Positions 1-64,000 are shown, counted from the first letter of the stretch. The stretch is DNA of 64,000 nucleotides from Dehalococcoidia bacterium (GCA_965249275.1 CBDFLQ010000005.1:576001-640000), one strand, 5' to 3'. Made by a program: numbers and translations. The notes: generated from the letters alone by a model not told the origin.

Positions 1-470
1 AGGGCAAGGATGCTGTCGGGATCCATGCGGTCGATGCCGAGCTTTTCATCGGCAATGCCGAGCTCATCAAGAAGGGCCTTGAACTCTTCGGCCCACTCGA
101 GGGTAGCGGCCTGGGTGTAGGTGCCGCACTGCCAGAACTCGAAGGTGCGGATCCAGCGGGTGTCGGCATCATCGCCAACAATGGAAGCTTCGAGGCGGCC
201 CGGTTGTAAGATGATGGGCTTACCCTCCCGGGGCACGAGGACCGACTTGTTCTTGTGGCGGAGCATGAAGCTCTCCATGAGCCGAGTGCCGGAAGCGTAG
301 CGCATGTTGACCGGGTCCCAGAGGAGGATGGCGCCGAGGTCGGCCTTGGCGATCTCGGACTGGAGGCGGGCGATGCGGTCGCGGCGCATACGTTGTACGT
401 CGATGCGCTCCTCAAAGTCGACCACCTGGCGGCCGAGAACGTCTCTTTCGTGAAATTGCTTAGGCGACAT
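1..470 (-). CDS. M24 family metallopeptidase-fold protein, DddP-like (3' end runs off the window)
   Basis: Manual translation from ATG at 470 (MSPKQFHERDVLGRQVVDFEERID...LLWDPVNMRYASG) is clearly paralogous to 510..1757; GGAGG RBS upstream. Confidence 0.8.
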   Translation of the reverse strand, partial: MSPKQFHERDVLGRQVVDFEERIDVQRMRRDRIARLQSEIAKADLGAILLWDPVNMRYASGTRLMESFMLRHKNKSVLVPREGKPIILQPGRLEASIVGDDADTRWIRTFEFWQCGTYTQAATLEWAEEFKALLDELGIADEKLGIDRMDPDSILA

Positions 471-509
471 GATTAGCCTCCGGGGTTCGGGCTTGTGGAA
501 GTCACGCGC

Positions 510-1757
510 TTAGTCCATGAAGCGCCAGTCGAAGGGGGCCTGGGAAAGGATCACGGGCCCGTCCGCCTTGATGAGAAGCTGCTCTTCCAGCTTGACCTGC
601 TGCAATCCGTCCTCCCTGCCGAAGCTGGCCTCCATGCAGATCACCATGTTCTCCTTGATCTCGCCGGAGTAGTTGGAGGGTTCGTCGGGGCGAGGGTCCT
701 TGAAGTAGATGGCGGGCCATTCGTCGGACATGCCTGCGCCGTGGGCCATGAGGGGATAGCGGTTGCGGTTGTACTCGGGGGGGATGGTGGGGGCCTTCTC
801 GGCGACCTCTGCGAAGGATGCGCCGGGGACGAAATAGGGGATGGTGGAGTAGATGTAGTCGTAGGCCCGCTTGTAGGCGTCCATCTGCTCCTCGTTGGGC
901 TGTACATCGCCGCAGAGGTAGGTGCGGGAGATATCGGCGAAATAGCCGAGGGGCCCGGCCATGTCGGTGTCTATGGCTACGAGATCACCGGGCATGACGA
1001 GGCGGTCGGAGGCGTCCCGCTTGATCCAGGGGTTGGTGTTTCCGCCTGCGGTGAGCAGCTTGCCGTCGATGCGCTCGCCGCCCCTGGAGACGTTGTAGTG
1101 CAAGAGGAGGGCGAAGAGGTCGTTCTCGGTGACGCCGGGCTTGATGGCTTCCTTGACCTTGGCGAGGCCGACGTCGGCGATGGCGCAGGACTGGCGGATT
1201 AAGGAGATTTCATCGGGGGTCTTGATGGAGCGGGCGCGGGATAGGGGCTCCAGGCCGTCGGCCAAGGTGAACTCGCGGTCCAGAAGCGCATTGATAGTAA
1301 AAGCGTCGAGTCTATCGATGCCGAGTCGACTGGAAGAGATGCCAAGAGAGTTGAGGGCATCTCTGAGTACCTGGGCCCATCTGAGGGTGTTGTCACGGGT
1401 GTAGTCGCCCGTCATCCAGAATTCGACACCGACGGCCGGCATGACCTCCGCGTCCTGGGAAAAGAGCTGCGCGTGGAGCTCGTTGGAGTCGAAGAAGACG
1501 GGGCGACCCTCCTGAGGGATGAGGGCGTGGGCACCCTTGAAGCGGAGGCCGAAAGTCTCGTTGAGCCGGGATCCGATGGCGTAGCGGATATTGACCGGGT
1601 CGAACAGGAGGAGGGCTTCGAGGTCTGCGGCTGCCATCTCGGACTGGAGTCTTTGGAGCCGGTCCTGGCGGAGGCTCTTGATGTCGACCCTCGATTCGAA
1701 GTCGACTACCTGGGTGCCAACAAGGTCTTTTTCGTGAGTCTGAGCGGGTGGAGTCAA
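510..1757 (-). CDS. M24 (Xaa-Pro peptidase fold) protein, DddP-like
   Basis: FDPVNIRY, TNPW, DTD..G..GYFADISRT, HGAGMSDEWP, VKLEEQ metal-ligand motifs. Confidence 0.8.
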   Translation of the reverse strand: MTPPAQTHEKDLVGTQVVDFESRVDIKSLRQDRLQRLQSEMAAADLEALLLFDPVNIRYAIGSRLNETFGLRFKGAHALIPQEGRPVFFDSNELHAQLFSQDAEVMPAVGVEFWMTGDYTRDNTLRWAQVLRDALNSLGISSSRLGIDRLDAFTINALLDREFTLADGLEPLSRARSIKTPDEISLIRQSCAIADVGLAKVKEAIKPGVTENDLFALLLHYNVSRGGERIDGKLLTAGGNTNPWIKRDASDRLVMPGDLVAIDTDMAGPLGYFADISRTYLCGDVQPNEEQMDAYKRAYDYIYSTIPYFVPGASFAEVAEKAPTIPPEYNRNRYPLMAHGAGMSDEWPAIYFKDPRPDEPSNYSGEIKENMVICMEASFGREDGLQQVKLEEQLLIKADGPVILSQAPFDWRFMD

Positions 1758-2463
1758 GTCGGGCCTCCTTTACGATCGCGCCACAGTCGGGGATGGTGCG
1801 ATTATAGCAGAGAGGGGAGTCCTGCTCAGCCGGGGAAAGATGCAGGAATGGGAGACGGGAAGGGAGAGATGTGCTAGATTTTATTTAAGGGGCTTTAGCC
1901 CTTGCGAACCTGAAAAATCGGAGGCAGAAAGTTGGACATAGACATTGCAACGGTAGATAAACTGTTGACTACTACGAGGACGGTGCGGAAGAGGCTGGAT
2001 TTCGACAGGGAGGTGGAACCGGAGGTGATGGAGCGGTGCATCGAGATTGCGATGCAGGCGCCCACGGGATCCAACCAGCAGCATTGGCATTTCATGGTAG
2101 TCACGGACCCCGAGAAGAGGAAGGTAGTGGGGGACTGCTACAAAAGAGGCTATTACCCCTACCGGGCGATGAGGGACGAAGACCCGCCCAAGTACGAGGC
2201 TGATGATCCCAGGGCGCAACGTGGAGGCCTGATCAGGGACTCGGCGACGCATCTTGCCGAGAATATGCATCGGGCCCCGGCGTTGGTGCTGGCGTGCTGC
2301 GACGGCCGAGTGGAGAACGATGGTGTGACGGCGCAGGCCAGCCTGTACGGTTCGATTTTGCCGGCGGCGTGGTCCCTTATGCTGGCGCTAAGGGCTCGGG
2401 GGCTTGGGGCTGCGTGGACAACGCTTCACCTTCCCAATGAGAAGGAAGTTGCGGAACTTCTAG

Positions 2464-3659
2464 GAAACCTCTGAACAAGTCTAAGGGCATAGGTAATAGG
2501 TAAGATAGGGAGAGTAAGGCCAAAGCTGAGGTGAGATTTGATGGAGCAGCCGACATTTGCAGACTTGGAATACGAGGGCAAGAAGCGAAAGACCCGCCGG
2601 GAGATATTTCTGGAGCGGATGGAGGACCTGGTTCCATGGGGAAAGTTAGAGGAGCGAATCCGGCCCTACTATTCCAGGGCGGGCCGTGGACGGAGGCCCT
2701 ACGAGTTGTCGGTGATGCTGCGGATACACTGCGTGCAGCTGTTCTACAACCTGAGCGATCCGGGCATGGAGGACATGCTCTACGAGGTGGAGTCGGTGAG
2801 GCGGTTCGCAGGTCTGAGGCTGTCCGGCCCCTTGCCTGACGAGACTACGATACTGAACTTCCGCCATCTGCTGGAAGAGCAGGAGTTGGGTCGGGGGCTG
2901 TTCGAGGAGATCAACCGTCATCTGGAGTCTCGGGGACTGAGGCTCAGGGAGGGTACGATTGTGGATGCGAGCATCATCGAGGCGCCGGCGTCTACGAAGA
3001 ACCGTGCTGGAGAGCGAGACCCCGATATGCACCAAGTGAAGAAGGGGAAGGAGTGGCACTTCGGTATGAAAGTGCACATTGGTGCAGACGCTGACACGGG
3101 GGTGGTGCACAGTATGAGTACGACAGCTGCGAACGTGCATGACGTGACGGAGGCGCACCGGCTGCTGCATGGAGGGGAGAGGCGAGTGTGGGGAGATGCG
3201 GGATATCAGGGAGTGGAGAAGCGGGCGGAGAATCGGGATATGGATGTGGAGTGGCGGGTGGCGATGAGACCTGGACGGCGTCGGAAACTGAGGGCGGGGA
3301 GCTGCGAGGCCTTAGCGGAGAAGAGCAAATCATCCATCAGGGCTAAGGTGGAGCATCCGTTCCTGTACGTGAAACGGCACTTCGGCTACGCCAAGGTCCG
3401 CTACAGGGGCTTGTACAAGAACACGCAACGGGTGGCGATGCTGCTGGGGCTGGCCAACTTGGTAAGGGCCGAGCGCCACTTAGCGGTGTGACGGAGGAGC
3501 AGTGTGGTCAAATCCGGGTCGATGGTGACTGGATGCCCTGACAGGCCAGAACATAGGATGCAAATAAGCCACCGAGACGCAACATTACGACCCAACCTCT
3601 CCCCAAAACTCCATGCAAGACAACCTAAGCTGGTTTACAGTGAGTTGTTCAGAGCTTCC
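2464..3659 (+). mobile_element. IS5-family insertion sequence, 1196 bp
   Basis: Terminal inverted repeats 2464-2481 (gaaacctctgaacaagtc) and 3642-3659 match 15/18; CTAG target duplication at 2460-2463 and 3660-3663. Confidence 0.95.
2538..3491 (+). CDS. IS5 family DDE transposase
   Basis: KKRKTRREIFL, PDETTILNFRHLLE, IVDASII, HFGMKVHIG, GDAGY, IRAKVEHPF motifs. Confidence 0.95.
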   Translation: MMEQPTFADLEYEGKKRKTRREIFLERMEDLVPWGKLEERIRPYYSRAGRGRRPYELSVMLRIHCVQLFYNLSDPGMEDMLYEVESVRRFAGLRLSGPLPDETTILNFRHLLEEQELGRGLFEEINRHLESRGLRLREGTIVDASIIEAPASTKNRAGERDPDMHQVKKGKEWHFGMKVHIGADADTGVVHSMSTTAANVHDVTEAHRLLHGGERRVWGDAGYQGVEKRAENRDMDVEWRVAMRPGRRRKLRAGSCEALAEKSKSSIRAKVEHPFLYVKRHFGYAKVRYRGLYKNTQRVAMLLGLANLVRAERHLAV

Positions 3660-3842
3660 CTAGGTATTCCGGAAAACGTGACTCAGGCTGCGCTTCTCCC
3701 TGTGGCGTACTACACGGGTGAAGACTTCAGGCCCGCCAAGCGGTTGCCAGCCCGGAAGATGATCTACTGGAACGAGTGGGGAGCTACCCGATAGGGAATA
3801 TTTAAATGATTGCACTACACGGAATCTTTGAAGAACTGCACC

Positions 3843-3873
3843 TTGAATTACTATACCGACTTGGGTATAGTAA
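3843..3873 (+). promoter_or_regulatory. Sigma70 promoter overlapped by a 10-6-10 palindromic operator
   Basis: TTGAAT-17-TATAGT; perfect inverted repeat ttactatacc (3848-3857) / ggtatagtaa (3864-3873). Confidence 0.7.
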
Positions 3874-3879
3874 CCCCAC

Positions 3880-4191
3880 ATGGAGCCAACAGCCCAACGG
3901 TTCATAGACGCTCAGGGCTGCGACATCTGGCTGACGGATGAGAGACTTCGCCACATGTTGCGGAGACACCCAGAAATGGCCTTCCAGCTTCGGCATATCG
4001 AAGAGACATTGGAGAGGCCGGATGCGATAAGGGAGTCGAAGTCTGATCAGTCGGTGACCCTCTATTACCGACTCTATGATGATCGGCAAGGTAGAGAGAG
4101 GCATCTCTGCTTGGTTGTGAAACGAGATGAGGACCGTTCCTTCATCCTGACGGGATACCTGACCCGGAGAATTAGTGGAGACCGACAATGA
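3880..4191 (+). CDS. Putative BECR/RelE-like ribonuclease toxin
   Basis: 103 aa; ERLRHMLRRHPEM, TLERPDAI, LVVK...FILTGY pattern; ATGA overlap with the downstream DUF2283 gene. Confidence 0.6.
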   Translation: MEPTAQRFIDAQGCDIWLTDERLRHMLRRHPEMAFQLRHIEETLERPDAIRESKSDQSVTLYYRLYDDRQGRERHLCLVVKRDEDRSFILTGYLTRRISGDRQ

Positions 4192-4601
4192 CGGACAAGA
4201 AAGTATCGATCTGGTACGACAATCAGGGTGACATGCTGGAGGTGATGTGGGCATTCAGGGAAGGCTACTTTACGCCTACGGAGGATGACCGTATTCTCAA
4301 ACGAGTTGACGAAAGTGGCGAAGTCATTGGGTTTCTGATACACGAAGTGAGCACACTGAAGCAGCCAAGACCCTTGGAGTTCGAATTGGCGTCGGAGCCA
4401 AATGAGAGCGAGATAGGGGGTGTCACGGTTAGCCAGGCCGCAACTGAGCTAGGGGTTTCCGAGCGTAGGGTGCGACAGTTGGCTAGGGCTGGGAGAGTCC
4501 GGGGCGCTGTGAAACTGGGACAGGGTTGGTTGATACCGAAACCCGTCCGCGTGGCTCCCGGGGCCCGAGGGCCGGTTGGGGTGGCTAGGCATCGAGTTTA
4601 G
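4188..4601 (+). CDS. DUF2283-like antitoxin fused to a C-terminal HTH (excisionase/MerR-like)
   Basis: IWYDNQGDMLEV...RVDESGEVIGFLI followed by TVSQAATELGVSERRVRQLARAGRV..AVKLG..WLIP. Confidence 0.7.
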   Translation: MTDKKVSIWYDNQGDMLEVMWAFREGYFTPTEDDRILKRVDESGEVIGFLIHEVSTLKQPRPLEFELASEPNESEIGGVTVSQAATELGVSERRVRQLARAGRVRGAVKLGQGWLIPKPVRVAPGARGPVGVARHRV

Positions 4602-4756
4602 GCATTGTCTTGGTCTGTACCTCACCTTGATGTACTTGGTATTTGCTAGTGTGTGGGCTGACCGGCGTTTGGCTTGACCCGGTGCTAAGAGGGCTCCACA
4701 TCTCAACTTTCTACGAATGAACCCCGCAACCATCAAAAACAGGGAGGAGTCGTGAC

Positions 4757-5503
4757 ATGGCGGAATTTTTTGGGACCCTAGAACGCATCGCAGCTGACCT
4801 ATATCCGTGGCGTTGGCCTATCCTGGCCGCGATTCTTGTGATAGGTGCAGCGGCGACGTACTACTCCTACCGACGCGAGCTGCACCTGGCTGTGTGGCGG
4901 CGGAGGCGGCTGGCAGCGATCATTGCGACACCGTTGCTGATAGTGTTCGGATTCCTGGCATGGGGCCTGGGGTCGCCTCTGTTCATCGACGAGACGGTGG
5001 AAGAGGAGTTCCCGTTCGCTTACACGGCGGTCGTGCCTGCTGACATGGAAATGGAAGACATAGAGATGACGATGGCCGTGGTAGCGGCCATGGATGACGA
5101 GCCGATGATGGAAGCGATGCCCGAGATGATGATGGCAGAGGAGGAGAGCAGCGAGGCTGTAAAGCTGAAGGAGGGCAACTTCCGGGACGCCGACAGCCTT
5201 CACCGAGGAAGCGGCAAGGCGATCATATACGAGGCCCCGGATGGCAGCCATCTGCTCAGGCTCGAGGACTTGAACGTAACCAATGGGCCCAGACTCCACG
5301 TTCTACTTGCGGTCCACGAGGACCCCATGAGGGTTAGCGACATCAAAGACAACGGCTACCACGACCTGGGCAGGCTGAAAGGGAACATCGGCAACCAGAA
5401 CTACCCGGTGCCCGCCGGCGTAAACGTTAATGCGCAGATGAGCGTCATTATCTATTGCAAACCCTTCTCGGTGATATTCAGTGTTGCGCCGCTCATGAAC
5501 TGA
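4757..5503 (+). CDS. Membrane-anchored DM13 domain protein
   Basis: Two N-terminal TM helices; HRGSG.A, LRLE, NGP.L.V.L, LG.LKGNIGNQNY, VIIYC..FSV.F. Confidence 0.85.
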   Translation: MAEFFGTLERIAADLYPWRWPILAAILVIGAAATYYSYRRELHLAVWRRRRLAAIIATPLLIVFGFLAWGLGSPLFIDETVEEEFPFAYTAVVPADMEMEDIEMTMAVVAAMDDEPMMEAMPEMMMAEEESSEAVKLKEGNFRDADSLHRGSGKAIIYEAPDGSHLLRLEDLNVTNGPRLHVLLAVHEDPMRVSDIKDNGYHDLGRLKGNIGNQNYPVPAGVNVNAQMSVIIYCKPFSVIFSVAPLMN

Positions 5504-5575
5504 TTCTAGGGCCTGTGCGCGTGGGGGATCTTGTTTGGGTGGGACTGGTATTGTGCTGGGGTTGGGACACGTACA

Positions 5576-5908
5576 GTGAATGATGCGAGAAAGAAGTTAA
5601 CTGCTATTCGTCCGGGGGAAATCCTGAATGAGGAATTCCTCTTGCCGATGAATATCAGCCAGTATCGCCTGGCGAAGAGTATTGGCGTGGACCCGAGGCG
5701 GATTCATGCGATCGTTCACGGCGAGCGTTCCATAACTGCCGAGACCGCTCTCCTGCTTTCGCGCTTCTTTGGGAACTCCAGGGAGTTCTGGATGGGGATC
5801 CAGAGCCAGTATGACCTGGATATGGCTGAGGACCGTTTAGGCGACAGGCTGGCTTCCATCGCAGAGCACGCATCTTCCTATTCAACTCAGGAAGAACCTG
5901 TCGACTAG
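5576..5908 (+). CDS. higA: HigA family antitoxin (orphan)
   Basis: PGEILNEEFLLPMNISQYRLAK...ITAETALLLSRFFG.S.EFW..Q..YDL. Confidence 0.85.
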   Translation: MNDARKKLTAIRPGEILNEEFLLPMNISQYRLAKSIGVDPRRIHAIVHGERSITAETALLLSRFFGNSREFWMGIQSQYDLDMAEDRLGDRLASIAEHASSYSTQEEPVD

Positions 5909-5970
5909 GGAATGAAGAACACCCATAAGGCGAGGCAAGCCGGGGGTTTTGGCTTTATAATGCCTGCCGT

Positions 5971-6046
5971 GCCCCTGTAGCTCAGAGGATAGAGCAACGG
6001 TTTCCTAAACCGTGTGTCGGGTGTTCGAGTCACCCCAGGGGCACCA
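5971..6046 (+). tRNA. tRNA-Arg(CCT)
   Basis: Cloverleaf gcccctg/caggggc, anticodon loop ttCCTaa, GTTCGA T-loop, encoded CCA; TATAAT at 5956-5961. Confidence 0.97.
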
Positions 6047-6095
6047 TTTCATAAAGAACACTCGGCTTTTTAGTTAGGTTATCTTCGCATCAATC

Positions 6096-6122
6096 AAGGG
6101 CGCGTCTTCGGGCGCGCCCTTG
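6096..6122. terminator. GC-rich hairpin downstream of tRNA-Arg
   Basis: caagggcgcgtc-TTCG-ggcgcgcccttg; no clear U-tract. Confidence 0.45.
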
Positions 6123-6187
6123 CGCATACGGGTGGTATCATGTCCAATAATCTCGACAAACAAAGGCACCTGCAAGGAGGGCCCGCA

Positions 6188-7327
6188 ATGAAGTTCGTGG
6201 ACATAGACGGCCACATCCTGGAACCCCCCGACCTGTGGACGGAGAACCTGGAGCCGGAGTATCGGGGCCGGGCGATGCAGTTCAAGAAGGACGAGGAAGG
6301 GCTGGACTATTGGGTCATCGACGGGCAGGTGCACGGAAAGCTGGTGAAGTCCACGTCGGCGAACCTGGCGACCATCGGGAAGAGTGCGGAGTGGCGTAAA
6401 GAGCATATTTTTGAGAAGCACGACGTGAGCTACGACGACGGCCGGGCCATGGCGCCCGGGGCGTGCGACCCGGGCGAGCGGGTAAAGCTCATGGACGAGG
6501 AAGGGATCGACGCTTCATTCCTGTTTCCGTCCCTGGGGCTGTCCTGGATGGGTACCACGGAAGACCCTGGGCTGGCGGCGGCTTATTGCCGCGTCTATAA
6601 CGATTGGATAATCGATTTCTGCAACGCCCAACCCGGAAGGCTGTACCCGTGCGTTCTGCTGCCCTGGACCAACGTGGGGGAGAGTGTGAAGGAGCTCAAG
6701 AGGACGTCGGGGCAGGGGTCCCGGGCGGTGATGGTGCCTTCGTTGCCGCCGGGGAACGTGGCCTACGGACGGAGTTACTGGGACCCCCTGTGGGCCGAGT
6801 TCCAGGAGCAGGGAGTGCCCTTGAGTCTGCATCCATCCTCCGGGGGGACGAGCGGGGGGAACCTTCTGTATCCCGAGTTCAGGATGCCCAGCTGGTGGAC
6901 CTTCGCGACCAACGGTGTGGACCTGCCGCTGGGGTATATGAGCTTCTTCCAGGAATCGGCGTTCGACCGATTTCCTGAGTTGAAGGTGTTGGTATTGGAG
7001 TCGGGGTGCGGGTGGATGCCGTGGTTGCTGCAACGGATGGACGAGAAGTTCGAAGTGCTGGGATTTACGACGGCCATGTCGGAGAAGCCCAGCTACTATT
7101 TCTACCGGCAGGGATGGATAGACATGGACCCGGACGATGAGATCGGGGCGGTGATAATCGGGCTGCTGGGAGCTAACAAGGTGATGTGGGCGTATGACTA
7201 TCCGCACTCGGACTCTCCGCTGGACCCGGTGATCAACCTGAAGAAGACGCTGTCGGCGCTGCCGGAGGAGGACCAGAGGAAGGTGGCAGGGGAGAATGCG
7301 ATAGGGTTGTACAATCTGGCGTTGTAG
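6188..7327 (+). CDS. Amidohydrolase_2 family protein
   Basis: DIDGHILEP, MDEEGID, YWDPLW, LESGCGW.P, DYPHSD; AGGAGG RBS. Confidence 0.9.
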   Translation: MKFVDIDGHILEPPDLWTENLEPEYRGRAMQFKKDEEGLDYWVIDGQVHGKLVKSTSANLATIGKSAEWRKEHIFEKHDVSYDDGRAMAPGACDPGERVKLMDEEGIDASFLFPSLGLSWMGTTEDPGLAAAYCRVYNDWIIDFCNAQPGRLYPCVLLPWTNVGESVKELKRTSGQGSRAVMVPSLPPGNVAYGRSYWDPLWAEFQEQGVPLSLHPSSGGTSGGNLLYPEFRMPSWWTFATNGVDLPLGYMSFFQESAFDRFPELKVLVLESGCGWMPWLLQRMDEKFEVLGFTTAMSEKPSYYFYRQGWIDMDPDDEIGAVIIGLLGANKVMWAYDYPHSDSPLDPVINLKKTLSALPEEDQRKVAGENAIGLYNLAL

Positions 7328-7462
7328 GAAGTGACCCCCTCGCCCCACCCAAAGATATCTATTTACCACAAGGGGACATCCCATCTCTCCTGCCCAAAAG
7401 AACTGAAGGGCTAACAGCCCCTGTGCGTTTTCTGATCTATCCTGATCAAGGAAGATAGTGAT

Positions 7463-8449
7463 TTAGTAGAGGTGGCAGGCGACGGAGTGGCCCTGGGTGG
7501 TCTTCTTTAGGACGGGGGTGATTTCCCGGCAGACGTCCATGGCGAAGGGGCAGCGAGGATGGAAGGAGCAGCCCTTGGGAGGATCGATGGGGCTGGGGAC
7601 GTCGCCGGTGAGGATAATGCGCTCGCGGGAGGCCTCGACTACGGGGTCGGGGATGGGGACGGCAGATAGAAGTGCTCGGGTGTAGGGGTGTTTTGGGTCT
7701 CGGTAGAGTTCGTCCCTGCCGGTAATCTCGACGATCTTGCCCAGGTACATGACCGCGACCCGGTCCGAGATGTGCCTCACGACGGACAGGTCGTGGGCGA
7801 TGAAGAGATAGGTGAGGTCGAAGCGTTCCTGGAGAGAGCGGAGCAGGTTGATGACCTGGGCCTGGATGGAAACGTCGAGGGCGGAAACGGGCTCGTCGCA
7901 GACGATGAAGGTCGGGTTAACGGCAAGGGCTCGTGCGATGCCGATCCTCTGGCGCTGGCCTCCGCTGAACTCGTAGGGGTAGCGGTCCATCATGTTGGGA
8001 TTGAGGCCCACAACCTCGAACAGCTCCTGCACCCTGTTCTTTCGCTCGTTGCGGTCGCCAATCTTGTGGATGATGAGAGGCTCTTCGACTATGGCGCCGA
8101 CGGTCATGCGGGGATTTAGTGAGCCGTAAGGGTCCTGGAAGATGACCTGAAGCTCTTTCCTGAGGGGACGCATTTCCTTGCCGGAGAGCTGGGTAAGGTC
8201 CTCGCCCCGGAAGCGGACTTCACCGCCGGTGGGCTTGAGGAGCTGGAGAATGCACCTGCCGATTGTGGTCTTGCCGCAACCGCTTTCGCCGACGAGGCCG
8301 AGAGTCTCGCCGCGCATGATCTGGAAGGATACGCCGTCGACTGCCTTGATTTCGCCCACCCTGGACTGGAATATGACGCCCTTGCTTACGGGAAAGTGCA
8401 TCTGCAGGCCACGGACGTCGAGGAGGACGTAGGGGTCGGGTATCATCAT
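7463..8449 (-). CDS. Oligopeptide/dipeptide ABC transporter ATP-binding protein (OppF/DppF-like)
   Basis: [27 protein letters not shown]-terminal GCSFHPRC; ATGA overlap with upstream gene. Confidence 0.93.
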
Positions 8450-9441
8450 GAGACGGGCTCCGGGGTGCGACGGGTGACGTCTACGAGGCATGCTGCGGAG
8501 TGTCCGGGCCGCTTTAGTTCCAGGAGCGGGTCAGTGTGAGAGCAAGCGTCGATGGCAAAGGCACACCGGGGTCGGAATGAGCATCCCGCAGGTCGGTGGG
8601 CGAGGTCGGGGGGTGCGCCCTCGATGGGAACGAGTTGTTCCCTGATGGACTCGTCGAGGCGGGGGACGGAGGCGAGGAGGCCGAGGGTATAGGGGTGGCG
8701 GGGAGTCCCGTAGACGTTGTGAGCGGAAGAACTTTCGACGATTCTGCCGGCGTACATGACGTTGACGGAATCGGCGTAACGGGCCACGACGCCGAGATTG
8801 TGCGTGATGATGACAACCGCGGTGCCGCGCTCCTTGGAGAGCCGGCTGATGAGCTCGAGGAGCTGGGCCTGGATGGTGACGTCGACGGCTGTGGTGGGCT
8901 CGTCGGCAAGGAGCACTTTAGGCTCGCAGCTGAGGGCCATGGCGACCATGACGCGTTGCCTCATGCCACCGCTCATTCGGTGGGGGTAATCGTCGAGCCT
9001 GCGTCCGGGGTCGGCTAAACCGACCTCTTCGAGGAGCTCGCCGGCTCGGGTGTTGGCGGCTCTTCCGGAGAGGCCGAGGTGCATTTCGAGGGCCTCGGTC
9101 AGTTGACGGCCAATGGTGAGGACTGGGTTGAGGGAGGTCATGGGCTCCTGGAAGATAATGGCGATGTCCTTGCCGCGCCGGCGTCTCATCTGGTCGTTGC
9201 TGAGCTTGAGCAGGTCTTGGCCGTCGAGAAGGACCTCACCTTCGACGATCTCGCCCGGGGGTGAAGGGATGAGGCGCATCAGGGAGAGAGCGCTGACGGT
9301 CTTGCCGCACCCGCTCTCGCCGACAAGGCCCATTGTTTCCCCGGCTCGGAGAGAGTAGGAGATGCCGTCGACGGCCTTGACCACACCGTCCTCGGTGTAG
9401 AAGTAAGTCTTTAGGTTTTTGACCTGTAGGAGCGGTGGCAT
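8446..9441 (-). CDS. Oligopeptide/dipeptide ABC transporter ATP-binding protein (OppD/DppD-like)
   Basis: [36 protein letters not shown]. Confidence 0.93.
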
Positions 9442-9710
9442 GGATTGTTATTCGCGGCGGGGGACTCGGGGTGGGTTGGGATGCCGTTACTTACCAGTTT
9501 ACCAGTGCACGGGGCAGTATAGGCAAGCGGGCGGAGAGATTAAGGTTCGGGCGGTCGCCAAGGGGTAAAGGGCGGGACTTTCTCACTGAGGTTTAGTTCG
9601 GAGCTCGATCCAATAAGGCCGATCTACTGTAATCGGGTAGATGCCAGATCCGTGGCACTGGGTGTGGCGAGTGGAATAACTGGGGTCGAAAACCTGAATT
9701 CTCACCAACC

Positions 9711-10868
9711 TCACTTTATAACCCTGAGTAGAAACTCTCTAAGCTCTTGCTCGTAGCGCGCGGAGTCTACGTTCCATGAGTTGGTGTGAGTGGCATTCGG
9801 ATAGACAGTGTATGTCACTAGATCAGGGCGGAGTTCAGCCAGCTTGTTGCTTGTCTCGATAGGCACGTAGGTATCTTTTTCTCCATGAATCAGCAGGATA
9901 GACACGTCGAGCCGGTCTGCATTCTTAAGGTAGTCCATGGCGTCCCAGTCCAAGCCGAACCGGAGCGTGGTAATCCATTTCCCCGCAGTTGTCACGAAAC
10001 CAGGCAGATGGCGTTTACGAGCTCCGCTGTCCACCGGCGCTTTGAAGTCCATCATGGGGGAGTCGATTACAACACCGGTAACCGAGCCGGATAACGGTGA
10101 TTTGTAAAGGAAATTCACGATTATGCTGCCGCCCATACTGTGGCCAATCAAGACAACGTTGCTGGCGCCCGACTGGGACAGGACGTACTCCACTGCAGCG
10201 TGGAGGTCTTGCCATTCGGTCAGGCCGAACTGGTAGAAGCCGCTTGGGTCCTGGGGTTGTCCTTTGTCGTTACGATAGGTGATGTATAAGGCCGGGAGGC
10301 CGAGGTCATGTAAGACAGGCAATGAGGGCAGGCCGTCTCCCGGAGTTCCGCGATGTCCGTGGACAAATATGGCCCATGTGTCGTGTACTCCTTCAACCCG
10401 CCATGCGTCCTGAGTTCCCAGCGGGGTCTCGTATTGAACCTTTTCGTACTCGATGCCAAATGCTAGGAAAGGATCGTTCGGGTAGATGCTGCCCGACACG
10501 AAGGCTGGGGTGGAGCTTGGTGGGTCTCCATCTCCAATCGTGAATTGCCGGAGCAGGAAGTGGCCTCCGTCCTCCACGATGTCTCCGATCATTCCGCTTC
10601 CGCCATCCCAGCTGACTCCCCACTTGCCGGGACGCCTCCAGGCCCCACGTTCAGGGCCGTTCTCTAGCCTTACCACGCCCTGACCAAAAGCGGAGGCTGT
10701 GAGGTTGTACTCCAGCTTGTATTCCCTGACCTCCAGCGCACGGTCTTTCAGCACACTGGAGAAATACCAGGCCGTACCGAAGTAGAAGACTGCGAGGAGG
10801 CATAGGACGGAGAGGAGCAGAATTAATATCAATTTACGGCGATTTCTCCGACGAGTCGGCAGATGCAA
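9711..10868 (-). CDS. Membrane-anchored/secreted alpha/beta hydrolase
   Basis: N-terminal TM, FVHG, GHSMGG nucleophile elbow, IHGEKD. Confidence 0.85.
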   Translation of the reverse strand: MHLPTRRRNRRKLILILLLSVLCLLAVFYFGTAWYFSSVLKDRALEVREYKLEYNLTASAFGQGVVRLENGPERGAWRRPGKWGVSWDGGSGMIGDIVEDGGHFLLRQFTIGDGDPPSSTPAFVSGSIYPNDPFLAFGIEYEKVQYETPLGTQDAWRVEGVHDTWAIFVHGHRGTPGDGLPSLPVLHDLGLPALYITYRNDKGQPQDPSGFYQFGLTEWQDLHAAVEYVLSQSGASNVVLIGHSMGGSIIVNFLYKSPLSGSVTGVVIDSPMMDFKAPVDSGARKRHLPGFVTTAGKWITTLRFGLDWDAMDYLKNADRLDVSILLIHGEKDTYVPIETSNKLAELRPDLVTYTVYPNATHTNSWNVDSARYEQELREFLLRVIK

Positions 10869-11040
10869 TCCGAGCCTATCTCCTCTGCTGATATATCAAG
10901 GACAACTCGATTGAACTATTGGATTACTCCATTGAGCACCAGGAGCATTGGAAACCCTAGACATAGTTAAGTCTTCTGCGGGCCGTTACACCCTAGTGTT
11001 TTAGCCAGTATGGAGCTTGAGATTACAGGTGTGGAGTTGG

Positions 11041-12681
11041 CTAGTGGAAGCGCGACATTCGACCTTCCATGTTCGTATGAATGTCCAGCAACACCGTGGC
11101 CCCGTCCGCGTTTAGCTGTTGAGCTTTCATAAGTGATGGGGCTACCTCTGAGGGGTCCGTGACGGTAATGCCTACCGCTCCCAGGCCCTCGGCTATTTTG
11201 GCGTAATCGCCGGTCATCTCGGTTGTGCCGAACAGTTCCCGTGCCGTTGGATAACCTCCCGGATAGGTAGCCATGCCGCCGTTGTTCAGGACAACGGTGG
11301 TGATTGGGGCGTTAGCTCGGACAGAGGTCTCGATGTCGAGACCGGACATACCGAAAGCGCCGTCCCCCATCAGGTTGAGACAGAATTTGTCGGGGTTCGC
11401 GAGTTTGGCGCCAATCATCAACGGGATGCCGTAGCCGAGGTGGGTACTCTTACCCCAACCTATGTAGCTGTGTGGGACGGTTGCTGTGTAAAAGGGCATG
11501 ATCGAGTCCCGGGGGGCGCCTGCGTCATGGGTGACTATGCTGTTCTCTCTGTCCAGGGTCCTGTCCAGCTCACCGATTACCCTGTAGGTGTTGATGGGCA
11601 CTTCGTCGGATTCCAATAACGGCTTCCACTCGGCGAGCCAATGCTCTCTGAGCTCAGCTATTGCAGTGCTAACTTGATTATGGCCGTTGCGTCCACCCTC
11701 GCCGATTATCCCCTTCACCTCCTCAATCATCATCTGCAAGGTGAGTTTAGCGTCTCCGGGAAGGCCAACGGTGACCGAATAGTCCTTGTTGATGTCGTCA
11801 ATGCCTTCGACGTTATGGATGATGGTCTTTCCTTCGGGAATGGGCTGGCCATAGGGGGTCCTGGTCATACTTGAGCCGACGGCGAAGAGGACGTCGGACT
11901 CTTGTAACCATCGCCGGGCGGGCAAGGTAGTTGCTCCGCTGCCCGAGCCGAGAGAAAGAGGATGGCGCTCATCAAAGGAGGACTTGCCGGGCATGGTGCA
12001 GTACACCGGGATTTGAGTGAGATCGGCCAGCTTTTTCAGTTCCTTGGTCGCATCCGCAAGCAGTACTCCCATACCGGACCATATGACTGGCTTTTTGGCG
12101 TCCAAGAGCAGTCTGACAGCATCCTTGACATCGTTGGTTGAAGGTCGTTGAAGTGACCTGCGGGGCGGTTGATAGCCAGGCATCCCATCCGGGACCTCCT
12201 GGGCACCGATATCCTCGGAGATTTCGACAATCACCGGACCGGGAGGTCCGTTACGGAGGGCATGAAACGCACGGCGCATTACGTCGGAAACCTGATCCGG
12301 TTGAGTGATGACTTCGCCACGTTTGGAGACGCTCTGGTAAGAGCGAACGGGCGAGAATTCGGGTCGGACGGCGTACCGGGCCAAGGCTGGGCCTGCAGGA
12401 AGGTACAGGATGGGAACGTTGTCGGCGTAGGCCTGGGCAATACCGCCCATGGAGTTCTCCGAACCGGGACCTCCCTGGGTAATGACTACCCCGAATTTCT
12501 TCCGGTCATTTACGCGGCTGAACCCATCGGCGGCCATGATTGCACCGCGCTCCTGTCGGAACATGATGGTGCGAATGCCTTCTTTGGCAACCAATTCGAT
12601 GAGTTGGTTGGAGGGGAAACATGAAACCCACTCTACGCCTTCCATTTTCAGGACTGCAGCGACGGTCTCAATCACGTTCAT
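11041..12681 (-). CDS. Thiamine pyrophosphate-requiring enzyme (acetolactate synthase-like fold)
   Basis: RQE..A..AADGFSR, GPGSEN, GDGAFGM...VLNN ThDP motif. Confidence 0.88.
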   Translation of the reverse strand: MNVIETVAAVLKMEGVEWVSCFPSNQLIELVAKEGIRTIMFRQERGAIMAADGFSRVNDRKKFGVVITQGGPGSENSMGGIAQAYADNVPILYLPAGPALARYAVRPEFSPVRSYQSVSKRGEVITQPDQVSDVMRRAFHALRNGPPGPVIVEISEDIGAQEVPDGMPGYQPPRRSLQRPSTNDVKDAVRLLLDAKKPVIWSGMGVLLADATKELKKLADLTQIPVYCTMPGKSSFDERHPLSLGSGSGATTLPARRWLQESDVLFAVGSSMTRTPYGQPIPEGKTIIHNVEGIDDINKDYSVTVGLPGDAKLTLQMMIEEVKGIIGEGGRNGHNQVSTAIAELREHWLAEWKPLLESDEVPINTYRVIGELDRTLDRENSIVTHDAGAPRDSIMPFYTATVPHSYIGWGKSTHLGYGIPLMIGAKLANPDKFCLNLMGDGAFGMSGLDIETSVRANAPITTVVLNNGGMATYPGGYPTARELFGTTEMTGDYAKIAEGLGAVGITVTDPSEVAPSLMKAQQLNADGATVLLDIHTNMEGRMSRFH

Positions 12682-12766
12682 GACTTTCCTCCTTCAGGGT
12701 CCAAAAACCCTTCCTGAGGGGGCCAGGCCCAGACGGGTCCCAGTGATCGGGCGTGTATGTGATCGA

Positions 12767-13783
12767 CTACGGTGTGGGCTGCCACTTCCGAAGTCCCGAG
12801 CCGTCCAGCACCGACGGATTGACACAGGACAGGGGCCAGCGGCCGCCCAACACCAGTGCGATCTCCCGTCCTACCCGACGCCTGGACCCTACCTCAAATC
12901 TGGATGAAGCCGACGCCACGTGGGCAGTAAGTGTGACGTTCTCCATGCCGAGCAAGGGGTTGTCAGGGGCAGGCGGTTCCTTTTCCAGGACGTCCAGCGC
13001 TGCGTGAGCTATCCATCCTTCGTCCAGGGCCCGTATCATGGCTGCTTCGTCCACGGTCGCGCCCCTGCCGGTATTCACGAAGATTGCCTGTGGCTTCATC
13101 AGCCTGAATTGCTCCTCGCCGACCAACCGGGTCGTGCCACCGGTCCCGGGCAGGTGGTTTGAGATGATATCCGATTTTTGCAACAACTCTGTCAAGCTGA
13201 CCGGCTCCGCGCCATGTTGGAGTATCGTAGTCTCCTTTACGAATGGATCGTAGGCGAGGATGCGGAGGCCAAACGGCTTCATCAATGGCACAACGGCCCT
13301 GGGTATGTTCCCAAAGGAGATCAAGCCCAGGGTCTGCCCGTATAGCCGGGGCAACTGATATAAGGTCGGGCGTCCCTCAGGCCAACGGTGCTCCCGGACC
13401 ATTTTGTCCACGAGCAGCAGCCGGCGGTAAGCTGCCAAGATTAGCACTGCCGTGTGCTCGGCAACCTCCTGGATGAAGGTGTCGGGGCAGTTGGTTACCG
13501 GGATACCCCTGGCCGTGGCCGCCCGAACGTCGACTATGTCGGTGCCCACGCTACCGAGAGCGATGATTTTGCATTTCTCCAGTCGATTAATCACCTTTTC
13601 CGTAACGGGCATACCCCTGACTATGAGGGCGTCGGCGTCTTTGGCAGTTTCCAGGAACTCTTTGTCTGACACAGCGTTAGCTTCCATAAGCTGGACATCA
13701 ACGCCCTGCAGCCCCTCCATCTCGAATGTGAAGTCGGCAGTAAGGTTGGGACGTCCCTGCGCCACGATCTTGTACTTCGCCAC
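12767..13783 (-). CDS. D-isomer-specific 2-hydroxyacid dehydrogenase (CtBP-like)
   Basis: GIPVTNCPD, FGNI, VNTGRG, AALDVLEKEP, TAHVA. Confidence 0.9.
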   Translation of the reverse strand: MAKYKIVAQGRPNLTADFTFEMEGLQGVDVQLMEANAVSDKEFLETAKDADALIVRGMPVTEKVINRLEKCKIIALGSVGTDIVDVRAATARGIPVTNCPDTFIQEVAEHTAVLILAAYRRLLLVDKMVREHRWPEGRPTLYQLPRLYGQTLGLISFGNIPRAVVPLMKPFGLRILAYDPFVKETTILQHGAEPVSLTELLQKSDIISNHLPGTGGTTRLVGEEQFRLMKPQAIFVNTGRGATVDEAAMIRALDEGWIAHAALDVLEKEPPAPDNPLLGMENVTLTAHVASASSRFEVGSRRRVGREIALVLGGRWPLSCVNPSVLDGSGLRKWQPTP

Positions 13784-14098
13784 TTTGACCCCCTGAGAAT
13801 CGTTTTATGGTTGCTGTTGTCGGCCCGTGGATCGGGGCCGACCCTAGCTTATGGCAAGGTGCAGAACGTGTCCAGGGAACCGAAACGATGACTGCGCTCT
13901 ATCGTTCTACGATGTACATTTTTTATACCGGCACTGGTCAATGCATGGCTGCATGCATCGTGCCAGGGGAAAGGATGAAGGGATTACAGAGCGCGTGATG
14001 CCCGGATTTTTGTGGGGTCGCTAATCTGTGATAACATCGCTGTATTCCTGAGCGCTTCGTAACTTACCTGTTAGCCGAGTTAGAAAGGGAGCAACGCC

Positions 14099-15817
14099 AT
14101 GTCCGAATACGACCTGGTTATCCGTGGCGGCACTATTGTGGACGGGACGGGTGTTCCCCGATACGGGGCTGATTTGGCGGTCAAGAACGGAAGAGTGGCC
14201 AAAATAAGCGGCAGGATCAGCGCCGGAGGCGCGAAGGAGATCGACGCCCGGGACTGCATTGTGGCGCCCGGAGCCATCGACATGCACACCCATTATGATG
14301 CTCAGCTTAACTGGGACCCCTATGCATCGCTGTCGGGCTGGTTCGGGGTGACCTCCCTGACCATTGGCGAATGCGGCTTTGGCTTCGCTCCGACCAGGCC
14401 CGAGGACAGGGACCTGAACATGCGGATGATGAACCGCATCGAGGCCATTCCACTGGAGTCGATGCGGTTAGGTCTTCGCTGGGACTGGGAAACCTTCCCG
14501 GAATATATGGACAGTCTGGACCGCCAGGGACTGGGCGTTAACGTGGGCCCAGTGTTCCCATTCTCACCCATGCGCGGTTACGTACTTGGCATGCTGCCCG
14601 CCAGGGAGAGGACTTCGGTGACGGATGCAGAGCTAAACCAGATGAAGCAGATGTTCCACGAGGCTATGGAGGCCGGAGCTTTCGGGTTCTCCTTCAACAA
14701 GAACTACGAAGACCGTCCGGAGGACGGCGGTTCCCTTCCCAGCCACGTGGCATCCGAGGAAGAATTCCTTGCTCTGTCGGAAGTTCTAGGGGAATTCGGG
14801 GTGGGCCACATGGGGCTGACACTGGGCTTGGGCCTCAACCAGGAGGAGCGCGGCTCGGTCCTCGACCTTACCGCCGATATGATGAGGGTGAGCGGCCGTC
14901 CCTTCAGCTTGCTGAATGCTAATGATGACGGGGCGGATTGGGTGGACGCATGTCGCCGCGAGGGGCTCCCTCTGATAATGCAGCAGACGAGTACCGCCCC
15001 TGCGATGGAGTTTAAGCTGGCGGAATTCAACCTGTACGACTTCATGCCCAACTGGATTCAGCCCCTGGTGGGTGACGTAGAGGAGCGGTCTGTAAAGCTG
15101 AAGGACCCTGAGACACGGTCGGCCATGAGGCAAGACATAGAAGACGCGAAACGCTCGGAGTCCGCTTCATCACCGGCCTATCGCATGACCGACTGGGGCA
15201 GGATGAGGGTGTTGCAGGTGTTCCAGGAGCGGAACGAGCAGTACGAAGGAATGACAGTTGAAGAGGTGGCCAAGCTTCAGGGGAAACACCCGTTGGACGC
15301 CTTCCTGGACCTGGCTTTAGACGAGGAACTCCAGACTGAGTATATTCTTCCTCCGGAGGATACCCCTGAGGAAGTGAAGGCGCGGAAGCCAGCGCTCCTC
15401 GATCCTCACTCCCACATCTCCGTCTCCGATGGCGGCGCGCACACCAAGTTCAACACTCACAGTACGTGGCCTATATATTGGCTGAGTCTCTGGATCCGGG
15501 ACAGAGAGATCATGACGCTAGAGCAGGCCCACTACAAGATGAGTGCGCTGCCGGCCTGGATAACCGATTTCAAGGACCGGGGCACTCTCCGGGTAGGGAA
15601 CTGGGCGGACGTAATTGTCTACAATCTCGATGAGCTTGGTTTCGTATACGACAAGCCCATCTTCGCCAACGACTTTCCAGGTGGGGAACGCCGCTTAGTC
15701 CAAAAACCTACGGGGCTTCGCTATACGATAGTCAACGGCACGGTCACCTTCGAGGATAGCGAATGCACCGGAGCGCTGCCGGGCAAACTGCTCCGCAGCT
15801 ACGACATGGTCGGCTAA
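14099..15817 (+). CDS. N-acyl-D-amino-acid deacylase family amidohydrolase
   Basis: YDLVIRGGTIVDGTG, PGAIDMHTHYD, SDGGAH, RGTLRVG..AD. Confidence 0.88.
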   Translation: MSEYDLVIRGGTIVDGTGVPRYGADLAVKNGRVAKISGRISAGGAKEIDARDCIVAPGAIDMHTHYDAQLNWDPYASLSGWFGVTSLTIGECGFGFAPTRPEDRDLNMRMMNRIEAIPLESMRLGLRWDWETFPEYMDSLDRQGLGVNVGPVFPFSPMRGYVLGMLPARERTSVTDAELNQMKQMFHEAMEAGAFGFSFNKNYEDRPEDGGSLPSHVASEEEFLALSEVLGEFGVGHMGLTLGLGLNQEERGSVLDLTADMMRVSGRPFSLLNANDDGADWVDACRREGLPLIMQQTSTAPAMEFKLAEFNLYDFMPNWIQPLVGDVEERSVKLKDPETRSAMRQDIEDAKRSESASSPAYRMTDWGRMRVLQVFQERNEQYEGMTVEEVAKLQGKHPLDAFLDLALDEELQTEYILPPEDTPEEVKARKPALLDPHSHISVSDGGAHTKFNTHSTWPIYWLSLWIRDREIMTLEQAHYKMSALPAWITDFKDRGTLRVGNWADVIVYNLDELGFVYDKPIFANDFPGGERRLVQKPTGLRYTIVNGTVTFEDSECTGALPGKLLRSYDMVG

Positions 15818-15923
15818 ACAACGACTAGGTTCCGGGCGAAGCACTCGGCCTCTACGGGCGACGCCGTAGTAGTCTACAGAATACAATGCCTACTACGCGG
15901 GGCATGGTGGCTTGGCCGAATCT

Positions 15924-16958
15924 CTACCCCGGGACTTTGACCAGCTTCTGCATGGAGCGGAGTTCACGCGGCGGGTCCATAACGCTGCCGTAGTCGCTCC
16001 AGGAGACCTCAGCGACATAGATATCGCCCTTCGAATCTACTGCAATGCCGTGGGGAGCATAGAATCGGCCGGTCTGCGATCCGTAGCTTTCCCGCCCTAT
16101 TCTGGCCAAGACCTCGCCCCTGGTGTTCATCACTGTAATGCGGGGGCCTAGATCGGTGCCTATGTCATTGGACCCGATCCCGCAGAAATATTCGCCAATA
16201 TAGACCAGTTCCTCTCCGGATCGGTCATCTATGTAGATCGCAGCGGCCCGGGAGAGGTTGACCCACTGGGTTTCGTACTTACCCTCTGAGCTAAATGCCT
16301 GAATCCGGTGGTTCTCGCGATCAGCGACGTATACCCATCCATCGCTGTCGACCGCCAGGTTGTGGACTATGTTGAACTGCCCCTCGGCGGTACCTGATTC
16401 GCCCCAGGAAAAGAGGAGCTGTCCATCGGGGGCGTATTTGTGCACCCGTGCGTTGGAGTAGCCATCAGCAACGTAGAAATCGCCGGTCCTCTTGTCGAAA
16501 GCCACGTGAGCGGGTTTAGAGAAGGGTATGCCACTCATCTTGGGACTAGGGCAGTTTGGGGTGCCGAGGGTCATAAGCAGCTTGCCTTCGGGGGTGAGTT
16601 GTCGGACTGTGCTGTCCCCGTTATCGACGCAAAAGACCGTGTCATCGGGGGCGATGGTAACCCCGTGGGGGTTGCTGAATAAGCCCTCGCCCCACGTTCT
16701 CAAAACGTTTCCTTCGGAATCGAATACGATCATGGGACACGTGCCACGGTTGAATACGTAGACGTGGTCCTTGGAATCAACGTCGACTGAGGTGCCTTCC
16801 TTGTATGTCCATCCGTCGGGGAGGTTGCCCCAGTCTTTGCCGGAAACGCTGTACGTGAAGCGGTTTTCTCCCAGGATTACGGGACCGGAGACTTGGCCCT
16901 TGTCTGAATGGGCTTCCGCTCTAATCCCATATTCCCAATCTTGCTGTTGATCTGCCAT
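15924..16958 (-). CDS. NHL-repeat protein, peptidyl-alpha-hydroxyglycine amidating lyase-like
   Basis: Repeated PHG/HN-x-A-VD...YVAD units; YVADGYSNARVHK, VADRENHRIQ. Confidence 0.85.
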   Translation of the reverse strand: MADQQQDWEYGIRAEAHSDKGQVSGPVILGENRFTYSVSGKDWGNLPDGWTYKEGTSVDVDSKDHVYVFNRGTCPMIVFDSEGNVLRTWGEGLFSNPHGVTIAPDDTVFCVDNGDSTVRQLTPEGKLLMTLGTPNCPSPKMSGIPFSKPAHVAFDKRTGDFYVADGYSNARVHKYAPDGQLLFSWGESGTAEGQFNIVHNLAVDSDGWVYVADRENHRIQAFSSEGKYETQWVNLSRAAAIYIDDRSGEELVYIGEYFCGIGSNDIGTDLGPRITVMNTRGEVLARIGRESYGSQTGRFYAPHGIAVDSKGDIYVAEVSWSDYGSVMDPPRELRSMQKLVKVPG

Positions 16959-17386
16959 TTCCTCCTCTTTTCCGGTAGTTTCCTGCCCTGTTAACCGTGA
17001 TTATCGATTTATGCAATCGTAGAAGACGGCTTCGCATATGTGTCGCCCGCATCCCTAAAATACATGGGGGTGACAATCATTTGAAGCTCTCCATGGAAGG
17101 CTATTGCCGACATTGTGCCCATTGTTCAAATTTCAATTCGCCCCATATATAGGTTGATCTAGTCCCTTCTGTTTCTTAGGGTGGCGCAGACACTACAATC
17201 CATATATAGTACCAGCTCGAACAGGCAAGATTGCCGGATCAAAGGAAGCCCGTAATAAGCCTATAACCCACGGCAAACCCGGCATTAGAGTAGGTCCGTG
17301 GAATAGCGACACGAATAGCTGGACCGTACGGAGGATTTGAATTGTTTTACGCCCATAGAGTGAAGCGGATTGCGACAGCAAAGGGG

Positions 17387-18763
17387 ATGGTATTCAGCAT
17401 CCTGTCCCTTCTATTAGTAGCCATGCTTGTCGTGGTCGCTTGTGGAGAGGCCGCCACCGCAACTCCGGAGCCCGACACCACCACCGAAGAACCCCAACCG
17501 ACCGCCGCCCCTCAACCCACCGCCGCCCCCCAGCCCACGGCCACAGCGGTCTCCGGGCAGGTGGTGACTGCAACGGAAGAGCCGACCGAACCGGAGCCGA
17601 CCGAACCTGAGCCGGAACCGGAGCCGAAGCCGGTATCGACGTTGAGGCCAAGGGATGAATGGACGGTGGAAAACCCCGCAACTCTGGCCGAAATAGAAGC
17701 AGAATTGGAGAAGTACCGGGGCGAGAGCATCATTGTCCTCGGGCCGGGAGGCGCCTACACGGCCGCAGCGAGACAGGCCTACTTCATTCCTTTGTTGGAA
17801 CAATTCGGCATCGAAGTGATCGAGGATACCCCCACCCCGAATCAGGCTAAATGGGTAGCCGCTGCGGAAACGGGCAATATAGAGTGGGACGTGTCTACCC
17901 TCGGCGTTGCGGACGCCACGGCTGTCCTCAAGACCGACAGCCTGGATGAGCTGGACTTGAGTGTGGTCGACACCCGGGACCTGCTGGACCCCATCAAGGA
18001 ACTCTCTCCCTACATGGGCGGCGGAGACGTTACCTGGTCCATCGTCATGGCCTACAACACCGATGTATATCCCGAGGGCACAGGCCCCGAGTCGTGGGCA
18101 GACTTCTACGATCTGGAGAAATTCCCCGGCCGCCGGGCCCTCCGCCACGCCGTGGCGTGGGGAGGACACATCCAGTTCATGAGGCTGGCCCGTGAACCCG
18201 AGCTGCTGAATTCGCCGGAGGGCAAACAGGCTGCTAACACGCCAAGCCGAGAGCAGATGGAAGAAGACTTCCAGTGGTTTGCCGATTGGACAGACGAAGC
18301 GGCCGGCGACATTATCTACTGGTCAAGCGGATCACAATGCCCCGAGCTGCTCATAAGCGGGGAAGTGGAAATGTGCAGCGCCTATAACGGTCGAATCTTC
18401 GATGCGGCCAAGGAAGGCGCACCCATACGGGTTTGCTGGGAATGCGGCCACATCATCAACTTGAGTGGATTCGCCCTGGTCAACGGCATGAAAGAGCTGC
18501 ATCCCGAAAGGTACGAGCTGGCCAACCTGTTCATCGCCTGGATAACCTTCCCCGAAATTAATGCAGAACTATCCAAGTACATCTCATACGGGCCGGTCAA
18601 CCGGAAGGCCATTCCGTTGTTGGACGCCCCCGAATTTGACGAGGTACGGGACCATCTGCCCACTTCCGGGGCTAATGCTCCCTTCGGGATCATGCTGGAT
18701 GAGGTCTACCTGGGAGAGAACCTGGCCTGGGCTGAGGAGCAGTACATCCTGGCAACCCAGTAG
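17387..18763 (+). CDS. Lipoprotein substrate-binding protein, polyamine/PotD-like family
   Basis: Lipobox VVAC, Pro/Thr linker, GGAY..A, WDV, YNT, FPGRRAL, YNGRI, ISYGPVN. Confidence 0.85.
   Translation: MVFSILSLLLVAMLVVVACGEAATATPEPDTTTEEPQPTAAPQPTAAPQPTATAVSGQVVTATEEPTEPEPTEPEPEPEPKPVSTLRPRDEWTVENPATLAEIEAELEKYRGESIIVLGPGGAYTAAARQAYFIPLLEQFGIEVIEDTPTPNQAKWVAAAETGNIEWDVSTLGVADATAVLKTDSLDELDLSVVDTRDLLDPIKELSPYMGGGDVTWSIVMAYNTDVYPEGTGPESWADFYDLEKFPGRRALRHAVAWGGHIQFMRLAREPELLNSPEGKQAANTPSREQMEEDFQWFADWTDEAAGDIIYWSSGSQCPELLISGEVEMCSAYNGRIFDAAKEGAPIRVCWECGHIINLSGFALVNGMKELHPERYELANLFIAWITFPEINAELSKYISYGPVNRKAIPLLDAPEFDEVRDHLPTSGANAPFGIMLDEVYLGENLAWAEEQYILATQ
17492..17631 (+). repeat. Coding tandem repeats (PQPTAA x3; EPTEP/EP runs) in lipoprotein linker
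   Basis: 18-bp unit repeated three times, then low-complexity EP codons. Confidence 0.8.
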
Positions 18764-18832
18764 GGCGCCGGGAGTTTAGGCAACCCGCTTTCTGACAGCC
18801 TTTGGCTTTTGGATGAGCAGCTAGCAAATTAG

Positions 18833-18868
18833 GGGGCGGTGGCACGGGCTAACCCGTGTCACCGCCCC
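18833..18868. terminator. Hairpin between convergent genes
   Basis: ggggcggtggcacggg-ctaa-cccgtgtcaccgcccc. Confidence 0.7.
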
Positions 18869-18924
18869 TCTCCCGTTCAACTATTGCTAAGCTCTTGAGC
18901 AGGTCTACTTTCCCATCTCAGCCG

Positions 18925-19266
18925 CTATTGGTCCTTGAGTGGAATAGTAGCCGCGACGCACGCCTCGTCGCCGTACACCCCCGTCGTATGCCCCTGTCCC
19001 GTGATGTCTTCCACCAATCGGGCGTCGCCGGGCCCGAATACGTGCTTGCTCCCGTCGCCCAACCCAATCTCCAGCCGCCCCGAGAGTATGATCACGAATT
19101 GGCGTCTCGGCGCAGGATGCCAGTCCAGGTAGTTGCCTGCAGGCTGTTCCTGGAAGCTAATCTGTGTACTGTCCACACCCTGTGTCCAGGCAGGAGTCTC
19201 CGCCAGGCTTATAGTCTCGATGTGGGACTGGCCATCTTCCCCGGTATATAGTCGAAAGGTTCCCAT
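18925..19266 (-). CDS. Small cupin-like protein
   Basis: RLYTGEDGQSH, DWHPAPRRQFVI.LSG, GPGD..LVED.TG.GH. Confidence 0.8.
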   Translation of the reverse strand: MGTFRLYTGEDGQSHIETISLAETPAWTQGVDSTQISFQEQPAGNYLDWHPAPRRQFVIILSGRLEIGLGDGSKHVFGPGDARLVEDITGQGHTTGVYGDEACVAATIPLKDQ

Positions 19267-19596
19267 TGTTAACTCCTAGTCCTTCTCTGGCTCCGTGGGC
19301 GGGTCTCGGGTCTTCTCTAGGATGTCTGCAGCCTCGTGGGCGCTATCTTCTCATATTTGTTAGGGCCCAACGAGATTTGGAAGTGAAGTTATGCCAACAT
19401 GGGGTGTACCGTAGGAGGAAGACGGGGTCGGGCTTCCTCTCTCCGTCCATGCAGGCGAAGATGGGCTCTGCGGGGGGCACGAGTGCCTCTAGCGCAGGAT
19501 CGCGGAAACACCGGCTCGCTTCCCAGATTCCTAGCGGCCATCCGGAACCAAGGTGCAGACCGATCGATATAGTAATGATTAAGCGGTATTGCTGAC

Positions 19597-20532
19597 ATGA
19601 AATTCGGGGTAATGCATTCTGACACCTTTGACGCGGTCAAGGCTGTTGACATGGCCGTTCGGGCCGAGGGGCTGGGATACGACTCTTTTTGGACTACCGA
19701 TTTCGTCCTCGGCCCCCATCCCGACCCAATGGCGCTCCTGGCGGCGGCGTCTCAGAGAACGGAGCGCATTCTGTTGGCTACGGCGGTGTTGGTGCTCCCA
19801 TACCGGCACCCTGTTGCCCTCGCCAAGACCGTCGCCACCATAGACGTCCTGTCGAAAGGGAGATTGGTGCTGGGGCTTGGAGTTGGGAGCAATAAGAAAG
19901 AGTTCGATGCCATGGGTCTGGATATCCACCAACGAGGGAAGATGGCGGATGAAAAGCTGGCGTTGCTGCGGCGGCTTCTATCGGAGGAAGGGGTCACCCA
20001 CCGCGGCAAGTTTCATGAGGTGGAGGGCGTGGACGTCGGGCCGGAGCCCGTGCAGCGGCCTCACCCTCCGATTTGGCTGGGGCCGCTGTGGAAAAACGGA
20101 CTAGTTGAGGCGACGGTCAGAAGGACGGGAAGGCTCGGGGACGGGTTCATACCATCCTCGGTGCCGGTCTCTCGATACGCAGCCGAGCGGGAGAAAGTGC
20201 GCGCTTACGCAGAGCAGGCCGGTCGGGACCCGGACGCCATAGAGTTTGGGACGGTGCTCTGGTTCTGCCTGGACGATGACCGGGAGCGGGCGTGGAAGAT
20301 TCTGGAAATGGAGTCGGACCGCTGGAGGATCGATAGGCCGACGATTCGGGGGCAGGCGAATGTCTCAGGGCATGAAGAGGACTGCGTAGCTGCGATACAG
20401 GAATACGTGGATGCCGGGGTTACGCACTTTGTGATGTATGCGGCAGTCCCATCCTCCCAGACCATGCAGCAGTACGAGCAGTTCGCACGTGAAGTCCTGC
20501 CGTTGGTAACGGGTATAACTCCAACAAAATAA
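19597..20532 (+). CDS. LLM-class (luciferase-like) flavin/F420-dependent oxidoreductase
   Basis: AEGLGYDSFW, LPYRHPVALAK, LS.GRLVLGLGVG, P.QRPHPPIW. Confidence 0.9.
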   Translation: MKFGVMHSDTFDAVKAVDMAVRAEGLGYDSFWTTDFVLGPHPDPMALLAAASQRTERILLATAVLVLPYRHPVALAKTVATIDVLSKGRLVLGLGVGSNKKEFDAMGLDIHQRGKMADEKLALLRRLLSEEGVTHRGKFHEVEGVDVGPEPVQRPHPPIWLGPLWKNGLVEATVRRTGRLGDGFIPSSVPVSRYAAEREKVRAYAEQAGRDPDAIEFGTVLWFCLDDDRERAWKILEMESDRWRIDRPTIRGQANVSGHEEDCVAAIQEYVDAGVTHFVMYAAVPSSQTMQQYEQFAREVLPLVTGITPTK

Positions 20533-20658
20533 TCTCTAGCTATCAACGGGGTGGCGTCTGACTGCCTTGAAAGCCTCACATCATCCTTACGCCCAACACG
20601 CCCATGCCACAGGGCAACCTTAAGGCTCAAAGGGGTACGGGACTAGGTAAAGTGGGAA

Positions 20659-20735
20659 TGGCGACCCCGACCGGATTCGAACCGGCGATCTCCACCGTGA
20701 CAGGGTGGCATGTTAGTCCGCTACACCACGGGGCC
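20659..20735 (-). tRNA. tRNA-Asp(GTC)
   Basis: Reverse complement ggccccgtggtgtagcgg...ctGTCac...gttcgaatcc...gcca. Confidence 0.97.
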
Positions 20736-20937
20736 AAAACCGCTCAAAAGGAACAAACGGGTGTTTATTATATCGCAGGGTAGGAGGTGGTGGCTAGCCG
20801 CATTGACAACGCAGCTTCCCCGTGCCTAGAATCGGGCGCGTTTCACGGCAGGGCCGCACGCTCGGGTGTCGGAGATGGTAAACAACCGACTCGGGATGGT
20901 GCAGGTGATTTTTAAGCGTAAACGAGGAGGAGAAGCT

Positions 20938-22059
20938 ATGGGCAAGAACGGTTACAAGGTAATGGATTCCGACCTGCATGTATTGGAGCCGGCAGACCTT
21001 TACACTACCTACATGGACCCCAAGTGGGGAGACCGGATTCCCAGGGGCGAGCGGCCCCGCCCGTACGGAGGTGTGTACTACACTACAGCTCAGGGCGAGC
21101 GAATCCGGCGGACGCAGAACACCAACACTCCGGACCTTGATGCCAGGGTTGCCGACAGATTCAAGATAGGCAGCGACAGGGACTTTGACTCCGTGTCCCA
21201 GCTCCAGGCAATGGAGATGGAAGGTATCGACGTGGCAGTCATGTTCCGCACACTGCCCCTCCACACCGACGATGCCCACGAGCCTGAATACGCCAACGAC
21301 CTGAACAAGGCCTGGAACGACTGGATCACCGACTTCTGCAATGAGGACCCGGCCAGAATGAAGGCCGCCGGTCTTATCACACTCCACGACGCAACCCTGG
21401 CGGCACAGGAGATGCGAAGAATCAAGAATGATCTTGGACACGTGGCGTCCTGCCTAACACCTGAGCCGGTGCTCGGGCGGCAACTGCCGGAGCCCTATTT
21501 CGACCCCATATGGGAGGAGGCGCAGGACCTCGATCTTCCCGTCACATTCCATCCCAGCTTCTCCCCCAACCAGGTCCACTGGTCCAACCGGTTCGCGACT
21601 CTCGACAAACTGACGTGGCTAGGGGAGACATTCGACCAGCCGATGGAAGATATGCTGGCGACCATCTACATGACCGCCGGAGGCATCCTGGACCGCTTTC
21701 CCAAGATGACCGTCGCCATACTGGAAGGCAACTGCAGCTGGCTGCCCTGGCTTCTCTACCGGCTTGATGAACGGTATGAGTTGTATGAGGGGTTGGACGG
21801 CGTCATCAACCTTTCGGAGAAACCCAGCGACTTGTTCAGGAGGCAGTGCTTCATCTCCGTAGACGTGGATGAATACATGGTCACCGACGTAATCAGATAC
21901 TATGGAGATGAGCACCTGGTGTTCACCACCGACTACCCCCACTCTGACTGCAAGTTCCCCCATGCCACAGACACTTTCATGGAAATGGAAGGCGTCAGTG
22001 ATGAGTCCCGCAAGAAGATTCTGTGGGACAATTGCGCTCGGCTTTACAGCCTGAACTAG
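20938..22059 (+). CDS. Amidohydrolase_2 family protein
   Basis: DSDLHVLEP, YFDPIW, LEGNCSWLP, TDYPHSD; close paralog of 41459..42568. Confidence 0.9.
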   Translation: MGKNGYKVMDSDLHVLEPADLYTTYMDPKWGDRIPRGERPRPYGGVYYTTAQGERIRRTQNTNTPDLDARVADRFKIGSDRDFDSVSQLQAMEMEGIDVAVMFRTLPLHTDDAHEPEYANDLNKAWNDWITDFCNEDPARMKAAGLITLHDATLAAQEMRRIKNDLGHVASCLTPEPVLGRQLPEPYFDPIWEEAQDLDLPVTFHPSFSPNQVHWSNRFATLDKLTWLGETFDQPMEDMLATIYMTAGGILDRFPKMTVAILEGNCSWLPWLLYRLDERYELYEGLDGVINLSEKPSDLFRRQCFISVDVDEYMVTDVIRYYGDEHLVFTTDYPHSDCKFPHATDTFMEMEGVSDESRKKILWDNCARLYSLN

Positions 22060-22077
22060 GGGAAATACCGAAGATCA

Positions 22078-22112
22078 AAAACGGCTGGTGCGCTTAGCGC
22101 ACCAGCCGTTTT
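22078..22112. terminator. Bidirectional intrinsic terminator
   Basis: aaaacggctggtgcgc-tta-gcgcaccagccgtttt between convergent genes. Confidence 0.85.
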
Positions 22113-22135
22113 ACTTTATCTGTGGGGGGCCGGCG

Positions 22136-23056
22136 TCAGCTACCGTAAACCGGAGTGCACCAAGCGCCGTACTTTTCATTCTTGCCCCGGATGATGTCCA
22201 CGTAGGTGTCGGCAAGCTGCCGGGTCACGGGGCCCACCTTTCCGTCACCTATGGACCGATGGTCTATCTCGATGACGGGCGTGATGTGGGCTGCGGTGCC
22301 TGTCAGGAACACTTCGGAGGCGGAATAGAGTTCGCTCCGGTCTACCTGGCGTTCCCAGGAAGGCATCCCCATCTCCTTCTCAGCGATCTCCATGACGGTG
22401 CTTCTGGTAATGCCAAGAAGTACGCTATCGGCGGGGGATGGAGTGACCAAGGTCCCGTTATCCACTACGAACAGGTTCTCACCGCTGCCCTCGCAGACGT
22501 GCCCGTCCTGGGTGAGCATGATGCCCTCGTCGAAACCGTTGAGCATGGCCTCGGTCTTAGCCATAGCGCTGTTGACGTAGATGCCGGTGACCTTGGCTCG
22601 GGGGGGAATCATGGTGTCCAGGGGCCTGCGCCAGCTGGAAATGCAGCAACGGATGCCCTCGTCCCCGCTGAAGTAGGGCCCGAAGGGGGCGACGAAGATG
22701 AAGAAGTCGTTCTCCACGTCATGGGACCGGACCCCCAGCACCTCCCCGCTTTGGTAGACCATGGGCCGGACGTATATGTCCTCCTCGAACCCGCACATCT
22801 CGACAAGCTTCAGGGTGATGTCAAAGAGCTCGTCTACGGAGTAGGCCAATGTCATATTGAGTATGCGGGCACTCTTGTGAAGCCGCTCAAAGTGCTCTTT
22901 GACACGGAAGAGGTAGATCTGCCGGTCTTCCTGGTTCCAGTTGCCGCGAATGCCTTCGAAGACGGCGGTGCCGTAGTTGAGGGCGTGGGTCATGATTCCG
23001 ACCTTGGCCTCGGCCAGCGGTACGAAGTCTCCTTTGAAAAAGGCGAAGGGCGGCAT
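22136..23056 (-). CDS. ilvE: Branched-chain amino acid aminotransferase
   Basis: HALNYGTAVFEGIR, AKVTGIYVNS, EGSGENLF, LLGITR, FLTGTAA. Confidence 0.93.
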   Translation of the reverse strand: MPPFAFFKGDFVPLAEAKVGIMTHALNYGTAVFEGIRGNWNQEDRQIYLFRVKEHFERLHKSARILNMTLAYSVDELFDITLKLVEMCGFEEDIYVRPMVYQSGEVLGVRSHDVENDFFIFVAPFGPYFSGDEGIRCCISSWRRPLDTMIPPRAKVTGIYVNSAMAKTEAMLNGFDEGIMLTQDGHVCEGSGENLFVVDNGTLVTPSPADSVLLGITRSTVMEIAEKEMGMPSWERQVDRSELYSASEVFLTGTAAHITPVIEIDHRSIGDGKVGPVTRQLADTYVDIIRGKNEKYGAWCTPVYGS

Positions 23057-23146
23057 TTAGAACTCCTCCTTAGTGGTCACGATGGTCCCTAGAAAAGCGA
23101 TTGTAATAATAATCACTTTCTGAATGAAAGACAAAGGCGGGAACCA

Positions 23147-23446
23147 TTATCCGTAGGCCACAGCCGAATGTGTTTCTTTATCACGATTCCGAGCAAGCGC
23201 CAAACGGTAACTGGATTCGAGGTTGGACCAGAAATGGGCGTCGATGCCCAGTGCCTTCTCCAGTCCGATTGCAGTCTCCGGGGTAATCGACTTTTTGGCT
23301 TTGATAATCTCGTTTATCACTTGGGGCGGCCTTTGCATCCTTGCTGCGAGTTCCTTTTGACTCATCCCGCGTGCTTGCAACTCTTCCTCCAGTATTTCAC
23401 CTGGAGGAATCGGCATGTCTGAAAAGACGCTCTGGTAATTGCTCAA
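23147..23446 (-). CDS. higA: HigA family antitoxin/HTH protein (orphan)
   Basis: IPPGEILEEEL..RGMSQKELA.RM...INEII..K..ITPETA..LE..LG....FW.NL. Confidence 0.8.
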   Translation of the reverse strand: MSNYQSVFSDMPIPPGEILEEELQARGMSQKELAARMQRPPQVINEIIKAKKSITPETAIGLEKALGIDAHFWSNLESSYRLALARNRDKETHSAVAYG

Positions 23447-23448
23447 CC

Positions 23449-24816
23449 CTACGCGGTTCCGTTGCCGGGATGGTTAGGGAGTTCACGGGTGTAGCGCTCT
23501 GCCATGTCTATGCCCAGTTTCTTGAGCAGCTTCTTATCCTTGGCCTTGTCCTCCGCCTCGTGGGCACGGAGGAGGGTGTCACCGCCGAAGGTGTTGACCA
23601 TTCTTCCGGCCATTGTTGCGACTTCGGGTGGTGATTCGCCGTTCTTTACCATCCGCACGCGTTTCCTGAGCCCCTTCCGGTACATGGTTACCCCCCGGTC
23701 TTCGGCTCCCAGGTGCTCCATTGCATGCACGGCGATGGACCTTTGGCTGATCATGGCCTCGAAGTCACCCGGGCCTCGCTGCATGTCATCGTACTCACGG
23801 CCTCCGCGGTTGGCACGCTGGGCCAGTGAGAACCGTCTTTCGGGGGGCACCTTTGCTCCGTCGGGCACCAGGTAGAAGTCGATCTCCACGCAGTTGTAGT
23901 CGTCCACGGGAACAGTCCACAACAGGGTGGTGGGGAGATCGTGGAACTCCTGTTCATCAGGGCCCCACTCGTAGGGAAGCGTAGGCGGGGCGCCCAGGCA
24001 TCCCAAGTTGGGCCACAGGAACTCGATGTTACGCACCCATACAGTGTCGGGGCTCACGCGGCGGACATCCATAGTGATGATGCCGGTGGGACTTTCCACG
24101 AAGGCGAGCTCTCCGTTGATGGCCAGCTCCTCTATGGGGGCGCCGCTCTTGTCCACGAACTGTATGCCCGAAATGGTGGCGTGGAGGAACTCCTCGTGGA
24201 CGGGGTCCAGCAGGTTGTCCATAACCTGGAGCCAGTTACAGGGCTTCAGGTTGGGAATAATCCCATCCTCGGTAGGTTTGAGGTGGACACCGGGCTCGAG
24301 GTGATAACCGGGGGAACTGAATATATCGAAGTTGGGGAACTCAGGAGTCTCGTCCGGGGGGCCCATGTAGGCGAATACCAGACCGCCGTACTCGATGGCC
24401 GGGTAGGCCCCGTGGCAAAGGCGGTCCTTCAGGGTACTGGTCTCGGGCTCACCGGGGGTTTCGAGTATCCTTCCGTCTATGTCGTAGAGCCATCCGTGAT
24501 AGCAGCATCGGATGCCTCGCTGCTCGACCTTACCGTATTCCAGTGAAGTACCGCGATGAGAGCAGTGGGATTCCACGATGCCGACCCGTCCATCCCCATC
24601 ACGAAAGGCGACTAGTTCTTCGTCGAACCTCGTGATCGGCACCGGCAGGTCGGTTATCTGCTCACTCAGGAGGAGGGGCTGCCAGAACCGGCGGAGGTAC
24701 TCGCCCATCGGGGTGCCGGGCCCTACGCGGGTAAGCTCGGCATCGTCATCCGGCACCTCCCTGTGCAGGTACCCGCTGTACGGTTTCGTTATAAACGGCG
24801 CTTTTTTCGGTGGCAT
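23449..24816 (-). CDS. Rieske aromatic ring-hydroxylating oxygenase (phthalate 4,5-dioxygenase-like)
   Basis: LTRVGPGTPMGEYLRRFW, CSHRG...CCYHGW Rieske ligands, NW....N..D..H...LH iron site, EHL...D. Confidence 0.88.
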   Translation of the reverse strand: MPPKKAPFITKPYSGYLHREVPDDDAELTRVGPGTPMGEYLRRFWQPLLLSEQITDLPVPITRFDEELVAFRDGDGRVGIVESHCSHRGTSLEYGKVEQRGIRCCYHGWLYDIDGRILETPGEPETSTLKDRLCHGAYPAIEYGGLVFAYMGPPDETPEFPNFDIFSSPGYHLEPGVHLKPTEDGIIPNLKPCNWLQVMDNLLDPVHEEFLHATISGIQFVDKSGAPIEELAINGELAFVESPTGIITMDVRRVSPDTVWVRNIEFLWPNLGCLGAPPTLPYEWGPDEQEFHDLPTTLLWTVPVDDYNCVEIDFYLVPDGAKVPPERRFSLAQRANRGGREYDDMQRGPGDFEAMISQRSIAVHAMEHLGAEDRGVTMYRKGLRKRVRMVKNGESPPEVATMAGRMVNTFGGDTLLRAHEAEDKAKDKKLLKKLGIDMAERYTRELPNHPGNGTA

Positions 24817-24935
24817 AACGTCTTCCTCCCGATCTTTCTCCAATCGTAACGAACCCACCCTAACCCACGGCTCCTATCTTACATTCCCCTATCCCATCGT
24901 CAACCTCGCGCACAGGCGCAGGGTGTCGTTCCCGG

Positions 24936-25547
24936 TCAGGAGATTTGGCATTGCGCCGATAGATGTGCCTTGTGGAGTGGAGTGTGGATCGGGCCGCTGG
25001 GGGTGAGTATGCTAGACATGAGTACGATATCCCGGACTTCGAAGGCCAGAGTGTCTTTTGCCTGATCGTTGAGGATGGCCTCGGGGAGGGGGATGAACCC
25101 ATTGCCTCGGGCGCGGCCGAGAGTAATGTGGGGTTTGAAGGCACGTTGTTCTCGTGGGAAAGCGTCGGCCTCCAGGGTGTCCTGTAAGCGGCGATGGGTG
25201 AGAGCCAGGGATTGCGTGTCGCCTTCCAGACCAAGCCAGATGACTCGGGGTCGGCGGGGGCTGGGGAATGCGCCCAACAGGCCTGTTCTCAGGCGGAGGG
25301 GCGGGGAGTTGGCAGCTACGGCATCGACTATTCGGGAGAGGGATGGGAGGCGGTCATTGGGCACGTTGCCGAGGAATGCGAGAGTCAGGTGGCAGGTTTG
25401 AGGGTCGACCCATTTAATGCCTCGGGGCACGAGGCCCTTCAATCGCTCGACGTGGGATGCAATGAGGTCTTTCACCTTATCGGGTATCTCTATGGCGATG
25501 AAAGTGCGCGTCGCGGCGGGGCGTGGGTCTTTAGGGGTGCGGGTCAC
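24936..25547 (-). CDS. thpR: RNA 2',3'-cyclic phosphodiesterase
   Basis: RTFIAI, HLTL.FLG, PRVIWLG, FKPHITLGR (two HxT motifs). Confidence 0.9.
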   Translation of the reverse strand: MTRTPKDPRPAATRTFIAIEIPDKVKDLIASHVERLKGLVPRGIKWVDPQTCHLTLAFLGNVPNDRLPSLSRIVDAVAANSPPLRLRTGLLGAFPSPRRPRVIWLGLEGDTQSLALTHRRLQDTLEADAFPREQRAFKPHITLGRARGNGFIPLPEAILNDQAKDTLAFEVRDIVLMSSILTPSGPIHTPLHKAHLSAQCQIS

Positions 25548-26088
25548 CGGTCTGCTCCCGTACCTGTTGGAGGAATTCTTTGACGCCCCGGAACCAGTGG
25601 AGGATGTCGTCCTTCTGGTAGTGGGCGTTGCGTCGGCTGGTGGAAGGAAGGACGTAGATTTGGGTTCGACCGATTAGTTCGGGGCGGGGGCCTGGGGCGG
25701 CGCCCGGTCCGAAGCAATGGGCGTAAGCTGTTATTCCGTTGAAACAGGCTACCAGGGGTTGGAAGCGCTCTAATTTCTCGATCAGGATGGAGGCGCCGAC
25801 AGCGAACTCGGAGCGGGGAAGGTCAGAAGCGGCGTTGGATGGACGCTTGGCGACGTCGGTAAAGCCTATGCCTCGGTAGAGGAGAGATGCGTCCATGTCG
25901 GGGGTTGCGGGTCCTTCTACCAGGCCTGATTCGCTAAGTGCCCACCAGAAGAGATTGCCGGGGCGGGCGTAGTAGTGGCCCTTGGCCGCGGAGTAGCTGC
26001 CGGGGTTGATGCCTACGAAAACGAGGTCGAGTCCCGGGCGGAGGAGGTCGGGGAGGGTGTTCAGCCGGATATCGTCGTTAGGACTAAT
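25531..26088 (-). CDS. mug: G/U mismatch-specific DNA glycosylase; start uncertain (non-canonical)
   Basis: Frame extends above the listed ATG (25896) through TLPDLLRPGLDLVFVGINPG..S...GHYYA.PGN.FW; also GFTD..KR and LPSTS. Confidence 0.85.
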   Translation of the reverse strand: MSPNDDIRLNTLPDLLRPGLDLVFVGINPGSYSAAKGHYYARPGNLFWWALSESGLVEGPATPDMDASLLYRGIGFTDVAKRPSNAASDLPRSEFAVGASILIEKLERFQPLVACFNGITAYAHCFGPGAAPGPRPELIGRTQIYVLPSTSRRNAHYQKDDILHWFRGVKEFLQQVREQTGDPHP

Positions 26089-26142
26089 GATGATGAGCCA
26101 CCTTAATTAAACGGTGTTTTAGAATTAGATTAGGGGAATAGA

Positions 26143-26664
26143 ATGATGAAACGAGCACTTGCACTAGTGGTCTTTATATCTGCACTGGCCATAATGCTCT
26201 CATGCGATAGTAGCGCTCGGGAACCCGTTGTCGGGCCGGAAGAGGAGCGAATAAAGTCGGAGCTAAGCGGCCGTTCATTTCGTCAGTTCGAGCCCTCCAA
26301 GGACGCCAGCCCCAGAAAGGGTGTAATTCTAGAGTTTTTCAACGGAATTCGTCTCTGGGCACAGTACGCCGAAGACGGGGACACCAAATACGAATGGGAG
26401 ATTTACTCGACAGATTATCGCATTGAGAGCAGGGGCGAAGGCTCGGAACTTGAGGTCTTATTCGTCAATCCAAAGTCGATGCAGGGGATTCCCGCCGAGT
26501 GCGAGAGCTGCATTGAAACGTCGGGTCTGTCCATCTCCATCAGGGACATTTTCGACAGCGAAAGGATATCATTCAAGGTGAATGACCCCGAGGGCGATCT
26601 TCCTCTTCCGTTTCCCGTTTTCGGTGGGTGGACGAAGTTTGAGGAAGACGAGTATTTCGAATAA
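26143..26664 (+). CDS. Hypothetical lipoprotein
   Basis: Signal peptide with lipobox MLSC; CESC motif; no family recognised. Confidence 0.65.
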   Translation: MMKRALALVVFISALAIMLSCDSSAREPVVGPEEERIKSELSGRSFRQFEPSKDASPRKGVILEFFNGIRLWAQYAEDGDTKYEWEIYSTDYRIESRGEGSELEVLFVNPKSMQGIPAECESCIETSGLSISIRDIFDSERISFKVNDPEGDLPLPFPVFGGWTKFEEDEYFE

Positions 26665-26670
26665 GCTGTC

Positions 26671-27510
26671 CTAGAGACCTAGGAGCTTGCGGGCGTTGCC
26701 GCCGAGGACGGCGGCCTTGGTCGCGGCGTCCAGGGACTGGGTTTCAACTTGAGCCAATAGCCTTTTGTGGGAGATAAGAGGGTAGTCGGTGCCGAAGAGG
26801 ACCTTGTCAAGGCCGACGAGGTTGACGGCGTTAGAGAAGACGTCTGGAGTGTAGAGGAAGGGTGAAGCGGCGGAGTCGAAGTAGACGTTGCGCATGGACT
26901 CGGAGATCTCTGGCATGAGGGCATAGAAGGGGAGGCCTCCGCCCCAGTGGGCACAGACGATCTTGGCCTCGGGGAACATTTCGATGAAACGGCAGAGTTC
27001 GTCCGGGGTGACAGTGCCCTTGCCTGCGTAGGCGTGGCCCACGGGCTCCGAGGAGTGGGTAAGGACGATTAGGTCTCGGGCAATGGCGATTTCCATAGTG
27101 GGGGCCATGACTCGTTCGTCGTCTAGCCGGTAGCCTTGGGAGTAGGAGTGAAGCTCGCCGATGCCTCGGGCCCCAAGGTCCGCGCACCTTTCTATCTCTG
27201 CGACCGCAATCTCGCCGAGGGCAGGGTTGACGGTGCAAAAGGGGACTAGGCGGTCTGGGAAAGCCTTGGCGGACTCAAGGATGTAGTCGTTGGCCTCTAT
27301 CGCGAAGTCGTGGACCTGCCAGCCCATGCCGAGGGTCACGGCGACGTCTATGCCGTCCCGGTCCATTTTCTCGACGAGTTCCTCTGCGGAACTGAGTCGG
27401 GCTTTGGGGTCGGAGTAGAGGTGAGAGAAAGTGGCGTCGCGTTCGAGGTATGTGGTTCGGTCGTCACGGACGCTGCCGGGGAAGATGTGGGCGTGGAAGT
27501 CGATGATCAT
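26671..27510 (-). CDS. Amidohydrolase family protein
   Basis: MIIDFHAHIF, GIGEL, AHWGGG, LFGTDYP. Confidence 0.88.
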   Translation of the reverse strand: MIIDFHAHIFPGSVRDDRTTYLERDATFSHLYSDPKARLSSAEELVEKMDRDGIDVAVTLGMGWQVHDFAIEANDYILESAKAFPDRLVPFCTVNPALGEIAVAEIERCADLGARGIGELHSYSQGYRLDDERVMAPTMEIAIARDLIVLTHSSEPVGHAYAGKGTVTPDELCRFIEMFPEAKIVCAHWGGGLPFYALMPEISESMRNVYFDSAASPFLYTPDVFSNAVNLVGLDKVLFGTDYPLISHKRLLAQVETQSLDAATKAAVLGGNARKLLGL

Positions 27511-27623
27511 GTGGTGATTGTAATGCCCTTTCGTGTCGTTGGCACCCCGACCGCTAAGAATAATAACTGGGAATATTGCAATTCGTATTGAATCCCCCTG
27601 CCAGTGGGCTGATAATGTGCTCA

Positions 27624-28646
27624 ATGAGTGAGAAAACACATAGCGTCACCCTTATTGAAGGGGACGGGATCGGGCCGGAGGTGGCGGCGGCGGCGGTGCG
27701 GGTGCTGGAGGCGGCTGGGGCGTGTATTGGATGGGACAGGCAGGAGATCGGGGTGGCGGCGAGGGAGCAGTACGGTGTACTTCTTCCGGGCAAGGCCCTG
27801 GCGTCCGTGCAGAAAAACGGCGTGGCCCTTAAGGGTCCTGTCACCACCCCCAGCGCCGAGGGCTACCCGAGCCTCAATGTTACGCTGAGGAAGAGCCTGG
27901 ACCTCTATGCCTGCCTGAGGCCGGTTAAGAGCCTGCCCGGTGCACGAAGCCTGTATGAGGATGTCGATCTGGTGGTAGTACGAGAGAATACAGAGGACCT
28001 TTACGCGGGCGTGGAACACGAAGTTGTACCCGGTGTTGTCCAGAGCGTAAAGGTCATTACAAGAGCAGCGTCGACCCGCATAGCCCGATTTGCATTCGAA
28101 TACGCCGAGGCCCACGGCCGTAAGCTGGTGACCGCGGTACACAAGGCGAACATAATGAAGCTCTCCGATGGACTTTTCCTGGACTGCTGCCGGGGGGTGG
28201 CCAAGGAGTTCCCGCAAATCGAATACACGGAGATGATCGTGGATGCGGCCTGCCAGCACTTGGTGCTAAAACCGGGGCGGTTCGACGTGCTGGTGATGGA
28301 GAACCTGTACGGGGATATTATCTCGGACCTGGCGGCGGGACTGGTCGGGGGGCTGGGCTTGGTGCCGGGGGCGAACCTAGGGGAGAATTGTGCGGTGTTC
28401 GAGGCGACACACGGTAGCTGGCCGGAAGGCGCGGGCAAGGGACTAGCCAACCCAACCGCATTTATACTGACCTCGGCCATGATGATGAGACACTTGGGCG
28501 AAGATGTGATCGCCGAGCGGATCGAGAGCGCCATCCAGGACACCTACCTGGACGGCGGCTGTCTCACACCCGACCAAGGCGGCTCGGCGTCGACGACCGA
28601 ATTCACCGATCAGGTCATACGCTGCCTCTCCGGCGTGCCCGCCTAA
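27624..28646 (+). CDS. Isocitrate/isopropylmalate dehydrogenase family (NAD-IDH-like)
   Basis: [53 protein letters not shown]. Confidence 0.9.
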
Positions 28647-28656
28647 CGCAACCCCC

Positions 28657-29490
28657 ATGCTTACCAAGCGCATAATCCCATGCCTGGACGTAGACCGGGG
28701 GCGAGTCGTCAAGGGTGTCAGCTTCGTTAATCTCCGAGATGCTGGGGACCCGGCGGAGATGGCGGCCTTCTATGATGCCGAGGGCGCCGACGAACTGGTC
28801 TTCCTGGACATCACGGCAAGCTCCGACGAGCGGAACATCATGATCGAAGTCGTGAACAGAGTGTCGGAGCAGGTGTTCATACCTCTGACCGTGGGTGGCG
28901 GCATCAGGACGACGGAGGACATGCGCCGCATCTTGGACGCTGGAGCCGACAAGACGGCGGTCAACACGGCGGGAGTGTTGGACCCAACGATCATTGAGGA
29001 GGGCGCACGGGCATTCGGGAGCCAGTGCATAGTGGCGGCGATTGACGCAAAGCGGGTAGACGGAGCCCGCTCTGAACGGGAAACCGACCTGGCCCTGGGA
29101 CCCGGGTCCCGGTGGGAGGTGTACACCCACGGAGGGAGGCGGCCCACGGGTATCGACGCCTTGAAGTGGGCGGCCAGAGTTGCGGAGCTGGGCGCAGGCG
29201 AGTTGCTGGTAACCAGTATGGACGCCGACGGCCAGCAGACGGGCTACGATCTGGAGCTGAACCGGCTTATTTCGGAGTCGGTGCCGGTGCCTCTGATAGC
29301 CAGTGGAGGAGCGGGCAATTTGGCCCATCTGCACGACGCCTTGGTAGACGGCAAGGCGGACGCGGCGCTGGCAGCCAGTATCTTCCACTATGGGACCTAT
29401 ACCATAGCCCAGGCAAAAGAGTACTTGACGGTGCGAGGAGTGCCCAGCAGACCTGCTGTGCAGGAGGAATCAGTGGATGATCAAGCTTGA
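28657..29490 (+). CDS. hisF: Imidazole glycerol phosphate synthase cyclase subunit
   Basis: [43 protein letters not shown]. Confidence 0.97.
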
Positions 29491-30088
29491 TGACAAGGGG
29501 CTGGTGCCCGCGATAGTGCAGGACGCCGACACGGGGCGAGTGCTGACCCTTGCCTACATGAATCAAGAGTCGCTGGAGAGGACTCGGGCATCTGGGCAGG
29601 TGTGGTTTTACAGCCGGAGCCGCCAGGAGCTATGGCACAAGGGCGAGACTTCGGGGAACTATCTGAACGTGCGGAGCATCAGTGTTGACTGCGACGGCGA
29701 CGCTCTACTCATCGCGGCGGAGCCCACGGGCCCGGCCTGCCACACAGGCGAGACGAGCTGCTTCTTTGAAGGGCTTCCAGACGAGACTCCCGAGTTCGAT
29801 CAGCCGCCGGGAGATATGCTGGCCGAACTCTTTCAGCTGATCGAGCAGAGGAAGCGGGACAAACCCAAGGGCAGCTACGTTTCCAAACTCCTTAAGAAGG
29901 GGCCCCGCAAGATCGGCAAGAAGGTGGTTGAGGAGGCTGGAGAGGCGGTCATTGCCGCCCTGGACGAAGGGCGCGAGCGTACGGTAAGCGAGGTAGCCGA
30001 CCTTTGGTTCCACACCCTGGTCCTGCTGGCCTCCGTAGACGCGACCCCAGAACAGGTCTTTGAAGAGTTACGAAGAAGGCAGAAGTAG
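29477..30088 (+). CDS. hisIE: Bifunctional PR-AMP cyclohydrolase/PR-ATP pyrophosphatase
   Basis: [40 protein letters not shown]. Confidence 0.96.
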
Positions 30089-30106
30089 GCCCTTCCAACA
30101 GATTGC

Positions 30107-30151
30107 ATGATAAAGCCGCCCCGAGCACGACGCTCGGGGCGGCTTTATCAT
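30107..30151. terminator. Intrinsic terminator with a 20-bp perfect stem
   Basis: atgataaagccgccccgagc-acgac-gctcggggcggctttatcat. Confidence 0.8.
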
Positions 30152-30198
30152 AATGGGGTAAAAGGTTCGAGGCTTGTCATAAAAGTGAGGAGGCTACG

Positions 30199-31059
30199 AT
30201 GGCAGAGAGTGGTGGGAACAACTGGGGCAGATGGGGTCCTGAAGACCAGCTGGGGGCCCTGAACCTGCTAACTCAGGAAAGGATGCTTAAGGCCTTCCAA
30301 CTGGTCAAAAGGGCCGATATATACAGCCTCGCAGTGCCGCTAGAGCGGGACGGGCCCCAGCTCCCGGATTTCCACAAGACCTGGAAGACTCACCACTTCT
30401 GGCACATGGAGAACCCAGAGATCAGCTTTGTGGATGACATGGTTGCTATGGAGGTCCATTCCGGGACGCACATCGACGCCCTGGGACATGTGTGGGCCGA
30501 GGCCGAGATGTACAACGGCCACCCGGAAAGCGAGATTACAAGCCGGGGGGTCGGGAAGAATGGGATAGAGAATGTGCGGCACATGGTGGGGCGCGGCATC
30601 ATGCTGGACCTGCCGGCCTACATGGGTATCGAGCACATCGGGCCGGAGTACACGGTCACTGGTGAGGACCTGGACGGCGCCGCCAAGGCCCAGGACGTGA
30701 GCATCGAGTCGGGGGATATCGTGCTGGTGCGCACGGGCTGGTACGCGTTGTTTGAGAAGGATAGGGCAATGTGGGAGTCCCAATTCCCGGGGCCGGACGG
30801 CAGTTTGAAGCCGTGGCTCATTGAACGGGACATCTGCGCCCTGGGGGCGGACCATCCGACGGTTGAGGCGAAGCCTCCCACATATAGCTCTGCGCCTCTA
30901 CACAGGTACGCGCTACGGGACCTGGGTATCTACCTTATGGAGAGCCTGGACCTCGAAGAGCTAGCGCGGGACCGCGTTTATGAGTTCCTGTTCATCGGGG
31001 CGCCCTTGCGGATGACGGGAGCGTCGGGGTCGCCTTGGAACCCGCTGGCGATTGTGTGA
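30199..31059 (+). CDS. Cyclase family (kynurenine formamidase-like) protein
   Basis: NWGRWG..DQLG.LN, HSGTHIDALGH, GDIVLVRTGW, GASGSP.NP. Confidence 0.88.
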   Translation: MAESGGNNWGRWGPEDQLGALNLLTQERMLKAFQLVKRADIYSLAVPLERDGPQLPDFHKTWKTHHFWHMENPEISFVDDMVAMEVHSGTHIDALGHVWAEAEMYNGHPESEITSRGVGKNGIENVRHMVGRGIMLDLPAYMGIEHIGPEYTVTGEDLDGAAKAQDVSIESGDIVLVRTGWYALFEKDRAMWESQFPGPDGSLKPWLIERDICALGADHPTVEAKPPTYSSAPLHRYALRDLGIYLMESLDLEELARDRVYEFLFIGAPLRMTGASGSPWNPLAIV

Positions 31060-31215
31060 GGTAGCCCGAACCAACCCATAAATCCTACTTATAGGCGAGG
31101 GATGGATTCACGCCCCGGCGCACTTTCAGCCTGCACGCCACAGGCGCATCTGCGGCCTTCGCAGGAATGACGGTTAGCGAGTGGCTACGTTCGGCATTCC
31201 CAAAAGGAGAGTAGA

Positions 31216-32469
31216 CTAGCCGGCGTGGGCCAGAGCGCCGTTGGATGCTATCTTTTGGCCTGTGGCGGGGTCGACCTCCGTGGGGCCGGGGAGGTCAAGC
31301 TCGGCGGCCATCTCCCGGACGGCTGGGATAACCTCTTCCTTCATCAGACGGAGGCTCCGCATCTGCTCCTCGTGGGTCATGGCGCCGTCGCCGTCCCAGA
31401 AGATGACGATGCCGGGCCGCAGAGTTTCCAGGACGTGTCGGATCTTGGGGAGGACGGTCTTGGGGGTGCCTGCGGAGATGCTGTAGTTCTCGATCTGCTC
31501 CTCGTAGGGGACGCTCTCTACACCGCCCCGGTATTTGGTGGCGGCGGTCCGGGTGGGGAGGACGCGCCTTCTAGAGGTCATGCCAGGGAGAGAGGCGAGG
31601 GCTAGGTTGGTTGTGCCCTCGTTGCCGGCGAGGAACGGGTTGCTCGGGCCCTGGACGTACTTGCGGGCGGCCTCCTCGGCGAGTTCTTCGGTCTCGTCGA
31701 CATGGACCTTCCATAGGTAGCCGATGTTCTGGGGCCCCGACTGATAGCCAAGCTCGGCGGCCCGTTCGTGGTAGAGCTGGAAGGCCTGACGGGTCGGCTC
31801 CAGCTTTGTTGCGAGCATGACGTAGGGGAAGCGCTTTTCCGCCGCCCACATCAGGGAGTCCCGGCTCACGACCCCCGGGAGCCAGATGGGGGGATGAGGC
31901 TTCTGGTAGGGCTTGACCCACGGATTGACGTAGCGGTAGTGGTAATGCTTTCCCTCCCAGCGGAAGGGGCCCGAGGTGGTCCATGCCTTGATGATGAACT
32001 CATGGGCCTCCTGGAAGCGCTCCCAGTTGTAGGCGGGGGGGATGTTGTGGGATACCATCTCCCGCCCCGTGCCCCGAACCCATCCGGGGATGAGGCGGCC
32101 GTGGGAGATGAGATCGATCATGGCAAGCTGCTCGACCAGCCAGAGGGGATCATCCCAGAGGGGAAGGATGTTGCCGAGGAGGACGATCTTGGCGTTCTTA
32201 GTGATGCGGGCGAGGATAGCGGCCTCGACGTTGGTGGCGCCGCCCATGCAGAAGGGGGTGGAGTGGTGCTCGTTGAGCATAAGGCCGTCGAAGCCCGCTT
32301 CGTCGGCGTAGATTTTTTCGTCGAGGTAGCGGTTATAGAGGTCTGCGCCGACCTCCGGGTCGTAGATCTCGTTGCTGAGGGTCAGGTCCTTGATGGGCAG
32401 GCCGGTAGCCCCGAAATAGCCGGACTTGGGGTCCTGGTAGGGTCTTTCGGTAAAGTGACCTATGAACAT
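31216..32469 (-). CDS. LLM-class flavin-dependent monooxygenase
   Basis: GFDGLMLNEHH, EQLAMID.IS.GRL..G.VRG, PYQKPHPPIW. Confidence 0.9.
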   Translation of the reverse strand: MFIGHFTERPYQDPKSGYFGATGLPIKDLTLSNEIYDPEVGADLYNRYLDEKIYADEAGFDGLMLNEHHSTPFCMGGATNVEAAILARITKNAKIVLLGNILPLWDDPLWLVEQLAMIDLISHGRLIPGWVRGTGREMVSHNIPPAYNWERFQEAHEFIIKAWTTSGPFRWEGKHYHYRYVNPWVKPYQKPHPPIWLPGVVSRDSLMWAAEKRFPYVMLATKLEPTRQAFQLYHERAAELGYQSGPQNIGYLWKVHVDETEELAEEAARKYVQGPSNPFLAGNEGTTNLALASLPGMTSRRRVLPTRTAATKYRGGVESVPYEEQIENYSISAGTPKTVLPKIRHVLETLRPGIVIFWDGDGAMTHEEQMRSLRLMKEEVIPAVREMAAELDLPGPTEVDPATGQKIASNGALAHAG

Positions 32470-32528
32470 GGCGTCCTCCTGCCCGCTGCGAGGGTCCCGT
32501 GCCGTGGATTATACACGGGGGACCGGGG

Positions 32529-33332
32529 CTAACTGTCTTTGAAGAAGTCCAGGACCAGCTTAAGGAACTCGTCAGGGGCTTCTATCTCGGGGCGGTGGCC
32601 TGAGCCCTCGATAACTACCAGCTCGGAGCCCGGTATGGCCTCTTTGTACGCCTGGCCTGCGCTGACAGGTACTATTGCGTCCTTTGCGCCCCAGACCAGA
32701 AGAGTGGGAATGCTTGCGGCGCGGCCCAGGAGGTGGGGAAGGGCGGGATCGTGCATGTAGGGCCGCCAGCTAAGTCGCACCGACTGCTCTCGGGCGACCT
32801 CCCAGGCCTCGGCAAGCTCGGGGGACGGGGTGTCGGGGCAGACTGTGCGGAACTCTTCCGTGGCGAAGGTGTCGGCGACGGTTAGCTTGATGTAGTCGGA
32901 GGCCGTCTCCATGAACATGTCGAAGATTTCACCCTCCGGGGGTTTGATGCCCGCGGCCCCGACGAGGACCATCTTCTTGAAGTGGTGGGGGCAGAAGGCG
33001 GCTATGGTTGCCGCAAGCCATCCCCCGAGGGACAGGCCGATGACGTTGGCCTCCCGAATCCCCAGGTCGTCGAAGGCCTGAAGGTACCAGTTGGCCATGT
33101 CCCTCATGGTCATTATCCAGTCGAGTCGTGTCGACTTGCCGTATCCGGGGTGGGAGGGGACCGAGACCTCGAAATGCTCAGACAGGGCTTGCTGGTAGCG
33201 GAGCCAGGCGTGCTGTCCCAACTCGTCGTGGAGGATGATGAGGGGAGGGCCCGAGCCGGCCTTGAGGACCTGGAGGTCGGCGCCGGCGACGGGGATGATA
33301 TCTTCGGTGTAGGTGGCTGTGGCTGGAGTCAT
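32529..33332 (-). CDS. Alpha/beta fold hydrolase
   Basis: HPGYG, GLSLGGW, PTLLVWG..D, GH.P. Confidence 0.88.
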   Translation of the reverse strand: MTPATATYTEDIIPVAGADLQVLKAGSGPPLIILHDELGQHAWLRYQQALSEHFEVSVPSHPGYGKSTRLDWIMTMRDMANWYLQAFDDLGIREANVIGLSLGGWLAATIAAFCPHHFKKMVLVGAAGIKPPEGEIFDMFMETASDYIKLTVADTFATEEFRTVCPDTPSPELAEAWEVAREQSVRLSWRPYMHDPALPHLLGRAASIPTLLVWGAKDAIVPVSAGQAYKEAIPGSELVVIEGSGHRPEIEAPDEFLKLVLDFFKDS

Positions 33333-33383
33333 AGGGCCACTATTGAGGAAGAGGGCGGGGTTGTCAAGAGAAAAGAGGGAGGG

Positions 33384-34304
33384 CTAGTCCCACATGCCGG
33401 TCGAGAAGTATCTTTCGCCGATGTCATTGAAGATGGTGACGATCCGGCCTTGCTTCTCACGCTGGGCCACCTGGCAGGCGCCCTGAAGATAGGCCCCCGA
33501 GGACTGACCCACGAATATACCCCTGGAGGCCAAGAGCCGAGACATGTCGTGGGCGGCGTCTACATCAATCTCGATACGCTCGTCGATGATGGTCTCGTCG
33601 AGGATCTCCGGCACTATGGCCCCTTCGCCGAGGGGCTTCAGGCCCTCTACGCCCCGCCAGTCTCCGGGGACTATGCAGATGACCTTTATGGCCGGATTAT
33701 CCTTTTTGAGCCGCCTGCCGACGCCCGTTATGGTGCCTCCCGTTCCCACGCCCGCTACGAAGTGGGTGATACCGGGGGCCTGGGCCATTATCTCTTCTGC
33801 GGTGCTTTCATAGTGGGCACGCCAGTTGTTGTCGTTCTTGTACTGGTCGCAGAAGAAATAGGCGTCGGGGTTTTCGTCGAAGCGACGGCGGACTTCACGT
33901 AGGCTTTCGTCGTAGCCGAGAAGGGAGTCGGTGAGCACGATGTCGGCGCCATGGGCACGGATGCGCTTCTTACGCTCCTCACTGGCGTTGGCAGGCATTA
34001 CCAGCTGGACTTTGCACCCGAGGATCGCGCCGATCATGGCGTAGGCGATGCCGGCGTTGCCGGAGGTCGAGTCCAGGACCACCTTGTCCCGGGTCAGTTG
34101 GCCGGACATCATGGCCTCAATGAGCATCCTGAGGACGGGCCGGTCTTTTATGGACCCGCCAGGGTTTAGCTGCTCGTATTTGGCCAGGATCTCGGCGCTG
34201 CCGAAGTCTAGCGGAAGGTCCAGTTTGACCATCGGCGTATTGCCGATGGCCTGGAGGGTTGGGTAAGCGGCGAGGAAATCCTGGAAGGCTTTGGGCTGGG
34301 GCAA
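33384..34304 (-). CDS. PLP-dependent cysteine synthase family protein (CysM/CysK-like)
   Basis: IGNTP, NPGGSIKDR, STSGNAG, GVGTGGT, GQSSGA, ERYFST. Confidence 0.9.
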   Translation of the reverse strand: MPQPKAFQDFLAAYPTLQAIGNTPMVKLDLPLDFGSAEILAKYEQLNPGGSIKDRPVLRMLIEAMMSGQLTRDKVVLDSTSGNAGIAYAMIGAILGCKVQLVMPANASEERKKRIRAHGADIVLTDSLLGYDESLREVRRRFDENPDAYFFCDQYKNDNNWRAHYESTAEEIMAQAPGITHFVAGVGTGGTITGVGRRLKKDNPAIKVICIVPGDWRGVEGLKPLGEGAIVPEILDETIIDERIEIDVDAAHDMSRLLASRGIFVGQSSGAYLQGACQVAQREKQGRIVTIFNDIGERYFSTGMWD

Positions 34305-34397
34305 AAGGCCACCTCATTCGGGTTAAGAGTTTACCACCTATTTTACATCGGTAGTGAGAGAGAGCCCCATAGCCTCATGAATTGGATGAGCACAAGA

Positions 34398-34426
34398 AAG
34401 CCCCGACACTCGATGCCGGGGCTTTC
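34398..34426. terminator. Intrinsic terminator after TPR gene
   Basis: aaagccccg...cggggcttt hairpin. Confidence 0.6.
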
Positions 34427-34476
34427 TAAAGGTCAAACTACAGAGGAGGAGAGATGTGGAGGAAGGTGTAGACGGA

Positions 34477-35358
34477 CTACTCCTCGTCTTCCTCTTCATC
34501 CAGAGAGTCTTTTTGATCGTCTAAGATACGGATGCCGTGGGGAACAGTGGCGTCCAGGGGGTCTTCGTCGGGCCCCTCGTAGTCCTTGTTCCAGGCCTGA
34601 TGGCTCTCCAGATCGTCGTCGTCCTTCTGCCAATCCGGTGAGGCCTCTGACTCATGAAGCAGCCCGGCCCTGCTCTTGAAATAAGGCCGGAAGCCGTCCG
34701 CCGACTTCGAAGGGAAGGACCTCTTACCCACCTGGTCCGGGGCCACGAGGGTTTCCCGGAGCATCACCTTCACATGGCCTTCTCTTGCGCTGGTTATGGC
34801 CCCCTGATACTTGTTGCCCCCCCTGACCAGTTCCGACAACCGGAAGGCAAGCTTCGGCTCCACCTGCCCGATATAGTCACCGTTAAGGGTATCCACGGAT
34901 AGCTTCCCGTCCTGAATCCGCAGCTCGACCGATTGCCCGCTCACGAGCCGTTTCAGCGTCTCGGGGTCGCCCAGTTTTACGAGGTCCGTCACGCTGGACT
35001 TGCCCGTATCTTCAATGAACTGCTGAGGGGACATCTCCGCCGTGACAGCCTGGCACACCGGTCCATCCTCCGACAGGCCCTCCAGCTTTTCGAGGTTCTT
35101 GCGGGCGATGCCATTGGCCGGGTCGAGTCTAAGGGTCTCGGCGAAAGCGTCCCGGGCCCCGGAATAGCGGCCGAGTTGTACCAGGGCCTTGGCCATCCGG
35201 TTCCACGCGGCACAGTCGGCAGGATCGCGTTCGAGGATCTGGCGGTTCAGGTCAAGGGCGTCGGTCCATCGGCCCTTGGTAGCCATTTCTATGGCGCTAC
35301 GTGCCAGGGCGGCGGGGCCGGTGCGGGCGATTAGGGTATTACCAGATGTTGTTCGCAT
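34477..35358 (-). CDS. Tetratricopeptide repeat protein with acidic tail
   Basis: AWNRMAKALVQLGRY..A...L.LDP.N.IA; FIE..GK; GGN.Y. Confidence 0.8.
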   Translation of the reverse strand: MRTTSGNTLIARTGPAALARSAIEMATKGRWTDALDLNRQILERDPADCAAWNRMAKALVQLGRYSGARDAFAETLRLDPANGIARKNLEKLEGLSEDGPVCQAVTAEMSPQQFIEDTGKSSVTDLVKLGDPETLKRLVSGQSVELRIQDGKLSVDTLNGDYIGQVEPKLAFRLSELVRGGNKYQGAITSAREGHVKVMLRETLVAPDQVGKRSFPSKSADGFRPYFKSRAGLLHESEASPDWQKDDDDLESHQAWNKDYEGPDEDPLDATVPHGIRILDDQKDSLDEEEDEE

Positions 35359-35439
35359 GGTTATCCAGTGTGGGAATCAAGATTTGTGAACCGGGGACTC
35401 GGGAACCGGGCATCCGGCGCTGAGCGCCGGGCAGGAATT

Positions 35440-35835
35440 CTACGGAACCAAATTCCGGTGCTCTACGAGCATGCAGCGATCCATTACGACTCCCAGACCC
35501 GCCTCCCGGGCCTTAGCGGCAGCATCTTCGTTAACAATGCCAAGCTGCATCCACACGGCCTTAGCGCCAATGTCGATGGCTTGATCGACAACGGGGGGCA
35601 CATCATCCGACCTGCGGAAGATGTCAACTACGTCGACCTTCTCGGGGATGGAAGCGAGGTCGGGGTAAGACTTTTCGCCGAGGATGGTGTCGGCCCTGGG
35701 ATTGACGGGCACGATGCGATATCCCTGGTCCTGCAGGTATTTTGCCACTTCGTGGCTATCCCTCTCCGGCTTGGGAGAGAGGCCCACAACGGCTATGACT
35801 TTGCTCTTTTCGAGTATGTCTCGAACGGTATTCAT
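35440..35835 (-). CDS. CoA-binding protein (YccU-like)
   Basis: IAVVGLS..P.R.S..V..YL, PVNP, VD.VDIFR, VWMQLG, VMDRC. Confidence 0.92.
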   Translation of the reverse strand: MNTVRDILEKSKVIAVVGLSPKPERDSHEVAKYLQDQGYRIVPVNPRADTILGEKSYPDLASIPEKVDVVDIFRRSDDVPPVVDQAIDIGAKAVWMQLGIVNEDAAAKAREAGLGVVMDRCMLVEHRNLVP

Positions 35836-36055
35836 GAGGGTTCACTCAAGGTAGGGGCAATTTTGCAAACAAATTCCAGACAGCGCAAGGGGTTTTTGGC
35901 GCAACTTTTTGGAATTCTTTCCACATCCCACTCCATACCACGGGGAATAGGCTATGGACGATTGCTCTCGCCGACCGGCCATAACCTAGCTTCTAAGAGG
36001 GGATTGGAGGGATGGAATGCGGCTCCAGGGCTGGATTGATGGAGCGATCAGGTTG

Positions 36056-36793
36056 TCACCGGGTGCGATAGCGTCCGCGGAGAGCATTTAATCTAATTGC
36101 CGTCAGGTCGGAGAGCATGTGGAGAGTGTCCCTGATTGGACGCACCTTGCTGCCGATACGGTAATGCCAGTCTATGGGGACTTCCACTACCGGGATACCG
36201 GTGCGTCGGGCTAAGTAGAGCACTTCTACGTCGGATCCGAAACCGTCCAGCAGTTGCACATTGAACAGAGTGTGGGCCCGAGTCCCGGCGAAGCACTTAA
36301 AGCCGCATTGGGTGTCAGTGAAACCGGCGCCTCCCAGCCTGACGAGAAGATTGAAGGCTTTGCCCATTAGCTTACGCAAGGGTGGCTCGCCGAGTCTGCG
36401 GGCCCCGGGGGCCGACCGTGAGCCGATGGCTATGCCGGGTCCGATGAATTCGGGAGGGAGGAAGCGCGACAGCTGCTCTATTGGCATGGATAGGTCGGCG
36501 TCGCATTGAAAGCGATACTCTCCGGCGGCGGCCTGTATCCCCACACGGACGGCGTGGCCCTTGCCGCGATGAGGCTGAGATATCAGGCGAACACCCTGGA
36601 TTCGGGAGGAAGCGTCCGTCACGAGGCGTGCGGTGGAGTCGGAGCTGCCATCGTCAACGACGATCACCTCCCAGGAGTAGGTCTGCCGGGCCAGCCAGGT
36701 TGTGATTTTAGAGAGGGAGCCACCGATCCGGGCCTCTTCGTTGAAGGCCGGGACGATGACGGAGAGGAGAGGGACGCTTTCAGGGAAGGCTAT
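36056..36793 (-). CDS. GT2 glycosyltransferase (dolichyl-phosphate glucosyltransferase-like); probable ATA start
   Basis: Frame extends above the listed start through [13 protein letters not shown]; VDDGSSD, GKGHAV, DADLS, DTQCGFK. Confidence 0.85.
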
Positions 36794-38013
36794 AGCTCCG
36801 CCCCTTCCACGTAGAAGGCGTCGTAGAGGACTTGGACGGCCTTCGTGACGTTGGCTCGGTCGACAATGCAGGTGATACGGATTTCGGAGGTGGTGATCAT
36901 CTGGATGTTTATTCCGGCCCGATGGAGGGCGGTAAACATCCGGGCGGCATAGCCGGGCGCGTCCTGCATTCCGTTGCCGACGATACTTACCTTGCCCAGT
37001 TCAGCGTTGGCGACGATACCCTGTCCCCCGAGCTTCTCAGCGACGGGGCGGACGATCTCCTGGGATGCGGCGAGGTCTCGCCGCGAAACGGTGAAGGTGA
37101 GGTCGGTGATGTTGTCCGCACCGGCGTTCTGGACAATGGTGTCGACACTGATGCCGGCGCGGGCGAGGGGCTCGAATAGGGAGGCGGCGATGCCGGGACG
37201 GTCGGGTATGCCCATGACCGTGATCTTTGCAGTGTCGAGGTCATGGGCTATTCCGCTCAGTCTGTTTCTTGATTCCATGGGCTCGCCTCCGTGGATCAGT
37301 GTGCCCTGCTCGCTGCTGAAGCTGGAAGCGACCAGGATAGGTATGCCGTAGAATGCCCCGAGCTCCACCGACCGGGGGTGGAGCACGCCGGCGCCGTAGC
37401 TAGCCAGCTCGAGCATCTCCTCGAAGCTAAGGTCCACCAGTTTGTGGGCGCTTGGGACGACGCGCGGGTCGGCGGTGAAGACGCCGGGTACGTCGGTGTA
37501 TATTTCGCAGCGCTCGGCCTTGAGGGCGGCTGCGAGGGCGACGGCGGTGGTGTCGGAGCCGCCGCGGCCGAGGGTGGTAGTCTCCATGTCGGTAGTCATG
37601 CCCTGAAAACCGGCGACGATGACGATATTGCCCTTCTCCAACTCGCCGAGGACCCGGCGGGTCTCCACCTGCTCAATGCGGGCGCGGCTGTGGGAAGCGT
37701 CGGTCTGGATGCCGGCCTGGGCGCCGCTGAGGCTGATGGCCTTGGCCCCGAGCTCCCGGAGGGCCATGGCAAGAAGGGTGCAAGATACGATCTCGCCGGT
37801 GGACAGGAGGAAGTCGAGCTCACGGGGGCTGGGCTCGGGGGCGATCTCGTGAGCGAGCTCTATGAGCCGGTCGGTGGTGTTGCCCATAGCCGACACCACG
37901 GATACGACTTGATTGCCGGCATCGGCGGCGGCGGCGATGCGCTTGGCGACGTTGATGATACGGGTGGAGTCGGCGACGGATGTGCCACCGTATTTCTGTA
38001 CCAGGAGGGCCAT
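36790..38013 (-). CDS. lysC: Aspartate kinase
   Basis: [35 protein letters not shown], two ACT domains. Confidence 0.96.
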
Positions 38014-38016
38014 GGC

Positions 38017-38940
38017 CTAGGCCTCTCCTTCGGGCACTACGGAAACTCCGGCGGCGGATGGCCGGGTGATGCGAGTGGATGCGCTTACGCCCTGGCGAAC
38101 GGCCTCCTGAAGCATAGCCTCGGCGATGGTGTCCGGTCGGGATTCTGCGAGGGCCAGGATGGTGGAGCCGCTGCCAGACAAGAAAACGCCACGGGCCCCG
38201 GCCTCCATCGCGGCGTCGAAGATGCCGGTCATGGGTGGGAACAGAGGAGCCCGGTAGGGCTGGTGGAGCACGTCCTGGGTGGCGAGGGCGAGGTATTTCG
38301 CGTCGCCGCGGCTGAGGGCAAGGGCCAGCAGAGCGGCGCGTCCGATATTGTGGACCGCGTCCTGCATGGGTATTTGCTTGGGCATGACGGCGCGGGCCTT
38401 GTCGGTGGGGATTTCAACGTCGGGGACCAGGAGGACGGCGCTAAGGCCTTCGTCGACGGGACAGGGAACGGATATGAGCCGGTCACCTTGCCGTATGACG
38501 ATTTGACAGCCGCCGAAAAGGGCGGGGGCAACGTTGTCGGGATGGCCCTCTATGGCGTCGGCGAGACGGAGCAGCTCTTCCAAGGGCAGCGGCCCGCCGA
38601 GGAGCAGATTGGCGGCGACCATGCCTCCGGCGATAGCTGCGGCGCTACTGCCGAGTCCCCTGCGCAGGGGAATTTCGTTGTGGCAGGCGACGGCCAAGGG
38701 CGGGAGTTCGGCGTCGGCTGCGTTGTAGACGGCCGCCACGCCTCGATACACCATGTTATCGGGGCCCGTACTCAACTCCACGGCGCCGTTGCCGCTAATA
38801 CGGATGGAGAATTGGTCCGACCGTTCGATGGATATGGTGTTGAAGACTTCCAGGGCCATGCCCAGGGAGTCGAACCCCGGGCCCATGTTAGCCGTGGTGG
38901 CAGGGGCCCGGACCGTTATCTTGTTCAGTGACGCACCCAT
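38017..38940 (-). CDS. thrB: Homoserine kinase
   Basis: PATTANMGPGFD, IP..RGLGSS, EGHPDN.AP, SGSGST. Confidence 0.95.
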   Translation of the reverse strand: MGASLNKITVRAPATTANMGPGFDSLGMALEVFNTISIERSDQFSIRISGNGAVELSTGPDNMVYRGVAAVYNAADAELPPLAVACHNEIPLRRGLGSSAAAIAGGMVAANLLLGGPLPLEELLRLADAIEGHPDNVAPALFGGCQIVIRQGDRLISVPCPVDEGLSAVLLVPDVEIPTDKARAVMPKQIPMQDAVHNIGRAALLALALSRGDAKYLALATQDVLHQPYRAPLFPPMTGIFDAAMEAGARGVFLSGSGSTILALAESRPDTIAEAMLQEAVRQGVSASTRITRPSAAGVSVVPEGEA

Positions 38941-39083
38941 TTCAGTGGGGTATTTTAACCCATCCCCTGTGCCGTGGAAGAGGAGACATGTAGTTGATAG
39001 TGCGGATACTGTGGCATGTGCTTTACTCAAGCTGGGGGCAGAGGCATTTGATCCCGTTCACATAGAGGGGTGACATAACCCTC

Positions 39084-39112
39084 TTGACATTATAAGACGT
39101 ATGTTCTATTAT
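39084..39112 (+). promoter_or_regulatory. Near-consensus sigma70 promoter with possible degenerate LexA box
   Basis: TTGACA-17-TATTAT; aagac-gtat-gttct in the spacer; AAGGAGG at 39142-39148. Confidence 0.5.
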
Positions 39113-39842
39113 TGGGCCAGTCTAGACCCGATACCCACCTTAAGGAGGAACTAAAAACTAGGGAAGCCCACCTGGCCCACCCGAGGACTCAACGTCCAAG
39201 CCCATCCCAAAGGACGGCCCACACGCCGCCCCACGGCACAAGCGAACGCCGCCATCTCCTCATCCCCACCGGGTCCCGTGCCCCCTTCCCTGACCACAAG
39301 GCGATGGAAGACGCCCTGGACCGTACTTGAAAGTCTCCTCACGGAGCAACCTTGTCCTATGGAGCGGAACGGGGCAGCCCGTAGCCGAGGACCGCTCGGC
39401 TCTCCGTCCGCTTCCTCAAATAAAACTGGACTGCCCGCCACTCCCGGCTCCTGGATACAGGCGGCGAACCGGATACCCCGTACTCCTGCGAGGGGAACTG
39501 ACCCTGGACTTTCCCCTTCCTGCATGTCTCGCAGCGCAGCCAACCCTTATTGGAGCCTATGACGGATGACGGACCCGTACGTCCGACCATACTTCCAGGT
39601 CTAGGCGGCGGCGGAGCCCCGTCCCCACGTTCCTGGGACGCCTCCAAGCCCGCATTATCTAAAAATAGGGAGCCGAATCCAGCAAGCGTCTTCCATCGTC
39701 AACCCAAAACCCAACAGACAGAACGCAAACCCAAACCCCACAACTGAAGAAAAGGCCGGTGTGTCACTAACCTACCGAACGAGTACAGCATTTGGACGGA
39801 AGCCACTAGACCGGTATAATGGCCCAGTATCCTCCCTTAGCT

Positions 39843-39919
39843 CGGGGCGTGGCGCAGTCCGGTAGCGCGCATCGTTCGGGACGATGAGGTCCCGGGTTCG
39901 AATCCCGGCGCCCCGACCA
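39843..39919 (+). tRNA. tRNA-Pro(CGG)
   Basis: cggggcg/cgccccg acceptor stem, ttCGGga loop, GTTCGAATC, CCA; TATAAT at 39815-39820. Confidence 0.97.
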
Positions 39920-39976
39920 TCCAACTCCTCCCTGTTCCCGGTGGCAGATCCTTTTGGTGCGAAAGGACGAGAGTCG

Positions 39977-41371
39977 ATGGACGAGCTGTTTTATTGGTCC
40001 GCCCAGGCCATGGCCGATGCATTGCATAGGCGAGAGGTCTCGTCTAAAGAGCTGACCGAGGCCCACCTCGCCCGCATAGACGAGGTGAACCCCCTGCTCA
40101 ACGCCGTGGTGCTGGTAGATGCGGAGGGGGCGTTGGCAACGGCTGATGAGCGTGACCGGGAGTCGGCGCGAGGCGAGAGCAGGGGCCCTCTGCATGGCCT
40201 GCCCATCACCATCAAAGACTCGCTGGACACGGTTGGGCTGGTCACGGCGGCCGGGACGGAGGGCAGGTCTGGATTCGTGCCTGATGAGGACGCTACTGTG
40301 GTTGCTCGGCTGAAGGGCACCGGGGCGGTGCTCCTTGGCAAGAGTAACACCCCGGAGATGACCATGATGTGGGAAACCTACAACATGGTCTACGGGCGCA
40401 CGAACAACCCCTACGACCTGTCGAGAAGCCCCAGCGGGAGCAGTGGAGGAGCGGCGGCCATAATCGCAGCGGGGGGATCGCCCCTGGACATGGGCACGGA
40501 CAGCGCGGGCAGCATCCGGATGCCCGCCCACTACTGTGGCATCGCCGGGTTGAAGCCGACCCAGGGGCGGGTGTCCCGGGCAGGTCACGTTCCGCCGCAT
40601 GGGACGGGGGCCGTAGGGCCGCTGAACCAGGTCGGTCCCATGGCACGGTACGTCGACGACCTGTGGCTTGCTCTGCCGGTGATATCGGGAGTCGATGGAC
40701 GAGACCCGGCAATAGTACCGATGCCGCTAAGTGGACCCGACTCAGTGTCGCTGCACGGAATGCGATGCGTGTACTTCACGGGGATCGGAGACGTGCAGCC
40801 GGACAAGGCGACGACGAAATCCGTGGAAAACGCGGCGGCTGTCCTAAGGGAGTCGGGGGTGGACGTTCGAGAGGGTGTGGTCCCGGGCATGGCGAAAGTG
40901 AACGCCCTGTGCGACCGCCTTAGCTCCGCCGACGGTTACTCGTGGCTGCGCCGTCAGCTTGATGCGGCGGGGACGGTGAACGTGGACCCGGTGCTGGTGG
41001 AGCGCATGGGGAAGGCCAAGCCGATTTCTTCGGCGGAGTTGATGGCCTTGCTGGAGGAGATGGACCAGGTCCGGGGAGAAATGCTCGCCTTCATGGATGA
41101 CTATGACCTGGTACTTTCGCCGACGGGCTCCGCTCCGGCCCTGCCTCACGGCGAGGCCAACAGAGATGATTACCCGGACGCCGTCTACACCAGGCCTTAC
41201 AACCTGACGGGATGGCCGGGCTGCGTGGTAAGAGCAGGGGCCTCGCCGGAGGGACTGCCCATCGGGGTGCAGTTGGGTGCGTTGCCTTGGCGCGAGGACA
41301 TCGTTCTGGCTGCCGCAGGGGCCATAGAGTCCGGGCTTGGGGGCTGGCAGCCTCCGGCGCTGCCCCTCTGA
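39977..41371 (+). CDS. Amidase signature family protein
   Basis: GPLHGLPITIKD, GKSNTPE, GSSGG, GTDSAGSIR.PA. Confidence 0.93.
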   Translation: MDELFYWSAQAMADALHRREVSSKELTEAHLARIDEVNPLLNAVVLVDAEGALATADERDRESARGESRGPLHGLPITIKDSLDTVGLVTAAGTEGRSGFVPDEDATVVARLKGTGAVLLGKSNTPEMTMMWETYNMVYGRTNNPYDLSRSPSGSSGGAAAIIAAGGSPLDMGTDSAGSIRMPAHYCGIAGLKPTQGRVSRAGHVPPHGTGAVGPLNQVGPMARYVDDLWLALPVISGVDGRDPAIVPMPLSGPDSVSLHGMRCVYFTGIGDVQPDKATTKSVENAAAVLRESGVDVREGVVPGMAKVNALCDRLSSADGYSWLRRQLDAAGTVNVDPVLVERMGKAKPISSAELMALLEEMDQVRGEMLAFMDDYDLVLSPTGSAPALPHGEANRDDYPDAVYTRPYNLTGWPGCVVRAGASPEGLPIGVQLGALPWREDIVLAAAGAIESGLGGWQPPALPL

Positions 41372-41458
41372 ATCGCATTTGGGAATCGGGTACTATTCGT
41401 TAACGCGGGTTTCGGGAGGGGCATAGACCTCATCCAGTTCTGTAGAAGGGGGTTTGAC

Positions 41459-42568
41459 ATGGCCAGGAACGGTTTTAAGGTGATGGATTCGGACATGCAC
41501 GTCATCGAGCCTAGCGACCTGTGGCAGAACTATATCGATCCCAAGTTTCGGGACCGGGCCCCGAAGGGGTTCGATCGCTACCTGGGAGACATGCAAGTGC
41601 TGGTGGAGGGGCATCTCCATCCGGCAGACCCGGGCGACAGGGGAAACCAGATCATCGAGGAGAAGGACTTCCACCGGGTCTACGCCGACCCATACTCCAA
41701 CGGCTGGGACTCCGCCTCCCAGGTGAGAGCCATGGATGCCGAGGGGATAGACGTGGCTTTCCTCTATCCCAGCCGCGGCCTCTTTGCCCTGGCCCTCGAC
41801 ACCATGGACCCGGGGCTTGCCGACGCAATAGCCAGGGCCTATACCCGCTGGATGAGCGACTTCTGCGCCCCGGCCTCGCAGCGCATGTGGGGAGCGGCCA
41901 TGATATCCCCCTTCGACGTTGAGTCGGCGGTGGAAGAGGTGCGCCAGTGCGTAGACTCGTTAGGATTCAGAGCAGCGTTCATGCGCCCCAATGTGGTCAA
42001 CGGCCGCAACTGGCACGATCCCTACTACGATCCCCTCTGGCGGGAACTCGAGGCGCGGGACGTGACCATGGGATTCCACGAGGGCGCCACCACCGCTATG
42101 AACCAGATCGGCAACCGCTTCCCGGACTACTCCATGTACCACGTCTGCTGCCACCCGATGGAGATGATGATCAGCGTGGTGGACACCATAGGCGGCGGCG
42201 TGATGGAGCGGTTTCCCAACCTGAGGATAGGTTTCCTGGAGGGCAACTGTTCCTGGCTGCCGTGGCTTCTGTGGCGCATGGACGAGCACGACGAACTCAT
42301 GGGCATGAACCAGGGGACGGAGCTAACCATGACCCCTACGGAGTACTTCAAGCGGCAGGGGTTCGTCTCATTCGAGGCGGACGAGATCACGGGCCGATAT
42401 CTGTCTGAATTCGGTCTCGGGGACGTTGCGGTATTCTCCACCGACTATCCCCACAGCGACTCCAAGTACCCCCACGCCACGGAGGAGTTCCTGGAGATGC
42501 CCCTCAGCGAGGATATGAAAAAGGCCGTGCTATGGGACAACTGCGCCCGGCTCTACAACCTGAACTAA
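41459..42568 (+). CDS. Amidohydrolase_2 family protein
   Basis: DSDMHVIEP, MDAEGID, FHEG, LEGNCSWLP, STDYPHSD. Confidence 0.9.
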   Translation: MARNGFKVMDSDMHVIEPSDLWQNYIDPKFRDRAPKGFDRYLGDMQVLVEGHLHPADPGDRGNQIIEEKDFHRVYADPYSNGWDSASQVRAMDAEGIDVAFLYPSRGLFALALDTMDPGLADAIARAYTRWMSDFCAPASQRMWGAAMISPFDVESAVEEVRQCVDSLGFRAAFMRPNVVNGRNWHDPYYDPLWRELEARDVTMGFHEGATTAMNQIGNRFPDYSMYHVCCHPMEMMISVVDTIGGGVMERFPNLRIGFLEGNCSWLPWLLWRMDEHDELMGMNQGTELTMTPTEYFKRQGFVSFEADEITGRYLSEFGLGDVAVFSTDYPHSDSKYPHATEEFLEMPLSEDMKKAVLWDNCARLYNLN

Positions 42569-42596
42569 ACGTCTCCCACATCTCATTTAAGAGTGA

Positions 42597-42636
42597 ATAC
42601 CCTCGTACTGTCGGCTAGCCGACAGTACGAGGGTAT
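42597..42636. repeat. Perfect 40-bp palindrome (likely bidirectional terminator)
   Basis: ataccctcgtactgtcggct|agccgacagtacgagggtat between convergent genes. Confidence 0.85.
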
Positions 42637-42684
42637 CTCTTCAAGAGGGAAGACGGACGCTCTGGCGGGGAGCTATTGGAACCT

Positions 42685-43737
42685 CTATCCGGTAAGGGGG
42701 TGGGCCATGGGGAGGTTGGGGTGGACTTCCAAGTCCCAGCCGGAGCGTTCGCCGGAGAGCAGGCGGCGGTAGGCGCAGGCGGCGATCATCGCCGCGTTGT
42801 CGGTGCAGAAGATGGGCGGCGGGCAACTCGTATCCACGGGGCTCCCTTCGATCATGGCTGAACGAAGGGCGCCGTTGGCGGCAACCCCTCCCGAGAGGAG
42901 GACACGGCGTACGCCTTCTCGTTTGGCCGCACGGGCTGTCTTCTCTACCAGCACGTCCACCACGGCCTCCTGAAACCCGGCGGCGACGTCGGCTAGCAGG
43001 GGGTCGGGATCGGTTGCATCCACACGGTCGTCGATGCTGTCCACGGCCAGGCCCATCTCCCTGGAGGCCCGTATCACTGCCGTCTTGAGGCCGCTGAAGG
43101 AAAAGTCGTCACTTCCCTTGAGCCAGGCCCTTGGGAAATTCTTGGGTTGACTGCCCTTGCGAGCAACCCGCTCGACGACGGGTCCGCCGGGGTACCCGAG
43201 GCCAAGGACCCGTGCAACCTTGTCAAAAGACTCGCCGGCGGCGTCGTCCCGGGTGCGGCCCAGGAGCAGGTAGTCGCCGTGGTCCCGCATCAAGACGAGG
43301 TCGGTGTGGCCGCCGGAGGCGATGAGGCAGAGGCAGGGAAGCTCGGGGCCCGCGTCCTTCGGGCCTTCCTTGACCAGCCAGTTGGCGTAGACATGACCCT
43401 CCAGGTGATTGACTCCAAGCAGGGGCAGTCCGTGGGCCAGCGCGAGGGCCTTGGCCATGCTCACGCCGATGAGCAGAGAGCCCGCTAGTCCCGGGCCCTT
43501 GGTCACGGCTATTGCGTCGACGTCGTCCCAGCCGATCTCCGCCTGTTCGAGGGCCAAGTCGACTACCGGTACTATTTGAAGCATGTGCTGTCGTGAGGCG
43601 ACCTCCGGTACTACGCCACCGTACCGGGCGTGGATGTCCACCTGGGTTGATATGACGTTGGAGAGGACGAGGGCGCCGTCCTCAACGACGGCGGCTGCGG
43701 TCTCATCGCAGGAGGTCTCTATGCCGAGTACTAGCAT
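42685..43737 (-). CDS. tsaD: tRNA threonylcarbamoyladenosine biosynthesis protein
   Basis: [49 protein letters not shown]. Confidence 0.96.
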
Positions 43738-43763
43738 GACTGGGGTATTATACCGCCTGCCGG

Positions 43764-45074
43764 TCAAGACGCGGCGGTCAGGGCCACGTGCCTCGGGACA
43801 GCCCGGCCCAGGGGACATTCGGCACACCAGCCATGACGGCATGGCCCCTCTATGAGATGAACGAGGCCCTGCTCCCTGCGGGCCGTCATTGGCACCCCGA
43901 AGGGTCTTCCGATGCCCAGTTGCGCGGACATGTCCTTCAGTTTCCGGTTGCCGGGCCCAGGGGGCGCCAGTTCGAAGAGGAACGATGCCGTTCCTGCCAG
44001 GGCCTCGTCACTCCGTTCGAGCCCGAAGGCGCGGAAGAAGGGGAGAACGACGTTCACAACCATCTCACGGGCGCGCTCGCTGCCTATGGCGGGTGGGGCG
44101 GCGGTCAGGTCTATAAGCAAGCCGGGGTCTTCGTGATGGGCGGCTATGAGAAGCGCTCTTTCGAACCCTTCCACCAGCCCTTCGTCCATGAATCGGGCCA
44201 GCGCATCCCCCGCGCCCAGAATCCTGCGGGAGGGGTGGTTCGCCGGTCTCACGCCGGCAAGCCGCCAGTCCGAGGGCCGCATCTCCCTGGTAAGCAGGCA
44301 CCGGCGCCATATATCTTCAATGTCGGACCCCGCGTCCTGAAGCAGGCCCGCCGTTCCCAGGAGCCAGGCAGCTATGGCCCGAGGTCGCTCCTCATGCGGG
44401 GTTGATGCGGCCAAGGCTTCAACCGTGGACCACGGGAACAGCCGGGCTAGGGCTAGAAAGGGCGCCCGGTTCTTGCTGTAGCCCAGGGCCCGCATCATGC
44501 CCTGGTAGAGGACCTCCGACGGCGGCCAGACGGCCATCTCTCCCTGGAAACGGACGGCCTTGGCTGCGAAGCGTTCGTCTCCCGCCTCGTCCAGGAGCCG
44601 AGCCACCTGCTCGGCGCCCAGCGCCGAGGCTATCTCATCACACCCTTTCAAAGGTGGATTCCCCGTGACTCCATCCCCGGAGTCCGCCTCTGCGGACGTC
44701 TGCAGGCAGCCCTTAAGGGGGGCTGTGGGGACGTGCTCGCCGTCCTCCCGTTCAGTCCAGAGGGAGTCGGCGTCCCAGACCACGTGGAGGACGACGCCGT
44801 TGTAGGCCGGGTCCCGGTGATGGCCATGGGACATCCAGTCCCGGGCGCGAACGTGGATTTCCATGTCTCCCCGGAGCAGACCGCGTCCCTCAACGTCGAC
44901 CGAGGCATCCAGGAAGTCGGGGCCCGCGCCGCCGTTGCGCCGGCCGGGGAAGACGACCTGGGTCCGCGCACCGTCGACGGTGCGGAGCTTTCTCGGGTCG
45001 TAACCGCGCCGGGCCCACACGCCGTATAGAAACTCCTCATCCGGCGGTCTGTGTATGGTGAGGTCACTCTTCAC
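43764..45074 (-). CDS. DUF2851 family protein
   Basis: PG..N...GPDF..A......GD.EIH....DW..HGH..DPAY..V.LHVVW, RP.N.P..R, C-terminal C-x4-C-x2-C; GTG start overlaps upstream stop (GTGA). Confidence 0.85.
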
Positions 45075-45328
45075 TTGGAGTCTTCGCCCTCCTGGCGACC
45101 CTCGCCGCGGTCTGTGTTGTAGGCGGGGCCGCTTTCCTCGGAGACCATGCGGAGAAGGGTGATGGAAGCGCCCCTCGGAGCGTAGATCCCGGTCTCCCAC
45201 TCGCTGATGGTCTGCTGCCGGACGCCGAGGCGCCGGGCCATCTGCTGCTGGGTCAACCTCATGCGGCTCCTGAGCTCCCTTACGGCGTCGGCGTCCCAGT
45301 TTCGGGAGTAGGGATTTTCTTCGGTCAT
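45071..45328 (-). CDS. XRE-family HTH protein
   Basis: VRELR..M.LTQQQMA..LGVRQQTISEWETG...P; ATG 6 nt after TATACT. Confidence 0.88.
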   Translation of the reverse strand: MTEENPYSRNWDADAVRELRSRMRLTQQQMARRLGVRQQTISEWETGIYAPRGASITLLRMVSEESGPAYNTDRGEGRQEGEDSK

Positions 45329-45359
45329 TGCTTGAGTATACACGGAAACGTGTAAAGCG

Positions 45360-45528
45360 GCGCTCGACTAATGGCAAGCAGGTGAGAACCCTCGTCTGAA
45401 ATCGGCTGCAGCATTGGAACGGGGAAACCACTTCAAAAGGAGGAGTCGGAAGACGACGTTTAACGGTAAGGCGGTCCAAAGTTGCTCTGACCTCAGCTGC
45501 CATACGGCGGTTGATCAGAGGCGAGCGT
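45360..45528 (+). ncRNA. Candidate structured RNA of unknown class
   Basis: Closing stem, several helices whose wobble pairs are G-U only on the + strand, GNRA-type loops. Confidence 0.35.
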
Positions 45529-45627
45529 TTGACTTGATTTCCGTAACGTGTATAGTATCTTCATCGTACCCAATGGGCGCCAAGGGTGGCGGGGGCCCAC
45601 TTGAAGCTAGAAGAAACACGGTCCGAA

Positions 45628-46242
45628 ATGCAGCATACGCGAAGGCAGATACTCGACTGCATCAAGCTCAATGGCGGCATGAGTGTCGACCAGCTGGGCC
45701 GAAAGCTGCAAATCATGTCCGTCACCGTCAGGGCCCACATCAACGTCATGGAGCGCGGCAACCTGGTCAAGGGCCGGGAGTTGCGTACGGGCCGGGCGGG
45801 TCGCCCACGCATCGTCTACTCCCTCACCGATCAGGCGCAGGAACTCTTCCCGAAGGACTACGACCACCTGGCCGTCAGCCTGATCAGCAATATGCGCAAG
45901 CTTTACGGCAATGACTCCGTGAAAGAGGTGCTGAAGCTGGTTGGGGAGGAGATCGCCGCGTCCAACGCCGATGAGGTGCAGTCGGAAGATCTGGGCGACC
46001 GGATCAAGGGTGCGACCCGGATAATGAACAAGATCGGGTCCCTGGCCACGTGGGAGAAGGGCGAGAACGGGTTCATGGTCACCGCGCACAATTGCCCCTA
46101 TCTGCAAGTGGCAAACGAGTGCGCGGACATATGCGACATGGAGGTCTCTTTCCTGGAGGAAGTCCTGTCACGGGACGTGATGCTTGAATGCTCGGTCGTG
46201 GGTGGGGCTCACAACTGCCAGTTCTTTATCGCAGAACCCTAA
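45628..46242 (+). CDS. SufR-like/ArsR-fold winged-helix regulator
   Basis: TR.QIL, VR.H, GRP...Y.LT, FP..Y, HNCPY...C..E...C...C. Confidence 0.8.
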   Translation: MQHTRRQILDCIKLNGGMSVDQLGRKLQIMSVTVRAHINVMERGNLVKGRELRTGRAGRPRIVYSLTDQAQELFPKDYDHLAVSLISNMRKLYGNDSVKEVLKLVGEEIAASNADEVQSEDLGDRIKGATRIMNKIGSLATWEKGENGFMVTAHNCPYLQVANECADICDMEVSFLEEVLSRDVMLECSVVGGAHNCQFFIAEP

Positions 46243-46361
46243 CAAGAATATATCCGGCTTAGATTGGGACGGACGTTTTGAAGCCCCTACCGGCAGGGGC
46301 TTTTCCTATGACTCCCGCACAACGACACGAAGGCTACCGACTGTAGGAAGAGGATACCCAG

Positions 46362-46673
46362 ATGGCTGAATTTGTGACCGTTGCAAAGACCTCGGAAATC
46401 GAGCCGGGGCAGATGATCCTCGTGGAGGTTGACGACGAGGACGTGGCGGTAGCCAACGTAAACGGCGAGTATTACGCTTTCGGGGCGGAGTGCCCTCACG
46501 CAGGTGGTCCATTGGACGAAGGTGACGTAGAAGGCAACATTGTGGTCTGCCCGTGGCACGGTGCGGAGTTCGACATGACTACGGGAGAGGCGCTTACCAT
46601 GCCTGCCTCGGATAGCATCGCCACCTACAAGGTCAGGGTAGACGGCGAAGAGATCCAGCTATCGTCGGGATAG
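46362..46673 (+). CDS. Rieske [2Fe-2S] ferredoxin
   Basis: CPH...L..G...CPWHG..FD..TG. Confidence 0.93.
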   Translation: MAEFVTVAKTSEIEPGQMILVEVDDEDVAVANVNGEYYAFGAECPHAGGPLDEGDVEGNIVVCPWHGAEFDMTTGEALTMPASDSIATYKVRVDGEEIQLSSG

Positions 46674-46710
46674 CCCGCTCGGAGCGCTGGCGGCTTCTTC
46701 GTGCCCGATC

Positions 46711-48078
46711 CTAGCCCAAAGTATTGAGCAGTATGCCTGCCAGTCCCAGGAACAGCAGGAAGCCGCAGATGTCGGTTATCGTAGTTACGAAGACCATTGA
46801 GGCTACGGCTGGGTCTACCTTGAAGAGCTTAAGGCCAAGAGGCACGGCTACACCACTGACCCCGGCCATCACCATAGTTCCCAGCATGGCAATGCCCAAA
46901 GCCAAACCCAGGACGATACTGTCCTTCCACAAGTAGGACACGACCCCAACCATCACACCGAGCACCAGGCCGTTGGTCAGCCCCAGGACGAACTCCTTGA
47001 CGAGCGCCCTTCTGGAGTCTCGGAAGCTGATGTCGCCCAGGGCGAAACCCCTGACCATAAGCGTGATGGTCTGAGCACCCCCCACACCCCCCTGGCTCGC
47101 CACGACGGGGATAAAGGCGGCCAGTATCACCATCCTGGCTATGGTTGATTCGAAGAGGCTGATCACCACTGCGCCGATTCCGATGGTGACCAGATTCAGC
47201 ACGAGCCAAGGAAGACGGTTCCTGAGGGAAGCCGAGATGGGGGTCGCTAGCCGCTCTGGCTGGGAAAGGGCTGCCAGCCTGTACATGTCCTTGGTAACCT
47301 TCTCCTCCATCGCGTCCACGGCCTGGTTCATCGAGATGGCTCCGAGGAGTGTGCCGTGTTCGTCGGTCACGGGAATGCTGGACAGTTTGTGCCGGAGCAT
47401 CAGTTGAGCGCATTCCTCCTGGCGGGTGCCGGGCGCCACGTAGATGAGCCGTGAGTCCATCATGTTTCGCATGGGAGAGTCGGGTTCGGCCATGATGAGG
47501 TCTCTCATGGCGGCCGCACCCTTGAGACGGTCCCACATGTCGACGATGTAGACCCGGTCGGTAGTGTCAATGGAAGGGCCGCTCTTTCGGAGCCAGGCCA
47601 TGGCCTCGGAGACAGTCATCCACTCCTTGAAGGCGATGAACTCGGGGGTCATGAGCGCCCCTGCGGTGCTTTCGGACTGTTCTATTAGGGGTACGAGAGC
47701 CTCGGGGTTGGAGACGGCGTCCAGTACCCTGCCGGCAAGGGGGACGGGAAATTCCCGGATTATCTGGGCGGCAGCGGCAGTGCCTGCGTGGTCGAGCCAA
47801 AGGGCGACCAGAATGGGGTCCGCTCCCCGTATGATTTCCATAGCGTCACTCACTTCCAGGACGGACAGGACGCGGCCTGCAGCCTCATGGGTGAGGCCCG
47901 AGAAGAGGAGCTGCCTGGACCTGGTGTCGATCTGGAAGAGGACTGACGCCCTCTCGGGTGGCTGAAGCGCCTCCAGGGCAATTACCGCCTGATGCAGGTC
48001 TCCCCTGTGAAGGTGTGACCTTATCTCCTGGACGGGTGGCGGAGGGGGGCTAATCTGTTGGTTTATCTGATCTAGCAT
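46711..48078 (-). CDS. mgtE: Magnesium transporter
   Basis: TAG.LMT CBS pair, RLPWL, DPA.AS..FVTTITD; GGVGG in place of the usual GGN.G. Confidence 0.9.
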   Translation of the reverse strand: MLDQINQQISPPPPPVQEIRSHLHRGDLHQAVIALEALQPPERASVLFQIDTRSRQLLFSGLTHEAAGRVLSVLEVSDAMEIIRGADPILVALWLDHAGTAAAAQIIREFPVPLAGRVLDAVSNPEALVPLIEQSESTAGALMTPEFIAFKEWMTVSEAMAWLRKSGPSIDTTDRVYIVDMWDRLKGAAAMRDLIMAEPDSPMRNMMDSRLIYVAPGTRQEECAQLMLRHKLSSIPVTDEHGTLLGAISMNQAVDAMEEKVTKDMYRLAALSQPERLATPISASLRNRLPWLVLNLVTIGIGAVVISLFESTIARMVILAAFIPVVASQGGVGGAQTITLMVRGFALGDISFRDSRRALVKEFVLGLTNGLVLGVMVGVVSYLWKDSIVLGLALGIAMLGTMVMAGVSGVAVPLGLKLFKVDPAVASMVFVTTITDICGFLLFLGLAGILLNTLG

Positions 48079-48097
48079 GGGCCAGGGGTAGAGCCCC

Positions 48098-48288
48098 AAA
48101 AAACAAAGAGGCAGTCACGTAGACCGCCACCTACTTTGCGAAATTGGATTTGACCTTCAGTCCCGTTGGCCCCTGGCCCTTAAGGCACCCTCCCCAGCGG
48201 GACTGCTGAAATGTATTATTTGGGTTGTTCTACACCCTCCGATATTGGATTCTCCTCTGATTTTGACATAAAGAATACGGGTTAGCAA
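48098..48288 (-). promoter_or_regulatory. mgtE promoter and leader with an intrinsic terminator (attenuator candidate)
   Basis: TTGCTA-17-CAAAAT; hairpin GGCGGUC-UACGU-GACUGCC plus UCUUUGUUUUUU just before the start codon. Confidence 0.6.
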
Positions 48289-48368
48289 GCGGGTTCACAA
48301 CGAGAATTCTGCCGATTTCTCCGGTGTTGCACCATCGGTGATTGGAGATTGTTAACCGGAGAAAATCG

Positions 48369-48402
48369 AGGGGCCCCCGGCATTGCCGGGGGCCCCTTCT
48401 TT
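48369..48402. terminator. Terminator hairpin downstream of SBP gene
   Basis: ggggcccccggca-t-tgccgggggcccc. Confidence 0.75.
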
Positions 48403-48424
48403 CGCTATCCAGGTGAAACGGGGT

Positions 48425-49831
48425 CTAGTTCGTAAGGGACTGCTGCCAGCCGACCCACTGTTCGCCCATGACACTGCCTACCTGACCATCATGGTTTTCG
48501 TCTTCGACGAGGGCGTAGGCCACGTTGCCCGCCGAAGTGGGAAGGTGGTCTCTCACGTCGTCGAAATCCGGGCCGTTGAGGATGGGAACGGAGGCCAGGT
48601 TCATTGGGCCGTAGCTGATGTACTTGGAAATCTCAGCGTTCCTCTCGGGGAATGAGGTCCAGGCCATGAAGAGCTGGGCCAGTTCAAACACGTCGGCGTC
48701 CTGGTCTTTCAGGCCTCTGGGTATTGCCCAGGAGTCAGTGTTTATCATGTGCCCGCAGGTCCAGCAGATTGCAACCGGCTCACCCTGGGACGAGGCGTCG
48801 TAGATACGTCCATTCCAGGCCGTGCAGAGGTCGATCTCCCGGGATATCAGGTTGGCCGGGCAGTCTACACCCGAGCTCCACCAAACCTTGATCTCGGATC
48901 CGATCTCGTCCATGACCTCGTATGCCTCTTCAATCTGCTCGTCGGACAGCCGTGTGAGGGAGGCTCGGCCCTCGGTGGTCTCCAGAAGCTCCGGGTACCT
49001 GGAGAGAAGGGCGAATCTAAGACTGGTCTTCCAGCTCCACTCCGGGGCGGCAAGGGAGCGTGCGCCCGGGAAGCCTTCGAAATCGAACACGTCGGCCATG
49101 GTCTGGGGATGCCGCCCACCCCATTTCTCGTCCACGGACTCCAGGCTGTAGGCGACCACGTTGGACCAGGTAATGCCTCCACCGCCGAAGTAGTCGGATA
49201 TACCGGCTTCCAGGAAGTCCCTGGTATCGACAATGCTGAAGTCCAGCGGTTCCAGGTAGCCATCGGTAGCGGCTTGCCAGGCGGCCTGTCCGCCGTAGTC
49301 CAGCACGTGCCATTGGAGGTTGCTGGTCTCTACCTGGGCTCTGACCTTGGCGTAGTTCATTGTGTCGGTAATGATTTCCACACCGAACTGGTCCTGGAAG
49401 GGGACAAAGTAAGCCTGACGCTGGGCCGCTTCGTAGGCGCCGCCCCAGGTGGAGAATACCAGGGACTCACCGCGGTGGGACTGAAGGGCAGCCTCTATCT
49501 CTTCCAAGGTTGCCGGGTTTTCCACCGTCCACTCGGCCATGGCTCGGGGGCCGGGAGGCTCTGGCATTGCCGTGGCGTCTGGCATTACCGTGGCGTCTGG
49601 CATTGCCGTGGCGTCCGGCATTGCCGTGGCGTCCGGCATTGCCGTGGCGTCTGGCATTGCCGTAGCCTCTGGCATCGCTGTAGCCTCTGGCATCGCGGTC
49701 GGCTCTGGGGTTGCCGTCGCAGTCGCGCCACAGGCCACCGCCACGAGCAATGCAACCAGAGCAAGTCCCAACACGGCAAGCGTCAGCTTTCCGCGGCCGG
49801 GTCTGCTATATGTTTGTTTTACTAGCTTCAT
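48425..49831 (-). CDS. Lipoprotein substrate-binding protein, polyamine/PotD-like family
   Basis: Lipobox AVAC, WGGAY..AQR.AY, FPGAR, WNGRI, ISYGP.N; paralog of 17387..18763; AAGGAGG RBS. Confidence 0.85.
   Translation of the reverse strand: MKLVKQTYSRPGRGKLTLAVLGLALVALLVAVACGATATATPEPTAMPEATAMPEATAMPDATAMPDATAMPDATAMPDATVMPDATAMPEPPGPRAMAEWTVENPATLEEIEAALQSHRGESLVFSTWGGAYEAAQRQAYFVPFQDQFGVEIITDTMNYAKVRAQVETSNLQWHVLDYGGQAAWQAATDGYLEPLDFSIVDTRDFLEAGISDYFGGGGITWSNVVAYSLESVDEKWGGRHPQTMADVFDFEGFPGARSLAAPEWSWKTSLRFALLSRYPELLETTEGRASLTRLSDEQIEEAYEVMDEIGSEIKVWWSSGVDCPANLISREIDLCTAWNGRIYDASSQGEPVAICWTCGHMINTDSWAIPRGLKDQDADVFELAQLFMAWTSFPERNAEISKYISYGPMNLASVPILNGPDFDDVRDHLPTSAGNVAYALVEDENHDGQVGSVMGEQWVGWQQSLTN
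49560..49703 (-). repeat. 18-bp coding tandem repeat x8 encoding P(D/E)ATAM
   Basis: Unit tctggcattgccgtggcg (+ strand) at 49560, 49578 ... 49686. Confidence 0.92.
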
Positions 49832-49957
49832 ACAAGGTCCTCCTTGATACTGGTTGGACTCAGATGAACTCCGATAGGGACTGAGTATGCACGAGCCCTG
49901 CGACAGGGCCTCTGCCACCTCGGCGATGTACCGCCGCAAGGCCCGCTGGATGGAATT

Positions 49958-49986
49958 AGGATAGTGGCGAGGAATAAAGCTGTCAA
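49958..49986 (-). promoter_or_regulatory. Sigma70 promoter of SBP gene
   Basis: TTGACA-17-TATCCT. Confidence 0.65.
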
Positions 49987-50008
49987 GCTGGGCGCGTCAC
50001 ACCCCAGC

Positions 50009-51043
50009 CTATTGGGAGAAGCGGGGAATGATATGCTCGCCGACCTTGCGGAACATGCCTATCTTATCGATGAGGGTGTAGGCGGTCATGGAGATGGTCT
50101 TTATCCCCAACTCGCCCAGTATCTCGATCCTTTCGCACATCTCGGAGGGGGTACCGGAGATGTGGTAGAAGTCGATGAGGCGCTGGGTTACGACGTGGGA
50201 ATGGGGAGCATCGACCCTCTCGGCGACGTCCGGGTCCAGGGCCTGGGCGAAGGTGCGGGAGTCGTTGATCAGGGCCTGGACGGAGCCGGGTTCGTTGGCT
50301 TCGAGGGCTTCCCGCAACTCGGCTACGTCAGCATCGTCCCTTTCGAGCATGTCGCAGAGGTCTGCGTAGCTGGAGGGGTAGGCGGAGGTCTCGCGTCGGG
50401 CGGCCTCTTTGGAGTCGGCGACGTAGAGCATGGTGCGGGCCCACGTGTCTATCTTGGAAAAGTCCCGGCCGGCCCTTTCCGCTCCCTTGCGCAGCTGATT
50501 AAGCTCCCATTCGACGTACACGGGATCGGTGCAGAGGGAGATCAGTCCGTCGGCGATTTCGCCGGCAAGCTGCATGGTCCTGGGCCCGTGGGCCGAGAGG
50601 TAGATGGGCAGTGGTTCGCCGATCCAGAAGGAGCGCATCTTCACGCCCTGAAACTCGGCTTCCTCACCGGCCATGAACTTTCGCATGAAGTGGACGGCCT
50701 CCCGCATGACGGCGTGGGTGACCTTCTTTCGGTTCTTCACGATGGGATTGCCCGTACCCAGACCAATGAACGCCCGCCCATCCGACAACTCGTTGATGGT
50801 GGCCGTCATATTGGCGATGACCGAGGGGTGGATGGTCACCGGGTCCACGACCCCGTGCCCTATCTTGATCCGGTTCGTGGCCTGAGCGGCCAGAGTCATC
50901 ATTATGTGGACGTCTCGGGACCTGATCGGGGAGTCGACCAGCGTGAGGTAGGTGAACCCGCTGTCCTCTACCACCTTGGCATGCTCCCCCACGTTTCTTG
51001 TGGTGAGGGTACCCCCCATCCCGACGCCGAAGTGCATCTTCAC
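50009..51043 (-). CDS. LLM-class oxidoreductase (Mer-like, possibly F420-dependent)
   Basis: E..GF, AT.RI.IG.GV..P...HP, ELS.GR...GLG.G, A.GPR...LAGEIADG. Confidence 0.88.
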   Translation of the reverse strand: MKMHFGVGMGGTLTTRNVGEHAKVVEDSGFTYLTLVDSPIRSRDVHIMMTLAAQATNRIKIGHGVVDPVTIHPSVIANMTATINELSDGRAFIGLGTGNPIVKNRKKVTHAVMREAVHFMRKFMAGEEAEFQGVKMRSFWIGEPLPIYLSAHGPRTMQLAGEIADGLISLCTDPVYVEWELNQLRKGAERAGRDFSKIDTWARTMLYVADSKEAARRETSAYPSSYADLCDMLERDDADVAELREALEANEPGSVQALINDSRTFAQALDPDVAERVDAPHSHVVTQRLIDFYHISGTPSEMCERIEILGELGIKTISMTAYTLIDKIGMFRKVGEHIIPRFSQ

Positions 51044-51052
51044 GGCAAGCTC

Positions 51053-51949
51053 CTAGCCCCGCGCCTCGACTCCGGCAAGCTTTTCCAGGACCTTGACGTA
51101 GGCCTGCGTACCCTCGTTGCCGTAGCCGTCGTTTTGGAGGACGTTGTAAAACTGCTGGATAAGACCGGTTAGCGGCAGGGGAAGCTGCATTTCCCGGCCT
51201 GCCTCGCTGATCAGGCGGAGGTCTTTGTGCATGAGCTTGACCATGAACCCGGGGTCGAAGTCTCTTTTGAGAACGCGTGAGCCCAGGTTCTGGAGCTGCC
51301 ATGAGCCTGCCGCCCCACCGGCTACGGCTTCGAACACGGGGCCAAGGTCTATGCCGGCCTTCGCCCCAAACACCAGTCCCTCGCAGACTGCCGCCAGCGT
51401 TCCACCGACGATAATCTGGTTCACCAGCTTGGTCACCTGACCCATGCCGTTGGCACCGGTGTAGATGATTGTTTTGCCCATAGCTTCGAATACGGGCATA
51501 CAGCGGTCGAAGACCGGCTTTTCTCCTCCGACCATTATGGACAGGGTGCCCTGGATAGCGCCCCAGGACCCGCCGCTGACCGGGGCATCAAGCATGCTGA
51601 CGCCCTTCCCGCCCAGGGCCTTGGCGATATCCTGGGTGATCTGAGGCGATATGGAGCTCATATCGATGACGACGGAGCCCTCGGCGGCGGCTTCTATGAC
51701 TCCGCCCGACCCGAGGATGACCTCCTCAACGTCCGGGGAATCGCTGACCATGGTTATAGTGACGTCGCTATTCCGTGCGACGTCGGCTGGGGAGTCGGCT
51801 ACGGTGGCGCCCATCTCTCCCAGTTCCTCGGCCTTGCTCCGGGTCCTGTTGTAGACAGTGAGGGGGAAACCCGCCTTGAGGATGTTGGAGGCCTGGGCCT
51901 TCCCCATAATCCCCAGGCCGACGAATCCGACCCGGTCTTGCTTCGCCAT
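51053..51949 (-). CDS. Beta-hydroxyacid dehydrogenase (2-hydroxy-3-oxopropionate reductase-like)
   Basis: GFVGLGIMG, IDMSSISP, LDAPVSGG, KLVNQ, KDL. Confidence 0.9.
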   Translation of the reverse strand: MAKQDRVGFVGLGIMGKAQASNILKAGFPLTVYNRTRSKAEELGEMGATVADSPADVARNSDVTITMVSDSPDVEEVILGSGGVIEAAAEGSVVIDMSSISPQITQDIAKALGGKGVSMLDAPVSGGSWGAIQGTLSIMVGGEKPVFDRCMPVFEAMGKTIIYTGANGMGQVTKLVNQIIVGGTLAAVCEGLVFGAKAGIDLGPVFEAVAGGAAGSWQLQNLGSRVLKRDFDPGFMVKLMHKDLRLISEAGREMQLPLPLTGLIQQFYNVLQNDGYGNEGTQAYVKVLEKLAGVEARG

Positions 51950-51972
51950 CGATTCCTCCTTGTGTGGGCCGG

Positions 51973-53310
51973 TCACTGGATTTCGGGGTCGAAGTCCATG
52001 CCTATGTGGCCCTCGGCCTCAAGCTCGGCGTATTCCCGGTCCGAGACCTTTAATATTTCTTTGTAGACGTATTCATTGTGCTCCCCGAGACGGCACGGAG
52101 GGTTTCGGACCACGGGCGGGGTGCGGGACATGTTGAAGATGAAGCCGGGGTAGTTGTGGGTGCCCGCCTCCGGGTGAGTAATCCTGTTGAAGAAGTCCCG
52201 TTCCTTCACGTGGGGATCGGAGTGTGCGTCTCCGGCGTGCATGACAGGGCCCGCGGGCACACCGCAACTTTGGAGCAGATGGAATGCCTCGTATTTGTCG
52301 TGCTGGACAGTCCACCGGGACAATTCCTCTTCGAGTTGGTCCGCGTTCTTCCAGCGGGAGTACTGGTCGGAGTAGCGTTCCTCCTGGCACCAGTCGGGAT
52401 TGCCCATAGCCTCGCACAAGCCGCGCCATTCGGAGTCGGTGGAGACGGTAATGTTGATCCAGCAGTTTTCGCCTTTAGCCGGGAACGCGCCGCACGGGGC
52501 CGAGCCGAAGTGATTCCTGTTCCCCTGAGTTCCCTGGAGCCGACCGTTCAGCGTGTAGTCCATCACTGCCTCTGCGAGGAAGGACACCGCATTCTCGGCT
52601 TGGGACAACTCGATGAACTGGCCCTTGCCAGTTCGCTTCCGGTAGTGTAGAGCGGCCATAACGGCGAAGGCGCCCTGGACACCCGCGGCGTAGTCGCCCA
52701 TATAGATGGCGCTGTTGGTTGAGGGGTCGGAGTCCCGGTATCCCCGGATGAGCGAGTGTCCTATCACCGATTCCAGGTGCACGCCCAGTGCACGGTAGTT
52801 CCGGTAGGGTCCGACGCTGCCGTAGGCGGGCACTCGGACCATGATGATGTCGGGGCGGATAGCCTTGAGCATGTCGTAGCTGATATTCAGCTTATCCATG
52901 GTCTCGGTGACGTTGTTCTCGTAGAAAATATCGCACTCTTTTATGAGGCGTTCGAGCATCTCCCTGCCCCTGGGCTGCTTGAGGTCGATGGTCACGCTCT
53001 TCTTGTTGCGGAACAGGTTGTTGAATCCGGGGCAGCGGTTCCAGGGTCGGGGGCCGGGATCGTTGTCGGGATAGCCACCCAGCATGGGCAGGAGATTAGG
53101 GACAGCCTCCTTTGGGGGCCTGGCTACGAAGCCCCGCGTCATCGGCTGCCAGTGGTGAATGTTTTCGACCTTGATGACCTCGGCACCGAGGTCGGCGAGG
53201 ATCTGGGTGGCGAATGGGCCGGCCCATACGACGCAGAAATCGAGTATACGGATGCCTTCCAGTGGCAGCCTGGACGCACTCTTCACCTTTCCATTGACCT
53301 TAGATGCCAT
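51973..53310 (-). CDS. Family III CoA-transferase, subunit with catalytic Asp
   Basis: WAGP...LADLGAEVIKVE, RNKKS, YMGDYAAG, P.LGEHN. Confidence 0.92.
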   Translation of the reverse strand: MASKVNGKVKSASRLPLEGIRILDFCVVWAGPFATQILADLGAEVIKVENIHHWQPMTRGFVARPPKEAVPNLLPMLGGYPDNDPGPRPWNRCPGFNNLFRNKKSVTIDLKQPRGREMLERLIKECDIFYENNVTETMDKLNISYDMLKAIRPDIIMVRVPAYGSVGPYRNYRALGVHLESVIGHSLIRGYRDSDPSTNSAIYMGDYAAGVQGAFAVMAALHYRKRTGKGQFIELSQAENAVSFLAEAVMDYTLNGRLQGTQGNRNHFGSAPCGAFPAKGENCWINITVSTDSEWRGLCEAMGNPDWCQEERYSDQYSRWKNADQLEEELSRWTVQHDKYEAFHLLQSCGVPAGPVMHAGDAHSDPHVKERDFFNRITHPEAGTHNYPGFIFNMSRTPPVVRNPPCRLGEHNEYVYKEILKVSDREYAELEAEGHIGMDFDPEIQ

Positions 53311-53313
53311 TGG

Positions 53314-54528
53314 TTAGATAACGCCCCTCTCCCGGAGCCTTGTCAGGTCATCCCTGCTGTAGCCCAGGTGCCCGTACACCTCTTCCAGGTGCTGGCCAAG
53401 CTCAGGGGCGGGACGTCTCATCTGGCGCGGGGTCTCTGCCATCCTGGTCGGAGCGCCCGGATAGGAGATGGGGCCCGTGTGGGGGTGGTCGAGCGTGGTC
53501 CAGAAAGCCCTGCCGGTAAACTGGGGGTCGTGAAGCAGGTCACTCATGGAGTAAAGGGGGCCGCAGAGGACTCGGGCTTTCTGCCCCTCCTCCCATATCT
53601 CGCGCTTGGTGCGCCCCATAAGCCAAGGAATGAAGAACTCGTTGAGCTCTTCCTGGAGCTCGGGGTCGGCGCCCGCGCCGGGCTCCAGCCACTTGGGGTC
53701 TTGCAGGAACTCGGGGTTGCCCAGCATCTTGACGACTCTGGGGAAGAGGTGCCCTCCGCCGGCCATCTCGATATAGCCGTCCTTGCAAGGCAGGGTGCCG
53801 GAGGCAAAGGCGGGTCCGGCCCAGCCGGCCTGCTGCGTGCTAATCCGCCCCGAATAGGCGTAGGCCATCAGTGCAGCGTGACGGCGGTCCACTCCCCCGA
53901 GCTGGGTCTCAAATATCGAGATATCCAGGTGCTGCCCCTCATCGTCGCGGTCGGCGGCCCAGAGAGCGCCCATAGTGGCGGCGGCTGCCGTGGCCCCGGC
54001 TTCGTACTGGGTTACGTTGCCGCCCTGCTTGAGGGGTTCGCGGCCCTCCATGCCAATGGAGTGCATCTCGCCACCCATGCCGAAGAGGACCAGCTCGGAG
54101 GCCTTGTAGTCGCGGTAGGGCCCCGATTCACCGAAGTTGCTTATGGACGTCATGACGAGACGGGGATTGATTTCAGAAAGAGCATCATAGCCCAGGCCCC
54201 AGGCGTCCATTACACCGGGAGCGTAGTTCTCGACCAGGATGTCGGCTTCCTTGACCAGCTCGTGGAGGATGAAGCGGCCTGACGTCACTTTCAGGTTTAG
54301 GGTGACGCTCCTCTTGTTGGTGTTGAGGTGGAGGAAGAGACCGCTCTTTTCGTGGTGAGGGTCGTCTTCGTAGAAGGGGCCGAGACGCCGGGCCGGGTCT
54401 CCGCCGTCGGGCCTTTCGACCTTGATGACGTCTGCGCCGTAGTCGGCCATGAGCTTGGTGCAGAAAGGCCCTGCAATGTACTGGGTTAGGTCGAGGACCT
54501 TTACACCTTCAAGCGCTTGGTCAAACAT
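53314..54528 (-). CDS. Family III CoA-transferase, subunit lacking catalytic Asp
   Basis: IAGP.C....ADYGADVIKVE, NKRSVTL, NFG..GPY; VTQYEAG at the Asp position. Confidence 0.92.
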   Translation of the reverse strand: MFDQALEGVKVLDLTQYIAGPFCTKLMADYGADVIKVERPDGGDPARRLGPFYEDDPHHEKSGLFLHLNTNKRSVTLNLKVTSGRFILHELVKEADILVENYAPGVMDAWGLGYDALSEINPRLVMTSISNFGESGPYRDYKASELVLFGMGGEMHSIGMEGREPLKQGGNVTQYEAGATAAAATMGALWAADRDDEGQHLDISIFETQLGGVDRRHAALMAYAYSGRISTQQAGWAGPAFASGTLPCKDGYIEMAGGGHLFPRVVKMLGNPEFLQDPKWLEPGAGADPELQEELNEFFIPWLMGRTKREIWEEGQKARVLCGPLYSMSDLLHDPQFTGRAFWTTLDHPHTGPISYPGAPTRMAETPRQMRRPAPELGQHLEEVYGHLGYSRDDLTRLRERGVI

Positions 54529-54646
54529 AATTCGCTTCTCGAAAGGAGCCGGTTATCCTGCCGGTCAGGGAGTGTTTGATTAACTAGTCGACAGCGGGTT
54601 TGAGTGGCTGGCGGCCCCGAATTTCAGGCCTCTCGTCAGCGTGGAC

Positions 54647-54705
54647 AATCTTAGCCACGAGGTAAGGGGGCTGTCAACGAAAGCATGTCATAGTCGTGCT
54701 ATAAT
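54647..54705. promoter_or_regulatory. Divergent promoters
   Basis: Minus strand TTGACA-18-TAAGAT; plus strand extended -10 TGcTATAAT (54697-54705). Confidence 0.6.
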
Positions 54706-54752
54706 CAGCCCCCTAATCCCGGCAGCGGCGCCGATGCGTCAAGGTGGACCTC

Positions 54753-56054
54753 ATGCACCTGGAACTGGCCTCCTACGATGTCAAGGACGTTGTCTTTTCA
54801 GATGAGGACGGCCTCGTAAAAGGCGTCCTCCACGTGGACAAGGCCGCTCTCCTAGACCACCTTTCCAAGGTCTCGCCGTTTGAGGCTATCGAACTCGACA
54901 TAGCCAGACCCGGCGAATCCGTACGGATTATTCATACGTTGGACGTGGTGGAGCCGAGGGCCAAGGCCCCGGGAGCCGGCCGTGTATTTCCCGGACTCCT
55001 GGGCCCGCCATTGGGCGCGGGTGAAGGGAGAACGCTCCGCCTAAATGGGGTTGCAGTGGTCGGGGTGGCGGAGCCCTTCGCCGGAGAGGACCACTGGGCC
55101 TTCCGGGAAGGGGTCATCGAGATGTCGGGGCTGGGGGCCGAGCTGTGCCCGTTTTCCAAGACCGTCAATCTTGTGGTGAAGTTTGTGCAGGAGCAGTCGG
55201 GGGAGGGGGTGCGGGAGAAGGAGAACTTCCAGGTTGATGCCTGGGACGACGAGGGAGAGCGTGCCATTGAGGCTACGAGGCTTCTAACAGTCCGAGCTGC
55301 CGAATATCTGGCCCGGGCAGCGCACGAGGCTGCACCGGACAATGTAACTTCCTATGACCTCACTCCTGCAAAGGAAGACCTGCCGAAAGTCGTATACATC
55401 CACCACAACGTCGGATCGTCCCTTTACGGTTGGTCTGACTACTCCTCCGACCACGCCATGCTTCTTCATCCCAACGAGATAATGGACGGCGTACTGGTAC
55501 TGTCCGACCGTTTTGTGGAGCCGGCGATCCGGGATTGCACCTACTTCCACCAGAACAACTCGATAATTGAGGAGTTGTATAGTCGGCACGGGAAAGACCT
55601 GAACTTCGCGGGAGTAGTCTTCTTCACTGGGCACTCGGCGACATTGGAGGACAAGGAGCGTGAGAGCGACAGCGCGGTGAAGCTGGCCAACGCGGTCGGG
55701 GCGGATGTAGCGATCGTATCTCCGTTCAGGAGCGGTCACAGTGGGGTGGCCTTCATGATGGTGTGTCAGAAGTGTGAACGGTCCGGGATAAATGTGGCCG
55801 TGGGAGTGTCGCAGCTGGTGGCAGGGGCGGGGGAGCCGGGGTTGAACCACTGGGTGCCGGAGGCGGATGCGATGGTGGTGTCGGGGAATGACAGGGAGAC
55901 GATGAAGCTGCCGGCGGTGGAAAGGGTTATAGGGGGCACGGAGCTTCTGAACGGCCTGGGAAGGGCCGATGCTGAGGTGGAGATAGAGGTGCGAAATCTG
56001 TACGGGCTCTCGGCGCCGATGGGGCCGACGCGTTTGTCGGCGGGGCTCTACTAG
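54753..56054 (+). CDS. Glycine/sarcosine/betaine reductase component B proprotein-like (GrdE-like)
   Basis: M.LEL, ARPGESVRI...DVVEPR.K, FPG, G.GRT..L.G, MSG.GA, HPNE.MDG, TY.HQN, LY.RHG.DLNF, PEADA. Confidence 0.85.
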   Translation: MHLELASYDVKDVVFSDEDGLVKGVLHVDKAALLDHLSKVSPFEAIELDIARPGESVRIIHTLDVVEPRAKAPGAGRVFPGLLGPPLGAGEGRTLRLNGVAVVGVAEPFAGEDHWAFREGVIEMSGLGAELCPFSKTVNLVVKFVQEQSGEGVREKENFQVDAWDDEGERAIEATRLLTVRAAEYLARAAHEAAPDNVTSYDLTPAKEDLPKVVYIHHNVGSSLYGWSDYSSDHAMLLHPNEIMDGVLVLSDRFVEPAIRDCTYFHQNNSIIEELYSRHGKDLNFAGVVFFTGHSATLEDKERESDSAVKLANAVGADVAIVSPFRSGHSGVAFMMVCQKCERSGINVAVGVSQLVAGAGEPGLNHWVPEADAMVVSGNDRETMKLPAVERVIGGTELLNGLGRADAEVEIEVRNLYGLSAPMGPTRLSAGLY

Positions 56055-56068
56055 ACGAAGGGGACGAA

Positions 56069-57376
56069 ATGCGGCTTGAACTGGCGTCCTTCCAAGTCCA
56101 CGACGTGGAAATCTCCTCGGAGACGCGTCTTTCGGGGAAAACGCTGTACGTCAACGAGATGGAACTGAAAGAGCATCTGCTCCCCGACCCGTATATCGAG
56201 GACATCCGGATGGAGGTGGCGAGGCCGGGGGAGAGCACCCGGATAGTGCATGCCGTGGACGTGGTGGAGCCGAGGGACAAGGCGTCGGGGCCGGGGACGG
56301 TGTTTCCGGGGCGGCTCGGGTCACCGACTCAGGTGGGAAGCGGCACGACGAACAGATTGGCAGGGATGACAGTAATCGGGACGGCGGAGCCTTTCGTTGG
56401 AGAGGAGTACTGGTATGCGCGGGAGGCGATCATCGACATGTCCGGGCCTGGGGCGGAGTTCTCACCCTTCTCCCAGACGGTAAACCTGGTGCTGCACTTC
56501 ATACCGAAAGCGGGGGGCGATGAGCTCGATCCGGCGAGGCGAAAGCAGTTCATAGTCGACACCCGGACCCGTGATGCCGAGTTTAGAATGAAGGCCACGC
56601 GGCAGCTGTGCCTAAAAGCGGCCAAGTTCCTCGCCGGGAAGGTGAGGGGCATGACGCCCGATCACACACAAACCTACGAGCTCGGGCCGGTGGACCCGGA
56701 GCTGCCGGGAGTCGTCTACCTGTGCAAGAGCCTGGCTGCCAGTTTCTACGGCTCCTTCACGACGACCCGGAACTGGGTAATGCCTATGCACCCGAACGAG
56801 TTGATGGACGGGGCTGTGTTGAACTTCGGGTTCCTGATTGCAGCCAACTTCCGCGACTGCACATACTCATACCAGCAAAACACCATAGTGGAAGAGCTTT
56901 ATTCGCGGCACGGCGTCGACCTAAACTTCCTCGGCGTCCTCTTCTACTCCGCTTTTCCGTACACGCTTGAAAACAAGGAGCTGGAGGCGGGGAGCGTGGT
57001 ACGTACGGCGAAGATGCTGGGGGCGGATGCGGCGATCATCGCACCTCTCAGCGACGGCCATCCCAGCGTCGAGACGATGATGATCTGCCAGATGTGTGAA
57101 GAGGCGGGGATCAGCACGGCAATCGGGGCGGGGGAGATGACGGTAGGGGAGGGAGACCCGGGCTTTACGCACTGGGCCCCCGAGGCCGACGCCCTGGTGA
57201 TTGCAGGGGACAGCCACAACAAGGTGAAACTTCCCGCCATGGACAGGGTGATAGGCGGGAGCCGGGTGCTGCACGGGGACCAGGAGGCATCGGGGGAGAT
57301 AGAGGTCGAGGCCCGGCAGATGTACGGGGCCAGCAACCCGGGTGGTGCGACCAAACTTATGGGTCGGCTGTATTAG
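56069..57376 (+). CDS. Glycine/sarcosine/betaine reductase component B proprotein-like (GrdE-like), second copy
   Basis: MRLEL, ARPGES.RI, IDMSGPGAE.SPFS, HPNELMDGA, LY.RHG.DLNF.GV, LGAD, PEADA, LP.MDRVIG. Confidence 0.87.
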   Translation: MRLELASFQVHDVEISSETRLSGKTLYVNEMELKEHLLPDPYIEDIRMEVARPGESTRIVHAVDVVEPRDKASGPGTVFPGRLGSPTQVGSGTTNRLAGMTVIGTAEPFVGEEYWYAREAIIDMSGPGAEFSPFSQTVNLVLHFIPKAGGDELDPARRKQFIVDTRTRDAEFRMKATRQLCLKAAKFLAGKVRGMTPDHTQTYELGPVDPELPGVVYLCKSLAASFYGSFTTTRNWVMPMHPNELMDGAVLNFGFLIAANFRDCTYSYQQNTIVEELYSRHGVDLNFLGVLFYSAFPYTLENKELEAGSVVRTAKMLGADAAIIAPLSDGHPSVETMMICQMCEEAGISTAIGAGEMTVGEGDPGFTHWAPEADALVIAGDSHNKVKLPAMDRVIGGSRVLHGDQEASGEIEVEARQMYGASNPGGATKLMGRLY

Positions 57377-57391
57377 CCGTCCTACCTCCCG

Positions 57392-58612
57392 GTGAAGGCA
57401 AAGTTGTCAAACGCCCACACTCCTCTATACGACCTGCGTGTCCTGGACCTATCCAGCAATCTGCCGGGGGCGTACTGCGCCCGATCCCTCTGTGCATATG
57501 GGGCCGACGTGATTCACATGGAGACGCCCGGTACAGGCAATACCCTTAGGGGCATCGGCCCGTTCTACAGGGACATTCCACATCCTGAGCGGGGCGTATT
57601 GCACAATCACGTGAACTGCGGCAAACGCAGCGTGACGCTGGACTTGGAGTCGGGGGCGGGGCGGAGGATGATGCTCGGCCTTACGAAGGACGCTGATGTC
57701 ATTATCGAGGACTGGGGCCCCGGAGCGATTGAAGCCCGGGGCCTGGGCTACGAGACCCTGGGCGAAGTTAACCCTGATCTGGTTATGGTCTCCCTCAGTA
57801 ACTTTGGACGCACGGGTCCTTACAAATACTACAAAGCATCTGAACTTATATCATCCGGCCTATCAGGGCCTCTGTACATCAACGGCGCCCTGGATAGGGA
57901 ACCGGTCAAAGCAGGTGGCAGGATAGTCCAATTTCAGGCGGGTGTTGTAGCAGCCCTCCTGACAATGGTGGCCGTCCGCTCGCGGGACCGATCGGGAGTT
58001 GGCAGCCGTGTTGATCTTTCTACTATGGAGACCCAGGCCGGCACCGCCGACCGCTGGGTGCCGGTCCTGCTCCACTACGCCTACACCGGCCAGATAGCGG
58101 AGCGAACGCGGGGAATAGTACTTGCCGGGGCCGGAGTGGTACCGACCCTGGACGGATATGCCAACACCCTTAATCCAACCACCCCCAGTCGGCTGAAGAA
58201 AATCATGACCATGGTAGGCAAACCCGACCTTGTAGAAAACCAGGAGTTTGCCGACCCGGAGCAACGGCTCGCCATGGTAAATGAAGAGTTCCTTCTATGG
58301 GCGCTTCAGCATTCCACCGATGAGATCGTCTACGCGGGATTGCGACACGGGGTGATGATCGGGCCCGTCCACACGCACGAGTCGCTCCATCAGGACGCAC
58401 ATATGCTGGTCCGACGTCCGTGGATTGAGGTGGAGCATCCCGAAATGGGGGTACAACCTTTTCCCCTCAGACCGGCGCAGCTATCCACTACGCCGATTCA
58501 GGTCTCGAGGCCCGCTCCTTGGCTGGGGGAGCACAACCGGGACGTGTACCGCGGAGAGCTGGGATACAGTAAAGCGGAGCTGGCAAGGCTGGGGCGGATG
58601 GGGGTGGTGTAG
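57392..58612 (+). CDS. Family III CoA-transferase, subunit lacking catalytic Asp
   Basis: YGADVI, KRSVTLDL, NFG.TGPY; IVQFQAG at the Asp position; APWLGEHN. Confidence 0.9.
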   Translation: MKAKLSNAHTPLYDLRVLDLSSNLPGAYCARSLCAYGADVIHMETPGTGNTLRGIGPFYRDIPHPERGVLHNHVNCGKRSVTLDLESGAGRRMMLGLTKDADVIIEDWGPGAIEARGLGYETLGEVNPDLVMVSLSNFGRTGPYKYYKASELISSGLSGPLYINGALDREPVKAGGRIVQFQAGVVAALLTMVAVRSRDRSGVGSRVDLSTMETQAGTADRWVPVLLHYAYTGQIAERTRGIVLAGAGVVPTLDGYANTLNPTTPSRLKKIMTMVGKPDLVENQEFADPEQRLAMVNEEFLLWALQHSTDEIVYAGLRHGVMIGPVHTHESLHQDAHMLVRRPWIEVEHPEMGVQPFPLRPAQLSTTPIQVSRPAPWLGEHNRDVYRGELGYSKAELARLGRMGVV

Positions 58613-58659
58613 ACTACTTATCTTGTAGAATTTCTTGTGTCACTGCCGCACTTTTCACT

Positions 58660-59265
58660 ATGCCAATTATTCGAAATAGAGTAGAGGCAAGCAGATTCAA
58701 CGACCTGCTAGCCTTGCCTTATGAATTGCGTCTGCAAGACTTCGAACTTGCAATGCAGGACGTGTACGACTTCTTCTTCGACGTGAACGCTCATCTCACC
58801 GGGAAGGGCCTCCAAAGGTTGGACGATATGCTGCGGCCCGCAATAATGTCTGGTGTATTGTCGGATATGCTGACTGCCAGCTTGGCCAAGCACTCACGCG
58901 TCCTTACGGAAAATCGTTATCACAATGGACATCCGGATCTTGTAGTTCAAGGGGTGCACCCTACCAATGCGGTCAAGGCTGGAACACACGGGGTGGAAGT
59001 GAAGACAACACGTAAGGCCGGAGGCGCCGTAGACACCCATGGCGCTCGGAACCAGTGGTTATGTGTGTTTGTATATCAGGTGGATACGGAATCGGAGCCA
59101 GCTCTGGACCGGAGGCCCATGACTTTCACCGAAGTTTATCTTGGACACGTCACGGTTGACGACTTCCGAAAAAACCCGCGCGGCGAACTTGGCACACGAA
59201 CGGCAACACTACACAAGGATGGAATCCGGGGATTGCGGGAGAGATGGGTATATAAAGCAGGTTGA
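58660..59265 (+). CDS. Putative type II restriction endonuclease (PD-(D/E)xK)
   Basis: NRYHNGHPDL...GVEVK motif; convergent with a DNA methyltransferase. Confidence 0.7.
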   Translation: MPIIRNRVEASRFNDLLALPYELRLQDFELAMQDVYDFFFDVNAHLTGKGLQRLDDMLRPAIMSGVLSDMLTASLAKHSRVLTENRYHNGHPDLVVQGVHPTNAVKAGTHGVEVKTTRKAGGAVDTHGARNQWLCVFVYQVDTESEPALDRRPMTFTEVYLGHVTVDDFRKNPRGELGTRTATLHKDGIRGLRERWVYKAG

Positions 59266-59267
59266 GC

Positions 59268-60407
59268 CTAGTCCCAAGAGACCTGTGTAAGTTTCGGGAT
59301 TGAGCCACGGGCCATTTCGAAATATACCTCGTCTTTCTCCACGCCGATGCTGGAGTAGCCCACTGATTCCGCAGCAGCCAGAGTTGATCCTGCCCCTGCG
59401 AAAGTATCCAAGACGACCCCCTCTCCGAGAGGTAAGATCGAGCGTACCAGTTGTCTTAAGAAGGCCTGAGGCTTGAGGCTAGGGTGTGGAGCTAAGTCTC
59501 GCTCTGATTTCCTTGTTGGCGAAGAACGAATCACATCCCCGAATGGCCGGTCTCGGCAGGGGCGCCGAAATCCCCCGGCATTCCATCTCCGCAAATTATC
59601 CTGGACCCTGCCCTCCAAGGGTTTGCGACAAACGATCCAGGGTTCCCACATGGAACGAGGCATTACACTTACGTTGGGGAACTCGTCGTGAGCAGATTTC
59701 GGTCGGTCCCCTCCCCGTAAAGTCATTGTCAGCCGCACAATCTCTCCCCGGCGCTCGAAACCGGCATCCGCCAAAGCTGTCGACACCAAGTAAGAGACTA
59801 GAGGATTGGAAGCCACAACTACGTTTGCTCCCGGTACAAGCTTGGGTATGAGCAGCCGACCCCACACAAAGAAAAAGGCCCTGATTTGGTCAAGTTGTTC
59901 CGGAGTTAAAATAGTAAATCGAGGCAGGGGAGAACGAACATGGCCGTCAAAAGAAGGGGGGATGCGCCAGACGCCACCCTTTCCGGTCCGGAGCTTGGCC
60001 TGCTGTTCTCGAGTGTATTCGTGAAGACCATAAGGAGGATCTGTGACAACCGCATGTATGCTATTGTCATCTTGTTGGCCCAGCCAGTCGAAGCAGTCCG
60101 CGTGATAGAGAGTGGCCGCCCCGAAAGAAAATGGGGGACTCCATTCCCTTTCCAAACGCAGTTCTCTCTGGGTCCCGAGAGATGCCGCTGACCGGAGTGC
60201 GTATACCCCGCGTTCCTCCCGTATGAACCTCGTTGGTGTATTCAACCTCAGATAGGAGCGAACCGAGGAAGCTCGGGTAGGGCCAACCACCTGCGTCACT
60301 CGCCCTTCGATCTCCTTGACGGACAAGTGTTTCGAAGTGAGGGACATTACCTGGATTATGCCGTCCCTTACGCGTCCGGGTGCATATCTGCTTCGATTCT
60401 CTGTCAT
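59268..60407 (-). CDS. Beta-class N4/N6 DNA methyltransferase with N-terminal winged-helix-like extension
   Basis: TDPPY (motif IV) precedes HPSLKP and VLDTFAGAGST (motif I); about 90 extra N-terminal residues. Confidence 0.92.
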   Translation of the reverse strand: MTENRSRYAPGRVRDGIIQVMSLTSKHLSVKEIEGRVTQVVGPTRASSVRSYLRLNTPTRFIREERGVYALRSAASLGTQRELRLEREWSPPFSFGAATLYHADCFDWLGQQDDNSIHAVVTDPPYGLHEYTREQQAKLRTGKGGVWRIPPSFDGHVRSPLPRFTILTPEQLDQIRAFFFVWGRLLIPKLVPGANVVVASNPLVSYLVSTALADAGFERRGEIVRLTMTLRGGDRPKSAHDEFPNVSVMPRSMWEPWIVCRKPLEGRVQDNLRRWNAGGFRRPCRDRPFGDVIRSSPTRKSERDLAPHPSLKPQAFLRQLVRSILPLGEGVVLDTFAGAGSTLAAAESVGYSSIGVEKDEVYFEMARGSIPKLTQVSWD

Positions 60408-60516
60408 TTCAACTTGAATAGTAGACGTCTGGACGTCTGTAGTCAAATCTAATGCTACTCGCCCTCTAGAGCGTTCGTATTGACATCCCCTTAATATGAA
60501 TTAACAATTCACTGCC

Positions 60517-61857
60517 GTGAGCATGCGTGACAACCCGTCGACACTTCGACAGAGTGGAAACAAGCGCCCATCCTTTCCCTTGGAAGGGATACGAGTGGTG
60601 GCCATCACGCAAGCGTGGGCCGGGCCCTATGCCGGGACCTTATTGGCCGACTGGGGCGCTGAGGTGATACAGGTAGAAAGCCGGGAGCGTTTCCCCGTTG
60701 GCACTCGAGGGTTGGTTGTAGATGGGAAGGGTGTAGTGCCTGAGAAGGAGCGCATGTGGTCAAGAGGTTACCCAGACTGGGACGGGGGCGAGAGGCCGTG
60801 GAACCGGTACGTGGGATTCAACGCTCTGAATAGGAACAAGTTGGGAATTACCCTCAACGAGTCCCGGGAGGAGGGCCGGGAACTGCTGCTCGATCTCGTG
60901 TCCATTTCGGATGTCGTGCTGGAGAACAACCCACCCTCGATGTTGAATGATTCCTCGCTAGACTATTCCGACCTTCGTAAGATCAAACCCGACCTGATTA
61001 TGGCCAGAATGCCCGGTTATGGACAGACCGGCCCCTACAAGGAGATGAGGGCTTGGGGTTCCCATATCGAGGGATTTATAGGTCATACCTGGGTCCGCAG
61101 CTACGGCGACATCGACCCGTCCCTGAAGGACGACGTGTATCCCTCGGACGCGGTGGCGGGAATCACAACGGCGTTCTCGATACTCGTTGCACTGCGGCAT
61201 CTACAGGCCACAGGCGAGGGCCAGCTTATCGACGCGCCTCTCTCCGAGGGCTTGATACCGTTCCTCGCCGAGGCTTTCGTGGACTACACGATGAACGGGC
61301 GCGTCCAGTCGGCCATTGGGAACGCGGACACGTCCATGGCGCCGCATAACGTGTACCGGTGCTCGGGGGACGACCTGTGGGTCTCGATCAGTGTGGGTAG
61401 CGACGAGGAATGGGAAGGGCTGGTGCGGGCAATGGGGCAGCCAGCGTGGGCGTCGGATCGAAAGTTCTCTCACGTGCTGGGTCGGTGGAGATGCCAGGAG
61501 GAGATCAACGCTCATATTGGTGAGTGGACGGAGGGTCTCACTTCAAGAGAGGTGATGGAGAGGCTTCAGGCGTCAGGTGTACCAGCCGGGATGGTCCACA
61601 ATACCGAACAAGCATACGAGGACCCGCAGCTGGAGACCCTCGACTTCTTCCAGGAGGTCACCCACCCGGAGGCGGGGACTCACCGGTATCCGGGAATCAT
61701 TGGACAAATCTCGGGCTTTCCCAATCGCATCCGGAGACCTGCTCCGTGCCTGGGAGAGCACAACGAATATGTGTACCGGGAGCTTGTGGGCATGTCCGCT
61801 GAACGGTACAGGCAACTGGAAGACCTGGGCCAGATAGGTGATGAATATCTGACCTAG
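60517..61857 (+). CDS. Family III CoA-transferase, subunit with catalytic Asp
   Basis: WAGP...LAD.GAEVI.VE, RPWNR, NRNK, YPSDAVAG, LGEHN; paralog of 51973..53310. Confidence 0.92.
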   Translation: MSMRDNPSTLRQSGNKRPSFPLEGIRVVAITQAWAGPYAGTLLADWGAEVIQVESRERFPVGTRGLVVDGKGVVPEKERMWSRGYPDWDGGERPWNRYVGFNALNRNKLGITLNESREEGRELLLDLVSISDVVLENNPPSMLNDSSLDYSDLRKIKPDLIMARMPGYGQTGPYKEMRAWGSHIEGFIGHTWVRSYGDIDPSLKDDVYPSDAVAGITTAFSILVALRHLQATGEGQLIDAPLSEGLIPFLAEAFVDYTMNGRVQSAIGNADTSMAPHNVYRCSGDDLWVSISVGSDEEWEGLVRAMGQPAWASDRKFSHVLGRWRCQEEINAHIGEWTEGLTSREVMERLQASGVPAGMVHNTEQAYEDPQLETLDFFQEVTHPEAGTHRYPGIIGQISGFPNRIRRPAPCLGEHNEYVYRELVGMSAERYRQLEDLGQIGDEYLT

Positions 61858-61876
61858 GCCGGGTAGCCGGGCCCGC

Positions 61877-63175
61877 TTACTGCAGTCTTCGTATCTTGCC
61901 AACTCCCTGCTCAGCGAAGCGGGTCAGGCGGAAATCGTAGAGAGACAACGAGGGGGTGCCGTCCAGGATAAGCTCTGAGATCAGCTTGCCGGTTATCGGG
62001 CCGAGGGCGAAACCGTGACCGCTAAAGCCGGTGGCCAGAATCAGTCCCTTGACGCCCGGCGCCTCTCCGAGGACGGGCAGGATGTCGGGGGTGATGTCGA
62101 TGAGGCCGGCCCAGGTCTTTACGAATCGCAGGCCGCTCAGGTGGGGCATGTGCTCGAAAAAGGCCTTGCGCATGCGCTTGATAGTGTTCCAGTTCACCTC
62201 GGGCTCCACGCCCACGGTAGTCGAGAAGAACTTCCGGTTCTGCACCGTACCGGGCACATGGCTAAGCACGTCGTTCAGGAGTTGGCTCCCGACGTGGAAG
62301 GCTATCTGCTTTCTGAACTGGCTTAGGCCCGGCAGGAAGTATTTCAAGTCCCTCACCGAGGTGAGATCTAAGTCATGATCGGCCTTGAGGGCGGAGCCAG
62401 CGCCCAGGAGGATGTTGCCGTCGGCGGTGGGGCGGAATGAGACCCTGGGAGACCAGACAAGGGGGGCGCGGTAGTCGGGCATGGGCTCTGTAATGGTGAC
62501 GTGGGTCCGGACTACCCGCACCGGAACCCTCACGTCGCAGGTCCTGGCCAGACGGGGAGCCCAGACGCCGGCGGCGTTGACCACGATGTCGGCCTCTATC
62601 TTCTCGCCGCGTTCGGTTATGACGCCCTTGACCTGCCCGCCGGAAGTCTCGATACGCTCCACCGAGCAGCCGGTACGCACCGTGGCACCGTTCTCCTGGG
62701 CGGCCCTGGCGAAGGCATTGGTGGTCTTGACGGGGTGCGCATAGCCGTCGCTGGGTGAGTACATACCGCCGATGAACTTGCCAGAGAGCCCGGGCAGTAT
62801 CTCCTGGGCCCGCTTGCGGTCCACTATGTCGGATTCCAGGCCATATTCCCTGGTGATTCTGACGGTGTTCTCAAAGTCGGCGAGCTCTTTGGCATTAGAG
62901 GCGAGAAGAATGTTGCCGCCGCGAATGAAATGAGTCTCGGTGCCCAGGTCTTCGCTGAGCTTGTCCCAGAGCTTCAGGCTCTCGATGGCCAGGGGAACCT
63001 CGGGGGCCTGGCGGCCCTGCCGCCGGACGGCGCCCCAAGTCCTGCCGGAGGCCTCGTCGGCGATCTGGCCCTTTTCAAGAAGGATGACGTGGGCGCCACG
63101 CTTGGCGAGGTTGTAGGCGGTAGCGCAGCCGGAGATTCCTCCGCCTACGACTATAACGTCGGTCTTAGTTGCCAT
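61877..63175 (-). CDS. FAD-dependent oxidoreductase (DAO/sarcosine oxidase beta-like)
   Basis: VVGGGISG, ASGR..G, AAGVW, WAG.ID.TPD, GFSGHGF..GP. Confidence 0.9.
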   Translation of the reverse strand: MATKTDVIVVGGGISGCATAYNLAKRGAHVILLEKGQIADEASGRTWGAVRRQGRQAPEVPLAIESLKLWDKLSEDLGTETHFIRGGNILLASNAKELADFENTVRITREYGLESDIVDRKRAQEILPGLSGKFIGGMYSPSDGYAHPVKTTNAFARAAQENGATVRTGCSVERIETSGGQVKGVITERGEKIEADIVVNAAGVWAPRLARTCDVRVPVRVVRTHVTITEPMPDYRAPLVWSPRVSFRPTADGNILLGAGSALKADHDLDLTSVRDLKYFLPGLSQFRKQIAFHVGSQLLNDVLSHVPGTVQNRKFFSTTVGVEPEVNWNTIKRMRKAFFEHMPHLSGLRFVKTWAGLIDITPDILPVLGEAPGVKGLILATGFSGHGFALGPITGKLISELILDGTPSLSLYDFRLTRFAEQGVGKIRRLQ

Positions 63176-63190
63176 TCCTAATACGCTTTC

Positions 63191-64000
63191 TCACTTGGCC
63201 TGGGCGTACCACTGGAGGAGGGGGTGAATTTGGCGTACCAGCTCTTCTCCCTCGGGGCTGATGGCGTTCTTGGCCAGATCTGCAATGGTAACCGCGGCGT
63301 TGGACTGATGAAATACGGAGCGAGCCTTTTCGAGGGTCGGCTCATCGTCAATGTAGACTTCCTTGATGCTGGATTCGGTGTCGGTCCAGACTAGCTTGAC
63401 CGGGTCTATGGGGCCCGAGTACTCAATGCGGTCGCCGCCGATCTCCTCAGGGAACCAGAGTCGGTGGCCGTTGGAGCTGCCCAGTTTGACGACCTGAGGC
63501 TCGATGTCTTTGCTCACCTGCTGCAGACCGTTGAGCCTAGCCAGAGAGGCTGTCAGCCTCATAACCGGGCCGAGACCCTGCTCGTCGCCGGAATTGGAGC
63601 CATCGCTTCCAAGGGCTACGTTCACGCCTTCCCGCAGCATCGTGCCTATGGGGGTGATGCCGTTCTGCAGCTTCATGTTGCTGAGGGGATTGTGGGAGAC
63701 GGAGACCCCGCGGTCGGCGAGGAGTTCGATGTCATCCCGGGACACCTGTACGCAGTGTGCGGCCAGGGTGCGCTCCGTGAGCAGCCCAAACTTGTCCAGT
63801 CTCTGGACGCCGCTCATTCCCCATTGGTGCATGGCGGCCTCGCGCTGGACGGGGGACTCTTCGACGTGAATTTCGAGGGGGATGTCTAGTTTTGCAAGAG
63901 TGTCCCTGGCGGCTTCGAGGAGGGCGTCGGTGCACCAGACGGCGTTGCCGAGGGCTAGGCCAATCTGTACCCGCTTGCCGCTCCAGCCCTTGATCAGTTC
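63191..64000 (-). CDS. Amidohydrolase (MTA/SAH deaminase-like), 5' end outside the window
   Basis: Frame open to the window edge; HVEES, AHCV, HNP.SN.KL..G, ALGSDG. Confidence 0.85.
   Translation of the reverse strand, partial: ELIKGWSGKRVQIGLALGNAVWCTDALLEAARDTLAKLDIPLEIHVEESPVQREAAMHQWGMSGVQRLDKFGLLTERTLAAHCVQVSRDDIELLADRGVSVSHNPLSNMKLQNGITPIGTMLREGVNVALGSDGSNSGDEQGLGPVMRLTASLARLNGLQQVSKDIEPQVVKLGSSNGHRLWFPEEIGGDRIEYSGPIDPVKLVWTDTESSIKEVYIDDEPTLEKARSVFHQSNAAVTIADLAKNAISPEGEELVRQIHPLLQWYAQAK

Follow-up and report, generated by a model that had tools for sequence, protein, structure and literature searches.

Tandem GrdE-like proteins lacking the cleavage cysteine are candidate substrate-side subunits of a dispersed, GrdD-less selenium reductase in Dehalococcoidia

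Introduction

What do two tandem GrdE-like genes do between pairs of family III CoA-transferase genes, at a locus carrying no other subunit of a Grd reductase? The question is raised by a Dehalococcoidia window, that is, the whole 64,000-nucleotide stretch of DNA analysed here, within which grdA, grdB, grdC, grdD and thioredoxin genes have no match, as the initial annotation had reported. That annotation treated the two proteins as orphans with an altered cleavage motif and proposed a non-Stickland use of the GrdE fold.

Organisation of the locus

Both genes encode proteins matching PF09338 over their full length, the family of GrdE and GrdG from Acetoanaerobium and Peptoclostridium, and their products share 46% identity; dN/dS of grdE1 and of grdE2 is 0.07–0.11 in six of six pairs (about 0.09). 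The tandem pair, the four family III CoA-transferases, the LLM-class and beta-hydroxyacid dehydrogenase genes, the DAO-family flavoprotein and the amidohydrolase all lie where they had first been placed:

48425..49939, minus strand: solute-binding lipoprotein SBP_bac_8, last of the divergent run; in 8/8 congener loci
50009..51043, minus strand: LLM-class (Mer-like) oxidoreductase, reaching no NCBIfam cut-off; kept in 8/8 congeners, none seen in the G010 locus (gene map)
51053..51976, minus strand: beta-hydroxyacid dehydrogenase, tartronate-semialdehyde reductase-like, below cut-off; kept in 8/8 congeners, G009 and G010
51973..53310, minus strand: family III CoA-transferase subunit with Asp (PF02515)
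53314..54528, minus strand: family III CoA-transferase subunit without Asp, divergent from grdE1 (PF02515; best PDB match 9fn0_A)
54753..56054, plus strand: grdE-like 1 (GrdE1), 433 aa (PF09338, E 1e-91, 307.9 bits, cut-off 22.2)
55509..55544, plus strand: GrdE1 segment R253-Y264, in place of the canonical cleavage segment (alignment to references)
56069..57376, plus strand: grdE-like 2 (GrdE2), 435 aa (PF09338, E 4e-88, 296.2 bits, cut-off 22.2)
56831..56866, plus strand: GrdE2 segment F255-Y266, in place of the canonical cleavage segment (alignment)
57392..58612, plus strand: family III CoA-transferase subunit, BbsE-like, without catalytic Asp (PF02515; Gln at the Asp column)
58660..60446, convergent: inserted pair of an unannotated 201-aa ORF and an N6/N4 DNA methyltransferase, restriction-modification-like
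60517..61857, plus strand: family III CoA-transferase subunit, BbsF-like, with Asp (PF02515; best PDB match 9fn0_B)
61877..63175, minus strand: DAO-family flavoprotein closing a convergent run that includes amidohydrolases and hydantoinase A
63191..64000, minus strand: amidohydrolase, TRZ/ATZ-like, 422 aa, continuing beyond the window end

A gap of 15 bp separates grdE2 from the next caiB on the same strand. The insertion at 58660–60446, which the initial annotation did not list, splits the right-hand CoA-transferase pair and lies outside the grdE system: among the congeners, the ORF and methyltransferase occur together only in G002 and the methyltransferase alone in G004, while the other six lack both, and in the gene maps of congeners without the insertion the BbsF-like gene directly follows the BbsE-like gene. 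The DAO-family flavoprotein adjoins the last caiB in 8/8 congeners and in G010; its tie to the grdE genes is uncertain.

The cleavage segment

The pyruvoyl-forming cysteine is residue 242 in both Acetoanaerobium noterae GrdE and Peptoclostridium acidaminophilum GrdG. Alignment identifies it as the first Cys of GN-CV(S/A)(A/P)CDK, with which PrdA T-CVGP also aligns, rather than the Cys of "SA/CDK" to which cleavage had been assigned and which is residue 246; peptide 242–266 contains a second Cys (PMC9908766). Both cysteines are lost in the window pair, which shares 33–35% identity with GrdE and GrdG. Specifically, GrdE1 has Arg253/Phe254 at the Cys242 site and Ala258 at Cys246, followed by R260-D-C262-T-Y, whereas GrdE2 has Phe255/Leu256, Asn260 and RDCTY at the equivalent positions; the segments PAIRDCTY and ANFRDCTY are indeed present as first read. 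Relative to the GrdE and GrdG references, Lys is replaced by Arg, and EG(F/Y)GN aligns with xxxGH (G328-H329 in GrdE1), in agreement with the annotated change to GH. None of 59 GrdE paralogues from the family has Cys at the 242 site. The highest NCBIfam scores of GrdE1 and GrdE2 are to GrdG, at 235.7 and 213.8 (cut-off 780, missed), and FarE is missed as well (126.9 and 99.4; cut-off 675). Judged from these sequences, GrdE1 and GrdE2 are uncleavable and cannot form the canonical pyruvoyl group; both are predicted alpha subunits.

FarE/FarB and GrdI have already been described as missing the cleavage cysteine and CxxC (PMC10838667). Betaine reductase protein B, GrdI/GrdH, is the type that reduces glycine betaine to trimethylamine; the Enterococcus gilvus version (reference pCR1A) resembles the present system in that its alpha subunit stays uncleaved and carries a hydrophobic residue, Phe in GrdI, in place of Cys242, its beta subunit contains Sec, and GrdA and GrdC occur in the genome. 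It differs in that GrdI, 30% identical to the window GrdE proteins, retains EGYGN and has FMPCSSKWSTY. RDCTY is thus not the GrdI motif, whereas its being the normal one there had been named as contrary to the non-Stickland proposal; moreover, a single E. gilvus operon also groups grdD, trxAB and a BCCT transporter. Fluoroacetate reductase FarE/FarB of Cloacibacillus porcorum (PMC10838667) pairs an alpha subunit without the two processing Cys with a beta subunit without CxxC and feeds GrdA and a protein C encoded elsewhere, as here, but its host is an anaerobe whose protein C is canonical and whose predicted product is acetyl phosphate. In the window, moreover, no radical SAM or antiporter gene lies beside the pair, its neighbours being CoA-transferases.

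Grd subunits elsewhere in the genome

The pair is orphaned within the window only, since contig C6 of the same genome encodes two GrdE, two GrdB, GrdC and GrdA. Each GrdB has an in-frame TGA and scores far above TIGR01918 (509 and 491 bits; cut-off 65), while both miss the GrdH cut-off of 775 (434.7 and 416.8); both, like all copies examined from the family, read UGTGTRSG in place of the UxxCxxC that GrdH retains. GrdA is a selenoprotein with a CxxU motif (CFVU), as in glycine and sarcosine reductase (NF040748, 203.2 bits, cut-off 130), and GrdC likewise exceeds its cut-off (NF040746, 672.8 bits, cut-off 450). The suggested genome-wide search thus recovers Sec-GrdA, Sec-GrdB, GrdC, selA, selB, selD and a trxB-like gene. 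The present assembly (G000) reaches 87% completeness, and the segment that bears selC, trxA, cox1 and the triplet is missing from it; among its kin, tRNA-Sec with a UCA anticodon is present in 5/5 and trxA in 11/11.

GrdE and GrdC co-occur in the same 17 of 61 class genomes. No GrdD, AckA or Pta is detected in this 87% complete genome, nor does any of the 61 exceed the GrdD cut-off, hence none of the 17 either; the model recognises 3/3 control records at 549–581 bits, and such searches detect only GrdD/PlsX-like proteins. Acetate kinase (AckA) is found in 0/12 family genomes and in 1/18 genomes searched, with the GrdD-less G030 having one, and Pta in 0/12 family genomes. The absence of GrdD and of Ack/Pta, together with the cytochrome c oxidase (cox1) of the kin, supports the view that this is not a canonical Stickland reductase. 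That part of the initial proposal stands; its free-standing GrdE fold is not supported.

The alpha subunits are numerous and dispersed, with six to nine GrdE-like proteins per genome against two or three GrdB. In G010 a member of the window clade directly precedes the GrdB2 orthologue, and the other GrdE pair of G000 sits among acyl-CoA genes.

Predicted GrdE1–GrdB2 complex

A complex model of GrdE1 with GrdB2 (C6:129729) scores 0.93 against 0.00 for the best of three controls, the pass mark being reached by 116/157 solved pairs and 2/215 mismatched pairs. GrdB2 was modelled as residues 1–351, cut at Sec, from self-made alignments and with GrdE1 as the only alpha subunit; runs share at least 86% of contacts, with partner pLDDT of at least 89. 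The score also passes close cousins of a true partner and so does not tell GrdB1 from GrdB2. In the model, the interface holds G328-H329 of GrdE1 and GrdB2 residue 351, adjacent to Sec. A PDB sequence search returns no relative of GrdE or GrdB. It is very probable that GrdE1 and GrdE2 work with a GrdB.

GrdC as candidate acetyl acceptor

The genome's GrdC is about 30 C-terminal residues shorter than the canonical protein and has FCC for FCA. Tail length follows GrdD: among the 18 measurable of 80 metagenome loci, those with a short tail lack GrdD (10/10) and those with a long tail have it (8/8). The GrdC model (pLDDT 87.7) has SpoVAD, KAS III, thiolase-like proteins and PqsC as top Foldseek matches, and the Cys that opens FCC falls at the FabH Cys in an alignment that is weak on its own (E 0.07). 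GrdC thus resembles the FabH/thiolase superfamily in its fold, a nucleophile Cys at a helix start and invariant Asn388 and His441, which we take to be the thiolase NEAF and GHP motifs, but differs in its low identity (9–16%), a TM-score of 0.33–0.40 on the query and an extra invariant Cys273; C272, C273, N388 and H441 are unchanged in 105/105 sequences. FabH can move acetyl back and forth between its Cys and CoA. Speaking against such a role, GrdC alone was reportedly inactive on acetyl phosphate, and the acetyl site was reportedly mapped to GrdD (Kohlstock 2001).

CoA-transferase neighbours and competing explanations

In each window caiB pair, only one of the two genes carries the Asp (PF02515). 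The two caiB examined match chains A and B of benzylsuccinate CoA-transferase BbsEF (PDB 9fn0) best, albeit distantly (E 1e-46 to 1e-58), and no bbs pathway is seen here. BbsEF has one catalytic subunit. The grdE–caiB layout recurs in 8/8 congeners and in G010, loci that are close kin and not independent, and it persists in a second genus at a CaiB identity of only 45–72%. Beyond these, caiB lies beside GrdE in 0/80 distant loci, in 0/5 grd clusters of other Dehalococcoidia families and in 0/4 triplet clusters of the congeners. The linkage with CoA-transferases on which the initial proposal leaned is therefore kept within the family and absent from distant loci; functional coupling of grdE to its neighbours is a real possibility, somewhat short of even.

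An unlikely alternative is that GrdC of a GrdD-less reductase hydrolyses the thioester to free acetate and the CoA-transferases are inherited synteny. It draws on the abundance of about 66 caiB genes in the genome, the CaiB expansion described for SAR202 (PMC5395668), the same Asp/no-Asp type in 16 of 19 tandem caiB pairs, and the caiB-free state of other GrdE clusters. A caiB falls within 5 kb of a random 2.6-kb stretch in 19% of placements, but four do so in only 0.7%, this locus itself counted, the layout survives in the second genus despite CaiB divergence, and hydrolysis would waste the thioester in an AckA-less cell.

A little less likely is a route in which the CoA-transferases make X-CH2-CO-SCoA, the thioester rather than a pyruvoyl group activating the alpha carbon; the chain would remain bound to CoA while passing GrdB and GrdA, with GrdC only binding the CoA end and stabilising the enolate as acetyl-CoA is released. 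The close, conserved grdE2–caiB arrangement, the joint absence of pyruvoyl site, GrdD, AckA and Pta, and the acyl-CoA setting of the other GrdE pair suit this route, as does a review noting that the canonical mechanism leaves carboxylate activation unexplained (PMC10298544). Against it, Cys242 loss and GrdD loss separate in distant loci, five having Cys242 and a short GrdC without GrdD and three having GrdD without Cys242; none of the 80 has caiB, and the invariant nucleophile Cys of GrdC would be superfluous.

A free-standing GrdE enzyme, self-cleaving or catalysing at the RDC Cys without GrdB, as first proposed, is highly improbable. The window has no grd partner, whereas 72/80 distant GrdE loci contain grdB, the RDC motif is common to both genes, and a substitute Ser can also yield pyruvoyl; yet among 49 clade members the position is Cys in 33, Ala in 13 and Ser in 3. 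These 16 replacements include GrdE2 orthologues 93–95% identical to it, and two close orthologues read RDSTY. The shared Cys does lie four residues past Cys246 as annotated, but 8–9 past the true cleavage site, aligning with Pro/Thr of DKNPTY. Self-cleavage at RDC is accordingly not supported, nor is the free-standing fold, given the Sec-GrdA, Sec-GrdB and GrdC of the genome, their co-occurrence with GrdE and the passing complex model.

Equally remote are an unrelated GrdD substitute still making acetyl phosphate, which the GrdD/PlsX-limited searches would miss but which fits poorly with 12/12 family genomes lacking AckA and Pta and with the lack of any uncharacterised gene common to the grdB-grdC-grdA clusters in G010 and the genus of G000, and redox protection by a GrdB peroxidase with GrdE as stabiliser, for which a reference title in PMC3091704 (GrdB peroxidase activity) and the cox1-based aerobic life of the kin speak, but which leaves strict GrdC co-occurrence and the six to nine alpha paralogues unexplained.

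Proposed role

On balance, we favour the window pair as substrate-side subunits of a dispersed, GrdD-less selenium reductase. GrdD being the acetyl-phosphate-forming subunit, its absence suggests that the product is handed to coenzyme A, and acetyl-CoA is slightly favoured as that product. GrdE1 and GrdE2 are predicted to serve interchangeably as alpha subunits for a selenoprotein GrdB whose gene lies outside the window. By family analogy, the substrate would be a substituted acetate that, like betaine or fluoroacetate, needs no Schiff base, and a betaine/DMSP-like compound, as first suggested, may be one; the GrdB selenol would displace the leaving group X of a candidate X-CH2-COO-, and the carboxymethyl group would pass to the GrdA Sec, thioredoxin then re-reducing GrdA. 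GrdC, with its thiolase/FabH fold and nucleophile Cys272, may accept the acetyl group and pass it to CoA, as FabH does. In the weakest step, the co-oriented BbsEF-type CoA-transferases might spend acyl-CoA on activating acids of the same pathway. With six to nine alpha paralogues in each genome, two or three GrdB catalytic subunits would reach a wider range of substrates.

More speculatively, and on present evidence improbably, aerobic SAR202-type Dehalococcoidia may hold six to nine uncleaved GrdE "specificity" subunits in separate catabolic clusters around two or three GrdB cores, with CoA-thioester activation instead of pyruvoyl and GrdC alone releasing acetyl-CoA. If true, this modular CoA-linked system would be a new way to cleave C-N, C-S and C-halogen bonds of substituted acetates, and it would reveal the role of GrdC in the classical enzyme.

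Uncleavable alpha subunits encoded in the window

The two tandem GrdE-like genes described in the initial annotation are real, and both products belong to PF09338. These genes and a nearby insertion are positioned in the window as follows.

54753–56054: grdE1, 433 aa, PF09338 over nearly the full length
56069–57376: grdE2, 435 aa, PF09338 over nearly the full length
58660–60446: unannotated ORF and N6/N4 DNA methyltransferase gene, convergent, inserted between two caiB (CoA-transferase) genes

GrdE1 and GrdE2 share 46% identity and fall inside one 49-member clade (FastTree support 1.00). Both are under purifying selection, with dN/dS of 0.07–0.11 in 12 of 12 pairs covering both genes. Against the NCBIfam models they score 235.7 and 213.8 for GrdG and 126.9 and 99.4 for FarE, the respective cut-offs of 780 and 675 lying far above. 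Close relatives carry the taxon label Dehalococcoidia, and some homologues that of the SAR202 cluster. RNA-library contigs (four runs, two studies) match each of the two grdE genes in part, with about 91–94% identity; since these are contigs alone, from related strains and in small shares, they do not demonstrate grdE transcription. The deepest contigs in such runs, which cannot rank genes, correspond to a solute-binding lipoprotein (48425–49939) with TAMP(E/D)A repeats close to its N-terminus. Promoter and terminator scanning of the sequence remained at chance level (6 versus 4.5 and 13 versus 11.2).

The motif GN-CV(S/A)(A/P)CDK, as found in A. noterae GrdE and P. acidaminophilum GrdG, has residue 242 as its first Cys and residue 246 as its second. 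In C. difficile GrdE the pyruvoyl peptide spans residues 242–266 and contains one further Cys (PMC9908766). PrdA is reported to be cleaved at T420–C421 (PMC11229817), and the T-CVGP of a PrdA sequence aligns with Cys242. The peptide and the alignment therefore place cleavage at the first Cys of the motif, and the residue originally named as self-cleaving was the wrong one. At the true site the window proteins carry Arg/Phe (GrdE1) and Phe/Leu (GrdE2), with Ala and Asn, respectively, at position 246; both are uncleavable. Among 160 aligned proteins, 157 were scorable and only five have Cys at 242, namely four references and another Dehalococcoidia genome (G034). Moreover, none of the 59 scorable paralogues in the 11 GrdE-bearing genomes of the family retains it, a single family row being left out for its altered anchor.

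The change of EGxGN to GH is seen on the alignment. The Cys of RDC, by contrast with its proposed role as a shifted cleavage residue, aligns with the Pro of DKNPTY; across the clade this position is Cys in 33 members, Ala in 13 and Ser in 3, the Arg being present in 49/49, and Ser occurs even in orthologues 93–95% identical to GrdE2. With Ala or Ser there in 16 of 49 members, catalysis or self-cleavage at this Cys is rejected. RDCTY as a GrdI motif was ruled out on one GrdI reference, which has Phe at 242 and a motif differing from that of the window proteins. Paralogues that carry Cys or Ser two positions ahead of Arg were likewise dropped as cleavable candidates, Cys242 lying six residues before Lys. 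FarE and GrdI have been described without the processing cysteines, and FarB without CxxC (PMC10838667).

Selenoprotein partners encoded in trans

The pair is not an orphan: the window corresponds to C5:576001–640000 of the source genome (G000, 87% complete), which holds further reductase genes on contig C6.

C6:683426 and C6:684890: two additional GrdE-like genes
C6:703060–706410: grdB-grdC-grdA cluster
C6:129729: second grdB (GrdB2)

In GrdA and both GrdB proteins the Sec residue is encoded by an in-frame TGA, and selA, selB and selD are all over cut-off. The genome profile search recovered GrdE, GrdB, GrdC and GrdA, GrdD not being found in G000. Neither tRNA-Sec nor thioredoxin was found in the assembly. 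In congeners (eight genomes of the same genus) selC lies directly beside trxA (L161, L148 = G001:C1:286544–287044, and others), and the congener segment that holds selC, trxA, cox1 and a grdE triplet has no match in G000; no tRNA-Sec was found because this segment is missing from the assembly. Among kin, tRNA-Sec with a UCA anticodon was present in 5/5 tested and cox1 in 11/11.

Three tRNA-like genes with a long variable arm (C5:382659–385511; anticodons GCC, TGC and apparent GCC) resemble allo-tRNAs and adjoin a transposase-like ORF. Additionally, contig C7 encodes a PrdB-like selenoprotein with PA-U-PLDH (L004:7426–8238, minus strand), with no PrdA in the assembly; many class genomes that lack GrdE have short GrdB-like matches similar to it.

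Expansion of GrdE and a predicted GrdB interface

PF09338 matches number 7–9 per congener, some being pieces of broken genes, 7 in G009 and 6 in G010, two other members of the family. These genomes each have a single GrdC and two full GrdB, G010 having three; another family genome, G011, lacks both GrdE and GrdC. Such an expanded alpha-subunit set suggests that substrate range is determined by GrdE and not by GrdB alone. Three congeners hold broken or interrupted paralogues (G002:C1:2136271–2137416, G003:C7:2352045–2354431, G007:C1:1182740–1183926), which points to continuing gain and loss. Genes 2 and 3 of the triplet are separated by a PIN-domain gene together with a small ORF (L100:10320–11101, L101, L103).

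At distant GrdE loci grdB is present in 72 of 80, and the G010 member of the window's clade lies directly upstream of a grdB that is the GrdB2 orthologue (support 1.0; 68% versus 55% identity). A complex model of GrdE1 with GrdB2 (residues 1–351) scored 0.93, the best control 0.00; 116/157 solved pairs and 2/215 mismatched pairs attained the mark. Runs agree in at least 86% of contacts, with partner pLDDT of at least 89. The confident interface comprises GrdE1 327–329, the GH motif, and GrdB2 351, next to Sec; GrdE1 260–262 is not named in it, and the tool graded it uncertain. The model supports a predicted binding of GrdE1 to a GrdB, and cannot choose between the GrdB paralogues. PDB sequence searches gave no match for GrdE2 and no meaningful match for GrdB2, and Foldseek with the GrdE1 model (pLDDT 86.4) none at E≤0.001. 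The best fold comparison for GrdE1 (VIA Z 8.5, rmsd 3.6) spans 143 residues within the C-terminal alpha/beta domain, whose architecture is a common one.

GrdC in the absence of GrdD

Of 61 class genomes, 17 carry GrdE, and GrdC occurs in exactly those 17. The GrdD model, which recovered GrdD in 3/3 control records, was over cut-off in 0/61, with weak matches of 18–32 bits in 28; PF02504 and tblastn with E. gilvus GrdD found nothing in G000. Acetate kinase and Pta were detected in 0/12 family genomes, and each in 1/18 searched genomes over cut-off, both in other families. GrdC ends 15–21 residues past GSLFLGRMT in these genomes versus 46–49 in three GrdD-bearing references, and carries FCC in place of FCA in all except G023. 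Its nearest homologues have FCC in 120/120 and a tail of at most 30 residues in 103 of 104 measurable. GrdC was present in 23 of 80 metagenome loci, 18 with a measurable tail: it was long in 8/8 with GrdD adjacent and short in 10/10 with none in the locus. At these loci, Cys242 and GrdD are lost independently of each other. G034 (L110, L145) encodes a canonical NCVSACDK GrdE but has a GrdB with UGTDTRCG, a short FCC GrdC and no GrdD; systems of this type (Cys242 GrdE, short GrdC, no GrdD) recur in five metagenome loci.

The GrdC model (pLDDT 87.7) matches thiolase-fold proteins (E ~2e-9), and a weak profile match pairs the first Cys of FCC with the FabH nucleophile. A PDB sequence search gave no match for GrdC, and its profile reached none of the thiolase/FabH proteins of G000.

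Linkage with CoA-transferase pairs

The neighbouring genes are as initially annotated, apart from the unlisted insertion at 58660–60446, which breaks the right-hand CoA-transferase pair. Just one of eight congeners has both inserted genes, and another has the methyltransferase without the ORF; further insertions lie at nearby points in kin, such as a Mrr-type nuclease in G010. Each window caiB pair combines one gene with an Asp, which we take to be catalytic, and one without, and the two genes tested best match benzylsuccinate CoA-transferase chains. G000 has 66 caiB matches, or 62 when counted a second way; among its 19 tandem pairs, 16 join an Asp-bearing with an Asp-less gene, making BbsEF-type pairs the rule. 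Expansion of caiB is known for SAR202 (PMC5395668). By chance, one caiB within 5 kb is expected at 19% and four at 0.7%, the latter including this locus itself.

The layout caiB-caiB divergent from grdE-grdE(-grdE)-caiB-caiB, followed by a DAO-family flavoprotein, recurs in 8/8 congeners and G010, and partly on a short contig of G009. Genes for caiB were absent from 4/4 triplet clusters examined, from five grd clusters belonging to other families and from 80/80 distant loci; the metagenome matches listed all fall outside the window's clade (best 40%). Conservation of the neighbourhood holds among kin and not at distant loci: within this clade the association is genuine, though it depends on closely related genomes, and GrdD-less systems in general do not share it.

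A route from creatinine or hydantoin to sarcosine (hydantoinase A, amidohydrolase, DAO) was not adopted: its genes run convergent, with no hydantoinase B beside them, and sarcosine reductase depends on the pyruvoyl site. In the neighbourhood scanned, no B subunit accompanies the hydantoinase/oxoprolinase A gene (L005:4512–6572, minus strand).

Proposed mechanism and significance

The window system belongs to none of GrdE/GrdG, GrdI/GrdH, FarE/FarB or the canonical system, and may work in the manner of betaine/fluoroacetate reductase protein B. On balance we favour a GrdD-less reductase in which GrdE is predicted to bind a GrdB encoded elsewhere, Sec would attack a substituted acetate needing no Schiff base, the group would then move to GrdA, acetyl would pass through GrdC Cys272 to CoA, and CoA-transferases would reuse the resulting acyl-CoA. 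In the classical enzyme, Kohlstock (2001) reportedly located the acetyl site on GrdD, which counts against the GrdC-to-CoA reading. Release of free acetate, with incidental caiB synteny, is unlikely. Thioester-first activation is rather improbable. A free-standing enzyme acting at RDC, where the Cys is replaceable, is very improbable, as is a hidden GrdD substitute or a peroxidase role.

Uncleaved alpha subunits are already published (GrdI, FarE), which tempers the finding, and other Dehalococcoidia have been reported to contain glycine reductases of canonical type (PMC9751293). Searches in the full text of open-access and bioRxiv papers yielded no report of GrdD-less systems or SAR202 GrdE expansion. 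Conversion of the carboxymethyl-selenoether to an acyl thioester is described as an unexplained step in how glycine reductase works (PMC10298544). What GrdC does is not settled, and a natural system with an invariant FabH-type Cys in GrdC and without GrdD, AckA or Pta makes it directly testable, here with four proteins and CoA. Collectively, these observations place a supposedly anaerobic Stickland enzyme in oxygen-respiring SAR202-type bacteria with expanded alpha subunits.
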